From positions 85,064,001 to 85,128,000 of the forward strand of contig OZ024743.1 of the NCBI GenBank assembly GCA_964016885.1: a stretch of DNA of 64,000 nucleotides. Direction: 5' to 3'. The notes under the pieces were generated by a model. The model worked only from the letters and a program-made list of their open reading frames with translations, was not told the DNA's origin and ran no database searches. This DNA is from Eledone cirrhosa. Lineage: Eukaryota. A program made the translations under genes and the position numbers. The first letter of the stretch is position 1; the number at the start of each line of letters is the position of its first letter. Shown here piece by piece: positions 1-64,000 of this stretch.

Positions 1-3000
1 AACTTCAGTGTCCCAATATATTTCTGTTAGTGTCTCAATGTCCCAACTTCAGTGTCCCAATATATTCCTGTTAGTGTCTCAGTGTCCCAACTTCAGTGTC
101 CCAATATATTCCTGTTAGTGTCTCAGTGTTCCAACTTCAGTGTCCCAATATATTCCTGTTAGTGTCTCAATGTCCCAACTTCAGTGTCCCAATATATTTC
201 TGTTAGTGTCTTAGTGTTCCAACTTCAGTGTCCCAATATATTCCTGTTAGTGTCTGAGTGTCCCAACTTCAGTGTCCCAATATATTCCTGTTAGTGTCTT
301 AGTGTTCCAACTTCAGTGTCCCAATATATTCCTGTTAGTGTCTCAATGTCCCAACTTCAGTGTCCCAATATATTCCTGTTAGTGTCTTAGTGTTCCAACT
401 TCAGTGTCCCAATATATTCCTGTTAGTGTCTCAGTGTTCCAACTTCAGTGTCCCAATATATTCCTGTTAGTGTCTTAGTGTTACAACTTCAGTGTCCCAA
501 TATATTCCTGTTAGTGTCTTAGTGTTCCAACTTCAGTGTCCCAATATATTCCTGTTAGTGTCTCAGTGTTACAACTTCAGTGTCCCAATATATTCCTGTT
601 AGTGTCTTAGTGTTCCAACTTCAGTGTCCCAATATATTCCTGTTAGTGTCTCAGTGTTCCAACTTCAGTGTCCCAATATATTCCTGTTAGTGTCTTAGTG
701 TTCCAACTTCAGTGTCCCAATATATTCCTGTTAGTGTCTCAGTGTTCCAACTTCAGTGTCCCAATATATTCCTGTTAGTGTCTCAGTGTTCCAACTTCAG
801 TGTCCCAATATATTCCTGTTAGTGTCTCAGTGTTCCAACTTCAGTGTCCCAATATATTCCTGTTAGTGTCTTAGTGTTCCAACTTCAGTGTCCCAATATA
901 TTCCTGTTAGTGTCTTAGTGTTCCAACTTCAGTGTCCCAATATATTCCTGTTAGTGTCTCAGTGTTCCAACTTCAGTGTCCCAATATATTCCTGTTAGTG
1001 TCTTAGTGTTCCAACTTCAGTGTCCCAATATATTCCTGTTAGTGTCTTAGTGTTCCAACTTCAGTGTCCCAATATATTCCTGTTAGTGTCTTAGTGTTCC
1101 AACTTCAGTGTCCCAATATATTCCTGTTAGTGTCTTAGTGTTCCAACTTCAGTGTCCCAATATATTCCTGTTAGTGTCTCAGTGTTCCAACTTCAGTGTC
1201 CCAATATATTCCTGTTAGTGTCTCAGTGTTCCAACTTCAGTGTCCCAATATATTCCTGTTAGTGTCTCAGTGTTCCAACTTCAGTGTCCCAATATATTCC
1301 TGTTAGTGTCTCAGTGTTCCAACTTCAGTGTCCCAATATATTCCTGTTAATGTCTCAGTGTTCCAACTTCAGTGTCCCAATATATTCCTGTTAGTGTCTC
1401 AGTGTTCCAACTTCAGTGTCCCAATATATTCCTGTTAGTGTCTTAGTATTCCAACTTCAGTGTCCCAATATATTTCTGTTAGTGTCTTAGTGTTCCAACT
1501 TCAGTGTCCCAATATATTCCTGTTAGTGTCTCAGTGTTCCAACTTCAGTGTCCCAATATATTCCTGTTAGTGTCTTAGTGTTCCAACTTCAGTGTCCCAA
1601 CTCCTGTGTCCTAATATATTCCTGTTAGTGTCTGAGTGTCCCAACTTCAGTGTCCCAATATATTCCTGTTAGTGTCTTAGTGTTCCAACTTCAGTGTCCC
1701 AATATATTCCTGTTAGTGTCTCAATGTCCCAACTTCAGTGTCCCAATATATTCCTGTTAGTGTCTCAGTGTCCCAACTTCAGTGTCCCAATATATTCCTG
1801 TTAGTGTCTCAGTGTTCCAACTTCAGTGTCCCAATATATTCCTGTTAGTGTCTCAATGTCCCAACTTCAGTGTCCCAATATATTTCTGTTAGTGTCTTAG
1901 TGTTCCAACTTCAGTGTCCCAATATATTCCTGTTAGTGTCTGAGTGTCCCAACTTCAGTGTCCCAATATATTCCTGTTAGTGTCTTAGTGTTCCAACTTC
2001 AGTGTCCCAATATATTCCTGTTAGTGTCTCAATGTCCCAACTTCAGTGTCCCAATATATTCCTGTTAGTGTCTTAGTGTTCCAACTTCAGTGTCCCAATA
2101 TATTCCTGTTAGTGTCTCAGTGTTCCAACTTCAGTGTCCCAATATATTCCTGTTAGTGTCTTAGTGTTACAACTTCAGTGTCCCAATATATTCCTGTTAG
2201 TGTCTTAGTGTTCCAACTTCAGTGTCCCAATATATTCCTGTTAGTGTCTCAGTGTTACAACTTCAGTGTCCCAATATATTCCTGTTAGTGTCTTAGTGTT
2301 CCAACTTCAGTGTCCCAATATATTCCTGTTAGTGTCTCAGTGTTCCAACTTCAGTGTCCCAATATATTCCTGTTAGTGTCTTAGTGTTCCAACTTCAGTG
2401 TCCCAATATATTCCTGTTAGTGTCTCAGTGTTCCAACTTCAGTGTCCCAATATATTCCTGTTAGTGTCTCAGTGTTCCAACTTCAGTGTCCCAATATATT
2501 CCTGTTAGTGTCTTAGTGTTCCAACTTCAGTGTCCCAATATATTCCTGTTAGTGTCTCAGTGTTCCAACTTCAGTGTCCCAATATATTCCTGTTAGTGTC
2601 TCAGTGTTCCAACTTCAGTGTCCCAATATATTCCTGTTAGTGTCTCAGTGTTCCAACTTCAGTGTCCCAATATATTCCTGTTAGTGTCTCAGTGTTCCAA
2701 CTTCAGTGTCCCAATATATTCCTGTTAGTGTCTTAGTGTTCCAACTTCAGTGTCCCAATATATTCCTGTTAGTGTCTTAGTGTCCCAACTCCTGTGTCCT
2801 AATATATTCCTGTTAGTGTCTGAGTGTCCCAACTTCAGTGTCCCAATATATTCCTGTTAGTGTCTTAGTGTTCCAACTTCAGTGTCCCAATATATTCCTG
2901 TTAGTGTCTTAGTGTCCCAACTCCTGTGTCCTAATATATTCCTGTTAGTGTCTGAGTGTCCCAACTTCAGTGTCCCAATATATTCCTGTTAGTGTCTTAG

Positions 3001-3770
3001 TATTCCAACTTCAGTGTCCCAATATATTCCTGTTACTGTCTCAGTGTCCCAACTTCAGTGTCCCAATATATTCCTGTTAGTGTCTCAGTGTTCCAACTTC
3101 AGTGTCCCAATATATTCCTGTTAGTGTCTTAGTGTTCCAACTTCAGTGTCCCAATATATTCCTGTTAGTGTCTTAGTGTTCCAACTTCAGTGTCCCAATA
3201 TATTCCTGTTAGTGTCTCAGTGTCCCAACTTCAGTGTCCCAATATATTCCTGTTAGTGTCTTAGTGTCCCAACTTCAGTGTCCCAATATATTCCTGTTAG
3301 TGTCTCAGTGTTCCAACTTCAGTGTCCCAATATATTCCTGTTAGTGTCTCAGTGTCCCAACTTCAGTGTCCCAATATATTCCTGTTAGTGTCTCAGTGTT
3401 CCAACTTCAGTGTCCCAATATATTCCTGTTAGTGTCTCAGTGTCCCAACTTCAGTGTCCCAATATATTCCTGTTAGTGTCTCAGTGTTCCAACTTCAATG
3501 TCCCAATATATTCCTGTTAGTGTCTCAGTGTTCCAACTTCAGTGTCCCAATATATTCCTGTTAGTGTCTTAGTGTTCCAACTTCAGTGTCCCAATATATT
3601 CCTGTTAGTGTCTTAGTGTTCCAACTTCAGTGTCCCAATATATTCCTGTTAGTGTCTCAGTGTTCCAACTTCAGTGTCCCAATATATTCCTGTTAGTGTC
3701 TCAGTGTTCCAACTTCAGTGTCCCAATATATTCCTGTTAGTGTCTTAGTGTTCCAACTTCAGTGTTCCAG
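1..3770. repeat. 44-bp minisatellite, ~85 copies, open at the window start
   Basis: Unit AACTTCAGTGTCCCAATATATTCCTGTTAGTGTCTYAGTGTYCC recurs at 1, 45, 89 and onward with few substitutions; 14-bp insertion near 1590-1603. Confidence 0.98.
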
Positions 3771-3888
3771 TTGAGTGAAAGTTGATATAGATAGTGATCA
3801 TGACAACTTTATGTCCTGAATTCATCAACATGGGGAAGGAACAGGATGGTCATAAATGGAATGCCTTTGATCATGGAGAACCTAGGTC

Positions 3889-4140
3889 TAAACAACAATG
3901 TTATGCCACAATAACAACAACAGTAACAATAATAGGTCATCAACAGCAATAGTAACAACAGTAACAATATTAACAACAGAAACTGTAACAACTGCAGCAA
4001 CAGCAGCATCAACAGCAACAATAACAACTGCAACAGTAACAAAAATAATAACAACTACTACAACAACAATAACAACAACAGTAACAAAAACAACTATAAC
4101 TGTAAAAAACAACAACAAAAACTATAACAACAACAACATT
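3889..4140. repeat. Degenerate (AAC)n microsatellite
   Basis: AAC/AAT/AGC triplet run; explains the poly-T/L/V ORFs here. Confidence 0.9.
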
Positions 4141-4264
4141 AAGCACATAATATTCCTTATAAAATATAAAATCCAATATTTTGATGAAACAGTGTAAAAG
4201 CTAGTTTTCTGAGTCAAATGGAGTGAAAAATCAATAAACCTCATTGTGTGTATAATCTGACTTG

Positions 4265-4470
4265 TATATAACTATATATAGCTAGTATATAACTGTATTT
4301 ATATATAGCTAGTATATAGCTAGTATATAACTATTTATATATAGCTAGTATATAGCTGTATTTATATATAGCTAGTATATAGTTAGTATATAGCTGTATG
4401 TATATAGTATAGTGTATAGCTAGTTTATAACTGCATTTATATATCATAGTATATAGGTAGTATATAGCTG
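4265..4470. repeat. Low-complexity TATATAGCTAG-type repeat
   Basis: Repeated tatatagctag/tatataactg motifs. Confidence 0.8.
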
Positions 4471-4691
4471 TATGCGGTGGCGGACTGGGTCTAAAAATAT
4501 TGGTTGCCAGGAGATAAAGGGGGCCCACCCATATATAGAATGCTATCATTTAATTTTTATAATGAATAAATAACATCTTCAAAACATACATAAGTGAAAA
4601 CAAAATAGTGCAATCAAATTTTTGCGGAAAAAAATGTATTTTTCACTAATTATGGTGTATATATACTGTACATATTACTGGCAGTATATAA

Positions 4692-4870
4692 TTGTTTCTA
4701 CTTTTGGCACAAGGCCAGCAATTATCCCAGTGTATTACTGGCACTTTATTTTATCGACCCCGTAAGGTTGAAATGCAAAGTTAACCTCGGCGGGATTTGA
4801 ACTCAGTCCGTAAAGGGACGTAACTGTGCTGCAAAGCATGGCGTCCGACCCTCTACCAATACTGCCAATC
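4692..4870 (-). mobile_element. tRNA-derived SINE, cephalopod type, diverged
   Basis: Minus strand has B-box GAGTTCAAATCCC followed by GCCGAGGTTAACTTTGCATTTCAACCTTACGGGGTCGATAAAATAAAGTGCCAG, recognised as an octopus SINE body. Confidence 0.7.
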
Positions 4871-4989
4871 TAGTATATAATAATACTAAATGTTAATACA
4901 GAATGTTATAATTGAATTTTTTTAATAATTGTGAATGTATAGTATTTTAGCAATTGGTCATTTGGTTGTATAAAAATAAATAATTATTA

Positions 4990-6447
4990 TGTTTCAAATT
5001 ATGCCTTCTGGTCTGATCCTTTCCTCAACTATGAAACATGAACACGCAGCTTTACAATCCATCTTCTTCAAGGATCCTTTCTGCTACAAATACTTTATAC
5101 AGCTTCATATAGTTGAGCTGAACGATAATGTAATTCCTTGCATTAGAAGGCAGGATGAAGAAAATCAGGAATGAGTTACGTAGTACCACTCAGTTGAACA
5201 TCTGGAACATAACTGCTGGAGAATTGATACTTAGGCACGAAATCGCCTGCTGGGGGGAAGTCGTTCTTAGTATTCCTACGCCACCAACCCAAAGAGCTGG
5301 CGACTGACCAAGCACGACCCAATTACTCCGCCGCGATTAAGTAGTGCCATTGCTTGCTACATTACCCTTATGCAGACGGAATGTCAATACAATATTTTTT
5401 AAAAAATGTAAAGCAAAGGCAAATATATTTACACATAGAATGTGTTCACAAGAAGGTAAGCAAAAGGCAAAACACTGCATAACTGTTAGTAAAAACTTCA
5501 GGACCAACAAGGGGAGAAAAAGTTCAAAAGTGTTGGTTAATGTAGTCAAGTTAGTAGTGGGTAGCTGTGGCTGGCGTTAATGCCGTAAGTATGTTGGCAC
5601 ATTGTCAAAGACATGGAACTTTGTCTATTAATTACACAACCAACTAGGGGTCCAATAGAGGCAAGTTGTGTCTGACAAGGGTGCAGAGAATATGAGTGAT
5701 CATCCGATGTAAAAAAGTGTCGGGCTACAGAGCTGAAAAGGCACAGACACGATAACCAATTACTCAGTGAAATTACAAAAATGTGGTGCAGTCTATGTGT
5801 GCACATTGCCAAAAAAATGTAACCAACAAATACATAAAATTTACAAGAAAAACGGTCCTGAAAAGTTGAAAGAGGAATTACAATTGCAATATCATATTAG
5901 GCGCATGCCAAGAAAAGTGAACAAATGATCACATACAGGGAAAAGGAAACAACATGAATGCGTGTAAGAATGAAAAATGTAATACAATAAAAAGGCACTA
6001 AGAGGGCAATTCATATGAAAATAGTTTTACACAGTTTCTTGGGCCAATGGACACGACGACCGCTACAAGTTGTCGTGATGTATGTTGGTGAAAGTGAAGG
6101 AGATGTGGGTGTGACAGTATGGGTAGGTGGTGTGTGTGGTGCCAGTGTATGAGTATCTGTAAAGGCCCGCTTCAGCCTATCAACAGAAACTGTGACCCGT
6201 TATAGTCAATTGTAAAATGTTTGTCTGAACATGCTAGCACGCGATAAGGTCCAGCAGGATAAAGAAAATAAGGAATCAGTTAAAAATCTGGAACGTAACT
6301 GCTGGAGAATTGATACTTAGGTGCGAAATCGCCTGCTGGGCAGAAGTTGTTCTTAATATTCCTATGCCGCCAACCCAAAGAGCTGGCAACTGACCAAGCA
6401 GGACCCAATTACTCCGCCACAATTAAGTAGTGCCACTGCTTGCTACA
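4990..6447 (-). mobile_element. Internally deleted Ty3/Gypsy LTR retrotransposon
   Basis: Direct repeat ~5150-5361 / ~6254-6447 beginning TGTAGCAAGCA on the minus strand; purine tract TAAGGGTAA before the downstream LTR; minus-strand integrase C-terminal motifs GPYRVLACSDKHF, VSVDRLKRAF, TTCSGRRVHWPKKL at ~6030-6255. The LTR end at 4990 is tentative. Confidence 0.75.
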
Positions 6448-6579
6448 GTATACTGTTATTTAGAGTAGATTATGCAAGTGACTATTCTTACCTTCTCCAA
6501 TAAAAAAAATATAAAGTACCTTGCGAAATATACACATCCAGAGACTTTCAATAACGACCTTTGGTCTTTCACACTCACT

Positions 6580-6623
<44 letters not shown>

Positions 6624-6921
6624 GAGTGTGTGTATGTGTGTACATGTGTATATATAGATTTATATATATGTATACATACATGTTTTCAACTTGTACAAAA
6701 ATTATTCTCCCTAGGAAATTTAGATTGAAGAACTGACCACTAATTGATTTTACATGTCTTTATCCCATTGATATCAAAAAGTCTGTCTGTCTGTCGTTGA
6801 TAGTAGACGTCTTTCACATCGGCTCTTCGATTTTGAATCACTACTTGCGTGTATTATTTGAATTTTGTCATTATTGTTGACTCCAACGCCTCGTCTGGGA
6901 CTGTAGACGTAGGGTAAATAT

Positions 6922-8277
6922 ATGTTCGCCCCTTTTGGGGTGAAAATCTTTAATTTTAAAATGTTTATCGATATCGTTGAAAACGTGGAAGCCATATTGC
7001 AAGCTAACGCCACGCCCACCAAAAAAAGTGAGAAAGAGGGAACAACAATTCAAACTATTGAACAAGCCCTCCTCTCGAATGAAAAAAAGACTGTTAATTC
7101 GAGTGAAAACTCAAATTTTGAAAAAAATAACAAAGAAAAAAATACCACAAAAGATGGAACCAACAACATTGCAACAACAAGCAACAATGAACGAAGCGAA
7201 AGCAACAAAGACAGCAAAGTTTCTTTTGCCCAAACGGTCAGGAAAGCTATCGAATACAAGCCCATAGACATTACTAACGCTAAGCAGAACTTGCTAAATG
7301 CCAGAAAATACGTATCTTTTGGGGAGGATGGTTCTTTTACGATCAACTCCCCAGAAGAAGTTCGTCAACAGGTATATAGGAATACCATAACCTTCAGGAC
7401 TATATCCAACGCAACAAGAAAGCCAGCTCAATTGACAGAAAGTCAAATTGAGCTGGTTCTGAAAGACATAAAAAAAGACATACTCTTTATTGAAAGAGGA
7501 AAGCTGTATGCCAGCATTATGGTCCGAATGAAGGACGAAATGCTGGCTCAAAAATGCTCGGTGGCACCTATAGTGTCACCACAATACACCTTCTTCCCCA
7601 CATATAAAGGAAGAGGAACACAAAGACTAAGAATGTGGAGCTCAACTCCAGAAGTAAACATCTGGTCCGTCCTGACAGGATTCACGGACCTAGAAAAGGA
7701 CATCCTAATATCAGCAGGTGAGTCCACCAGTGGACTGTTCGGGGGGAAAAGTCTGGAGGTTCTCTTACAGATGACACCTGAGAGAATCGCCGGAATACTC
7801 GACCGAGTACTACTGGATGGTCGAACCTTTATTAATATTACGGTGGAAGGCGGGAGGCCCTTATGTTACCACTGCGCTGGCAGAGGTCACCTGAGGACTG
7901 CCTTCCCTCTACTAACAACAAAAAACCCACTGCTACAAACACCACAACAACAACAAAAACAACCAGCACCACCACCACAAAAACAACAAAATACACTACC
8001 ATCACCACCACAACGACAACAAAAATCAACAACACCACCTCCATCACCACCACCACCACCACAACAACAACAACAACAGCTCAAGAAAACAACCCCAAAA
8101 CACGGTCCGACCCAGCCCCTCCCCACAGAACACAAATACAAAAACACACGCAGTGCATACACAACCTGGCAATATACCCCTCCCCTCCAATACGGAAGAG
8201 GAGCTCATATCCTCGGAAGACGAGGGGCTCCCTTCCAAAAATTCAAAAGGAAAAACACACCACACAAACAAAAATAA
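6922..8277 (+). CDS. Tx1-like ORF1 (gag-like nucleic-acid-binding protein), 3' part probably frameshifted
   Basis: 451-aa ORF directly upstream of ORF2; CYHCAGRGHLRTAFP is a CCHC knuckle with the last Cys replaced by Phe; SFAQTV motif; Pro/Gln-rich tail. Confidence 0.75.
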   Translation: MFAPFGVKIFNFKMFIDIVENVEAILQANATPTKKSEKEGTTIQTIEQALLSNEKKTVNSSENSNFEKNNKEKNTTKDGTNNIATTSNNERSESNKDSKVSFAQTVRKAIEYKPIDITNAKQNLLNARKYVSFGEDGSFTINSPEEVRQQVYRNTITFRTISNATRKPAQLTESQIELVLKDIKKDILFIERGKLYASIMVRMKDEMLAQKCSVAPIVSPQYTFFPTYKGRGTQRLRMWSSTPEVNIWSVLTGFTDLEKDILISAGESTSGLFGGKSLEVLLQMTPERIAGILDRVLLDGRTFINITVEGGRPLCYHCAGRGHLRTAFPLLTTKNPLLQTPQQQQKQPAPPPQKQQNTLPSPPQRQQKSTTPPPSPPPPPQQQQQQLKKTTPKHGPTQPLPTEHKYKNTRSAYTTWQYTPPLQYGRGAHILGRRGAPFQKFKRKNTPHKQK

Positions 8278-8763
8278 CCCCACCTGACAACACAACACAG
8301 ACAACAAAACGCAAGCTCACTCAAGAACAACAAGCAAAAACAAACACAACAACACAAAAACTCTACACATACATAAACAAAAACAATAAAAACTTAACAG
8401 AAAAATAGACAACAACCCTTCGGTACAAACCGAAGGGCCGAATTTTGCAATGGCAATGGGACTCCCTAACCTGAAAATGGGGAAAGTCCCACTTGACATT
8501 TTCAAAACATTGAAAAACATTTACCCTGAGGACGTGGGGCCACCCTGCACCAGGCCACTCAACCGCGTCCTCCTGAAAGGTTTTCCCCTCCCCTCCGCAA
8601 ACACCCACACAATTCCAATCACCCCAACCCCTCCACACACTAATACCCGCACACTACCACAAACCACCACCCCACCCAACAACCCCTCCAACACCCCCAT
8701 GTAAACTGAGCAGCCCGGACCCCGGGACGCAGAGAGGTAAGTGCCTCTTTCTTTACCACCAAC

Positions 8764-11700
8764 ATGGATGTGTTAAGAGTAGGTTGTCTAAATGCGCGTG
8801 GCCTGGGCTCACCTTGGAAGCAAGCTAAACTTCTAAATGACCTCAGGTCACGATGTATAAATGTGATGGTTATTTGCGAGGCCCGGATCAGCAGCGTGCG
8901 ACAACTAGCCCCCACCTTTGATGACTTTGAGATGCACGCATCCCTCTGTCAGCCCGGAGGTGGGGGTGGGGTTGTCGTTCTGCTGCAAAAACATCTGGGT
9001 CTCGCTACACAGACGGTACACTTGGACCTGGAGGGTCGACTCGTGGTTCTGGACCTTGGCAGTGGTGAAGGCGAAGCTTTTAGGCTTGTCGCCGTTTACG
9101 CCCCTTTTGGGGCAATGCGGTCGGACTTCTTCCATCGTCTGGAGACTTTTCTAGGGACGTCCCGCTCCTTTCTTTTAGTGGGGGACTGGAATGGTATCCT
9201 AGATGCACGTTGGGACTATGTAGGGGAATGTCCCGATAGAGGGGGGTGTAACAGCCTCAAGGGGTTAATCGGCCGATTTGACCTGGCCGATAGATATCGA
9301 CTAGATTTTCCGACTGTGCCAACCTGGACTTGGTCAAATAACAGTGGTCAATCTAGATCGTTCCTAGATAGGTTCTTAGTTAGAATTAAGGATAGGGACT
9401 TTTTAAGTTGTCCAGAAATGCTCATGGTGGGCTATTCAGACCACAAGTTAGTGACCTGCGTAGTCTACCTTGATAGAACGCATAGGCAGGGACCCGGTTA
9501 CTGGAAGCTCAACTTGTCCTTACCGGCAAGTAGAGCTTACAGGGACCGGATTAGAACCTTAGTTAAGGAGCGGTTGACGGGCGCCATCGTCAACAGCAGG
9601 TGGTGGGGCTCTCTAAAAAGAGAGATTAGAGTAGTTTCAATAGGAGTTAGCCTCAGATAGAAATAAGAAGGAAAGGGAGTTGGTAGTTAATGTTGAAGAG
9701 GCAATGAGAAGCGGCAACGTGGCCAGAGTGCAAGCGTCGAGAACGGCCTTGAGCCAGTTCTTCGACGCGAAACACGAAGGCTGCGTTGTCCGAAGCAAAA
9801 TACGTGCTCTGGGAAACGAGGGGACCAAAGCTGTTAGCTGGGCCCGCGTGGCAGAAGCAAAAAGTGGGATTAGATCCACTATCCGGTCTTTGCGAGACCA
9901 GGATGGACGGGTGATCCTTGAACCTAAGCAAATGTGCGAGGCCTTTCAAAGGCACTTTGCCCGATTGTTCGGGAGGGGCGGGGGGCCGGTTGGAGATGTG
10001 GATTTTGGTCCATACCTCGACCGCCTGCCGCGTCTTTCGGACAAGGAGGCGAGGTCCTGCGACGGGCCGATCTCAGCTGCTGAAATAGGGGACGTGCTGA
10101 GCCTATGCGGCAAACGCAAATCTCCAGGGCTCGATGGTCTGCCCTACGAACTATATATTAATATGCCGGACTTGTTCCCCGATCTCCTCGAGACGGTCTA
10201 CTGCAACTGGCAACAGAATGGGAGAATTCCCTGTTCTGTGACCAAGGGCGTAGTCTCGCTAGTGAGGAAGAACGAGAACAAGGGGGATGACATTAGTAAT
10301 TTTAGGCCCATAACCCTGCTAAATGCAGAGTTATGCTAAATGCAGAGTTATGCAAGATTTTGGCCAAGGTGTTAGCGAAGAGGTTGGTGCTTGTCGTGGG
10401 GAGCCTGGTGGGAGATGCGCAGACATGCGCTATCCCGTCCAGGTCCATCCACGACAACCTCCACCTCATGCGATACATCATAGAGAGGGTTGGGAACGAA
10501 CCCAGCTTTGGTGGGGCCCTGATAAATTTAGATCAGTCTAAAGCGTTCGATAGGGTGGACCATGGTTATTTGGATGCGGTGCTAGAGTCGGCTGGGTTCG
10601 GACCCGTTTTCAGGGGCTGGATCACTGCCATGCACAGCAGCCGCATCTGCTCTAGAGTCAAGGTGAACGGCTACCTCTTGGAGCCGTTCGAAATCACCCG
10701 CTCCATTCGACAGGGGTGCCCTCTCTCCTCCCTTCTGTATGTATTGGCTCTCGAGCCACTACTGCGGAAGTTGGAGTTGTTGCAGGGCATCCCTTTGGAA
10801 CCGGGATTGCGCAAAGCGGTGTCGGCCTACGCCGATGACGTAACAGTAATGGTGTCGACCACCGCGGAAATCGAGGCAATCGGCACCTTACTGGAGGAGT
10901 ACGAAAGGTTGACAGGGACTAAGCTGAACCGGGACAAGTCAGTCGCTTTGCAACTCGGCGAGTGGAGGGGCAAAACGGTATCGTCGGACGGTGGACGGAG
11001 GGCCCGGTAAAGTTGCTTGGGGTCTGGTTCGGACCGGACCTCCAGGTGGAGAAAAACTGGGGTGAGGTGACGAATAGGGTGTTTGCACTGACCCAGAAGT
11101 GGGCCGAGTGCAAACTATCCCTGAAAGGTCGGCGGAGGTAGCGAACGCTTAAATAGCGTCCGTCATCTATTACCGCTTGACTGTCGTGCCTTGCCTGGGT
11201 GAGATCCTCGCCAAAATGGAGCGCGCTCACTTTCATTTCCTTTGGAAGAAGAGGTCTCCTCTGGTGAGGAGATCTATCTACTGTCAACACCCTTTGAAAG
11301 GAGGGCTGGCGATGCCGTGGCTAAAAATGCGTAAACACGCATTGAGGCTACGGCACCTCCAGGTATTCCTCACCGGTAAACCGGTGTGGGCCCCGTTTGT
11401 GAGGCGAGCCTTCCCGAGGCTCGTCTCGCTCACCGATCTGCAGTCCTGGGTGAACCAAGAAAACTGGGCGACTGGCACACCGAGTGTGCCCAGGCGCTCA
11501 CGGCTCTCTGGCAGGCGGACCCGGCTATCAGTGGAGACTCCACCTCATCATTCTATAGAGGGCTGGTGGTTAGCAGGTGCGACGACGCTCTCGGAGAAAC
11601 CCTAGGCATGGAGGAAGACGAACTGGCCAGCCTATTCGGTAGGACTTTCGGCCCGGGACTTATGGACAACTTACAGAAGTCCTTGGCCTGGCAGTGCTAC

Positions 11701-12189
11701 CGAGGGGCTCTGCCCGTTCGGGATAAGCTCTACAGACACGGGCGCCCGGGTAGGGGCCCTCGAAAAAGATCTGTCCCAGATGCGTGCGCGACGAGGAAAC
11801 CGTCGCGCACGCATTGGTGCACTGCCCGGGCGTTGCCGATCTGTGGGGCTATGTCGAACAACAGCTGTCACGGGTGGGACCAATTAGGTTGACCACCGAG
11901 TCCATTGTAACGATCAAGCCGCCTCCCCCCCTTCAAAAATGAAGGAGAGGCGGTCTTCCTCTGTGTAATAGCCATGGTAAAAGAGGTTATATGGTGGACG
12001 CGTCTAAAAGGGCTGAGGTCGGACACCTTTCTTTCCGGCCAACAACTGGTCCTTTTCTTCCGATACCATTTCGGAAGAAGGATCAGGATGGAGAGAGAGG
12101 TGACCCACTCCAGCCGGTTTTATGAAAGGTGGGTGAAAGTTGCGAGAATGGCCCGTGTGAATGGCCCTTCTCTCTACCTCAGCCTGTAG
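8764..12189 (+). pseudogene. Tx1-like ORF2 (APE endonuclease-reverse transcriptase), multiple frameshifts
   Basis: LNARGL, AVYAP, GDWNG, LDRFLV, SDHKLV, GYWKLN (EN); KSPGLDGLP, NFRPITLLN, LDQSKAFDRV, IRQGCPLS, YADDV (RT); split over frames at ~9650, 10334, ~10985, ~11140, ~11455, ~11750. Confidence 0.92.
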
Positions 12190-12751
12190 GTGGAAAAGGA
12201 AGGGAGCACCCTCTCTTTGTGCTCCCGTGGAGAAGGGTCGCACATTTTTTTTCGGGGGTGTGTGTGACCCCAAAACGCCTCCTCCCTATTGAGGACTTTC
12301 TTGTTACAATTTTATTTATTACATTTTTCTTACTCGATTTATATGTACCCCCCCCCCCACATGTACATGTCCCTTTCTTTTGTGCCCTCGTGGCAAATAA
12401 ACAGAAATGTCTCTCTCTCTCTCTGTCTGTCTGTCTGTGTGCATGAGTGAATACAGTAAGCTATAAATTAAGACAACCAGTTATGCCAACTGTTAGCACT
12501 ATCATATATTTTGGTTTCTATTAATTCCTTAGGGAATTGTTTGGCCAAATGCTTTGCTTTTTTTGTTTATTTAAAAAAAATTATTCTTTCTCTAAAACCT
12601 TTTTTTTTAAAGATATTTTTTGAAAGCAAAGCATTGGTCCCTAAAATATTACAGTAGACCCCTGCAATACTACTGTGGGCCAGCTGGGGCCCACTTGCCA
12701 TTGGGCAACCTGGCCAGTCCGTCACTGGTTATGTCTATTTACAAAAATAAA

Positions 12752-12833
12752 TAACAGCATTGGGATTCAAACCCATCTCTCCAAAGAGACTGGTGCCTAA
12801 AACCAGCGCTTTAGACCATTCACCCACACTTTT
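12752..12833 (-). pseudogene. tRNA-Leu(TAG) pseudogene
   Basis: Minus strand: GTGTGGGTGAATGGTCTAAAGCG CTGGT TT TAG GC ACCAG TCTCTTTGGAGA GATGGGTTTGAATCCCAATGCTGTTA; intact anticodon arm and long variable arm, mutated T-loop and acceptor stem, T-run downstream. Confidence 0.8.
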
Positions 12834-13016
12834 AACAATGTTTCTTCATTGAAAATATTTCACTGCTAAGGCAATTAAAATTAGTTGACATTGGAAAATG
12901 TCGAGCGCGGTTCTGAGAAACTCTGCAGTCAAGGACAAGAGAACCTTTAAAATATATTCTAAATCTAGTAGGAACGGTACAATATGGGTGTATAGACAAC
13001 CACCGGTAACCCTAAA

Positions 13017-13098
13017 TGTCAGTGGTTGGATTCGAACCCACACCTCCTAAGAGACTGGTGCCTTAAACCAGCGCCTCAGACCGCTCGGCCACATAGCA
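13017..13098 (-). tRNA. tRNA-Leu(AAG), 5' acceptor strand disrupted (probable pseudogene)
   Basis: TGTGGCCGAGCGGTCTGAGGCG CTGGT TT AAG GC ACCAG TCTCTTAGGAGG TGTGGGTTCGAATCCAACCACTGACA; A and B boxes intact; the first 5 nt do not pair with the 3' end. Confidence 0.85.
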
Positions 13099-13340
13099 TT
13101 GGCATCCAGATATAGCATTGTGAACAGAAAATCAAGAATGGTACAGTACAGAACATAGGAGAGACACAAAGCTAGACACTGAGGAGGTCACACTATGTGT
13201 GACGAAAAAGCTTTGACAATCAGCAACTAAACAACCATCTGTTAAACAAATCTACAAGAGGTTTATAATAAACTGAAGTGAAAACTAACAAGTGCGTGTG
13301 TTTTTATCGGCAGCATGACCGCACAAGTAAAACAATATAT
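13094..13340 (+). mobile_element. Diverged PLE pseudo-LTR fragment with degenerate hammerhead
   Basis: CACTGAGGAGGTCACACTATGTGTGACGAAA ... GTGCGTGTGTTTTTATCGGCAGCATGACC matches the pLTR of the 23.9-28.7 kb element; ends in (TA)n. Confidence 0.8.
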
Positions 13341-13399
13341 ATATAGATATATATATAGAACTTTAATATATATATAACTTTAATATATATGTATAAGAA

Positions 13400-15720
13400 C
13401 TGTGAAATATTTAGTAGGAACGGTGCAACTTACTTACTAACCCTGGACGTGTTTAAATGCTTCATTTTCATGCAAGGGTTAACCGCAAAGAAAGATGTGG
13501 AAATTCGTACCAGAATTCTGACAAAATTAGAGCAGAATCAGAACTTAACATTACAGGAAATATCTGAGAAATGTCAGAGAATCATAAATCTGAGACACGA
13601 TACGAAAAGAATTGAAGAGAGAGACTGCTCTCATACAGTCTATGCGACCTAAAGTAAAAAAAAACAAAAAAATTAGTCCATGTTTTCGATGTGGAGGATT
13701 ACACTTTAGATACGATTGTCCTTTTAAAAACTTAAAGTGCTTCGAGTGTGGGAGAATAGGACATCAAAAATTACACTGCAAAACAAAACCAAGAAAAGGT
13801 TCAACACGAAAAATTATGTAAACAGGAAAAATGCGCGAGACTAAAAAAAAATTTGTGTATGTAAAAACTAACACCGTGAATGTTAAATTGCAGTCAGATA
13901 CAGGTAGAGACATTACTATAATCATTGAAGACTCGTGGAAAGCAACCGGGAAACCTACATTAGATAAAACATCGAAGATTGCACGTGGCGTCTCTGGGAA
14001 GAAATTATTTTTTTAAAGGCGAAATAGTAAGTAATGTTACATTTCGTGGCAAAACCGGAAAAGCTAAAGCTTATGTATTAAAAAGTACAACAAATATTTT
14101 CGGTACTGACTGGATGGAGCTGTTCCACTTATAGGATTTACCCATAAATATTTGTTTGTAAAAATGCAATAGGGTCACCCGCCAGTTCAAAGAAAGAGTC
14201 AGAAAAAAAAACGAAAAAAAAAACGAATTACAACCAAATCGAAAAAGAGACATTAGCATTAATTTTTGTGTGAAAAAATGTTACAAGTTTATTCAAGGAA
14301 GGAGTTTTTGTTTACACACTGACCACCTTTGTTGTCAATTTACAGATCAAAAAAGGGAATTCCCAGTCATACAGCAAATAGATTACAACGTTGGGACACC
14401 ATTTTATTAAATTATGATTTTAAGATGGAGTATCTACCATCCAAAAAATTAGGACACGCTGATGGTCTATCAAGATTGATATCTAAAAATAGTGAACCGT
14501 TTGAAGTCAAAGTGATCACGACATTAAGAGCTGAAACGGAAATAAAAAGTATATTGTGTAACGTAGTACGGGAATTACCTGTTGTTACCATAGAGGAATT
14601 AAAAGCGGAAGAAGACGTTTTTATTAAGAAAATGAAAAGATTAGTGAGAGTAGAAAAAAAAAAAATATGTGATGTGCAGAACGCAACCCAGATTCGAACT
14701 CGTACTCAATTTGTGACAATGTACTGATGTATGCACAAAGAGTAGTATTACCTGTTACACTACAAAAGCGAATATCAAAAGAATGTCACATTGGTCATCC
14801 GGGAGCATCGAGAATGAAAGCTCTTATGAGAAGTTATGTATACTGGCCCAAAATGGACCAAGAGATTGAAAAGTTGGTAAAATCATTCAGAGGTTGTGCT
14901 CTGGCAGCAAAATCGTTTACCACGAAATTTCAACCTTGGCCCAAGACCATTTCAACCATGGTCCAGACTACATATAGATTTCGTATGTCCACTAAACGGA
15001 TCACATTATCTTGGAGTGGTAGATAGCTTTACTAAGTGGCCTAAAATTTGTAAGTGTAAAAAACCAACCTCCTCGGTTACAGTAAGTTTATTACACGAAT
15101 TGTTTGTAAGATATGGTATTCCAGATACCATAGTTTCTGATAATGGGACACAATTCACTGCGTATGAATTTTAAAAAAAATTGTAAAATGTTCTCTATTG
15201 AACATGTTTCCACTCCACCGTATCATCCAAGGTCAAATGGACAAGCGGAACGTTTTGTGGATACATTCAAGAGGGCCTTAAAGAAAGCAAACAATGAAAT
15301 AGTAGATAATTTAACACTTCAACAAATCTTACAAGTATACCATGTAACGCCTAATACTAATACCCCTGCAGCCATGGCACCTGTGGAAATGATGTTCGCA
15401 AGGAAGATTAAGTCAGTGTTTGACAAATTGTTACCGAGACGAAAAAGAAAATATCTGATAACAAAAATGACATTTTTCAAAACTGGCGACAAAGTGTTTT
15501 TTAGAATGTATAAAAATGGTAAAGAAATGTGGGAAGACGCCATGATAAGTAAACAAATTGGAAAAATGTTGTATATGGTAAAAGGTCACAATTAGGAACA
15601 TAAATCAGTTTTTAAAAAAAGGTTTGCTGAAGAAAGGGCCACGAGAAATGAAGAACCAATGGAAGTGTTATATGATATTTTCGATGTGCCAACCTCCAAA
15701 GAAATCGTTGAACCTACTAC
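13400..15720 (+). pseudogene. Ty3/Gypsy gag-pol remnant (K02A2.6-like), RT deleted
   Basis: Two CCHC knuckles (CFRCGGLHFRYDC, CFECGRIGHQKLHC), degenerate protease (QSDTGRDIT), RNase H end (ANRLQRW, HADGLSR), integrase HHCC and core (HIGHPG, RLHIDF, VSDNGTQF, HPRSNGQAERFV); many frameshifts. Confidence 0.9.
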
Positions 15721-15794
15721 ACGGATGAGTACAAGCGAAGGGAAACGTACAGAATTATTAGGAAGTGGAACCAAAACGTCAAAAATATTCAACT

Positions 15795-16165
15795 CCAGTC
15801 TTTCCGCCCCTTTTTTCTACAAAGCTAGTCATTTTCAACAGGTTTCAAAGTCATATTCATTGATAAGGCAACCAATATGATTGACTGACTTGTCATTTTA
15901 TCAGTCAACACTATTGGGTATATATTCTCTAAATACTTTGTTATAAACATAATATATACACTATTCTCTATATGTGAAAAAATAGTCAATTGAGAGCACC
16001 TTGGAGGTCAGATTGGGTGGTAAGCACACACACACACCTTTTCAAAACAGAAATCTTGGTGCTCTATAAATTTACCGGGGTGTAGTATAATCTGGTTTGG
16101 TGTAGTGTAGGTTAGTGTGTTGTGGTGTCCTGTATCATTGTGTTGTGTGGTATAGTGTGACTCTC
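15795..16165. repeat. Single unit of the complex satellite found at 43.5-45.8 kb
   Basis: Shares TTTTCTACAAAGCTAGTCATTTTCAACAGGTTTCAAA and GAGAGCACCTTGGAGGTCAGATTGGGTGGTAAGCAC with the 43.5-45.8 kb units. Confidence 0.8.
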
Positions 16166-16169
16166 TCTA

Positions 16170-17228
16170 ACTTAAAAAAATGACCTCAAAGATGATTGTA
16201 GTCGACTTTTTTTCCTGGATTAGTGTTAGATTTAAGGTTAGTGTTAGGGTAAGTTTTACTGTTAATGTTAAGTTTATTGTTAGTGGTAGTGTTATTGTTA
16301 GCGTTTGCGACTGTGTCTGCATTAGCGTTTGCGTCAGTGTTAGAGTTTGCATTAGCGTTAGCATTTGTGTTAGCGTCTGCCTTAGCGACAGACGTTTGCG
16401 TTAGCCTTAGCGCCTGCGTTAGCATTTGTGTTAGCGTCTGCCTTAGCGACAGACGTTTGCGTTAGCCTTAGCGCCTGCGTTAGCATTTGTGTTTGCGTCA
16501 GCGTTAGCGTCTCCGTTAGCGGTAGTGTCAGCATTAGCGTCAGCGTTTGTGTTAGCCTTAGCGTTTACGAGTGTTAGTGTTTGTGTTAGTGAGTGTCAGT
16601 GTTTGTGTTAATATTTGTGTTAGTGCTAGTGTTCAGGTTAGTATTAGAATTAGTCTGTTTTAGTGTTGGTATTTCCGTTAGTGTTTGTTTTAGTGTTTCC
16701 GTTAGTGTTTGTTTTAGTGTTAGTGTTTGTTTTAGTGTTAGTGTTTATTTTAGTGTTAGTATTTATTTTAGTGTTAGTGTTTGTTTTAGTGTTAGTGTTA
16801 GTGTTTATTTTAGTGTTAGTGTTTGTGTTAGTGTTAGTGTTTATTTTAGTGTTAGTGTTTGTTTTAGTGTTAGTGTTAGAGTTTCCATTAGTGTTAGTAT
16901 TTATGTTAGTGTTAGTGTTCAGGTTAGTATTTGCATTGATGTGAGTGTTTCCGTTAATATTAGTGTTAGGGTTCACGTCAGTGTTTGTATTTGTGTTGGT
17001 GTTTATGGTAATTTTAATGCTAGTGTTCAGATTAGTTTTAGTGTTAGTTTTAGAGATAGTTTTCAGATTAGTGTTTGTGTTAGTTTTCATGTTAGTGTTA
17101 GTGTAAAGTTAACTGTTAAGGTATGTGTTAGTGTAAGTGTTAGGGCCAGAATTATTTTTAGGGCTCGGTTTTAGTTTACAGTTAGGTTTCTGCTTTCCAG
17201 GTGAAAAAGTTGATTATCTCTAATTTAA
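16170..17228. mobile_element. Element with subterminal inverted repeats and internal (GTTAGT/GTTAGC)n array, short copy
   Basis: GTCGACTTTTTTTCCTGGA (~16201) and TCCAGGTGAAAAAGTTGAT (~17196) are inverted; both ends are homologous to 45837-49237. Confidence 0.6.
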
Positions 17229-17424
17229 GTGGTGTGGTATAGTGTGGTGTGGTGTTGTATAGTGCGTCATAGCGTTGTGCTGTGTAGTGTATTGTGGTAT
17301 AGTATAGTGTTTCATAGTGTTGTGTGGTGTCATATATTGTTGTATAGTGTAGAATGGTATATTGTTTCATAGTGTGGCACATGCAAATAACAAAGCCATA
17401 GGATTTTTTGATGCCACGACACTC

Positions 17425-19340
17425 CACAAAGAAATGGTGACCATATGTTAAAGTTTAATGCCAAACATATGCCCAAGAGGAGGCGGGCAGCCATTGGTAT
17501 TAGTATTGCAGGTGACATAGCTAACCTCTTTATAGTACGGTGGGACAGAAGACTTAAGGAACAATTAGACGTCAGTTTTATAACGCTGACTATGTACTCC
17601 CACTACGTAGATGACATAAATATCGTAGTGAAAACACCCCACAAGGGAACAGTCAGGAATTAAAGAAGAACACTATGGAAAGTATCCAACAAATAGCTAA
17701 CTCCATTCACTAGAATATTAAAGTTACTATAGACTACCCAAATAAACACCCCAACCATAGATTGCCTGTACTAGACACAGAACTCTTAATAATAGAACAC
17801 AAATCCGCCATTCACATTATGCCAAACCTATAACCTCCAAGTACCTGATCCATCGAAACTCAGCTGTTTCGGATATGAAAATCAACATACTGATTGCGGA
17901 TTTAGTAAGAGTGATGAGGAACGTGTCCCACATGGGCAATCCTAAAGAATAGATACATACAATACTTCATCCACCGCATACAGTTCTCTGGCTACAATCA
18001 GAGACAAGATCAGGGTATATAAAAGAGTCAGAACGAAATGGGTAAAGATTGTAGAAAATGATGCAAATGGGACTTGCCCCATGTATAGGAAAAGAAAGCA
18101 GATTATAGTACGGGACACTCAGTCAAAAGCTTTCTCTGGGTCTACAAATGCCAGATAGAGCAGCTTACTTTTAGCTAGGTACTTTTCCTGTAACTACCTC
18201 ACAAGGAAGAGAGCATCAGTGGTGCTTTTGCCTGGCACAAACCCAAACTGCATCTCATCTAGATTTACCCTGTCCCTAATCAGCTGTGCTATAACTCTTT
18301 CAGTTACTTTCATGACCTGGTCCATCAGCTTTATACCTCTATAGTTTCCTCTATCTAGTGCATGTATAAGACCAAATTTTGAAATAAGATAGAAAGGATT
18401 AAGAAAAACACAAATAGATTCAACTCATGTTATGCTAGCAATAAATACCAGATTGCAATGTTCGTCAATGCATCCCCCAGAGGGGAACTAAAATTAAATA
18501 TTAAGATAGTTGTAAGACCAGATATCCCCATAAAAACCCTAATTAGTAAAACATCCATTTCAAAGAACCCCTTCACTGATAGGAAATAAATAGTCTGCAA
18601 GCTAAGCCCACAAACTAACTGCAAAACTAGAAATGTAGTATATAGCATAAGATATATTGAGTGACAGTAGGAACAAGAACATAACATACGTAGGTGACAC
18701 AGCCCATATCATAGGAGAAAGGATAAGTGAACACTGGTGAAAAACTGCAAGATGGGAAAAACTCATCAGTACTCTACCAACATATCAAAATAGAACATAG
18801 ACACATTAGAGAACAGAGATAAAAATGATATCCACACACAGAAAAGAAGCAATGCTCAGACAAATTACAGAGGTGACAAACAAACAAACTCCAACCAAAA
18901 TTAAACAGAAAACATGAGTGGAATAGCAACATCGCAACTAGTAATTAAGGACAAAATGAAAACATACAGACACACACAAAAACCAAACTAATAAAACAAA
19001 CCAGACACACACAGATAGGACAAACAATCTACTAGTGACAAGTAAATAAACACATAAAAAAATAAATAAAAAGACACACACCTGGATGTAATGCATGCAC
19101 AAATCAAGCACACAACACACAAAAGCAAGATGGTGTAGAACAGAACAAAGAAGAGGCACAAAATAAAAACCCAGTCACTGAGGAGGTCACCGAATGTATG
19201 ACGAAAGCTTTGGAAATATATAAACAACCATCTGGTTATCGAACCAACCAACTGGAAATTTATAATAAATTGAAGTGTAAAGCAACAGGTGTGTGTGTGT
19301 TTTTATTGGCAGCATGACCCTCCCAAAGTATAACAATATA
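17425..19340 (+). mobile_element. Degenerate 5'-truncated Penelope-like element related to the intact one
   Basis: AAIGISIAGDIANLF and YSHYVDDINIVVK (RT), LPVLDTEL, CKTRNVVYSIR...YVGDT (GIY-YIG), pLTR with HHR core at ~19173-19215; many stops and frameshifts. Confidence 0.9.
18090..18360 (-). mobile_element. RTE LINE RT fragment inserted in the degenerate PLE
   Basis: Minus strand encodes NYRGIKLMDQVMKV...[17 protein letters not shown]...DPEKAFD; flanked by CATGTATAGGA / CATGTATAAGA duplication (18080, 18361). Confidence 0.85.
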
Positions 19341-19345
19341 TATAT

Positions 19346-19439
19346 ATCATCATCATCATCATCATCGTTTTACGTCCGTTCTTCCATGCTAGCATGGGTT
19401 AGACAGATTCCCCTGTTGTTGGTAGCCATGTGCCTCCAT
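19346..19439 (-). mobile_element. Internally deleted SINE (head fused to RTE-type tail)
   Basis: Minus strand TGGAGGCACATGGCT (same as SINE start at 51219) joined to AACCCATGCTAGCATGGAAGAACGGACGTAAAACGATGATG. Confidence 0.65.
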
Positions 19440-19444
19440 ATACA

Positions 19445-19476
<32 letters not shown>

Positions 19477-19911
19477 CATATATACATATACATATACACA
19501 TATATATATACACATATATATATACATATATACATATACATATGCACACATATATATACACACATATATATACACACATATATATACACATACACATATA
19601 TATATACACATACACATATATATATATACACATATACATATATATATACACATATATATACATATATATACATATATATATATATACATACACATATACA
19701 CATATATATACATATATATATACATACACATATATATATACACATATATATACACACATATATATACACACATATATATATACACATATATACACACATA
19801 TATATATACATATATATATATACATATGTATGTATATATATATATGTATATATATATGTATATATATATGTATATATATGTATGTATATATATATGTATA
19901 TATATATATTT

Positions 19912-20133
19912 TTTTTATAGGAACGATCGACTTTCGTCAAATCGGACCGAGGGAACAATGTTTCCATTGGTCTTTCCAATTGCTAATACTATCTATCGCA
20001 ACTCAAGGTACAAGGAGCAACGTGAAATAAAGTGTCTTGATTAAGGACATAACGCATCGCCCGGTCCAGGAATCGAACTCATAACCTTACGATTGCGAAT
20101 CCAATTCTCTAACCACTCCGCCACACGCCTTCA
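19912..20133 (-). mobile_element. tRNA-derived SINE
   Basis: A box TGGCGGAGTGG and B box GAGTTCGATTCC, then a body similar to the SINE at 51219 (CACTTTATTTCACGTTGCTCC); A-rich end. Confidence 0.8.
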
Positions 20134-20273
20134 TATGTATATATATGTATATATATATATGTATATGTATATATATGTATATATATGTATATATGTATAT
20201 ATATGTATATATGTATATATATGTATATATGTATATATATGTATATATTATATATATATAGATGTATATATAT

Positions 20274-21235
20274 CATAAATCATGTCCTTAGAATTATTAG
20301 ATAAAATATATACTATTTCCTCTTCCAATTAGCATAATTAACCATATAAAAAATCAATTAGACCAAGCTATAAGAAGAAAGGCTCTTATGAAGAAATCTC
20401 CGGCAAATAACCGAAAGTGGCCTCTTCGCGGTGGCCCCAATAGAGTATTTATCCAACATTTCTACAGCATGTAGAAACTGACTAAATATACCATCAACCA
20501 TACACAATTAGATGTAAAATTAAACTTAGAAGAAATGTGTACATACCGTAATTATATCTCTACCATGGTTTCATCCGTATTTTTAGACATCCAATTAATA
20601 GGAATGTCTTGAGTTAGGATTCATCAGGAGACAAACTCAAAATCAGACATTTAGTTTTCCAACTTGATCGCGCCAAAATTAGATTTAAAAATGGCTAAGA
20701 ATCGCTATGTGGCTGTGGTCAAGCTAGAAAGAATGTGATTGGTTGCTTACGGCGGGTAGGCTTGTTGCTAGAAAGCGCAGCTAAATATCGCCAAATTGAA
20801 TCTCAACCTAACGGGAGATTATTAAATATAAAGGTTTACATATACATAAAGTTATAGATATATATGCTGCAACCGGTCACTTTTAAGCTCTATGAAGAAT
20901 TAATAAATTAAATAATCAGAGCAATATATCATAAATCATGTCCTTAGAATTATTAGATAAAATATATACCATTTCCTCTTCCAATTAGCATAATTAACCA
21001 TATAAAAAATCAATTAGACCAAGCTATAAGAAGAAAGGCTCTTATGAAGAAATCTCCGACAAATAACCGAAAGTGGCCTCTTCACGGTGGCCCCAATAGA
21101 GTATTTATCCAACATTTCGATAGCATGGAGAAATTGACTAAATATACCATCAACCATACACAATTAGGTGTAAAATTAAACTTAGAAGAAATGTGTACAT
21201 ACCGTAATTATATCTCTACCATGGTTTCATCCGTA
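20274..21235 (-). mobile_element. Non-coding 656-bp tandem unit carrying a hammerhead ribozyme (retrozyme-like, family D), ~1.5 units
   Basis: 20274-20579 repeats at 20930-21235 (period 656); HHR at 20556-20632; bounded by (TA)n; no recognisable protein motif. Confidence 0.8.
20556..20632 (-). ncRNA. Type I hammerhead ribozyme (family D)
   Basis: GUCUC CUGAUGA AUCC-[extended stem II with AGACAUUCC/GGAUGUCU]-GGAU GAAA CCAUGG UA|GAGAU; full core, palindromic stem III ACCAUGGU. Confidence 0.85.
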
Positions 21236-21365
21236 TATGTATATATATGTATATATGTATATATATGTATATATATATATATGTATATATATGTATATAT
21301 ATATGTATATATATGTATATATATATATATATGTATATATATGTATATATATATGTATATATATG

Positions 21366-21396
<31 letters not shown>

Positions 21397-21673
21397 GTAT
21401 ATGTATATATATGTATATATATGTATATATGTATATATATGTATATATATATATATATGTATATGTATATATATGTATATGTATATATATGTATATATAT
21501 ATATGTATATATATATATATGTATATGTATATATATGTATATGTATATATATGTATATATATATATGTATATATATGTATATATATGTATATATATATAT
21601 GTATATATATGTATATATATATATATGTATATATATGTATATATATATATGTATATATATGTATATATATATA

Positions 21674-21720
<47 letters not shown>

Positions 21721-21762
21721 GTATATATATGTATATATATATATGTATATGTATATATATGT

Positions 21763-22648
<886 letters not shown>

Positions 22649-22981
22649 TATATATGTATATGTATATATATGTATATGTATATATATGTATATGTATATA
22701 TATGTATATATATATATATATGTATATGTATATATATGTATATGTATATATATATATGTATATGTATATATATGTATATATATGTATATGTATATATATG
22801 TATATGTATATATATGTATATGTATATATATGTATATATATATATGTATATATATGTATATATATATATATATGTATAGGTATATATATGTATATGTATA
22901 TATATGTATATGTATATATATGTATATATACGTATATGTATATATATGTATATATATATATATGTATATGTATATACATAT

Positions 22982-23382
22982 ATGACCCCTTACCCTTTGT
23001 GAAGGCAGAATTCTAGGAGAAGGAAAACTCTGATATAACACCTGCAACCCTGATGGTATCCAATGATGTTGACTTGTTCTTCTTTTTGGTAAATATCATC
23101 TTGGTTAAGAGAGTGGGACTGGCTTTGTGCAGTGCCTTTGCTCACTATAAAAGCTTCACGGCACAGGCATTGCTTTATATCTGGAGATCTCTCTGCACTT
23201 GTCGTCACATGGTACCATGGGCCCAGCACTATGTGTCAATAATTGTCACAAGTGTAGTGTTTGTACCAGAGTTTTCAAGTCACTGGCTGGACTGGGAAGT
23301 CACACTCGTTCAGCGCATCGGTAGGGGTTCTCCTACATGGATATAAAGTAGTGGCCGTACTCGAAAACGAGTTGGCAGCCAC
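22982..23382 (+). mobile_element. 5'-truncated copy of ~610-bp bipartite RTE-derived non-autonomous element
   Basis: Near-identical to the 3' two-thirds of 32447-33056; encodes [25 protein letters not shown]. Confidence 0.8.
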
Positions 23383-23405
23383 GATATGTATATATATGTA
23401 TATGT

Positions 23406-23451
<46 letters not shown>

Positions 23452-23468
23452 GTATATGTATATATATG

Positions 23469-23523
<55 letters not shown>

Positions 23524-23612
23524 GTATATATATATATGTATATATATGTATATATGAATATATATATATGTATATGTATATATATGTATATGTATATATA
23601 TGTATATGTATA

Positions 23613-23650
<38 letters not shown>

Positions 23651-23704
23651 TATACATATACATATATATACATATATATACATATACATATATATACATA
23701 TACA

Positions 23705-23739
<35 letters not shown>

Positions 23740-24075
23740 GTATATGTATATATATGTATATGTATATATATGTATATATATGTATATATATGTATATGTA
23801 TATATATATAGATGTATATGTATATGTATATATATATATATATAGATGTATATGTATATATATATATATGTATATAGATGTATATGTATATATATATATA
23901 TGTATATGATGTATATGTATATATATGTATATATATATATGTATATTGTTATACTTTGGGAGGGTCATGTTGCCAATAAGAAACACACGCACCAGTTGCT
24001 TTCACTTCAATTTATTATAATAAATTTATAAATTTCTGGTTGGTTGGTTCCACAACCAGATAGTTGTTTATATAT

Positions 24076-24120
24076 AGTCATAGTTCTTTCGTCACACACT
24101 CTGTGACCTCTTCAGTGACT
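24076..24120 (-). ncRNA. Minimal type I hammerhead in PLE 3' pLTR (family A)
   Basis: AGUCA CUGAAGA G GUCAC AGAGUGU GUGAC GAAA GAAC UA|UGACU. Confidence 0.85.
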
Positions 24121-24320
24121 GGGGATTCCTTTCTTTGTTTCTGTGCCTCTCCTTTGTTCTGTCCTACGCCATTTTGTTTCTGTGTGTGTGTTGTGTGCTC
24201 AGTCTGCGCATGCGCCACATCCGGGTGTCTGTGTGTGTTTATGTTCATTTATTTATTTGTTTATTTACATGTTACTGGTTGGTTGTTTGTTCTATGTGTG
24301 TGTGTGTTTTCATTTTGTCC

Positions 24321-27300
24321 TTAATTGTAAGTTGTGATGTTGCTGTTCCACTCATATTTTCTATTTAATTTTGGTTGTAATTCTTTTATATTTATTGCCT
24401 CTGTAATTTGTCTAAACATTGCGTCTTTTCTGTGTGTAGATTCTATTTTTATTTCTATGTTCTCTAAGTTACCCTTGTGTTCTATTTTAGCATGTTGGTA
24501 GAGTACAGATGATTCTTTACTATCTTGAAGGTCTCGCCAGTGTTCATTTATCCATTCCCCAACACTACGAGCTGTCTCACCTATGTACACTATATTTTTG
24601 TTTCTACATTGTCCTTCAGTACATCTTATGCTATACACTACATTTCTAGTTTTACAGTTAATATGGGGGCTTATTTTACAGGTTATACATTTCTTATCTA
24701 TACATGAGGGTCTTTGAAAAGGGTATGTCTTGCTAAGAAGTGTTTTTACGGAGGTACCTGGTCTTTCTACTATCTTAATATTGAGTTTATGTTTATTTAG
24801 GGCCCTTCTAAATTTGTAAGCTAATTCACCTCTAGGGGTTGTATCGATGAACATTACACTCTGGTATTTATTGCTATCATACCATGAGTTTATTCTATTA
24901 GCCTTGTTCCTAGTTCTTTCTATTCTATTCCAAAATGTGCTCCTATACAAGGGGCAGGTCCCATTTATGTCATTATTTACCATTTTTTCCCATTTGGTTC
25001 TGGCTCCTCTATACACTCTGATTTTATCTCTCTGATTGTAGCCAGAGAACTGCATACGATGGATGAAGTGTTGTATGTGTCTCTCTAGTTCTTCGGGGTT
25101 GCACATGCGGGACACATTTCTCATCACCCGTACCAAATCCGCAATCAGTATGTTGATTTTGGTATGGTCCGAAACGGCCGAGTTTCGGTGGATCAGATGT
25201 TTGGAAGTCATGGGTTTGGCATAATGGGAATGGAGGATTTGTTTTTTGTTATTAATGGTATCTAACCAGAGCTCTGTGTCTAGTACAGGTAATCGATGGT
25301 TGGGGTGTTTACTTGGGTAGTCTATAGTAACTCTAATGCTCTGGTGGATGGAGTTTGCTATTTGCTGGATGCTTTCCATTGTGTTTTTCTCTAGTTCCTC
25401 ACTGTTCTCTAGTGGGGGTGTCTTAACTACGATGTTTATATCATCTACGTAGCGGGAGTACATTATCAGGGTTAAGGGGTCTTCTAATTGTTCTTTAAGT
25501 TTAAGTTTAAGTCTACTGTCCCACCATACCATGAATAAGTTAGCTATGTCCCCTGCAATGCTAACACAAATGGCTGCTCCTTCCTCTTGAGCATATGTTT
25601 TTCCATTAAATTTGAACATATGTTCCTTAAGGGTTAGTTTTATGCTGGCCCCTACCACATGTGCAATCATTTTCTTCAGTTCATCGTGGTTTTCGGGTGT
25701 CCGTATGGCTCTGGTCCACCCGTTCCATCTATCGGTGTGGGTTTTCTTGGCCATTGAGGTAATGGTAGGTGGTCTGCCTCTTGCTGGTCTTGTAGGGCAC
25801 AGGTTGCTAAGGTCATATGTGTCTAGGTAATTATTACTATAGGTAAGCTTAAGTAGGAGTCCCAGCTCACTGGTATCAATCCCACGGAACTCAACATTGC
25901 TCTCACTGATCATTTCTACGCATTTCTCCACAGCAAAATCCACGTCAATAGATGGATACAGGGACACAACATCCATACTGCCTATTATGCAGTTTGTTAA
26001 GTCCCCAGATCGGTTACTCACGTCGATTCTGCTGAGGAGGTCCTCCGTGCTGTCACATACATCTGGGGACATTTCAATGATGGGGCGTATGATCAGGGAG
26101 AGGAAGTAGGACAGTCTGTAGTTACTAGCAATGTTAGCTCCACAGACTGGCCGTGTTGGTGGTCCCGCGACAGCGTCACAGCCCGTTTTATGGTCTTTTC
26201 GAAGCCCATACAACGCCGGCACGTCATTGTTCCAGGCCTGGAAGTTTTTGGCAGTCCTTTTGTTGGGCTGCATTATATTCGTCCACATCACCATATGGGC
26301 ATTGAGGGCTTTTTCTCTATCCTCATGCTCCTGTGGTGTTACCTCTCTTGTGTTAGTGATGTGGGGTTGCATTGCCTGGATGTAGTTTGGCAGGCTGTCA
26401 ACCGACATTCTGCCAGACTTGTCTGTTGGAAAGCATGCTATCTCTCCATTACGTGAGCGCTGCATGAGCTTACGCAAGCCATTTGCAGATTTTTCTCCCA
26501 GTTGCTGGGCCTCCATTCTATTATGCTTCTTGCTATACTGTTCTATAATATTTCTAAGTTCGGATCTAGCTATACTAAATTGTGCTTCTGTTTGTTCATC
26601 GACCTGCGACGACAATTGCGTGCGTTTGTTAAATGGTAAAGTCGTGGCGTGGACTCGTCGCAGGTCGAATGATTTATCGGAGGGATTATAAAACGTAGAG
26701 TTCCAGGCTGCTGCTTTATGTGTACTAGTGCTATTGTTATTGTTAGTTGTGTTGTTTCTATTTCTATTTCCACCAACAGCCTCATGGTTGTTTCTATGTC
26801 TCTCACAATTACTCCTGTCTCTTTCCACTGGCTCATTGTTGTTATCTACCCTATTTTGTGTGTTTGTCTGTTCGTCTTGGTTATTCTCTTTGTCCTTAGT
26901 CTCCCTTCTCTTTTTAATCCTATTACTTTCCCTTATTTCTGTGATTTCTGTGCTACTGTCATTACTTGTTTTCTGTGTCTGTGTGTTTGTTAAGATTGTG
27001 GTGGTGGTGAGAGGCATTGAATGTGTGTGTGTTGTTGTTGTTGATGTGTGCTGTTGTTGATGTGTGTTGTTGTTGTCTCCGTGTGTGTTATTGTTGTTGT
27101 GTGTGTTGTTATTGTTGTTTGTGTCTGCGTGTCTGTTGTTGTTGTTTCTGGGTATGTTGTTATTGTTGGTGTGTGTGCTGTTGTTATTGTTGTTTGTATA
27201 TGTGTGTCTGTTGTTGTTGGGATGTGTGTTGTATATGTGTGTGCGTATATTGTTGCTTTTGTTTTTGTTTTTGAGGCTCCAGCGTAGTTTTGTAAATGAT

Positions 27301-28007
27301 TTTTCTATTTCTGACAGACAACTAATCATATTTACCTTCTTGAATGTCGCAAATGTCGGGGGTAAACATAACACAGACATCTCATCGTCATCTATTCTTG
27401 TGTTACCGTATATATTTGTGTTGTTGTTGTTGTTGAACTCTTCTGTTAATGAGGTGTCGGCCATATTTATACCGTCAATTTTGTCGGGATATCTATTGGT
27501 ATTCTCTATAGTATCCTGATTTAGCTTTATTTGCTTAAGCCACTTTAGTTTCTTGTTAAAGTGCTTATCACATTCTTGAGTAATGTACTGTTCTTCAGGG
27601 CGTATAAGGCTTATAAATATTAGTTTCTCTCTTGGTGTGGTGATCCTAGCTATTTCTTGTATTAAGTTACGCTTATGTTTTTCTTGATGACTTAATTCTC
27701 TATAGATCTTCTTTTTTATGTTTAGAATTAATGTTCGTTTTAGCCTATCTGCTTGTTTTTTGGTGAGTTGTAATCTTCTAACGTCGGTGTTGATGGTGTT
27801 GGTGTAAACTCGGGATGAGGCACATTCTTTTATGAAGTGTAGTTGTCGAGATGGTATGGTTTTTTGTAGACAACAGAACATGGTGGTTTTCAGTATCTTG
27901 TTAGCCTGGCTAAGGCTTACGATATTTCGTTTCTGAATTTGTTTAGCAAGATTCTTTATCTGAAATCGTGTGTTGAAACCGATATTGTTATACTTTGGGA
28001 GGGTCAT
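24321..28007 (-). CDS. PLE polyprotein: reverse transcriptase + GIY-YIG endonuclease (1228 aa from first ATG)
   Basis: PTDKSG, LYGLRKDHK, PTRPV, GSMDVVSLYPSI, QEEGAAI, SRYVDD (RT); CIDKKCITC linker (Neptune/Nematis-like); VVYSIRC...YIGET and RQITEA...LNRKYE (GIY-YIG); uninterrupted frame. Confidence 0.95.
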   Translation of the reverse strand: MTLPKYNNIGFNTRFQIKNLAKQIQKRNIVSLSQANKILKTTMFCCLQKTIPSRQLHFIKECASSRVYTNTINTDVRRLQLTKKQADRLKRTLILNIKKKIYRELSHQEKHKRNLIQEIARITTPREKLIFISLIRPEEQYITQECDKHFNKKLKWLKQIKLNQDTIENTNRYPDKIDGINMADTSLTEEFNNNNNTNIYGNTRIDDDEMSVLCLPPTFATFKKVNMISCLSEIEKSFTKLRWSLKNKNKSNNIRTHIYNTHPNNNRHTYTNNNNNSTHTNNNNIPRNNNNRHADTNNNNNTHNNNNTHGDNNNTHQQQHTSTTTTHTHSMPLTTTTILTNTQTQKTSNDSSTEITEIRESNRIKKRRETKDKENNQDEQTNTQNRVDNNNEPVERDRSNCERHRNNHEAVGGNRNRNNTTNNNNSTSTHKAAAWNSTFYNPSDKSFDLRRVHATTLPFNKRTQLSSQVDEQTEAQFSIARSELRNIIEQYSKKHNRMEAQQLGEKSANGLRKLMQRSRNGEIACFPTDKSGRMSVDSLPNYIQAMQPHITNTREVTPQEHEDREKALNAHMVMWTNIMQPNKRTAKNFQAWNNDVPALYGLRKDHKTGCDAVAGPPTRPVCGANIASNYRLSYFLSLIIRPIIEMSPDVCDSTEDLLSRIDVSNRSGDLTNCIIGSMDVVSLYPSIDVDFAVEKCVEMISESNVEFRGIDTSELGLLLKLTYSNNYLDTYDLSNLCPTRPARGRPPTITSMAKKTHTDRWNGWTRAIRTPENHDELKKMIAHVVGASIKLTLKEHMFKFNGKTYAQEEGAAICVSIAGDIANLFMVWWDSRLKLKLKEQLEDPLTLIMYSRYVDDINIVVKTPPLENSEELEKNTMESIQQIANSIHQSIRVTIDYPSKHPNHRLPVLDTELWLDTINNKKQILHSHYAKPMTSKHLIHRNSAVSDHTKINILIADLVRVMRNVSRMCNPEELERHIQHFIHRMQFSGYNQRDKIRVYRGARTKWEKMVNNDINGTCPLYRSTFWNRIERTRNKANRINSWYDSNKYQSVMFIDTTPRGELAYKFRRALNKHKLNIKIVERPGTSVKTLLSKTYPFQRPSCIDKKCITCKISPHINCKTRNVVYSIRCTEGQCRNKNIVYIGETARSVGEWINEHWRDLQDSKESSVLYQHAKIEHKGNLENIEIKIESTHRKDAMFRQITEAINIKELQPKLNRKYEWNSNITTYN

Positions 28008-28118
28008 GTTGCCAATAAGAAACACACGCACCAGTTGCTTTCACTTCAATTTATTATAATAAATTTATAAATTTATGGTTGGTTGGTTGGTTCCACAACC
28101 AGATAGTTGTTTATATAT

Positions 28119-28163
28119 TGTCATAGTTCTTTCGTCACACACTCTGTGACCTCTTCAGTGACT
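28119..28163 (-). ncRNA. Minimal type I hammerhead in PLE 5' pLTR (family A)
   Basis: Same motif as 24076-24120, with one change at the distal end of stem I. Confidence 0.82.
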
Positions 28164-28407
28164 GGGGATTCCTTTCTTTGTTTCTGTGCCTCTCCTTTGT
28201 TCTGTCCTACGCCATTTTGTTTCTGTGTGTGTGTTGTGTGCTCAGTCTGCGCATGCGCCACATCCGGGTGTCTGTGTGTGTTTATGTTCATTTATTCATT
28301 TGTTTATTTACATGTTACTGGTTGGTTGTTTGTTCTATGTGTGTGTGTGTTTTCATTTTGTCCTTAATTGTAAGTTGTGATGTTGCTGTTCCACTCATAT
28401 TTTCTAT

Positions 28408-28447
28408 CTGAAGAGGTCACAGAGTGTGTGACGAAAGAACTATGACT
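28408..28447 (+). ncRNA. Truncated hammerhead (family A) lacking the 5' strand of stem I
   Basis: The inverted pLTR fragment begins exactly at CTGAAGAGGTCAC...GACGAAAGAACTATGACT. Confidence 0.65.
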
Positions 28448-28728
28448 ATATATAAACAACTATCTGGTTGTGGAACCAACCAACCAACCAGAAATTTATA
28501 AATTTATTATAAATTTATTATAATAAATTGAAGTGAAAGCAACTGGTGCGTGTGTTTCTTATTGGCAACATAACCCTCCCAAAGTATAACTATATCGGTT
28601 TCAACACACGATTTCAGATAAAGAATCTTGCTAAACAAATTCAGAAACGAAATATATATGTATATATATATATGTATATGTATATATATGTATATACATA
28701 TATGTATATATATATATATGTATATATG

Positions 28729-28759
<31 letters not shown>

Positions 28760-29319
28760 GTATACGTATATATATATGTATATATATATATATGTATATA
28801 TATATGTATATATATATATGTATATATATATGTATATATATATATGTATATATATATGTATATATATATATATGTATATATATATGTATATATATATGTA
28901 TATATATATATATATATATGTATATACGATATTAAATAAATGGAAACTATATTTATAAACCATATTTATTTCATTATATATATTTCAGGGATATCATATT
29001 AACAATATGCTATGCCTTCCTCAGACAAAATACAATATAAACAGTTTTATAGATAAATAGATTTGACATACCGTACAACATCGACTTGTATTTGAAAAGT
29101 TGAATTGGCAGTGAAAAAATTGTACACAGAGAGAAAGAAAGAGAGAAAAAAGGAAAGAAAGACAGAAAATGAAGAAAAAGAAGAAAAAGAAGAAATGCAT
29201 GGAACAAAATAGAGAGATGGAAAGATAGATAAAGAGAAGAACTTCATGTAAAGAAACAGAGAGATATATATATATATAGAGAGAGAGGAAATAGAGATAG
29301 ATATATATATAGAAAACTA

Positions 29320-29943
29320 AACATCGCTAAACTATTTTTTAAAGCTCTTGATAATCGCTTCCCTAGAACACATAGGTATCACTCAATTTTCAATAGACAT
29401 ACTATAAAATTAACCTACTCATCCACCAAAAATTTAGCACAAAATATTAATAGAATAAATAATAGGAACTTAAAACCTAGTGATAATAGCATAAATAATA
29501 TACAAGTTAACAAATGTAACTGCTGAGATAGATCTAAATGTCCGTTAAATAACAACTGCTTAGTTAAAAATATAGTATACAATTGTAATGTTAAAACTGA
29601 CTCTAATTCTTTTAACTACGTCGGTTCCACATCGACGGAATTTAAACTTCGCTATAATAACCACAAGAATTCTTTCACAGATCCAAGCAAAAAATCTTCA
29701 ACGGCACTATCAGGCGTACTCTGGCAACTTAAGCTAGATAACGTTAGATATTCGACGGCTTGGAATATAGTCTCAAGAGGGATTCCTTTTAATTCATCCT
29801 CTGAGACATGTGACCTCTGCGCAGAGGAGATATTCTTTATACTAAAATCTAAAAATTCCCTTAATCTACGGACAAATGTATTCAGTTGCTGCAAACATAG
29901 ATTAAACTCAACTTTTAAATATAAATTTAAATTTAAAATGTAG
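29320..29943 (+). pseudogene. Naiad-type PLE C-terminal GIY-YIG domain (absent from the ORF track)
   Basis: Manual translation: KLFFKALDNRFPRTHRYHSIFNRHTIKLTYS...KCNC*DRSKCPLNNNCLVKNIVYNC...YVGSTSTEFKLRYNNHKNSF...TALS...W...CDLCAEE...LNLRTNVFSCCKH; one TGA at 29524. Confidence 0.88.
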
Positions 29944-31270
29944 TATATTTAGTTTGATTTATAATTATATGGGAAACTAGCCGATAAATCTTTCGATTTC
30001 TTCTTTTTATTCTTTTTATTTTTATTTTTATTTAAACATTCTTCATGAAAAATTAAACTACCCTAAAAGTTGATGCTCCAAATATTTCGAATAAACGTTA
30101 CACTAGATAAACTTCTATATTAAATATAAGAACACATGTAGACCAAATGGGCATCCTAAACTTTTTGAAATGATTTTTGCTAGATGCGATTTGATAAATA
30201 ATTTTTAGCTTTATCTGTTTTTCGACTCTGATGCTTATAATGAACTTGGCAATATATTGTCAATTAATTTTGAAGGGTTGATCTTTGTGGTTTATTTTTA
30301 TTATTGTAGTATTTTCTAATATTTTTATTTTTAATATGTAATATTTTTAATATGTAATATTCTTTCGTAATATTTTTTAGTTTTCTATTTTATTATTATT
30401 TATTATTATTATTATTATTGTTATTTTTTGGTTTTTGTTTCTGATATATATTTTTTTATTAATATATTGAAATCTGCTCTCTATTTCTGCTTGATAGATA
30501 ATCTTGTAGAGTAAAGACAAGAATAGTAGTAATATAGACTCTATATATATATGTGTGTATATATATACACATGTATGTATACTTAAATTTTTATAGCACA
30601 ATGAGAATGTTTTCCGTGAACTTAGGGTTTGCAGAGTTGATCATGTAAATTCACATAGATGTTTGTAGTTATCACATAAACATATGAATTTTTTTAAAAA
30701 ACTAAACATAAGATCATTACTTTTCACACATTATGGATACATGTCTCATTCAGGAATACTGATATTTACAATATAGTGGCTGGTTTTTATACATACTAAT
30801 ACCTCTACATTAAAACATAGGGTTTTATGCCTCGCCTATGTCTGGTTACTTTTAATTTTTCTCTCTATATAACAGCTGGTTTCTCTCGTAACCACATATA
30901 TCTCCCTTACATTATTACTAGAGCTAAATAAATAAATAAATAAATGTATCATTGATACGTTTACTCAACGGATGTCCCACTACCTAGTTTTCTATATATA
31001 TATCTATCTCTATTTCCTCTCTATATATATATATATCTCTCTCTGTTTCTTTACATGAAGTTCTTCTCTTTATCTATCTTTCCATCTCTCTATTTTGTTC
31101 CATGCATTTCTTCTTTTTCTTCTTTTTCTTCGTTTTCTGTCTTTCTTTCCTTTTTTTCTCTCTTTCTTTCTCTCTGTGTACAATTTTTTCACTGCCAATT
31201 CAACTTTTCAAATACAAGTCGATGTTGTACGGTATGTCAAATCTATTTATCTATAAAACTGTTTATATTG

Positions 31271-31336
31271 TATTTTGTCTGAGGAAGGCATAGCATATTG
31301 TTAATATGATATCCCTGAAATATATATAATGAAATA
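31271..31336 (+). ncRNA. Type I hammerhead ribozyme (family B)
   Basis: UAUUUUGU CUGAGGA AGGCAUAGCAUAUU GUU AAUAUGAUAUCCCU GAAA UAUAUA UA|AUGAAAUA; 8-bp stem I with two G-U pairs, long stem II, palindromic stem III. Confidence 0.8.
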
Positions 31337-31508
31337 AATATGGTTTTATAAATATAGTTTCCATTTATTTAATATCGTAAATATACTCCAAATACTTGTC
31401 GAGTGCTTTTATATCAGTTATAAATATTTACTAGTTGTAACCCAACAATTTAAATATAACTTTCCATATATATGTATATATATATGTATATATATATGTA
31501 TATATATA

Positions 31509-31907
31509 TTGGCGGTACTCAGTAATAGAGAAGACCCGCCTTACCTAAATACAAAGTAAAACCTACTACAGTCAGTAGGCATCTCTAACAAAATACACCC
31601 CCGTCCCACCACCCCCACCCCATCCACACCGCCCCCTTCTATGTAAAGTTATGCTGGTGGCACATCATCCAGGCCAAAACAAATGAGGTCGTGTAGGTGT
31701 CACAACAAAAAAAAAACACAGTCCACGCTGTAATGTGGCCGTGTAGGCAACACGGTAAAAACCTCCCAGTCCCACACTGTAAATGTGGTTGGTGTTAGGA
31801 AGGGCATCCAGCTGTAGAAAACCCGCCAGACAGTCCTATGCGAGCAAGACAACCACTCTTGCCTCAAGTGGGAAAACTCCCGTCCAAACCTATGCAAGCG
31901 TGGAACA
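31509..31907 (+). mobile_element. RTE LINE 3' end fragment, tail lost
   Basis: [12 protein letters not shown] plus 3' UTR near-identical to 38593-38990 and similar to 58444-58920; fused to a family D fragment. Confidence 0.85.
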
Positions 31908-32311
31908 AGGTTTACATATACATAAAGTTATAGATATATATGCTGCAACCGGTCACTTTTAGGCTCTATGAAGAATTAATAAATTAAATAATCAGAGCAA
32001 TATATCATAAATCATGTCCTTAGAATTATTAGATAAAATATATACCATTTCCTCTTCCAATTAGCATAATTAACCATATAAAAAATCAATTAGACCAAGC
32101 TATAAGAAGAAAGGCTCTTATGAAGAAATCTCCGACAAATAACCGAAAGTGGCCTCTTCACGGTGGCCCCAATAGAGTATTTATCCAACATTTCGATAGC
32201 ATGGAGAAATTGACTAAATATACCATCAACCATACACAATTAGGTGTAAAATTAAACTTAGAAGAAATGTGTACATACCGTAATTATATCTCTACCATGG
32301 TTTCATCCGTA
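31908..32311 (-). mobile_element. Fragment of 656-bp hammerhead unit (family D)
   Basis: Near-identical to 20832-21235, including the same break inside the ribozyme. Confidence 0.85.
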
Positions 32312-32446
32312 TATGTATATATATGTATCTATGTATATATATGTATATATATATGTATATATATGTACATATATATATGTATATATATGTATATATATAT
32401 GTATATATATGTATATATATATATGTATATATATGTATATATATTT

Positions 32447-33056
32447 ATGTCAGGTCACCAGTTGGTGCTACTGGTAACATGTATCCCAGTACAACCTGAC
32501 CCATGGTCGGGTCGTTGGCGACTAAACTGGCAACCCCACCAAGGTTTCTTAGTGAGGAGGGTGACTTTGGACATCCTGCAGGACTAAAAACAAGACCTGT
32601 CAAAGGGCAAAGGAGCTCTTAAGAGTCAATGGCCATCCAAAATCACCGGGAGAGATGACCCTTTAGCCTTTGTCAAGGCAGAATTCTAGGAGACGGAAAA
32701 CTCTGATATAACACCTGCAACTCTGATGGTATCCAATGATGTTGACTTGTTCTTCTTTTTGGTAAATATCATCTTGGTTAAGAGAGTGGGACTAGCTTTG
32801 TGCAGTGCCTTTGCTCACTATAAAAGCTTCACGGCACAGGCATTGCTTTGTATCTGGAGATCTCTCTGCACTTGTCGTCACATGGTACCATGGGCCTAGC
32901 ACTATGTGTCAATAATTGTCACAAGTGTAGTGTTTGTACCAGAGTTTTCAAGTCGCTGACTGGACTGGGAAGTCACACTCGTTCAGCGCATCGGTAGGGG
33001 TTCTCCTACATGGATATAAAGTAGTGGCCGTACTCGAAAACGAGTTGGCAGCCACC
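32447..33056 (+). mobile_element. ~610-bp bipartite RTE-derived non-autonomous element
   Basis: RTE-5'UTR-like CTAGGAGACGGAAAACTCTGA, terminal C2H2 finger at 32920-32997 ([25 protein letters not shown]), 3' hairpin GTGGC..ACTCG AAAA CGAGT..GCCAC; (TA)n flanks. Confidence 0.8.
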
Positions 33057-33311
33057 ATATATATATGTATATATATATGTATATATATGTATATATATGT
33101 ATATATGTATATATATGTATATATATATATGTATATGTATATATATGTATATATGTATATATATGTATATATATGTATATATAATGTAGGAGGTGAGTTT
33201 TATTGTAGTACAATAAAGCAATGCAGATATCGGATAAGAAGCACTCTACAGTTTGTGGGACTGGAGTATGCATAATATAAGATCAAAAGATGGTTAAAGG
33301 AGTTCAATATA

Positions 33312-33378
33312 TTTTATTATGCGCATTTCAAAAACAAACATCATCAAACAATAATATTTGTGTTTTCATCAGATAAAA
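33312..33378 (-). ncRNA. Type I hammerhead ribozyme (family C), element-sense copy
   Basis: UUUUAU CUGAUGA [AU-rich stem II] GAAA UGCGCA UA|AUAAAA; palindromic stem III AUGCGCAU. Confidence 0.85.
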
Positions 33379-34581
33379 CAGGAGAACATGATATGAAGGC
33401 TAAAAAAAACACTTGTTGATAGTGCAGTTTTAAATCAACATATGAAAAGTGGTTTTAGATTGATGTGTGATATTGGGAAAAATATTTTATTTAGAGAGGG
33501 GGGGGAGAAAAGGATGAAAAGGGAAGGAGATGAGAGGGAGAGATGGGTGATAGAGAGAAAGAGATAGTTTTTATAACTGAGAGGAGATATATTTTATATA
33601 GAGGGGTTGAAAACCGTTGGAAGATACTGTATAAATTAAAAATTTTGAAAATTAACGAAGGGAGGATATGTGCGAGGAAAAAATATATTATATTTAGGGA
33701 GGGGGGGGGGGGTGGAAAGGATGAAAAAAAGGGGAGGAGATGAGAGTGAAGGTGGAAAGGGAGAGATGGGTGATAGAGAGAAAGAGATAGTTTTTATAAC
33801 TGAGAAAAAGATATAATGTTTTAATATAGGGAGGTTGGGAACCGTTGGAAGATAATGTATAAATTAAAGGAATTTGAAAATTAACGAAGGGAAATTATGT
33901 ATGAAGATAGAGAGAAAAAAAAAATAATAATTGTGGGTGAATATTCTAACGTCAAAAGAAGAAATGTAGGAATTTCAAAATTAGCAAAGAGAAAAAAGTT
34001 TATGTGTAGAAGGATTTGAGAAAAATAATGTAAAGTTAAAGTTTGTATATTGAATTCATATGTATTAATAATGAGTTCGTTGATGGGGAGAAAAAAATAA
34101 TAATAAATTAAGGATGAAATTGAGATTAAAAAGATTTATAATAGAGAGAAAAAATAATAATGATTGCGGATGAATACTCAAAATGTCAAAAACAAATGTT
34201 ATTGTTTTACGAGAAGATAGAATGAGGGTAATGAGTAAACGAGTATTATAGAGTGTATAATGCCCTTTAAAGTAAGGTAGATGGGTATATTTTAAAGAAT
34301 ATATGAGTATATATTAAAAAAAATATAATAATAAATTAAGGATGAAATTGAGATTAAAAAGATTTATGATAGAGAGAAAAAATAATAATGGTTGCGGATG
34401 AATATTCAAAATGTCAAAAACAAATGTTATTGTTTTACGAGAAGATAGAATGAGGGTAATGGGTAAACGAGTATTATAGAGTGTATAATGCCCTTTAAAG
34501 TAAGGTAGATGGGTATATTTTAAAGAGGTGTATGTATATGTGCCTTTGAGAAAAGATTCTAAATTGATAAAGAATTGAATA

Positions 34582-35725
34582 TTAACTGTATACTTTGTGA
34601 AAAGTTCTATGGAATTTATGCAGGCAGATAGAAAACAAATCTGAGCGTCTATTTATTATGGATTCTAGGTTAGAGATAATGGTAAATTTTTCATTTAGGC
34701 AGAGATTACAGATTTTAGATAGAGAGCTGTTCAAGTATGAGGATGCAGAAGAAATCTTTTTCCAAAAGATGTTATATTTAATGTTTTTGTCTTTTAAGGA
34801 CCATATGAGTTCTGAGAGAGCAGTGTTAGTTCTTTTAAGTTTGTATTTGAAAGATGAATGATGATTATAGAGATGAGCTTTAAAAGAGGTGGAAGTGGAG
34901 CCAAAATAGGTGAAGGAATTGGTGCTAGTTATAATTTTACATTCATAAATTAAGTTTTTATCGAGGCAATGGTTGTTGAGAGGACATTTATTTTTAATGC
35001 GGCAGTTGCAATTAGAGAGATTATTAATGAGTGATCTAGTGTTATCTATAGAAGGAATTGGATTGGAGAAGTTGTTTGCGATAGGAATAATAGGAATAAT
35101 AGTTTCTTGATTTAGAGTTGGATTATGAACATTTAGCGAAGTTGTGTTTGACGTTGCATTTGGGTTTACAGAAGTTAGCCTAGGGTTTACAATGACGTCA
35201 GGAGTACTATTACTGTTATTATGAAATTCAATATTGGAAGGAAGAGATTTAGTATTTAATATTTTGTTGTTGTGTTTAGAGATGATGTTGGAAATATTGG
35301 AGGATGTAGAATACGAAAATTTGATGGTGTGTTTGTTAAATATTTTACTATAGATATGTGAGGGAGGGAAGCATTTATTTAAGGCACTAAAAAATAATTT
35401 AGGAATATTGTTATTAATAGAGATGGAGAAAGGAGCATTATACCAGATTATGTTTTTGTATCTAGGTCTTTTATTAGAATTATTGGAATGGTTATGATTA
35501 AATATTCTACTGTAAGTTTTCCTAGAATTTGTTTCTTTATTATATTTGATTTTATCTGGATAGCCGGCTTTAGAAAGTGCGTTATTATAGTAATTGGCGT
35601 TAGCATCAAAGATGTTTTTATTAGAAGATATGTTAGATATTCTATTTCCAATATTATTAACTATAGCATTCTTGATATTGGTAGGATGGTTAGATTTAAA
35701 GTTATTCCTTAACTTTAAATCTAAC
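34582..35725 (-). CDS. Naiad-type PLE RT thumb + GIY-YIG endonuclease, 5'-truncated but open
   Basis: SNHPTNIK, RISNISS, YNNALSKAGY, IIWYNAPFS, KIFNKHTIKFSYS, CNCRIKNKCPLNNHC, LIYEC...YFGST, TALS, CNLCLNEK, NRRSDLFSICLH. The start in the ORF track lies inside the inverted fragment and is artefactual. Confidence 0.88.
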
Positions 35726-35742
35726 CATATCATGTTCTCCTG

Positions 35743-35809
35743 TTTTATCTGATGAAAACACAAATATTATTGTTTGATGATGTTTGTTTTTGAAATGCGC
35801 ATAATAAAA
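35743..35809 (+). ncRNA. Type I hammerhead ribozyme (family C), inverted copy
   Basis: TTTTAT CTGATGA AAACACAAATATTATTGTTTGATGATGTTTGTTTTT GAAA TGCGCA TA ATAAAA. Confidence 0.85.
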
Positions 35810-35850
35810 TATATTGAACTCCTTTAACCATCTTTTGATCTTATATTATG

Positions 35851-36453
35851 TATATATATATATATGTATATGTATATATATGTATATATATATATATGTA
35901 TATATATATATGTATATATATATGTATATATATGTATATATATGTATATATATATATGTATATATATGTATATATATATATGTATATATATGTATATATA
36001 TGTATATATATATATATGTATATGTATATATATGTATATGTATATATATGTATATGTATATATATGTATATATATGTATATGTATATATATGTATATGTA
36101 TATATATGTATATGTATATATATGTATATGTATATATATATATGTATATATTTGTATATATATATATATGTATATATGTATATATATGTATATATATATA
36201 TATGTATATGTATATATATGTATATGTATATATATGTATATGTATATATATGTATATGTATATATATGTATATATATGTATATGTATATATATGTATATG
36301 TATATATATGTATATATATGTATATGTATATATATGTATATGTATATATATGTATATATATATATGTATATATATGTATATATATATATGTATATATATG
36401 TATATATATATATGTATATATATGTATATATGTATATATATATATGTATATGT

Positions 36454-36487
<34 letters not shown>

Positions 36488-36966
36488 ATACATATATATA
36501 CATATACATATATATACATATACATATATATACATATACATATATATATATATATATGTATATGTATATGTATATATATGTATATGTATATGTATATATA
36601 TGTATATGTATATATATATAGATGTATATGTATATGTATATATATATATATGTATATAGATGTATATGTATATATATATATATATGTATATAGATGTATA
36701 TGTATATATATATGTATATAGATGTATATGTATATATATGTATATATATATATGTATATATATATGTATATGTATATATATCTATATATATATGTATATA
36801 TATATATGTATATATATATGTATATATATATATGTATATATATATGTGTATATATATATGTATACGTATATATATATGTATATATATATATATGTATATA
36901 TATATGTATATATATATGTATATATATATGTATATATATATGTATATATATATATGTATATATATG

Positions 36967-37030
<64 letters not shown>
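35851..37030. repeat. (TA)n/(TATATG)n microsatellite, representative of many such tracts at 19.4-43.5 kb and 54.4-63.9 kb
   Basis: Direct reading; source of the YIYI/CICI ORFs. Confidence 0.97.
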
Positions 37031-37033
<3 letters not shown>

Positions 37034-38450
37034 TAATCATCATCATCATCATTTTACGTCCGCTTTTCCCTGCTTGCAAGGGTGGGATGGGTCTTATTCA
37101 GCACAGCATCTCTCCACTCGTCACGGTCCCTCGTCATCTCCACCGTGAGCTTCAATGATCTGAGGTCTGTTCTCACCACCTCCGCCCATGTTTTTCGTGG
37201 TCTACCTCTACCACGTCTTCCTTCAACTGGCATTTCCTGGCACTTCTTCACCCATCGGTCATCCTCCATGCGCATCACATGTCCATACCACCTCAGTCTC
37301 CTCTCCCGTACACTACATTCTAACCCTCTCAGACACAGTTTCTCTCTCAACACATTTATGCTGGGTCGTTCACGCACATTTACACTGCACATCCAACGGA
37401 GCATGCTTGCCTCATTTCTCTCCAGCCGTCGCATATCTTCTGCGGTTGCTGCCCATGTCTCACTACCATGCAGCATCGCGCTCCTCACACAGGCATCATA
37501 CAACCGGCCTTTCGTACGCAGGGAGAAACCCTTCTTCGTCAACAGAGGAAGCAGCTCCCTAAACTTCTTCCAACCCGTCCTTATTCTAGATACTATGGCC
37601 TCGGAACACCCTCCTCCCATGCTAATCTGATCTCCTAGGTACCAGAAGCTATCCACCACTTCTATAGCGCCCTCTCGCATTTGAAAAATGTGTCTAACAG
37701 TGCGACTTCTACTGTCTAATTTCCCTGTACATCTACTGCATACATATTTCTCCCTACCTGTTAGTTTGCCTGCTATCCCGCTACATCTCTTGTGTACCCA
37801 GGACCTGCATTGTGTGCATTTTATAGAATTTATGCCAGTTCCTTTTCTGCATATCGAACATGGCCATTTCCCTGACGGAATCAGGGTTTTGTCCTCTTTT
37901 CTACTCATCAACACTTTTGTCTTAGCTAGATTTACTCTCAGTCCTCTTGCTTCCAACTGCTGTTTCTATAGCCGGAATTTATTCTCTAGCTCCTCTACTG
38001 ATTCTGCTATAAGAGCCAGATCGTCAGCATAGAGAAGTTCCCATGGACAGCCAGTCTTAAACTCCTCTGTTATGGCTTGGAGGACTATAATGAACAAGAG
38101 CGGGCTGAGGACCGAACCCTGATGTACTCCTACTTGTATCTGGAATTCCTCACTAAACTCCATTCCTACCCTGACTTTACTGAGAGTACCTCTGTACAAA
38201 GTTTGCACTGTCCTCACAAGCCATTCCTCAACACCTAGCTTCCTTAGGGACCACCAGATGACAGATCGGGGTACCCTATCAAAGGCCTTCTCTAGGTCAA
38301 CAAAGGCTAAGTATAGTGGCTTATTCTTCTCTAAGAACCTCTCTTGCATTTGTCTCACCAAGAAGAGGGCATCTGTTGTACTCTTCCCAGGCACAAAACC
38401 AAACTGCATCTCATCTAGTTTGGCCCTTTCTCTAATTAGTTGTGCTAAAA
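37031..38450 (-). mobile_element. 5'-truncated RTE-clade LINE (RT + Cys-rich insert), one frameshift
   Basis: [48 protein letters not shown]...[21 protein letters not shown]; (GAT)n tail. Confidence 0.93.
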
Positions 38451-38480
38451 TCCTTATATATATATATGTATATATATATG

Positions 38481-38531
<51 letters not shown>

Positions 38532-38592
38532 GTATATATATGTATATATATATATATATATGTATATATATGTATATATATATATATATATA

Positions 38593-39019
38593 TTGGCGGT
38601 ACTCAGTAATAGAGAAGACTCGCCTTACCTAAATACAAAGTCAAACCTACTACAGTCAGTAGGCATCTCTAACAAAATACACCCCCGTCCCACCACCCCC
38701 ACCCCATCCACACCGCCCCTTTCAATGTAAAGTTATGTTGGTGGCACATCATCCAGGCCGAAACAAATGAGGTCGTGTAGGTGTCACAACAAAAAAAACA
38801 CACAGTCCACGCTGTAATGTGGCCGTGTAGGCAACACGGTAAAAACCTCCCAGTCCCACACTGTAAATGTGGTTGGTGTTAGGAAGGGCATCCAGCTGTA
38901 GAAAACCCGCCAGACAGTCCTATGCGAGCAAGACAACCACTCTTGCCTCAAGTGGGAAAACTCCCGTCCAAATCCATGCAACCGTGGAACATGGACGTTA
39001 AACGATGATGATGATGATG
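38593..39019 (+). mobile_element. RTE LINE 3' end fragment with (GAT)n tail
   Basis: Same start as 31509; ends GGACGTTAAACGATGATGATG. Confidence 0.87.
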
Positions 39020-39055
39020 TATATATATATGTATATATATATACATCATCATCAG

Positions 39056-42000
39056 GCCATGTCTAACTTAATAGCACCACCTGGCGAAGTCTTTCAATTC
39101 AGGATTTGGGCACCATGGCCCATTCGAGAAGAGAATTAGTGTTTGCGGAGACATATCCGGGTGTGGGTGGTTTGTCCGGGATTACTTGGAGAAATTTGTC
39201 CAAAGACTTCTTGAATTTTGTGTGGTCAGTTTCTGTTTTGATGTGTCCTGGTGTGATGTTGAAGAGAGCAGGGCCAATTGAGGTGAAATAATTGTGCCGT
39301 ATTGTTGTTATGAGTTGCGATTTAGATTTTTGTTTGGGGCGGATAGCACGGGGCCCAAGCCTTGCGTGTATTTTGAAGGTGATGCCAACATCATTTGGGC
39401 AGTGCTGATGAAACATTTTCCACATCATGCAGATAATATAACGCTCACGGCGACGTTGGAGTGAGTAAAATTTCAGCTTTTCTAGTCGACCCCAGTAGTC
39501 AAGGTCTGACATGTCATCTATCTTTTTCGTGATTGCCCTTTGGGGAGCTTCAAGTTTCATGATACTTTGTCTCATGTGGGGAGACCACAGTGGACAACAG
39601 TATTCAAGGTGTGGTTGGGCAAAAGTGGAGAAGAGAAGGATAATGGTGTGGGAATCTCTCGACTGGAAGGTTCTGAGGATCCAGGAACACATTCTGCGGG
39701 CCATGTCAACTTTGCTGCTTATATGCGTGGCCCAGCTTATGTTGCTGTCCACGGTTACTCCCAAGTCTCTGATGTTGTTAGATGCCACGAGAGTTTCACC
39801 GGAGGGAAGGGAGTATGGGAGTTTCAGAGCATCCTCTTTTCCAAAGTGGATCAGTTCGAATTTGTCTTCGTTCAGTAACATGTTGTTCTTTTCCGCCCAT
39901 TGGGTAAAACCAGTAGGTCTGACTGAAGGCTTATCCGGTCATCCACGCCATTGATGACCTTTTGGAGCTTGGAATCATCAGCGAAAATTCTAATGTTGTT
40001 GTGTTTGATGATGTCAGTGATGTCATTAATATAGATGATGAAGAGAAGTGGGCACAACACAGTGCCTTGTGGGACTCCACTACTGACTTTGGCTGGGCTG
40101 GATTTGACTCCTTCAACTACAACATGTTGGGTTCTGTTTGACAGGAAGCTCTTGATCCACTGCAGCAGCTTTCCAGTGACACCAATATTGGACAGCTTTC
40201 TCAGTAGAATGTGATCAACCCTGTCAAAGGCCTTGCTGAAATCAAGGTAGATAACATCAGTGTTGGAACCCTCTCCCAAGGCTCTCAAAATGTCATCAAA
40301 GTGATGCAGTAGCTGTGTCAGGCAATCCCTTCCATTACGGAATCCATGCTGGTTGGAGTTCAGCATATTGTTACTCTCAAGGAAGTGAGTCATTCGCGAT
40401 CTCACCACTCTCTCAAATACCTTAATGATATGAGAGGTGAGTGAGATTGGACGGTAATTCACGGCAAAGGATTTGTTTCCTTTTTTGAAAACTGGGACAA
40501 CAGACTGGGATAGAAGGTTTTCTGGCACATATCCAGCATCCAGTGAGTTCCGCCACAGATTGGCAAGAGGAGATGCAAGTTGGTGTTGACACGCCTTCAA
40601 GACACAAGCAGGGAACCTATCGGGACCTACTGCTGAATTATGCTTGATTTTCTTTATTGTCGCTAAGACAGCAGGGGCGCCAAACGTTATGTCCGATAAG
40701 GTGTAATGGGGAGTAACATCGCCGATACAGCCCAGATCGGCCATATCAGGATTGCTGAAAACAGAGCAGTATTGTTTCTGCAGTATCTCACCCATGGTTT
40801 TAGCATTGTCTTGAAGAGTGCCATTTTCATCAATTAGAGGGCCAACAGTAGAGCCAGTGATTTTGTGTTTTTTTGCAAATGAAAAGAACACTTTGGGATT
40901 GAGTTTGATCTTCTCAATGGCCCAGGCCTCTTCAGCTCTTCTCTGATTGTTGATGATAGACATCATATTGTTTTGGAGGTTATGTTTTTTAGTCTCTAGT
41001 GATGAAAATGGCAGTCAAGTTGATGTGTTGCTGCTGACAGTATTTCAGCTTGTTGATTTTTTTGTTAGTTCTCTTAATTTTCCTGATGAGCGTTTTTCTA
41101 TTTCTAGGGATTCTGCTCTTAGATTCGTTTATAGTTCTTAATGGGGTGTGTTTTGCACATATGTTTGTAACAGTGCCCACAAATGTCTGCCAGGACTTTT
41201 TGATGTTAGTGGGTGTGTGAGTGTGCGTGAAAGACCAGTCAACATGTGCAAGATCATGACTGATCGCTTCCCAGTTTGCATTGTGGAAATCCATAGCGTC
41301 AAACGGATGGACAGGAGAGATGACATTGGGTTTGTATATTGGACGGTGGAATCTCAGATCACAGAGAACCATGTCATGATCAGAGAGTAGAGTTTTCTCC
41401 ACTGCAATATTGTGGATAGTGTCAGTGTGATTGCTGAAAATTAAGTCTAGGACGTTTTTGTGGCACCTTGTTGGTTCGAGCACCAGTTGGGACAGGAAGA
41501 AATCATCCATGAAGTCAAGAAGCGATTCCACTGCTTCTCTGTCAGAGGTTGAGGCAGAAGAACCTGGTGGCAGGCTGTTTGTGGACCAGTCAACTCCGGG
41601 GAGGTTGAAGTCCCCCATCATTAAGATGTTGTCAGGGTGACACTCTTGGATGAACCACTTTATGCTGTTGAGGCATTCCTTGAAGCATGGTAGAGGCGTT
41701 TGGGGTGGCCTATAGAGCCCAACTACTAATAGGTTGTTGGTTTGACTGAATACAGTGACTGCTTTGCAGTATCCATTAGAAAATATGTTCATAGCCTCTG
41801 TTGAGAAAGAATTATGGACATAAATGGCAGTCCCACCCTTTCTTCTGCCAGCGCGATCAGCATGGATGGCTTTGAAATTTTTCACTTTCACCTCGGCTTC
41901 CAAGTGGAGGTTACTGAGATGGGTTTCAGTGAGGACGAAGAAAGGGATGTGGTTTGGATAGACATCAACCCAGTCCTCCAGGAATTTGATCTTCCATTTT

Positions 42001-42128
42001 TGAGTATTGGTGGAAGGGCTGATGCCTTGGGCGTTAAGCAAAAATGTTGAGGCGAGAGTGGATGGTTTTAATTGTTTTGGTGTGTTGTTAATTTGTTTGT
42101 TTGTTAATGGCAGCAATGGGAGTTTGTG
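39056..42128 (-). mobile_element. CR1-group LINE, ORF2 (APE + RT) with frameshifts, ORF1 missing
   Basis: LNAQGI, LTETHL, LYRPP, GDFNLP, LDLIF, SDH (EN); NYRPISLTS, QHGFR, YLDFSKAFD, SGVPQG, FADD (RT); LEYCCPLWSPH, SLQRRRER. Confidence 0.92.
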
Positions 42129-42144
42129 CATATATATATACATA

Positions 42145-42176
<32 letters not shown>

Positions 42177-42248
42177 CATATATGTATATACATATATATA
42201 TGTATATATACATATACATATGTATATATACATATACATATGTATATA

Positions 42249-42281
<33 letters not shown>

Positions 42282-42384
42282 ATACATATATACATATACA
42301 TATATATACATATATATACATATACATATGTAGATACATATATATATGTATATACATATATATATGTATATACATATATATATG

Positions 42385-42424
<40 letters not shown>

Positions 42425-42479
42425 TATATGTATACATATATATACATATATATATATATACATATACATATATACATAT

Positions 42480-43089
42480 GGTGGCTGCCAACTCGTTTTC
42501 GAGTACGGCCACTACTTTATAACCATGTAGGAGAACCCCTACCGATACGCTGAACGAGTGTGACTTTTTAGTCCAGCCAGCAACTTGAAAACTCTGGTAC
42601 AAACACTACACTTGTGACAATTATTGACACATAGTGCTGGACCCATGGTACCATGTAATGACAAGTGCAGAGAGATCTCCAGATACAAAGCAATGCCTGT
42701 GCCGTGAAGCTTTTATAGTGAGCAAAGGCACTGCACAAAGCCAGTCCCACTCTCTTAACCAAGATGATATTTACCAAAAAGAAGAACAAGTCAACATCAT
42801 TGGATACCATCAGGGTTGCAGGTGTTATATCAGAGTTTTCCTTCTCCTAGAATTCTGCCTTGACAAAGGCTAAGGGGTCATCTCTCCCGGTGATTTTGGA
42901 TGGCCATTGACTCTTAAGAGCTCCTTTGCCCTTTGACAGGTTTTGTTTTTAGTCCTGCAGGATGTCCAAAGTCACCCTCCTCACCAAGAAACCTTAGTGG
43001 GGTTGCCAGTTTAGTCGCCAACGACCCGACCATGAGACAGGTTGTACTGGGATACATGTTACCAGTAGCACCAAGTGGTGACCTGACAT
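42480..43089 (-). mobile_element. Third copy of ~610-bp bipartite RTE-derived element
   Basis: Reverse complement aligns end to end with 32447-33056. Confidence 0.82.
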
Positions 43090-43425
43090 AATATATATAT
43101 ACATAATATATACATATACATATATACATATACATATATATACAGATACATATATATACAGATACATATATATATATACATACATATACATATACATACA
43201 TATATATTCATATACATACATATATATACATATACATATACATATATATATACATATACACATATACATACATATATATACATATACATATATATACATA
43301 TACATATATATACATATACATATATATACATATACATATGTATATACATATATATACATATACATATGTATACATATACATACATATTTATATACATATA
43401 TATATACATATACATATATATACAC

Positions 43426-43458
<33 letters not shown>

Positions 43459-43494
43459 ATTGTGTTGGTAGGTAGGTAGAGCAGTTTAATCTGG

Positions 43495-45830
43495 AAAATT
43501 TGTTTTCCTTTGTTTGTTATGTTTATCAACTAATCTGACCTTCAAGATTCTCACAATCGAATATTTCCTTCACATGTCAACAAATTTGAATTCCATTCCA
43601 ATAAAAAATGACTAGCATTCTGAATGGTTTTTCCACCCACTTTCCGCCCACTTTTTACTACAAAGCTAGTCCTTTTTGGCAGGTTTTCATGTTATAATCA
43701 TTGATAATAATGTGAAAAAATAGTCAATTAAGAGCATCTTGGAGGTCAGATTGGGTGGTAACAACATGAAAAAACAAAAAAAAAAAACAGGAAGAAAACT
43801 TTTCAGACTGAGATCAATACCATGGTGTTATGTAGTATGGTGTAGTTTGGTATGGTGTAGTTATGAGTATCACAGACAATAGGGATCCATGTCATATTCA
43901 TTGATAATGCGTGAAAATATAGTCAATTGTGAGCACCTTTGAAGTCAGTCAATAAAAAATGAAAAAAACAGGAAGAAAATTTTTCACACTGAGATCAAGG
44001 AGTAAGTGTTCTTCAATAGATTTACCATAGTGTAGTTTGGTGTAGTTTAATGTAGTGTGGTCTGCTTTGTTATAATGTATTTCTAGCATAAGGACTTTAA
44101 TTTCCACTTTAATTTAAGTCAGAAAAAATCATTTTCCTCTTTTTTCTTGTGCTCTCAAATAATCTAACCTCCAAGATACTCGAATCCGTCCACTTCCATC
44201 CTCTTTTTTCCTCAAAGCTAGTCATTTCCAACAGGTTTCAAAGTCATAATCATTGATAATATGTGAAGAAATAGTCAATTGAGAGCACCTTGGAGGTCAG
44301 ATTGGGTGGTGAACACAAAAAAAATAAAAAGAGGAAAGACATTTTTCGAACTGACATCAGGTCAAAATGGGTGGTAAGCACACACACACACACACAGACA
44401 CACACACACACAAAAACGATTAAGAAAATATTTCACACTGAGATAGGGGAGGTGTTTTTCAATAAATTTACCATGGTGTGGTATGGTGGAGTGTTGTGTT
44501 TAGTGTGTTGTGGTGTGCTTTGTCATAATGTGTTTCTCCATAACATATGGACTTTAATTTAACATTTTGATTCAAATCTGAAAATTTTTTTTTTTTTTTT
44601 TTCACATGCTATCAACTAATCTGACCTCAGTTGTGAGAAGCTTGGAGGTCAGATTGGGTGGTAAGCATAAAAACAAATAAATAAACGGGGAAGAAAATTT
44701 TCCACAGTGAGATCAAGGAGGTGTTCTTCAATAGATTTACCATGGTGTGATGTGGTATTGTCTAGTTTGGTGTTGTTTGCTGTGCTGTGCTTTCCACTCC
44801 AATCAAAAATGACTAACTTTGTGAATGTTCTTCCCTCACCCTTTTTCCTTCAAAGTTAGTCATTTTTGACAGGTTTCCATGTCATACTCATTGATAACAT
44901 GCGTAAAAAATAGTCAATTGCCAGCACCTTGGAGGTCAGAATGGGTGGTAAGCACAACCACAAAAAAAAAAAAAAAGAAATCCAGCAAGAAAATTTTTCA
45001 GTGAGATCAAGGAGGTGTTCTTCAATAAATTTACCATGGTGTGATGTATTATGGTATAGTTTGGTGTGGTATGGTTTGGTGTGGTATGGTTTGGTGTAGT
45101 TTAATGTAGTGTGGTGTGCTTTGTTATAATGTATTTCCAAAGTAAGGACTTTGATTTAAGTCAGAAAAGTAAGGACTTTGATTTAAGTCAGAAAAAATCA
45201 TTTTCCTCCGTTTTTTCATGTGCTCTCAACTACTCCAAGATACTCAAAATCAACTAGTTTTTTAGCATATTAACAACAAATATGATTTCTGCTGAAATCA
45301 AAAACGACCAACTTTGTGAATTGTTTTTTTCCGCCTACTTCCGCCCTCTTTTTTCTACAAAGCTAGTCATTTTCAACAGGTTTCAAACTCATAATTATTG
45401 ATAATATGTGAAAAAATAGTCAATTGAGAGCACCTCAGAGGTCAGATTGGGTGCTAAGCACAAAAAAAAAAAAAGAGGAAAGTCAGTTTTCATACTGGCA
45501 TCAGGTCAGAATGGGTGGTAAGCACAAAAAAAAAAAAAAAATTTGTAAGAAAATATTTCAAACTGAGATCAAGGAGATGTTTTTCAATAAATTTACCATG
45601 GTGTGATGTGGTATGGTGTAGTGTGTTGTGTTTAGTGTGTTGTGGCCTGCTTTGTCATAATGTGTTTCTCCATAACATATGGACTTTAATTTTACATTTT
45701 GATTTAAGGTGGAAAAATTTGTGTGTGGTATAATCTGGTTTGGTATATAGTGTAGATTCGTGTGGTGTGGTGGGTCATTGTGTTGTCTGGTATAAAGTGC
45801 TTAAAATCTTTAAAATGTAATGCCTATCTT
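43495..45830. repeat. Complex diverged satellite (~0.5-0.6-kb units) with internal inverted repeats
   Basis: Recurrent CAAAGCTAGTC, TAGTCAATTGAGAGCACCTTGGAGGTCAGATTGGGTGG and TGAGATCAAGGAGGTGTTCTTCAATA blocks; reverse-complement TAATCTGACCTYCAAG blocks at ~43530, 44160, 44616. Confidence 0.8.
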
Positions 45831-45836
45831 CTATAG

Positions 45837-48800
45837 CTTAAAAAATGACCTCAAAGATGATTGCAATCAAACTTTTTTCCCTGGATTAATGTTAGATTTA
45901 GGTTTAGTGTTAGGCTAAGTTTTACTGTTAATGTTATATTTATTGTTAGTGGTAGTGTTACTGTTACCGTTACCGTTAGTGTTTGCGTCAGCATTTGTGT
46001 CAGCGTTTGTGTCTGTTAGTGTTTTAGTATTGATTTTTAGTGTTTAGGTTAGTGTTAGTGACGGTTAGTGTCAGTGTGAATGTTAGTGTTAGTGAGTGCT
46101 AGTGTTATTGTTGGCGTTATTGAGTGTTATTGTTGGCGTAATTGAGTGTTATTGTTGGCGTTATTGAGTGTTAGAGTTAGCGTGATTGAGTGTTAGTGTT
46201 GGTGTTAGTGTTAGTGAGTGTTAGTGTTATTGTTGGTGTTAGTGTTAGTGAGTGTTAGTGAGTGTTCGTGAGTGTTAGTGTTAGTGAGTGTTAGTGTGTG
46301 TTAGTGTTAGTGTTAGTGAGTGTTAGTGTTAGTGAGTGTTAGTGTTAGTGAGTGTTAGTGCTTGTGAGTGTTATTGTTTGTGTTATTGTTAGTGAGTGTT
46401 AGTGATAGTGAGAGTGTTAGCGAGTATTAGTGTTAGTTTGTTAGTGTTAGCGAGTGTTAGTGTTAGCGAGTGTTAGTGTTAGCGAGTGTTAGTGTTAGTG
46501 GGTGTTAGTGTTATCGGGTGTTAGTGTTATCGGGTGTTAGCGAGTGTTAGTGTTATCGGGTGTTAGTGTTATCGGGTGTTAGTATTATCGAGTGTTAGTG
46601 TTATCGAGTGTTAGTGTTAGCAAGTGTTAGTGTTATCGGGTGTTAGTGTTATCGGGTATTAGTGTTATCGAGTGTTAGTATTATCGAGTGTTAGTGTTAT
46701 CGAGTGTTAGTGTTATTGGGTGTTAGTGTTATCGAGTGTTAGTGTTATCGAGTGTTAGTGATAGGGAGTGTTAGTTTTAGTGTCGTGTTAGTGTTAGTTT
46801 CAGAGATAGTTTTCAAATTAGTTTTTGTGTTTGAGTTAGTTTTCTGATTAGTGTTTGTATTAGTTTTCATGTTAGTGCTCAGGTTATTGAGTGTTAGTGT
46901 TAGCGTCAGTAAGTGTTAGTGTTAGCAAGTGTTAGTGTTAGTGTTAGCGAGTGTTAGTGTTATCGGGTGTTAGCGAGTGTTAGTGTTATCGGGTGTTAGT
47001 GTTATCGGGTGTTAGTGTTATCGAGTGTTAGTGATAGGAAGTGTTAGTTTTAGTGTCGTGTTAGTGTTAGTTTCAGAGATAGTTTTCAAATTAGTTTTTG
47101 TGTTTGAGTTAGTTTTCTGATTAGTGTTTGTATTAGTTTTCATGTTAGTGCTCAGGTTATTGAGTGTTAGTGTTAGCGTCAGTAAGTGTTAGTGTTAGCA
47201 AGTGTTAGTGTTAGTGTTAGCGAGTGTTACTGTTATCGGGTGTTAGTGTTATCGGGTGTTAGTGTTATCGGGTGTTAGTGTTATCGGGTGTTAGTGTTAT
47301 CGAGTGTTACTGTTATCGAGTGTTAGTGTTAGTGAGTGTTAGTGTTAGTGAGTGTTAGTGTTAGTGTTTATGGTAGTGTTAGTTTTAGTGTCGTGTTAGT
47401 GTTAGTGTTAGTGAGTGTTTTGTGTGAGTGTTAGTGTTTGTGAGTGTTAGTGTTAGTGTTATTGCTATTGTTAGTGTTATTGATAGTGAGTGATAGTGAG
47501 TGTTAGTGTTAGTTAGTTAGCATTAGTGTTAGTGAGTGTTAGTGTTAGCGAGTGTTAGTGTTAGCGAGTGTTAGTATTAGTGAGTGTTAGTGTTAGCGAG
47601 CGTTAGTGTTAGCGAGCGTTAGTGTTAGCGAGCGTTAGTGTTAGCGAGTTTTAGTGTTAGCGAGTGTTAGCGAGGGTTAGTGTTAGCGAGGGTTAGTGTT
47701 AGCGAGTGTTAGTGTTAGCGAGTGTTAGTGTTAGCGAGTGTTAGTGTTAGCGAGGGTTAGCGAGGGTTAGTGTTAGCGAGTTTTAGTGTTAGCGAGTGTT
47801 AGCGAGGGTTAGTGTTAGCGAGGGTTAGTGTTAACGAGTGTTAGTGTTAGCGAGTGTTAGTGTTAGCGAGTGTTAGTGTTATCGGGTGTTAGTATTATTG
47901 AGTGTTAGTATTAGTGTTAGTGAGTGTTAGTGGTAATATTAGTGTTAGTGCTATTGAGTGTTAGTGTTATCGGATGTTAGTGCTATCGGGTGTTAGTGCT
48001 ATCGGGTGTTAGTGCTATCGGGTGTTAGTGCTAGCGAGTGTTAGTGCTAGCAAGTGTTAGTGTTAGTGAGTGTTAGTGTTAGCGAGTGTTAGTGTTATCA
48101 AGTGTTAGTGTTATCGAGTGTTAGTTTTAGTGTTGTGTTAGTGTTAGTTTCAGAGATAGTTTTCAGATTAGTTTTTGTGTTTGAGTTAGTTTTCAGATTA
48201 GTGTTTGTATTAGTTTTCACGTTAGTGCTCAGGTTAGCGAGTGTTAGTGTTAGCGAATGTTAGTGTTAGCGAGTGTTAGTGTTAGTGTTTGTGAGTGTTA
48301 GTGTTAGTCCTTGTGAGTGTTAGTGTTAGTGTTAGTGTTAGTGTTAGTGTTAGCGAGTGTTAATGTTAGCGAGTGTTAGTGTTAGCGAGTGTTAGTGTTA
48401 GCGAGTGTTAGTGTTATCGGGTGTTAGTATTATTGAGTGTTAGTATTAGTGTTAGTGAGTGTTAGTGGTAATATTAGTGTTAGTGCTATTGAGTGTTAGT
48501 GCTATCGGGTGTTAGTGTTAGTGAGTGTTAGTGTTAGTGATAGCGAGTGTTAGTGTTAGTGTTAGTGTTAGCGAGTGTTAGTGTTAGTGTTAGTGTTTGT
48601 GAGTGTTAGTGTTAGTGTTAGCGAGTGTTAGTGTTAGCGAGTGTTAGTGTTATCGGATGTTAGTATTATTGAGTGTTAGTATTAGTGTTAGTGAGTGTTA
48701 GTGGTAATATTAGTGTTAGTGCTATTGAGTGTTAGTGTTATCAGGTGTTAGTGCTATCGGGTGTTAGTGTTAGTGTTAGTGAGTGTTAGTGTTAGTGTTA

Positions 48801-49237
48801 GCGAGTGTTAGTGTTAGTGTTAGTATTAGTGAGTGTTAGTGTTTGTGTTAATGTTAGTGTTTGTGAGTTTTAGTGTTAGTGTTATTGGGTGTTAGTGTTA
48901 TCGGGTGTTAGTGTTATCGGGTGTTAGTGTTATCGAGTGTTAGTGTTAGTGATAGTGAGTGTTAGTGTTAGTGTTTATGGTAGTGTTAGTTTTAGTGTCG
49001 TGTTAGTGTTAGTTTCAGAGATAGTTTGCAGATTAGTTTTTGTGTTTGAGTTAGTTTTCAGATTAGTGTTTGTATTAGTTTTCATGTTAGTGCTCAGGTT
49101 AACGTTAGTGTTAAGTTAACTGTTAAGGTATGTGTTAGTGTAAGTGTTAGGGCAAGTGTTATTTTTAGGGTTTGGTTTTAGTTTACAGTTAGGTTTTCTG
49201 CTTTCCAGGAGAAAAAGTTGATTATCTCTAACTTAAG
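45837..49237. mobile_element. Element with subterminal inverted repeats and expanded (GTTAGT/GTTAGCGA/GTTATCGG)n array, long copy
   Basis: ATCAAACTTTTTTCCCTGGA (~45867) and TCCAGGAGAAAAAGTTGAT (~49204); ends homologous to 16170-17228; internal 6-14-bp repeats with ~300-bp higher-order duplications. Confidence 0.6.
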
Positions 49238-49785
49238 TGGTGTGGTATAGTATAGTGTTTGATAGTGTGGTGTGGTGTCGTATAGTGTCTCAGTGTGGTG
49301 TGGTGTTGTATAGTGTCTAAGTGTGGTGTGGTGTATCTTGGCATAGTATAATGTTTCATAGTGTTCTGTGGAGTCGTGTGGTGTTGTATATTGTTGTATA
49401 GTGTAGTATGGTATATTGTTTCATAGTGTGGTGTGGTGTATCATGGTATAGTTTAGTGTTTCAAAGTGTGGTGTGGTGTGGTATGGTATGGTGTTGTATA
49501 TTGTTGTCTAGTGTAGTATGGTATATTGTTTCATAGACTGGTGTGGTGTGGTGTCATATAGTGCTTCGTAGTGTGGTGTGGTGTCGTATGATATGGTATA
49601 GTATAGTGTTTGGCAGTGTGGTGTGTTATTATATAGTGAGGTATAGTATAATGTTTCGTAGTGTGGTGTCGTATAATATGGTATGGTATAGTGTTTGGGA
49701 GTGTGGTGTGGTATAGTATAGTGTGGTATAGTATAGTGTTTTGTAGTGGTGTGGTGTCGTATAATGTGGAGTAATGTGGCATAGT
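49238..49785. repeat. (GTGTG/TAGTG/TATAG)n pentamer-type low-complexity repeat
   Basis: Direct reading; a similar tract follows the short copy at 17229-17378. Confidence 0.85.
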
Positions 49786-50209
49786 TCATTATAATAATAC
49801 AAATAATAATAATAATAGTAATAATAATTGTTCTTCTTGTTCATTTTCTTTGTCTTCTCCCCTTCCATCTAAATACCTACAAAAAAAAGAAAAAGAATGT
49901 AAAACAAATATGTTACCTATCTCTCAGACTTTACGAAGTGCTGTGGAGATAAAGTTAATTTAAAGAGCAGAGTGCTCATGCTCTGTAATTAGTAGCTTAT
50001 AAGCTAAGTAGCTTATAAGCTATTTCATAATTAAAAAACAATGTCAAATATCAACATAATATATACAAATATCTTTGAATGTTAAGTCCACTGTTAACAT
50101 AAAGAGAAAACAGTAATAATGTATCTATAGATACAATGCTAGTCTTTGACTGATATCAGACAATGAACTGCAACCAAGCTGGAGTCTCACATCTATGAAT
50201 TTTAATTGA

Positions 50210-50965
50210 AAGTGACAAACTGACTAATAGACACCTGAGGGCCAGAGATGTGTTTTCACTGCTAAGCTAAGGTGACAGATACTAACAGACTACTGAGGGC
50301 CACAGGTGTGTTTTCACTGCTCAGCTAAGGTGACACTGACTAACATACTGCTGAAGGCCAGACAGAGGTAATTTTCATTGCTCAGTGAAGGTGAGAATAA
50401 CTAACAGGCTGGTGAGGGCTTGATGTGTTTTTACTGCTGAACTGAGGTGACACTGACTAACAGGCTATTGAAGGTCTGATGTATGTTTTTACTGCCCGGT
50501 TACTGTGCCACTGACTAACTGTTTAGAGCAAGAGTTGTGTTTTCACTACTCAGCTAAGGTGATACTGACTAAATGGTTGTTGAGGGCCTGAAGTGCTTAT
50601 TTAAGGTGACACAAACTATCATTCTGATGATGGCATGAAGTGTGGTTTTACTGCTCAGCTAAGGTGACACTGACTAACAGTTTGTTGGATGTTGAGGGTC
50701 AGAAGTTTGTTTTCACAACTCAGCTAAGGTGACACTAACAGATTTCTAAGGACTTGAAGTGTGTTTTTTACTACCCAGCTAATGTGCTACTAACTGTTGA
50801 GGGCCTGAGGTGTGTTTATACTGCTTTGCTATGGTGACAATGACTAAATGATTGTTGAAGACCTGAGATGTTTTTTCATTGCTCAATTAAGGTGACACAA
50901 ACTATCAGTCTGCTGATGGCCTGAGGTGTGTTTTTACTGTGCAGCTAAGGTGACACTGACTAACA
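50210..50965. repeat. Diverged ~58-61-bp minisatellite, ~13 copies
   Basis: Approximate consensus ACTAACAGACTGCTGAGGGCCTGAGGTGTGTTTTCACTGCTCAGCTAAGGTGACACTG; inverted partial copy at 51169-51218. Confidence 0.88.
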
Positions 50966-51218
50966 AACTTTGAGCAATCTAACAGCAACCTGACAAAGGA
51001 AACATATTAAACTTTCACTCCAGAATGAAAATTATTTACAAATTTAGGTTTCCCCTCTATTTTCATTCCATCTTTTTTTTTCAATCATCATTCCCTGATT
51101 CAGATAAAATTGACCTAAACAGCCATTTTAATCTTATAGCAAAATAAAAATAATATATATATATATAATTAGTCAGTGTCACCTTAGCTGAGCAGTAAAA
51201 ACACACTTCATGCCATCA

Positions 51219-51559
51219 TGGAGGCACATGGCTTAGTGGTTAGAGCATTGGCCTGGCAATCAAAATGTTGTGAGTTCAATTCTCAGACCGGGTGATGTGT
51301 TGTTTCCTTGAGCAAGAAACTTTATTTCACATTGCTCCAGTTTACTCAGCTGTAGAAATGAGATGATAGGGACTGGGGTACCTATCATTCCACTGCAAAG
51401 TGGTCGTGGAGGTGCCACGGCAGAAAAGCACCCAGCACTCACTGTAAATGAGGTTGGTGTTAGGAAGGGCATCCAACTGTAGAAATCAAGCCAGAATCAG
51501 TTCCCATCCCACCCTTGCAAGCAGGGAAAAGCGGGCGTAAAAATGATGATGATGATGAT
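51219..51559 (+). mobile_element. tRNA-derived SINE with RTE-type tail
   Basis: A box TGGCTTAGTGG, B box GAGTTCAATTC, body, GTTAGGAAGGGCATCC motif, tail matching the RTE at 37050-37091, (GAT)n end. Confidence 0.88.
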
Positions 51560-52426
51560 ATATATATATATATATATATATTTATATTACATAGTACATA
51601 GCAACAGTAATACCAATTTCTAAAGGACTGATTTACTTAGTCAGTACAAAAACGAAGTGGAAGAATGTATAACAACTTAAAAGAGATGCCATGTGAGCAA
51701 ACATTTATGTGTATATGTACACATATAACACATAAGTGATCCCACCGTTATAAGTTATAAGAGCTTAAAAGTTTGCTGTGATGAATAAAACTCTTAAAAC
51801 AATTTGATCATTTTTACATCAGTTTATGTTGAGTGAAAGAAGACCACGTGTAAAAGTAGAACACACAGTAACTTAAGTATATTTAAAGATGAAAAATAAA
51901 CCTAGAAAAAGGGGGAAGTTAATTGTTGAAACACCCTTTTTTTAAAGATATTAGGAAAGTTGGTCTTTCAAATGGCGAAATTATAACAAATCTATTAAAA
52001 GTACAATGTGAAACATTAAAAAAGACAAATTTTGTGGATTCTTTAAGTGAGTATTATATAGGACTAGCCATATAGTAAACTAATTTTGCTAAGGAAGGTG
52101 ATTAATGTCCCATGCTCCTGTTGTAATTTAAGTATTAATAAACAGCTTTAGTTTGAATTATTAGGTTTTTTGGCACAACTATATTTATTTAGTCATCAAC
52201 TTCTCTCATTGCACAAATAAAATGTGATTCTAACCAAGAATTTATTGTATCATGGAAATAAATAAGAATTTAATGGATATATATATGTTATACCAAATAC
52301 AAAAGTAAACTTGAGTAATAATGTTTAATCAGAGAAGGAAAGGGTTGTGTTCGTGAAATCATATGTATAGGTCATTAAGATCATATTTACAGGTCATTAA
52401 ATCTGAGGTGTAATAATATCTACAGC

Positions 52427-52570
52427 TCATTAAGTTAAGACTGAACTAAGATCATATCTATAAATCATTAGGTTAAGCTTGAACTGAGATCATATCTATA
52501 AATCATTAGGTTAAGACTGAACTGAGATCATATCTATAGGTCATTAGGTTAAGACTGAACTGAGATCATA
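52427..52570. repeat. 38-bp tandem repeat, ~3.8 copies
   Basis: TCATTAGGTTAAGACTGAACTGAGATCATATCTATAAA; diverged relative at ~54292-54420. Confidence 0.88.
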
Positions 52571-52654
52571 CCTTCATTGTCTTCTCCCTTTGTTTTCTTT
52601 GTCTTTGCATTCTTCATTTTGTCATCTCATAATAATAATAATGATAATAATGAA

Positions 52655-53330
52655 ATTATTGTGGACTGTGCTCAGGTGCACTGCAACTCATCAAAGGTAC
52701 ATGTATAGTACAAATGTCAGGAAAGTGAACAGTGGATGAGTCATGATATACATGTGTGTGTGTGTGTATACCAGGTGTAGTGTTGGCGAATTTCAGGAAG
52801 CATGGAGGTTTTAAAGGATGCAGTGTCTTGGTAAGACTAATAACTGTTTCAGGAGTAGTGGTAAAGAATAGATCCAAAGTGTTGTCACCTCTTGTTGGGG
52901 AGGTGACTACTTGGGGCTAGTTCGAGTCCAGCACTAGCTCAAGGAAATCATTTGCACTTTGCGGCCAACGAAAGGTTTCCCAATCAATCTCAGGGTAAAC
53001 AACTCCAAGTAGAAGTGTTGACATGGTCATACATATATCCCAGAAAAATACTTCCTGTTGTAATTGGTTCAAATCAATGCAAGGAATTGCTGAAAAGTTT
53101 GAATGAATGTAGACCATCACACCACCACCACGATGATTAATGCAGTCTTTGCGAAACAAGTTGTAGCCAGCTATGCTGAAAACCCCATCACAGAGTAAGG
53201 AATGTGCCCATGTTTCTCTGACTGCAATGAAATCAGGGTCAATACTTTTGACGTAGGAATCAAAAAGAGGTATCTTGTTGCATAGACTACGGGCATTTAA
53301 GGACAACAATTTTACCCTGATTTCAGTTTA
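52655..53330 (-). mobile_element. CR1-group LINE remnant: endonuclease domain apparently joined to a 3' end
   Basis: LSLNARSLCNK, ETW, YNLFRKD, RGGGVMVY, PEIDW, TLDLFFTT; then a 3'-end-like segment (52655-52853) ending in an (AT/TAA) tail. Confidence 0.7.
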
Positions 53331-53699
53331 TGATTATGTGCAGGGGATGGCAGGTTGTTCTGATTTAGTTTCCCACAGTTTTTTCAGTTTTTTCATTGCC
53401 AGCTATTGAGGGTGCTGTGTGTTCAGACCAGCTGGTATCTCTTTTCCATGTTTCACCAGCCTTAATAAACTTCCATATCTGCCCATCATCACGTAGGCTG
53501 GAACTCTCATGTTGCTGTTCTTTGTTTTCATCGTCTTCTCTGGTTTTGTCGTCTTATTTGTCTTCTTTTTCTTCTCTTCCATCTAAATATAAAAAAATTT
53601 TTTTAACAAATATATACGTAGCTGATCTCTCAGACTTTTGCGAAGCGCTGAGGAGATAAAGTTAATATAAAGAGTGGCGGGCTCATATATATAAAGAGA

Positions 53700-54063
53700 G
53701 AGTGAAAGGAAATTGATGTATGCTGTGCGCAAGAGACTAGATGGAGAGGAGTCTTCTAGAGTCCTTGTAGGCAAAAATCAGTGCTGCCAATTTTTCTGGT
53801 GGGAAAAGACAACGGGTTGAGTGGTGTAGGTATACTATTAGCTGACAAATGGGTAGAAAGTGTAGGCGCCATGGTAAAAAGCACCCAGTACTCACTGTAA
53901 ATGAGGTTGGTTTTAGGAAGGGCATCCAGCTGTCGAAATCAAGGCAAAATCAGTTCTGTATGAGCAAGACATGGTCATCTGACCTGGCATTGCCCACAAC
54001 AGGACAACCCATCTAACCCATGCTAGCGTGGAAGAATGGATGTAAAACAGTGATGATGATGAT
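53700..54063 (+). mobile_element. RTE endonuclease fragment joined to SINE/RTE-type tail
   Basis: IDVCCAQETRWRG and SGVGILLADKWV motifs, then TTAGGAAGGGCATCCAGCTGT...CCCATGCTAGCGTGGAAG...(GAT)n. Confidence 0.65.
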
Positions 54064-54435
54064 ATATATATATATGTGTGTGTGTATGGTGTGGTATGGC
54101 ATGGTGTCATGTAGTGTGGTATGATGTGGTACAGTATGGTGTCATGTAGTGTGGTCTGGTGTGGTACAGCATGGTGTCATGTAGTGTGGTATGATGTGGT
54201 GGTGGGGAAAAAGACATCATTAGATTAATGTTAACAATACACATGTAACATCCACATGTGATGATGAGGAGGAGACAGTGTCCATCTACAGCTCATTAAG
54301 TTAAGATAGAAGTGAAATCATGTCTATAGGTCATTATTAAAATCATATTTATACGTCATTAATTTAAGACTGAGGTGAAATCATATCAAAAGGTCAATTT
54401 AAAACTACACTGAAATCATTATACATATATATAAT

Positions 54436-54481
<46 letters not shown>

Positions 54482-54493
54482 TATATATATATA

Positions 54494-54529
<36 letters not shown>

Positions 54530-54560
54530 TATATATATATATATATAATTATATATATAT

Positions 54561-55152
54561 ATTGTTATACTTTGGGAGGGTCATGTTGCCAATAAGAAAC
54601 ACACGCACCAGTTGTTTCACTTCAATTTATTATATATTTATAAATTTATAAATTTACAAATCTACAAACCTATAAATTTCTGGTTGGTTGGTTGGTTCCA
54701 CAACCAGATAGTTGTTTATATATAGTCATAGTCCTTTCGTCACACACTCTGTGACCTCTTCAGTGACTGGGGATTCCTTTCTTTGTTTCTGTGCCTTTCC
54801 TTTCTTCTATCCTACGCCATTTTTGGCCAAAATGGCGTAGGATAGAAGAAAGGAAAGGCACAGAAACAAAGAAAGGAATCCCCAGTCACTGAAGAGGTCA
54901 CAGAGTGTGTGACGAAAGGACTATGACTATATATAAACAACTATCTGGTTGTGGAACCAACCAACCAACCAGAAATTTATAGGTTTGTAGATTTGTAAAT
55001 TTATAAATTTATAAATATATAATAAATTGAAGTGAAACAACTGGTGCGTGTGTTTCTTATTGGCAACATGACCCTCCCAAAGTATAACAATATCGGTTTC
55101 AACACACGATTTCAGATAAAGAATCTTGCTAAACAAATTCAGAAACGAAATA
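54561..55152. mobile_element. Spacerless inverted pair of PLE pseudo-LTRs (family A), each with a hammerhead
   Basis: Arms mirror about TTTTGG|CCAAAA at 54826/54827; HHRs at 54724-54768 (-) and 54884-54928 (+) with GAAA GGAC UA|UGACU. Confidence 0.92.
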
Positions 55153-55191
55153 TATATATATAATTATATATATATATATACATACATATAC

Positions 55192-55247
<56 letters not shown>

Positions 55248-55250
<3 letters not shown>

Positions 55251-56990
55251 TCACATGTCCATACCAACACAGTCTCTTCTCCTGCACACAGCCTTTGATT
55301 CCTCTTATGCCTAGTTTCTTTCTCAGTTCGTTTATGCTTTGCTGTTCTCGTATATTACACAACCATTGGAGCATGAAGGTTTCATTTCTTTCCAATCTAT
55401 GCAAGTCTTCTGCACATGGTGAACATAGTGCCAATGTCTCAATACCATGCAGCATTGCTGTTCATATGTATGCATCATACAGTCTGCCTTTCATTTTGAG
55501 AGAAAAGCCTTTTGCAACTAATAGTGGTAGTAGCTCCCTGGATTTCTTCTATTCTGTTCTTACTCTGGCTACTGTATTTTCAGAACACCAACCTCTGCTG
55601 CTAATTCGGTCATCTACGTAGCAGAAGCTGTCTACTGTTTCTACCGAGCCCTCCCAGAATATGGTAGTGCTTGTTTCCTGTGGTTATTTGCTGTTTACTG
55701 CCCTGGTGCAACTGCTACATGTAAAGCCTACATTCTTAAATAAACTTCCTGAGATCCCACTACATCTCTTGTGTACCCATTGTTTGCATTTGAGGCAGAG
55801 GATGGAGTTTCTACCTACACCTTTCCTACATAAATGAGATGTACTAGATAGAGGAACCTTTAGAGGTATAAAGCTGTTGGACTAGGTTATGAAAGTAACA
55901 GAAAGCGTTATAGTACAACTGATTAGGGACCAGCTAAATCTAAATATGTAGTTTAGATTTGTGCCAGGTAAAAGCACTACTGATGCTCTCTTCCTTGTGA
56001 AGCAGTTACAGGAAAAGTACCTAGCTGAAAGTAGGCTGCTCTACCTGCTATTTGTTGATCTGGAAAAAGCTTTTGGCAGAGTGTCCCATGCCATAATCTG
56101 GTGGGCTTTTAGAAAAAAGTAGATGAGTGGCTTGTGAAGGCTGTACAAGCCATGTATAGGGGAGCAGTCAGCAAAGTTAGAGTTAGTAATCGCTATAGCG
56201 AGGAATTTAGAATTCAGGTTGGTATCCACCAGGGCTCTGTTCTCAGTCCTCTCCTGTTCATTATTGCATTGCAGGTGATAACAGAGGAATTTAAGATCAG
56301 CAGTCCATTGGAACTTCTGTACATGGATGATCTTACACTCATAGCTGAATCCAGAAGAAATTGCAAACATGGAAACAGGGTCTAGAAACAAAGGGTCTTA
56401 AAGTCAACCTGACAAAGGCTAAGGTAAGTAGAAGAGAAAGCTGAGGCTAGAACCCAACAGCTTTATACCTCTAAAGTTTCCTCTATCTAGAACATCTCAT
56501 TTATTCTTGTAGCAGTTGACAATGATGCTACTGTGCCAATCATTTGGTATGACACTATCTAATATTGGTTTACAATATGTGTGGTTATGGTATGACCTAC
56601 TGACTCAGATATTTCAGCATCTCGGAAACTATTCCTGATGGCCCAGCTGCCTTCCCAGCCTTCATATCCTTAATCGCCTTATTTACTACATTGCTGCTGA
56701 CTTGTACTGCTGGCCCCTCAATGGGGTCCACTTGGGGTAAGATCTCTTTCTTCCATGCATTCTCCTCATTTAGCAATCTTTCATAATGGCTCGTCCATGC
56801 AGTTTTCTTTTTGGCACCTGTGAGGGCAAGTGCACTTTTATCATCCCGGACACACTTCTCACCAATGACATCAAGATTTTCTCTAACACGCTGCCTTGCA
56901 ATCCTGAACACCACCTGTTTCTGATCCTCATGTTGAAAAATATGCTTGAATTTTTATCCTCTGCTTCCATTTTTGCTAAGTATGCTTGTC
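55248..56990 (-). mobile_element. Degenerate RTE LINE with internal inversion
   Basis: Minus: [12 protein letters not shown]...GKAAGPSG (56990-56455) and CRKGVGRNSI...RLCWYGHVM (55830-55248); the RT core at 55831-56440 is on the plus strand. Confidence 0.82.
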
Positions 56991-57262
56991 TATAAATACA
57001 TACATATATATCTATATTACATATAGATATATACATATATACATATATGATGATGATATATACATACATATATATATATATATACATACATATATACATA
57101 TATATACATATATATATATACATATATATATACATATATATATATACATATATACATATATATATATACATATATACATATATATATATACATATATACA
57201 TATATATATATATATACATATATACATATATATATATACATATATATACATATATACATATA

Positions 57263-58957
57263 TTGGAGAAAGCCTTCGACAGAGTCCCCCGTTCCATTAT
57301 CTGGTGGGCTCTTAGAAAACTAGGTGTTGACGAATGGCTTGTGAGAGCTATACAAGCCATGTATAAAGAAACAGTCAGCAAGGTTAGAATTAACAACGAA
57401 TATAGTGAAGAGTTTAGCGTAAAAGTTGGTGTCCATCAGGGCTCTGTTCTTAGCCCCCTACTATTTATTATTGCCCTTCAGGCTATAACAGAGGAGTTCA
57501 AGACCGGCTGCCCATGGGAACTCCTATACGCAGATGATCTAACGCTCATAGCTGAATCAATGGCCGAGCTAGAGAAGAAATTCCAAACATGGAAGCACGG
57601 CCTAGAATCAAAAGGCCTTAAAATTAACCTGGCTAAGACTAAAGTTCTAGTTTGTAGGAAAGAAAATAAGGCGCCGGTCCCCTCCGGGAAATGGCCATGC
57701 TCAGTGTGTAGGAAATGCGTAGGTAGAAACTCCATTTTATGTCCCAAATGCAAAGTATGGGTGCATAAAAGATGTAGTGGGATCACAGGTAAGCTAACTA
57801 AGAACATAGATTTTACATGTGGCCGGTGCTCTGGTGCAATAAGTAGCAGCAAGTGCCCACAAAATACTAGCTCTTTCAATTGCACAGAGGGTCCTATAGA
57901 AATAGTGGACAGCTTCCGTTAACTGGGCGACAAAATCAGCAGTGGGGGAGGGTGCTCTGAAAGTACAGTAGCTAGAGTCAGAACTGGTTGGAAAAAGTTC
58001 AGAGAGCTTATACCACTATTAGCCGCTAAAGGGTTCTCCCTAAGAATGAAAGGCAGGTTGTATGATGCCTGCATACGAACAGCAATGTTGCATGGCAGTG
58101 AGACCTGGGCATTGTGTGCAGAAGATATACGCAGACTAGAGAGGAACGAAGCTTGCATGCTCCGCTGGATGTGTAATAGTAACATACGTGAACGGCAAAG
58201 CATAAGCGAACTAAGGAAAAAATTAGAAATAAGAGGGATCAGATGTTGTTTACTTGAGAGAAGGCTACGTTGGTATGGTCACGTGATGCGCATGAAAGAC
58301 AACAGCTGTATAACAAAGTGCAGGGCAATAAAGATGGACGGTAGCTACGGAGTAGGCAGACCCAGAAAAACCTGGGACGAGCTGATAAATTCTGACCTAA
58401 CACACTTACACCTCTCAAAGACAATGTCACTGGACCGAGACCTTTGGCGGTACTCAGTAATAGAGAAGACCCGCCTTACCTAAATACAAAGTAAAACCTA
58501 CTACAGCCAGTAGGCATCTCTAACAAAATACCCCCCCCCCCCCATCCACACCGCCCCTTCAATGTAAAGTTATGTTGGTGCCACAACATCCAGGCCGAAA
58601 CAAATGAGATCGTGCAGACACAGTCCACGCTGTAATGTGGTCGTGTAGGCAACACGGTAAAAACCTCCCAGCCCCACACTGTAAATGTGGTTGGTGTTAG
58701 GAAGGGCATCCAGCTGTAGAAAACCTGCCAGACAGTCCACGCTGTAATGTGGCCGTGTAGGCAACACGGTAAAAACCTCCCAGCCCCACACTGTAAATGT
58801 GGTTGGTGTTAGGAAGGGCATCCAGCTGTAGAAAACCCGCCAGATAGTCCTATGCGAGCAAGACAATCACTCTTGCCTCAAGTGGGACTACCCCCGTCCA
58901 AACCCATGCAAGCGTGGAACACGGACGTTAAACGTTGATGATGATGATGATGATGAT
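57263..58957 (+). mobile_element. 5'-truncated RTE LINE with long 3' UTR
   Basis: [23 protein letters not shown], Cys-rich insert, in-frame TAA at 57920, [16 protein letters not shown]; 112-bp tandem duplication in the UTR (58621/58733); (GAT)n tail. Confidence 0.93.
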
Positions 58958-58967
58958 ACATATATAC

Positions 58968-59010
<43 letters not shown>

Positions 59011-59106
59011 TACATATATATATACATACATATATATATACATACATATATATATATACATACATATATATATATATATACATACATATATATATACATA
59101 CATATA

Positions 59107-59146
<40 letters not shown>

Positions 59147-59161
59147 CATACATATATATAT

Positions 59162-59254
<93 letters not shown>

Positions 59255-59396
59255 CATATATATATATACATACATATATATATATATATATATACATACA
59301 TACATATATATATACATATATATATATACATACATATATATATATATATATATACATACATATATACATATATATACATACATATATATATATATA

Positions 59397-59449
<53 letters not shown>

Positions 59450-59474
59450 GCATACATATATACATATATATATA

Positions 59475-59510
<36 letters not shown>

Positions 59511-59513
59511 GGT

Positions 59514-60380
59514 AAAGAGAGAGCTTATATCGCTGTTGACCACAAAAGGTTTCTCTCTAAAAAGGAAAGGTAGGCTGTATGATGCCTGCATACGAACAGC
59601 AATGTTACATGGCAGTGAGACCTGGGCATTGTGTGCAGAGGACCTGCGTAGACTGGAAGCATGCATGCTCCGTTGGATGTGTAATAGTAATATACGTGAA
59701 CGGCAAAGCATAAATGAACTAAGTGAGAAATTAGGAATAAGAGGGATCAGATACTGTTTACTTGAGAGAAGACTACGTTGGTATGGTCACGTGATGCGCA
59801 TGAAAGACGACAGCTGTATAAAAAAGTGCAGGGCGATCAAAATTGATGGTAGTTACAGAGTAGGTGGACCCAGAAAAACCTGGGACGATCTGATAAATTC
59901 AGACCTTACACACTTGCACCTCTCTAAGACAATGTCTGTGGACCGAGATCTTTCGCGCTACACAGTTATACAGAAGACCCGCCTTGCCTATGTACAAAGT
60001 GAAACTTACAGTCAGTAGCCATCTGTTAACCAAATATACACCCCACCTCACTCCCACCAACACCACCCCCTCTCTATAAAGTTAGTACCACAACATCCAG
60101 TCCAAATAAATGAGATCGAGATCGTGTAGGTGTCACAAGAAAAAAAAAAACACAGTCCACGCTCTAATGTGGTCGTGTAGGTAACACGGTAAAAAGTTCC
60201 CAGTTCCACACTGTAAATGTGGTTGGTGTTAGGAAGGGCATCCAGCCGTAGAAAACCTGCCTATATGAGCGAGACGCGGTCGCCCGACCAACCTTGCCTC
60301 AAGTGGAACAACTCCCGTCTAACCCATGCTAGCGTGGAAAGTGGACATTAAACGAGGATGATGATGATAATGATGATGAT
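59514..60380 (+). mobile_element. RTE LINE 3' fragment of the same family
   Basis: [27 protein letters not shown]...PRKTW, related 3' UTR, (GAT)n tail. Confidence 0.9.
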
Positions 60381-60614
60381 GCAATATATTACCACAGCAG
60401 AGGTCCAATGAGCTTTTGATTCCAGAGTCGATACAGATCGAACCTTGAGCTGATCAATAGCAAAACGTGCATCACTATCAAACGTAATGAAGTCATTCAT
60501 CCATTTATTAATATATTTACACTCTGCTTAGTTCTACACCTCTTTAAAGACTGTAAACTATGCATCGAGTGCTCACTCAAGTGATCCTACAGTAACTGCA
60601 CGTTATACTCCCTG

Positions 60615-61139
<525 letters not shown>

Positions 61140-61144
61140 TACAA

Positions 61145-62466
61145 TGCATGAAGACCATCCTCAATAACCATAGAACAGCTGAGGAGAAATGGGCCATTGA
61201 GAAAATCAAACTCAACCCCAAAGTGTTCTTTTCATTTTCGAAAAAACACAAGGTCACTGTCTCCACTGTTGGCCCTCAAATTGATGAAAATGGCACTCTC
61301 CAAGATAATGCCAAAATCATGGGTGAGATACTGCAGAAACAATACTGCTTTGTTTTCAGCAATCCTGATATGGCCCATTTGGGCTGTATCAGTGATGTTA
61401 ATCCCCAACACACTATATCGGACATAACGTTTGGCGCTCCTAATATCTTAGAGGCAATAAATGAAATTAAACACAATTTAGCAGTAGGCCCCGATAGGTT
61501 CTCTGCTTGTGTCATCATCTACATTAATGACATTACTGACATCATCAAGCACAGCAACATAAGAATCTTTGCAGATGATTCCAAGCTCCAGAAGGTCATC
61601 AATGAAGTGGGTGACCGGATGTGCCTTCAGTCAGACCTACTGGCTGTTATCCAATGGGCAGAAACGAACAATATGCAACTGAACGAGGATAAATCTGACT
61701 TAATTCACTTTGGAAAAGAGGATGCCCTGAAACTCCCATACTCCCTTCAGGTGAAACTCTCGTGGCATCCAACATTAGAGACTTGGAAGTAATTGTGTGC
61801 AACAACATAAGCTGGGCCACTCATATAAACAGCAAAGTTGACATGGCCCACAGAATGTGTCCCTGGATTCTCAGAACTTTCCAGTTGAGAAATATCTACA
61901 CTATTATACTTCTCTTCTCCACCCCACCTTGAATACTGTTGTCCACTGTGGTCTCATGAAAGTTGAAGCACCCCAAAGGTCAATTACAAAAAAGATAGAT
62001 GGCATGACAGGCCTTGACTATTGGAGACGATTAGAAAAGCTCAACCTTTATCCTCTCCAACGTCGCCGTGAGCGCTACATCATCTGCATGATGTGGAAAA
62101 TATTCCATCAGCATTGCCCAAATGATGTTAGCATCACTTTTAAGGTACACCCAAGGCTTGGGCCCTGTGCACAACAAAAATCACACTCGCATCTCATAAC
62201 AACAATACGGAACAATTATTTCACCTCGATTGGCCCCACTCTCTTTAATATTACACCAAAACACATTAAAACAGAAACAGACCCCATAATGTTGAAGATG
62301 TCTTTGGACAAATTCCACCAAGAAATCCCGGATATGTCTCCGTAAACAATAACTCTCTACTTGAGTTAGCCATGGTGTCCAAATCCTGATTTGAATGACT
62401 TCGCCAGGTAGTGCTATAAAGTTAGACATGGCCTGGGCCAATACGGGCTAAAGCCAATCAAAGTTA
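61145..62466 (+). mobile_element. CR1-group LINE 3' part, same family as 39-42 kb, RT core deleted
   Basis: IEKIKLNPKVFFSF...GPDRFSACV joined directly to IIYINDI...FADDSKL; 3' end homologous to 39056-39130. Confidence 0.9.
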
Positions 62467-62478
62467 TATATATATATA

Positions 62479-62801
62479 TATTGTTATACTTTGGGAGAGT
62501 CATGTTGCCAATAAGAAACACACGCACCAGTTGCTTTCACTTTAATTTATTATAAATTAAATTATAAATTTAGGAATTTATAAATTTCCGGTTGGTTGGT
62601 TGGTTCAATATGAACAATCGTCTGGTTGTGGAACCAACCAACCAACCGGAAATTTATAAATTCCTAAATTTATAATAAATTGAAGTGAAAGCAACTGGTG
62701 CGTGTGTTTCTTATTGGCAACATGACCGTCCCAAAGTATAACAATATCGGTTTCAACACACGTTTTCAGATAAAGAATCTTGCTAAACAAATTCAGAAAC
62801 G

Positions 62802-62805
<4 letters not shown>
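62479..62805. mobile_element. Short inverted pair of PLE pLTR 3' halves (family A), no ribozyme core
   Basis: 62479-62606 (-) and ~62610-62805 (+) match the pLTR downstream of the predicted cleavage site. Confidence 0.88.
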
Positions 62806-62858
<53 letters not shown>

Positions 62859-62888
62859 TATGTGTGTATATATATATATATTTATATA

Positions 62889-63775
62889 AAATATAAAGAT
62901 TTACATGTACACAAACTAGACAAAGTCATAGATATATATGTTTTTGGCAACCATTCACGATGTGGCTCAATGATGAATTAATAAATTAAATAATCAGAGC
63001 AATATACTATAAATTATGTCCATAGAATCATTTGATAAGATATATACACTATTTCCTCTCCCAATCAGCATAATCAACCACACAAAAAACCAAGCTATAA
63101 GATTAAAAGGCACCTATGAAGACATAATAGATAAATAAACGACAGCCATATGGTTGCCAAAAACATATCTATGACTGTATAGTTTATGTATATGTAAATC
63201 TTTATATTGATAATCTCCCATAAGGTTGAGATGCAATTTAGGCAATATTAGGCTGCGCTTTCTAGGAACCAGCCCACTCGCCGTAAGGCACCAATCACAT
63301 TCTTTCTGACTTGACCACTGCCGCGTCACAGTTCTTAGCCATTTTGAATTCGTTTCTGGCGGGGATCATTTAAGAAAAATCTTCGTCCAAGTGAGTTTGT
63401 TTCCTGATGATTTCAAAGCTCGGAAATTTATCCTTGATCAGATATTTCCAAAAGCGAATGAAACCCTAAAGAGTAGAAACGTAATCCTGGTATGTTTATA
63501 TGCATTTTTTCTTCTAACTTTAATTTTATACCTAATTGTGTATGGTTGACGATATATTTAATCGATTTCCATGTGCTATCGAAATGGTGGGTAAATATTC
63601 TATAGCTGTTGATCGCGAATAGATGGCTGTCGTTTATTTATCTATTATTTCTTCATAGGTGCCTTTTAATCTTATAGCCTGGTTTAATTGGTTTGTTGTG
63701 TGGTTGATTATGCTGATTGGGAGAGGAAATAGTGTATATATCTTATCAAATGATTCTATGGACATAATTTATAGT
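62889..63775 (+). mobile_element. Diverged family D hammerhead unit with inverted, permuted fragment
   Basis: 63150-63775 is homologous to the reverse complement of ~20274-20875; 62889-63149 is inverted and reads across the unit junction; HHR at 63399-63480. Confidence 0.8.
63399..63480 (+). ncRNA. Type I hammerhead ribozyme (family D variant)
   Basis: GUUUC CUGAUGA UUUC-[GGAAAU/AUUUCC distal helix]-GAAU GAAA CCCUAAAGAG UA|GAAAC. Confidence 0.78.
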
Positions 63776-63794
63776 GTATATATATATATATACA

Positions 63795-63864
<70 letters not shown>

Positions 63865-64000
63865 GAAAAATAAAAGTTACGGGCGAAAGAGAGGAATATC
63901 CATTGTCAGTTGTCTGCTAGGAATCATAGGTATTTCTTCACGTTAGAGACAAGATACCTCAGCCTAGGGCGAACAATAACTAAAATAAGTTATTGGGATA

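Follow-up and report, generated by a model that had tools for sequence, protein, structure and literature searches.

Family D of Eledone cirrhosa is very probably a retrozyme that depends on Penelope machinery, with sense RNA as the template and a reverse transcriptase/endonuclease, supplied in trans, that inserts the copies into (TA)n microsatellites. On balance we also favor a more specific reading, in which the genome records hammerhead cleavage within a Penelope-type cycle, that of U·U-closed and dimer-dependent ribozymes included, and a two-subunit enzyme primes the two strands at two fixed RNA sites. The copy from which these proposals arose lies at 62889-63775 of a 64,000-nt stretch of genomic DNA, hereafter the window.

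Units of the family measure 656-685 nt, all six frames are closed, and three natural units share 67-75% mutual identity. An 18-nt motif of the ribozyme has 1,722 exact matches in the 3.0-Gb assembly and its reversed control has none; two further motifs give 947 and 2,771 exact matches genome-wide, with one and zero for the respective controls. The genome holds thousands of copies. Two types are recognized, A and B, which differ in sequence around the cut site, and a tree of 121 copies built from the flanks alone, with the ribozyme masked, resolves a ladder of subfamilies; 108 of these copies were sorted into 11 flank-defined groups, the omitted 13 being one singleton and 12 units of an array locus. 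A divergent subfamily (L264, L268, L274 and L277) has an AU-rich stretch instead of the distal part of stem II and retains the core and the proximal stems. The units are tandem and non-coding and each carries a type I hammerhead, as in retrozymes. Family D, a tandem repeat that encodes no protein, is likely a non-autonomous Penelope-like element (non-LTR retrozyme). Its features in the window are as follows.

63150-63775, forward strand: forward arm, a 5'-truncated family D unit (B type, S2a group) ending at the 3' end site E1.
62889-63149, reverse strand: inverted arm, passing E1 and ending at the second 3' end site E2 (about 62885-62890).
62889-63001, reverse strand: extension from E1 to E2 ("tail"), which places E2 about 112 nt past E1 in the B type and 101 nt past it in the A type.
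62804-62888, no strand: (TA)n target microsatellite past E2.
63776-63862, no strand: (TA)n target microsatellite past E1.
63291-63307, forward strand: CCAAT-containing conserved block upstream of the ribozyme, the motif with 947 exact matches against one in the control.
63399-63480, forward strand: type I hammerhead, predicted scissile bond 63475/63476.
Within 63399-63480, forward strand: stem I at 63399-63403/63476-63480, CUGAUGA at 63404-63410, GAAA at 63460-63463 and stem III at 63463-63474.
20268-21236, reverse strand: reference copy (A type, S6 group), a 1.5-unit partial tandem ending at E1.
20556-20632, reverse strand: reference ribozyme with a palindromic stem III, predicted first post-cut base 20560.
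31907-32312, reverse strand: third family D piece, 99.75% identical to 20831-21236 and with an identical 5' junction.

The forward arm shares 93-96% identity with the best 40 genome matches scored and, across 614 nt, 75% with the reverse-strand unit at 20268-20923. Two contig runs yielded short repeat contigs only, none of which spans this locus. It lies head-to-head with the inverted arm across a blunt joint at 63149/63150. Read in the element sense, the inverted arm runs from about unit position 482 to the 3' end of the forward copy, through a 47-nt link that is absent from the forward arm, and into the forward arm's start; it spans the last ~150 nt and the first ~60 nt of that arm, at 93% and 86% identity. 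The alignment agrees with the original prediction that the inverted fragment reads past the forward 3' end and back into the 5' start. Circular permutation, which the same prediction drew from this geometry, does not hold: the forward arm is merely cut short on its 5' side, at 63150, and the sites of the two 3' ends are fixed throughout the family. Since the forward arm ends at E1 and the inverted arm at E2, we read the geometry not as a permutation but as a partial tandem that is truncated at its 5' end and has a Penelope-type tail. The piece at 31907-32312 is likely a local duplication, and the CCAAT block at 63291-63307 is possibly a promoter element.

The ribozyme at 63399-63480 has the CUGANGA/GAAA/NUH core of the hammerhead and a three-way junction whose free ends lie in stem I, as in type I. 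CUGAUGA, GAAA and GUA are identical in this and the reference ribozyme, as originally noted, and the change of stem I from GUCUC/GAGAU to GUUUC/GAAAC keeps its pairing. The proximal part of the long stem II was said to stay paired as AUCC/GGAU changes to UUUC/GAAU, which is incorrect, because its core-closing pair is U·U. This pair is modal in 32 of 34, 7 of 7 and 6 of 6 copies of three S2 groups. A purine-pyrimidine pair at 10.1-11.1 is therefore lacking in this subfamily and also in S8, which has A·A; G-C or A-U is found elsewhere. U10.1·U11.1 is a reported natural hammerhead variant that is active (PMC3088659).

Minority alleles occupy three stem positions of this copy. The described shift of stem III from a palindrome to an imperfect hairpin is real in this copy but represents only its own decay: siblings have ACCCU-AA-AGGGU, and the imperfect allele occurs in 3 of 18 S2-type ribozymes. 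With it, nearly all dimer pairing is lost (-0.3 kcal/mol, compared to -15.3 in the sibling L006 and -11.2 in the reference). Similarly, the distal helix GGAAAU/AUUUCC is perfect here but needs an allele seen in 2 of 18 S2-type ribozymes; the true counterpart of distal UCC/GGA is UAUCC/GGAUA, which is disrupted here by an allele likewise present in 2 of 18. Pair II.5 is lost through a further minority allele (3 of 18 S2-type ribozymes). Two of the three decay alleles lie at CpG sites. The fold energy of this copy is -13.9 kcal/mol (z -0.01), compared to -21.8 for L006, and folding of single sequences gives no significance (z -0.01, -0.42 and -1.34). The Rfam hammerhead models have no match at gathering score, nor among the 150 listed of 162 weak matches. 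Without guidance, RNAalifold finds all three stems. The copy is a decayed, otherwise ordinary family member.

The family as a whole is more informative about selection. Between the modes of the 11 groups, variation affects none of 14 core columns, compared to 144 of the 389 in the flanks (p = 0.003); the pattern used to select some loci included seven core columns. Double-sided changes are seen at I.3 (U-A/C-G), II.1 (G-C/A-U), II.3 (U-A/C-G), II.5 (G-C/U-A) and III.4 (C-G/A-U), and L133, L162 and their relatives, a subfamily found via motifs outside the ribozyme, carry the double change I.4 C-G plus I.5 A-U. About ten subfamilies show at least six double-sided stem changes, alongside four fixed mismatches (II.1 U·U, II.1 A·A, II.5 U·C and I.4 A·G). 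In 28 chosen copies, 92% of stem cells are paired, compared to 33-52% in slid controls, and the 37 double-changed cells were reached by none of 500 shuffles; relatedness among the copies inflates both figures. Counted by pairs, 6 of 16 are double-changed, which 70 of 500 shuffles matched, so that this count is not beyond chance. The distal helix, where the alignment is out of register, was excluded from the 28-copy test. In single copies, stem deviations comprise 40 that preserve pairing and 55 that break it. Purifying selection on the core at the copy level was considered and set aside as mixed: core changes are rarer than elsewhere in the top-hit loci (6/868 vs 491/24,118, p = 0.003), but not in the unselected half of the core over all copies (16/658 vs 1,174/36,566, p = 0.31). 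The original claim that selection kept the ribozyme fold therefore stands at the family level, through the invariant core and the double-sided changes, and not from the two window copies alone. These comparisons support selection of the fold in source lineages, whose single copies decay.

The clearest regularity concerns the 3' ends. Among 297 distinct arms of at least 60 nt from 261 loci chosen without junction patterns, 192 end at E1, 68 at E2 and 37 elsewhere, and (TA)n flanks 228 of the 260 E1 or E2 ends. The 5' ends are scattered across all deciles of the unit. Mapped on the monomer, copies thus have fixed 3' ends and scattered starts, but not freely permuted ones. Inversions bring arms into contact head-to-head in 46 cases and tail-to-tail in 3. 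The 61 head-to-head pairs comprise 40 of E1 with E2, none of E1 with E1, none of E2 with E2, and 21 with an unclassed end. E2 accounts for 49 of 98 classed inverted arms, compared to 19 of 162 classed single arms, the remaining 143 of which end at E1. The protein-coding Penelope-like element of the window shows the same E1/E2 pairing in three of three inverted pairs, with a tail of ~60 nt. A head-to-head inversion with one E1 and one E2 bears the "tail" signature of Penelope. Minor alleles are shared 5-9 times more often among the arms and tandem units of a single insertion than between separate insertions (0.007-0.016 vs 0.001-0.002 per site), so these arms and units derive from one template lineage.

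Partial tandems, 5' truncation, an inverted head-to-head copy and two 3' ends with a one-sided tail are the marks of Penelope-like elements, and family D has them all. Together with the (TA)n targets, they place PLE-type integration on firmer ground than originally argued. ATAT-like microhomology to the target at E1 and E2 counts against our reading. Fixed ends with terminal inverted repeats and target site duplications had been named as what would point to a DNA transposon instead; the 3' ends are indeed fixed, but in the Penelope fashion, without matched terminal inverted repeats or two-sided fixed ends, and target site duplications are unreadable inside (TA)n. We regard it as extremely improbable that family D is a satellite propagated by recombination, or a DNA transposon, in which the ribozyme is carried along neutrally. 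Such a repeat could explain one long array and the occurrence of inverted ends, but these ends are unequal (E1 vs E2) and present in only some copies, 5' truncation is pervasive, and the invariant core, the compensating stems across subfamilies and the starts at the scissile bond described below also count against it. On the end census, with its E1/E2 sites and unequal inverted ends, we reject free circular permutation, a terminal-inverted-repeat transposon and a pure satellite.

The end architecture of family D is the same as that of the pseudo-LTRs (pLTRs) of the window's coding element, and one could therefore take family D for the solo pLTR of some protein-coding Penelope-like element and not for an independent unit. 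We consider this improbable: a full unit is preceded by another D unit, by an inverted arm or by unrelated flank, all six frames are closed, and 570 flanks contain no contiguous Penelope coding sequence. The lack of coding sequence joined to family D in these 570 flanks also counts against a Penelope-dependent element, as does the finding that the pLTRs of the two Penelope-like families examined have no homology to it.

The coding element just mentioned occupies 23941-28655. It has a 1,239-codon frame at 24321-28040 on the reverse strand, pLTRs in direct orientation that carry a minimal hammerhead, and one further pLTR that is inverted. We take its frame to contain reverse transcriptase and GIY-YIG-like motifs, presumably of Penelope type also because homologues are named reverse transcriptase, and we label it Neptune-like for its Cys linker. 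Pfam returned nothing for three window frames, 24321-28040 included; the best named relative of a window retroelement protein, at 67% identity, is from Octopus vulgaris. Inverted solo pLTR pairs of this element, in which one end is short and the other tailed, lie at 62478-62807 and 54558-55153, the former separated from 62889-63775 by a (TA)n tract. A second Penelope-like fragment (33250-35854) has a 394-codon frame at 34582-35766 on the reverse strand and hammerhead-like motifs at 33372 (reverse) and 35749 (forward). Another Penelope-like family (L227-L256) encodes a protein 65% identical to that of the window and has a hammerhead-like motif in its pLTR. In a survey that scored 43 of 35,893 first-look candidates for Penelope-like proteins, 39 of the 43 scored matches of this family lack stops, and the family, with its many open frames, has likely been active recently. 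The window also contains a satellite at 1-3900 (44-bp unit, ~87 copies), an integrase-like fragment at 15134-15595 and a weak tRNA-like match at 12752-12833. What we take to be broken LINE-like frames with endonuclease or reverse transcriptase motifs lie at 6913-11900, 37054-38628, 39099-42605, 56996-58483 and 60989-62345, and several are split by (TA)n.

A minority of copies start at the predicted scissile bond. A first test placed only 4 of 209 5' ends within 5 nt of it, in a sample selected through motifs that lie within the ribozyme or upstream of it, and so blind to arms that stop at the cut site. In a sample chosen by an E1-proximal motif, 3 of 91 arms start at most one base from the bond. 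We then searched the genome for a junction pattern, the post-cleavage sequence directly after non-element bases. In the B type this gives 42 matches with T at -1 in 28, A in 11 and C in 3; 31 have a base other than A at -1, one of these being an internal deletion, and 30 are unambiguous starts at the bond. When 30 B-type loci were checked, 28 proved to be true junctions and 2 internal deletions, and most of them are ~300-nt pieces from +1 to E1 within (TA)n. The control site at +75 gives 6 matches with 4 true junctions across 3 positions, although body match rates are alike for the cut site and the control (36/58 and 34/58); the comparison of 39 with 6 has p about 5e-7. In the A type, 14 of 19 matches are unambiguous starts exactly at +1, while nine upstream positions together have 13 matches and at most 11 junctions (p about 1.5e-8). 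The control background is about 1.3 or fewer junctions per position, and the use of one control site per type counts against our reading. The minimal pLTR ribozyme of the Neptune-like element shows no peak, with 7 junctions at -2 to +1 and 13 at -9 to -3 (25 loci, of which 5 are indels or duplications).

The pile-up is likely a genomic record of the ribozyme cutting RNA in living cells. Because 5' ends accumulate at the predicted bond, the template of some insertions was likely cleaved, linear sense RNA; in most copies the site is read through. Starts at the cut site include types whose nearest intact relatives have U·U (e.g. L298, L300, L304 and L308). A larger cut-site share in G-C than in U·U subfamilies was suggested by a diagnostic base (24 vs 16-18), but the two are about even by eye in an unselected sample, and we dropped the idea. 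Addition of an untemplated T at the cDNA end stays a hint, with 28 of 42 T at -1 in the B type but 6 T, 5 C, 3 G and 5 A in the A type.

The peak at +1 could instead reflect stalling of reverse transcriptase at the folded ribozyme, or a junction hot spot. There is a downstream shoulder: in a hand tally of the first 100 of 132 matches, 30 lie at +1, 14, 2, 4, 5 and 10 at +2 to +6, and 33 at +7 to +9, where TA microhomology occurs, and 2 are deletions. The raised 5' ends at +2 to +9, 68 in this tally, show that stalling or trimming contributes. Control sites are few, and TA at -2/-1 might provide microhomology to (TA)n. Nevertheless, as an explanation of the peak itself we find this unlikely. 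The upstream edge is sharp, with at most 11 junctions over nine positions compared to 14 at +1, and the structural position is identical in two types of differing local sequence. Stalling would also be expected where the polymerase first meets stem I, and the peak lies at the far end of its 3' strand. Microhomology would leave A at -1, where the observed base is mostly T (28 T, 11 A and 3 C of 42).

If cleavage accounts for the starts at +1, the form of the template for the other copies has to be considered. Read-through is common: of the 192 arms that end at E1, 154 extend across the scissile site and 89 are longer than one unit, in a sample that favors long copies. These figures would fit a main template consisting of a ligated monomer circle, primed at E1 or E2 and copied by rolling-circle reverse transcription, with a minor linear fraction giving the cut-site starts. 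Retrozyme circles have been shown in coral, mussel and axolotl (PMC7229834), and circles would also account for the sharing of alleles among the units of one insertion, which a homogeneous tandem transcript explains equally well. An array of ~45 units at C1:92.986-93.016 Mb (L122-L125), a single insertion that begins with an inverted E2 arm and finishes at E1, could be a rolling-circle product; its units have derived variants in common, some disrupting stem II, and later duplication could explain its length. L019/L315 starts at the cut site and continues through two further units with intact ribozymes, and L307 likewise through 1.5 units, so linear multimer templates are needed. As the main template the circle is therefore a tentative and rather doubtful proposal, although circles possibly served for read-through copies. 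The original inference of a tandem or circular template holds for the copies that read through; starts are not freely permuted, and those that lie at the bond indicate a linear, cleaved RNA.

In the cycle that we favor, tandem copies would be transcribed into a multi-unit RNA, only a part of which would be cut by the ribozyme. A Penelope-type enzyme would prime cDNA at E1 from nicked (TA)n, and a second subunit would prime the opposite target strand at E2, the two cDNA ends being joined to produce the inversion. Run-off at a cleaved 5' end would occur in a few percent of events, and uncleaved or ligated ribozymes would be read through in most; otherwise the cDNA would stop at random positions. 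Selection on the fold would be confined to source lineages, of which the copy at 62889-63775 would be a decayed product.

The element class itself is already known. According to the accessible parts of the literature, metazoan non-LTR retrozymes are protein-less hammerhead tandems (Cervera and de la Pena 2020, PMC7229834) related to Penelope pLTRs (Li et al. 2026, bioRxiv 10.64898/2026.07.22.740005). Like family D, they are described as AT-rich tandem units with one type I hammerhead each, in thousands of copies, from monomers to long arrays, and with Penelope-like elements alongside. Their units are 170-400 nt (PMC7229834) or 51-972 nt (bioRxiv 10.64898/2026.07.22.740005) long, compared to 656-685 nt here, and circular RNA and a related pLTR are reported for them, whereas family D is known here from genomic sequence alone. 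Neither paper, in those parts, lists among the retrozyme features two fixed 3' ends, inversions, insertion into (TA)n or copies starting at the cut site.

Penelope-like elements are described with partial tandems, inversions, a 30-40-nt tail that is often one-sided, and (TA)n targets (PMC8557442, PMC3846280). The endonuclease-bearing Penelope/Poseidon, Neptune and Naiad groups share with family D partial tandems, 5' truncation and a head-to-head inverted copy (PMC8557442, PMC3846280, PMC11167929), as well as a hammerhead in the repeat, insertion at microsatellites and a 3' tail that may be present at one end. Family D differs in having no open frame, a tail of 101-112 nt instead of 30-40 nt, and a full-size ribozyme, in which stem II is long and stem III either has 2-5 bp or is palindromic. 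Penelope-like elements with paired ribozymes on opposite strands have been described (PMC4209133). The non-autonomous Chlamys elements (MRC1) likewise have Penelope-type units, pLTRs and head-to-tail insertions, but their 3' end resembles an autonomous family and their clade lacks canonical hammerheads, in contrast to family D (PMC8557442). Purified Penelope protein, a predicted dimer, extends both target strands and initiates at two positions inside the RNA, by which the tail is defined (PMC11167929). For the anole element used there, cleavage was reportedly not required in vitro and none of the reads ended at the site, whereas genomic copies of family D begin there; its start is reported as non-homologous, in contrast to the ATAT-like microhomology at E1 and E2. 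5' junctions set by a ribozyme are known for R2 (PMC3774820; reviewed in PMC6765202), where cleavage by an HDV-like ribozyme also fixes the 5' junction and extra untemplated bases and joining by microhomology are described; R2 has another ribozyme class and enzyme, and cleavage sets its full-length ends (PMC3774820), whereas in family D it would mark a minority of copies, most of the others reading through. Literature listings and abstract openings, subscription papers aside, report no cephalopod retrozyme, no Penelope-type genomic copies that start at a hammerhead cut site and no counted one-E1-one-E2 rule. Cut-site starts and the one-E1-one-E2 rule are two countable mechanistic signatures of family D.

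Both signatures bear on the role of the hammerhead in Penelope-like elements. To account for head-to-head inversions, an antisense template was proposed earlier (PMC3846280); the starts at the bond favor a cleaved sense template, for those events at least. The strict one-E1-one-E2 rule provides genomic support for two-site priming of both strands, and the link between retrozymes and Penelope-like elements now runs through insertion anatomy and not through co-occurrence. E1/E2 pairing and cut-site starts can be counted in other genomes. If our reading is correct, the fraction of copies that start at the scissile bond would provide, for each family and from any assembly, a read-out of ribozyme activity in vivo.
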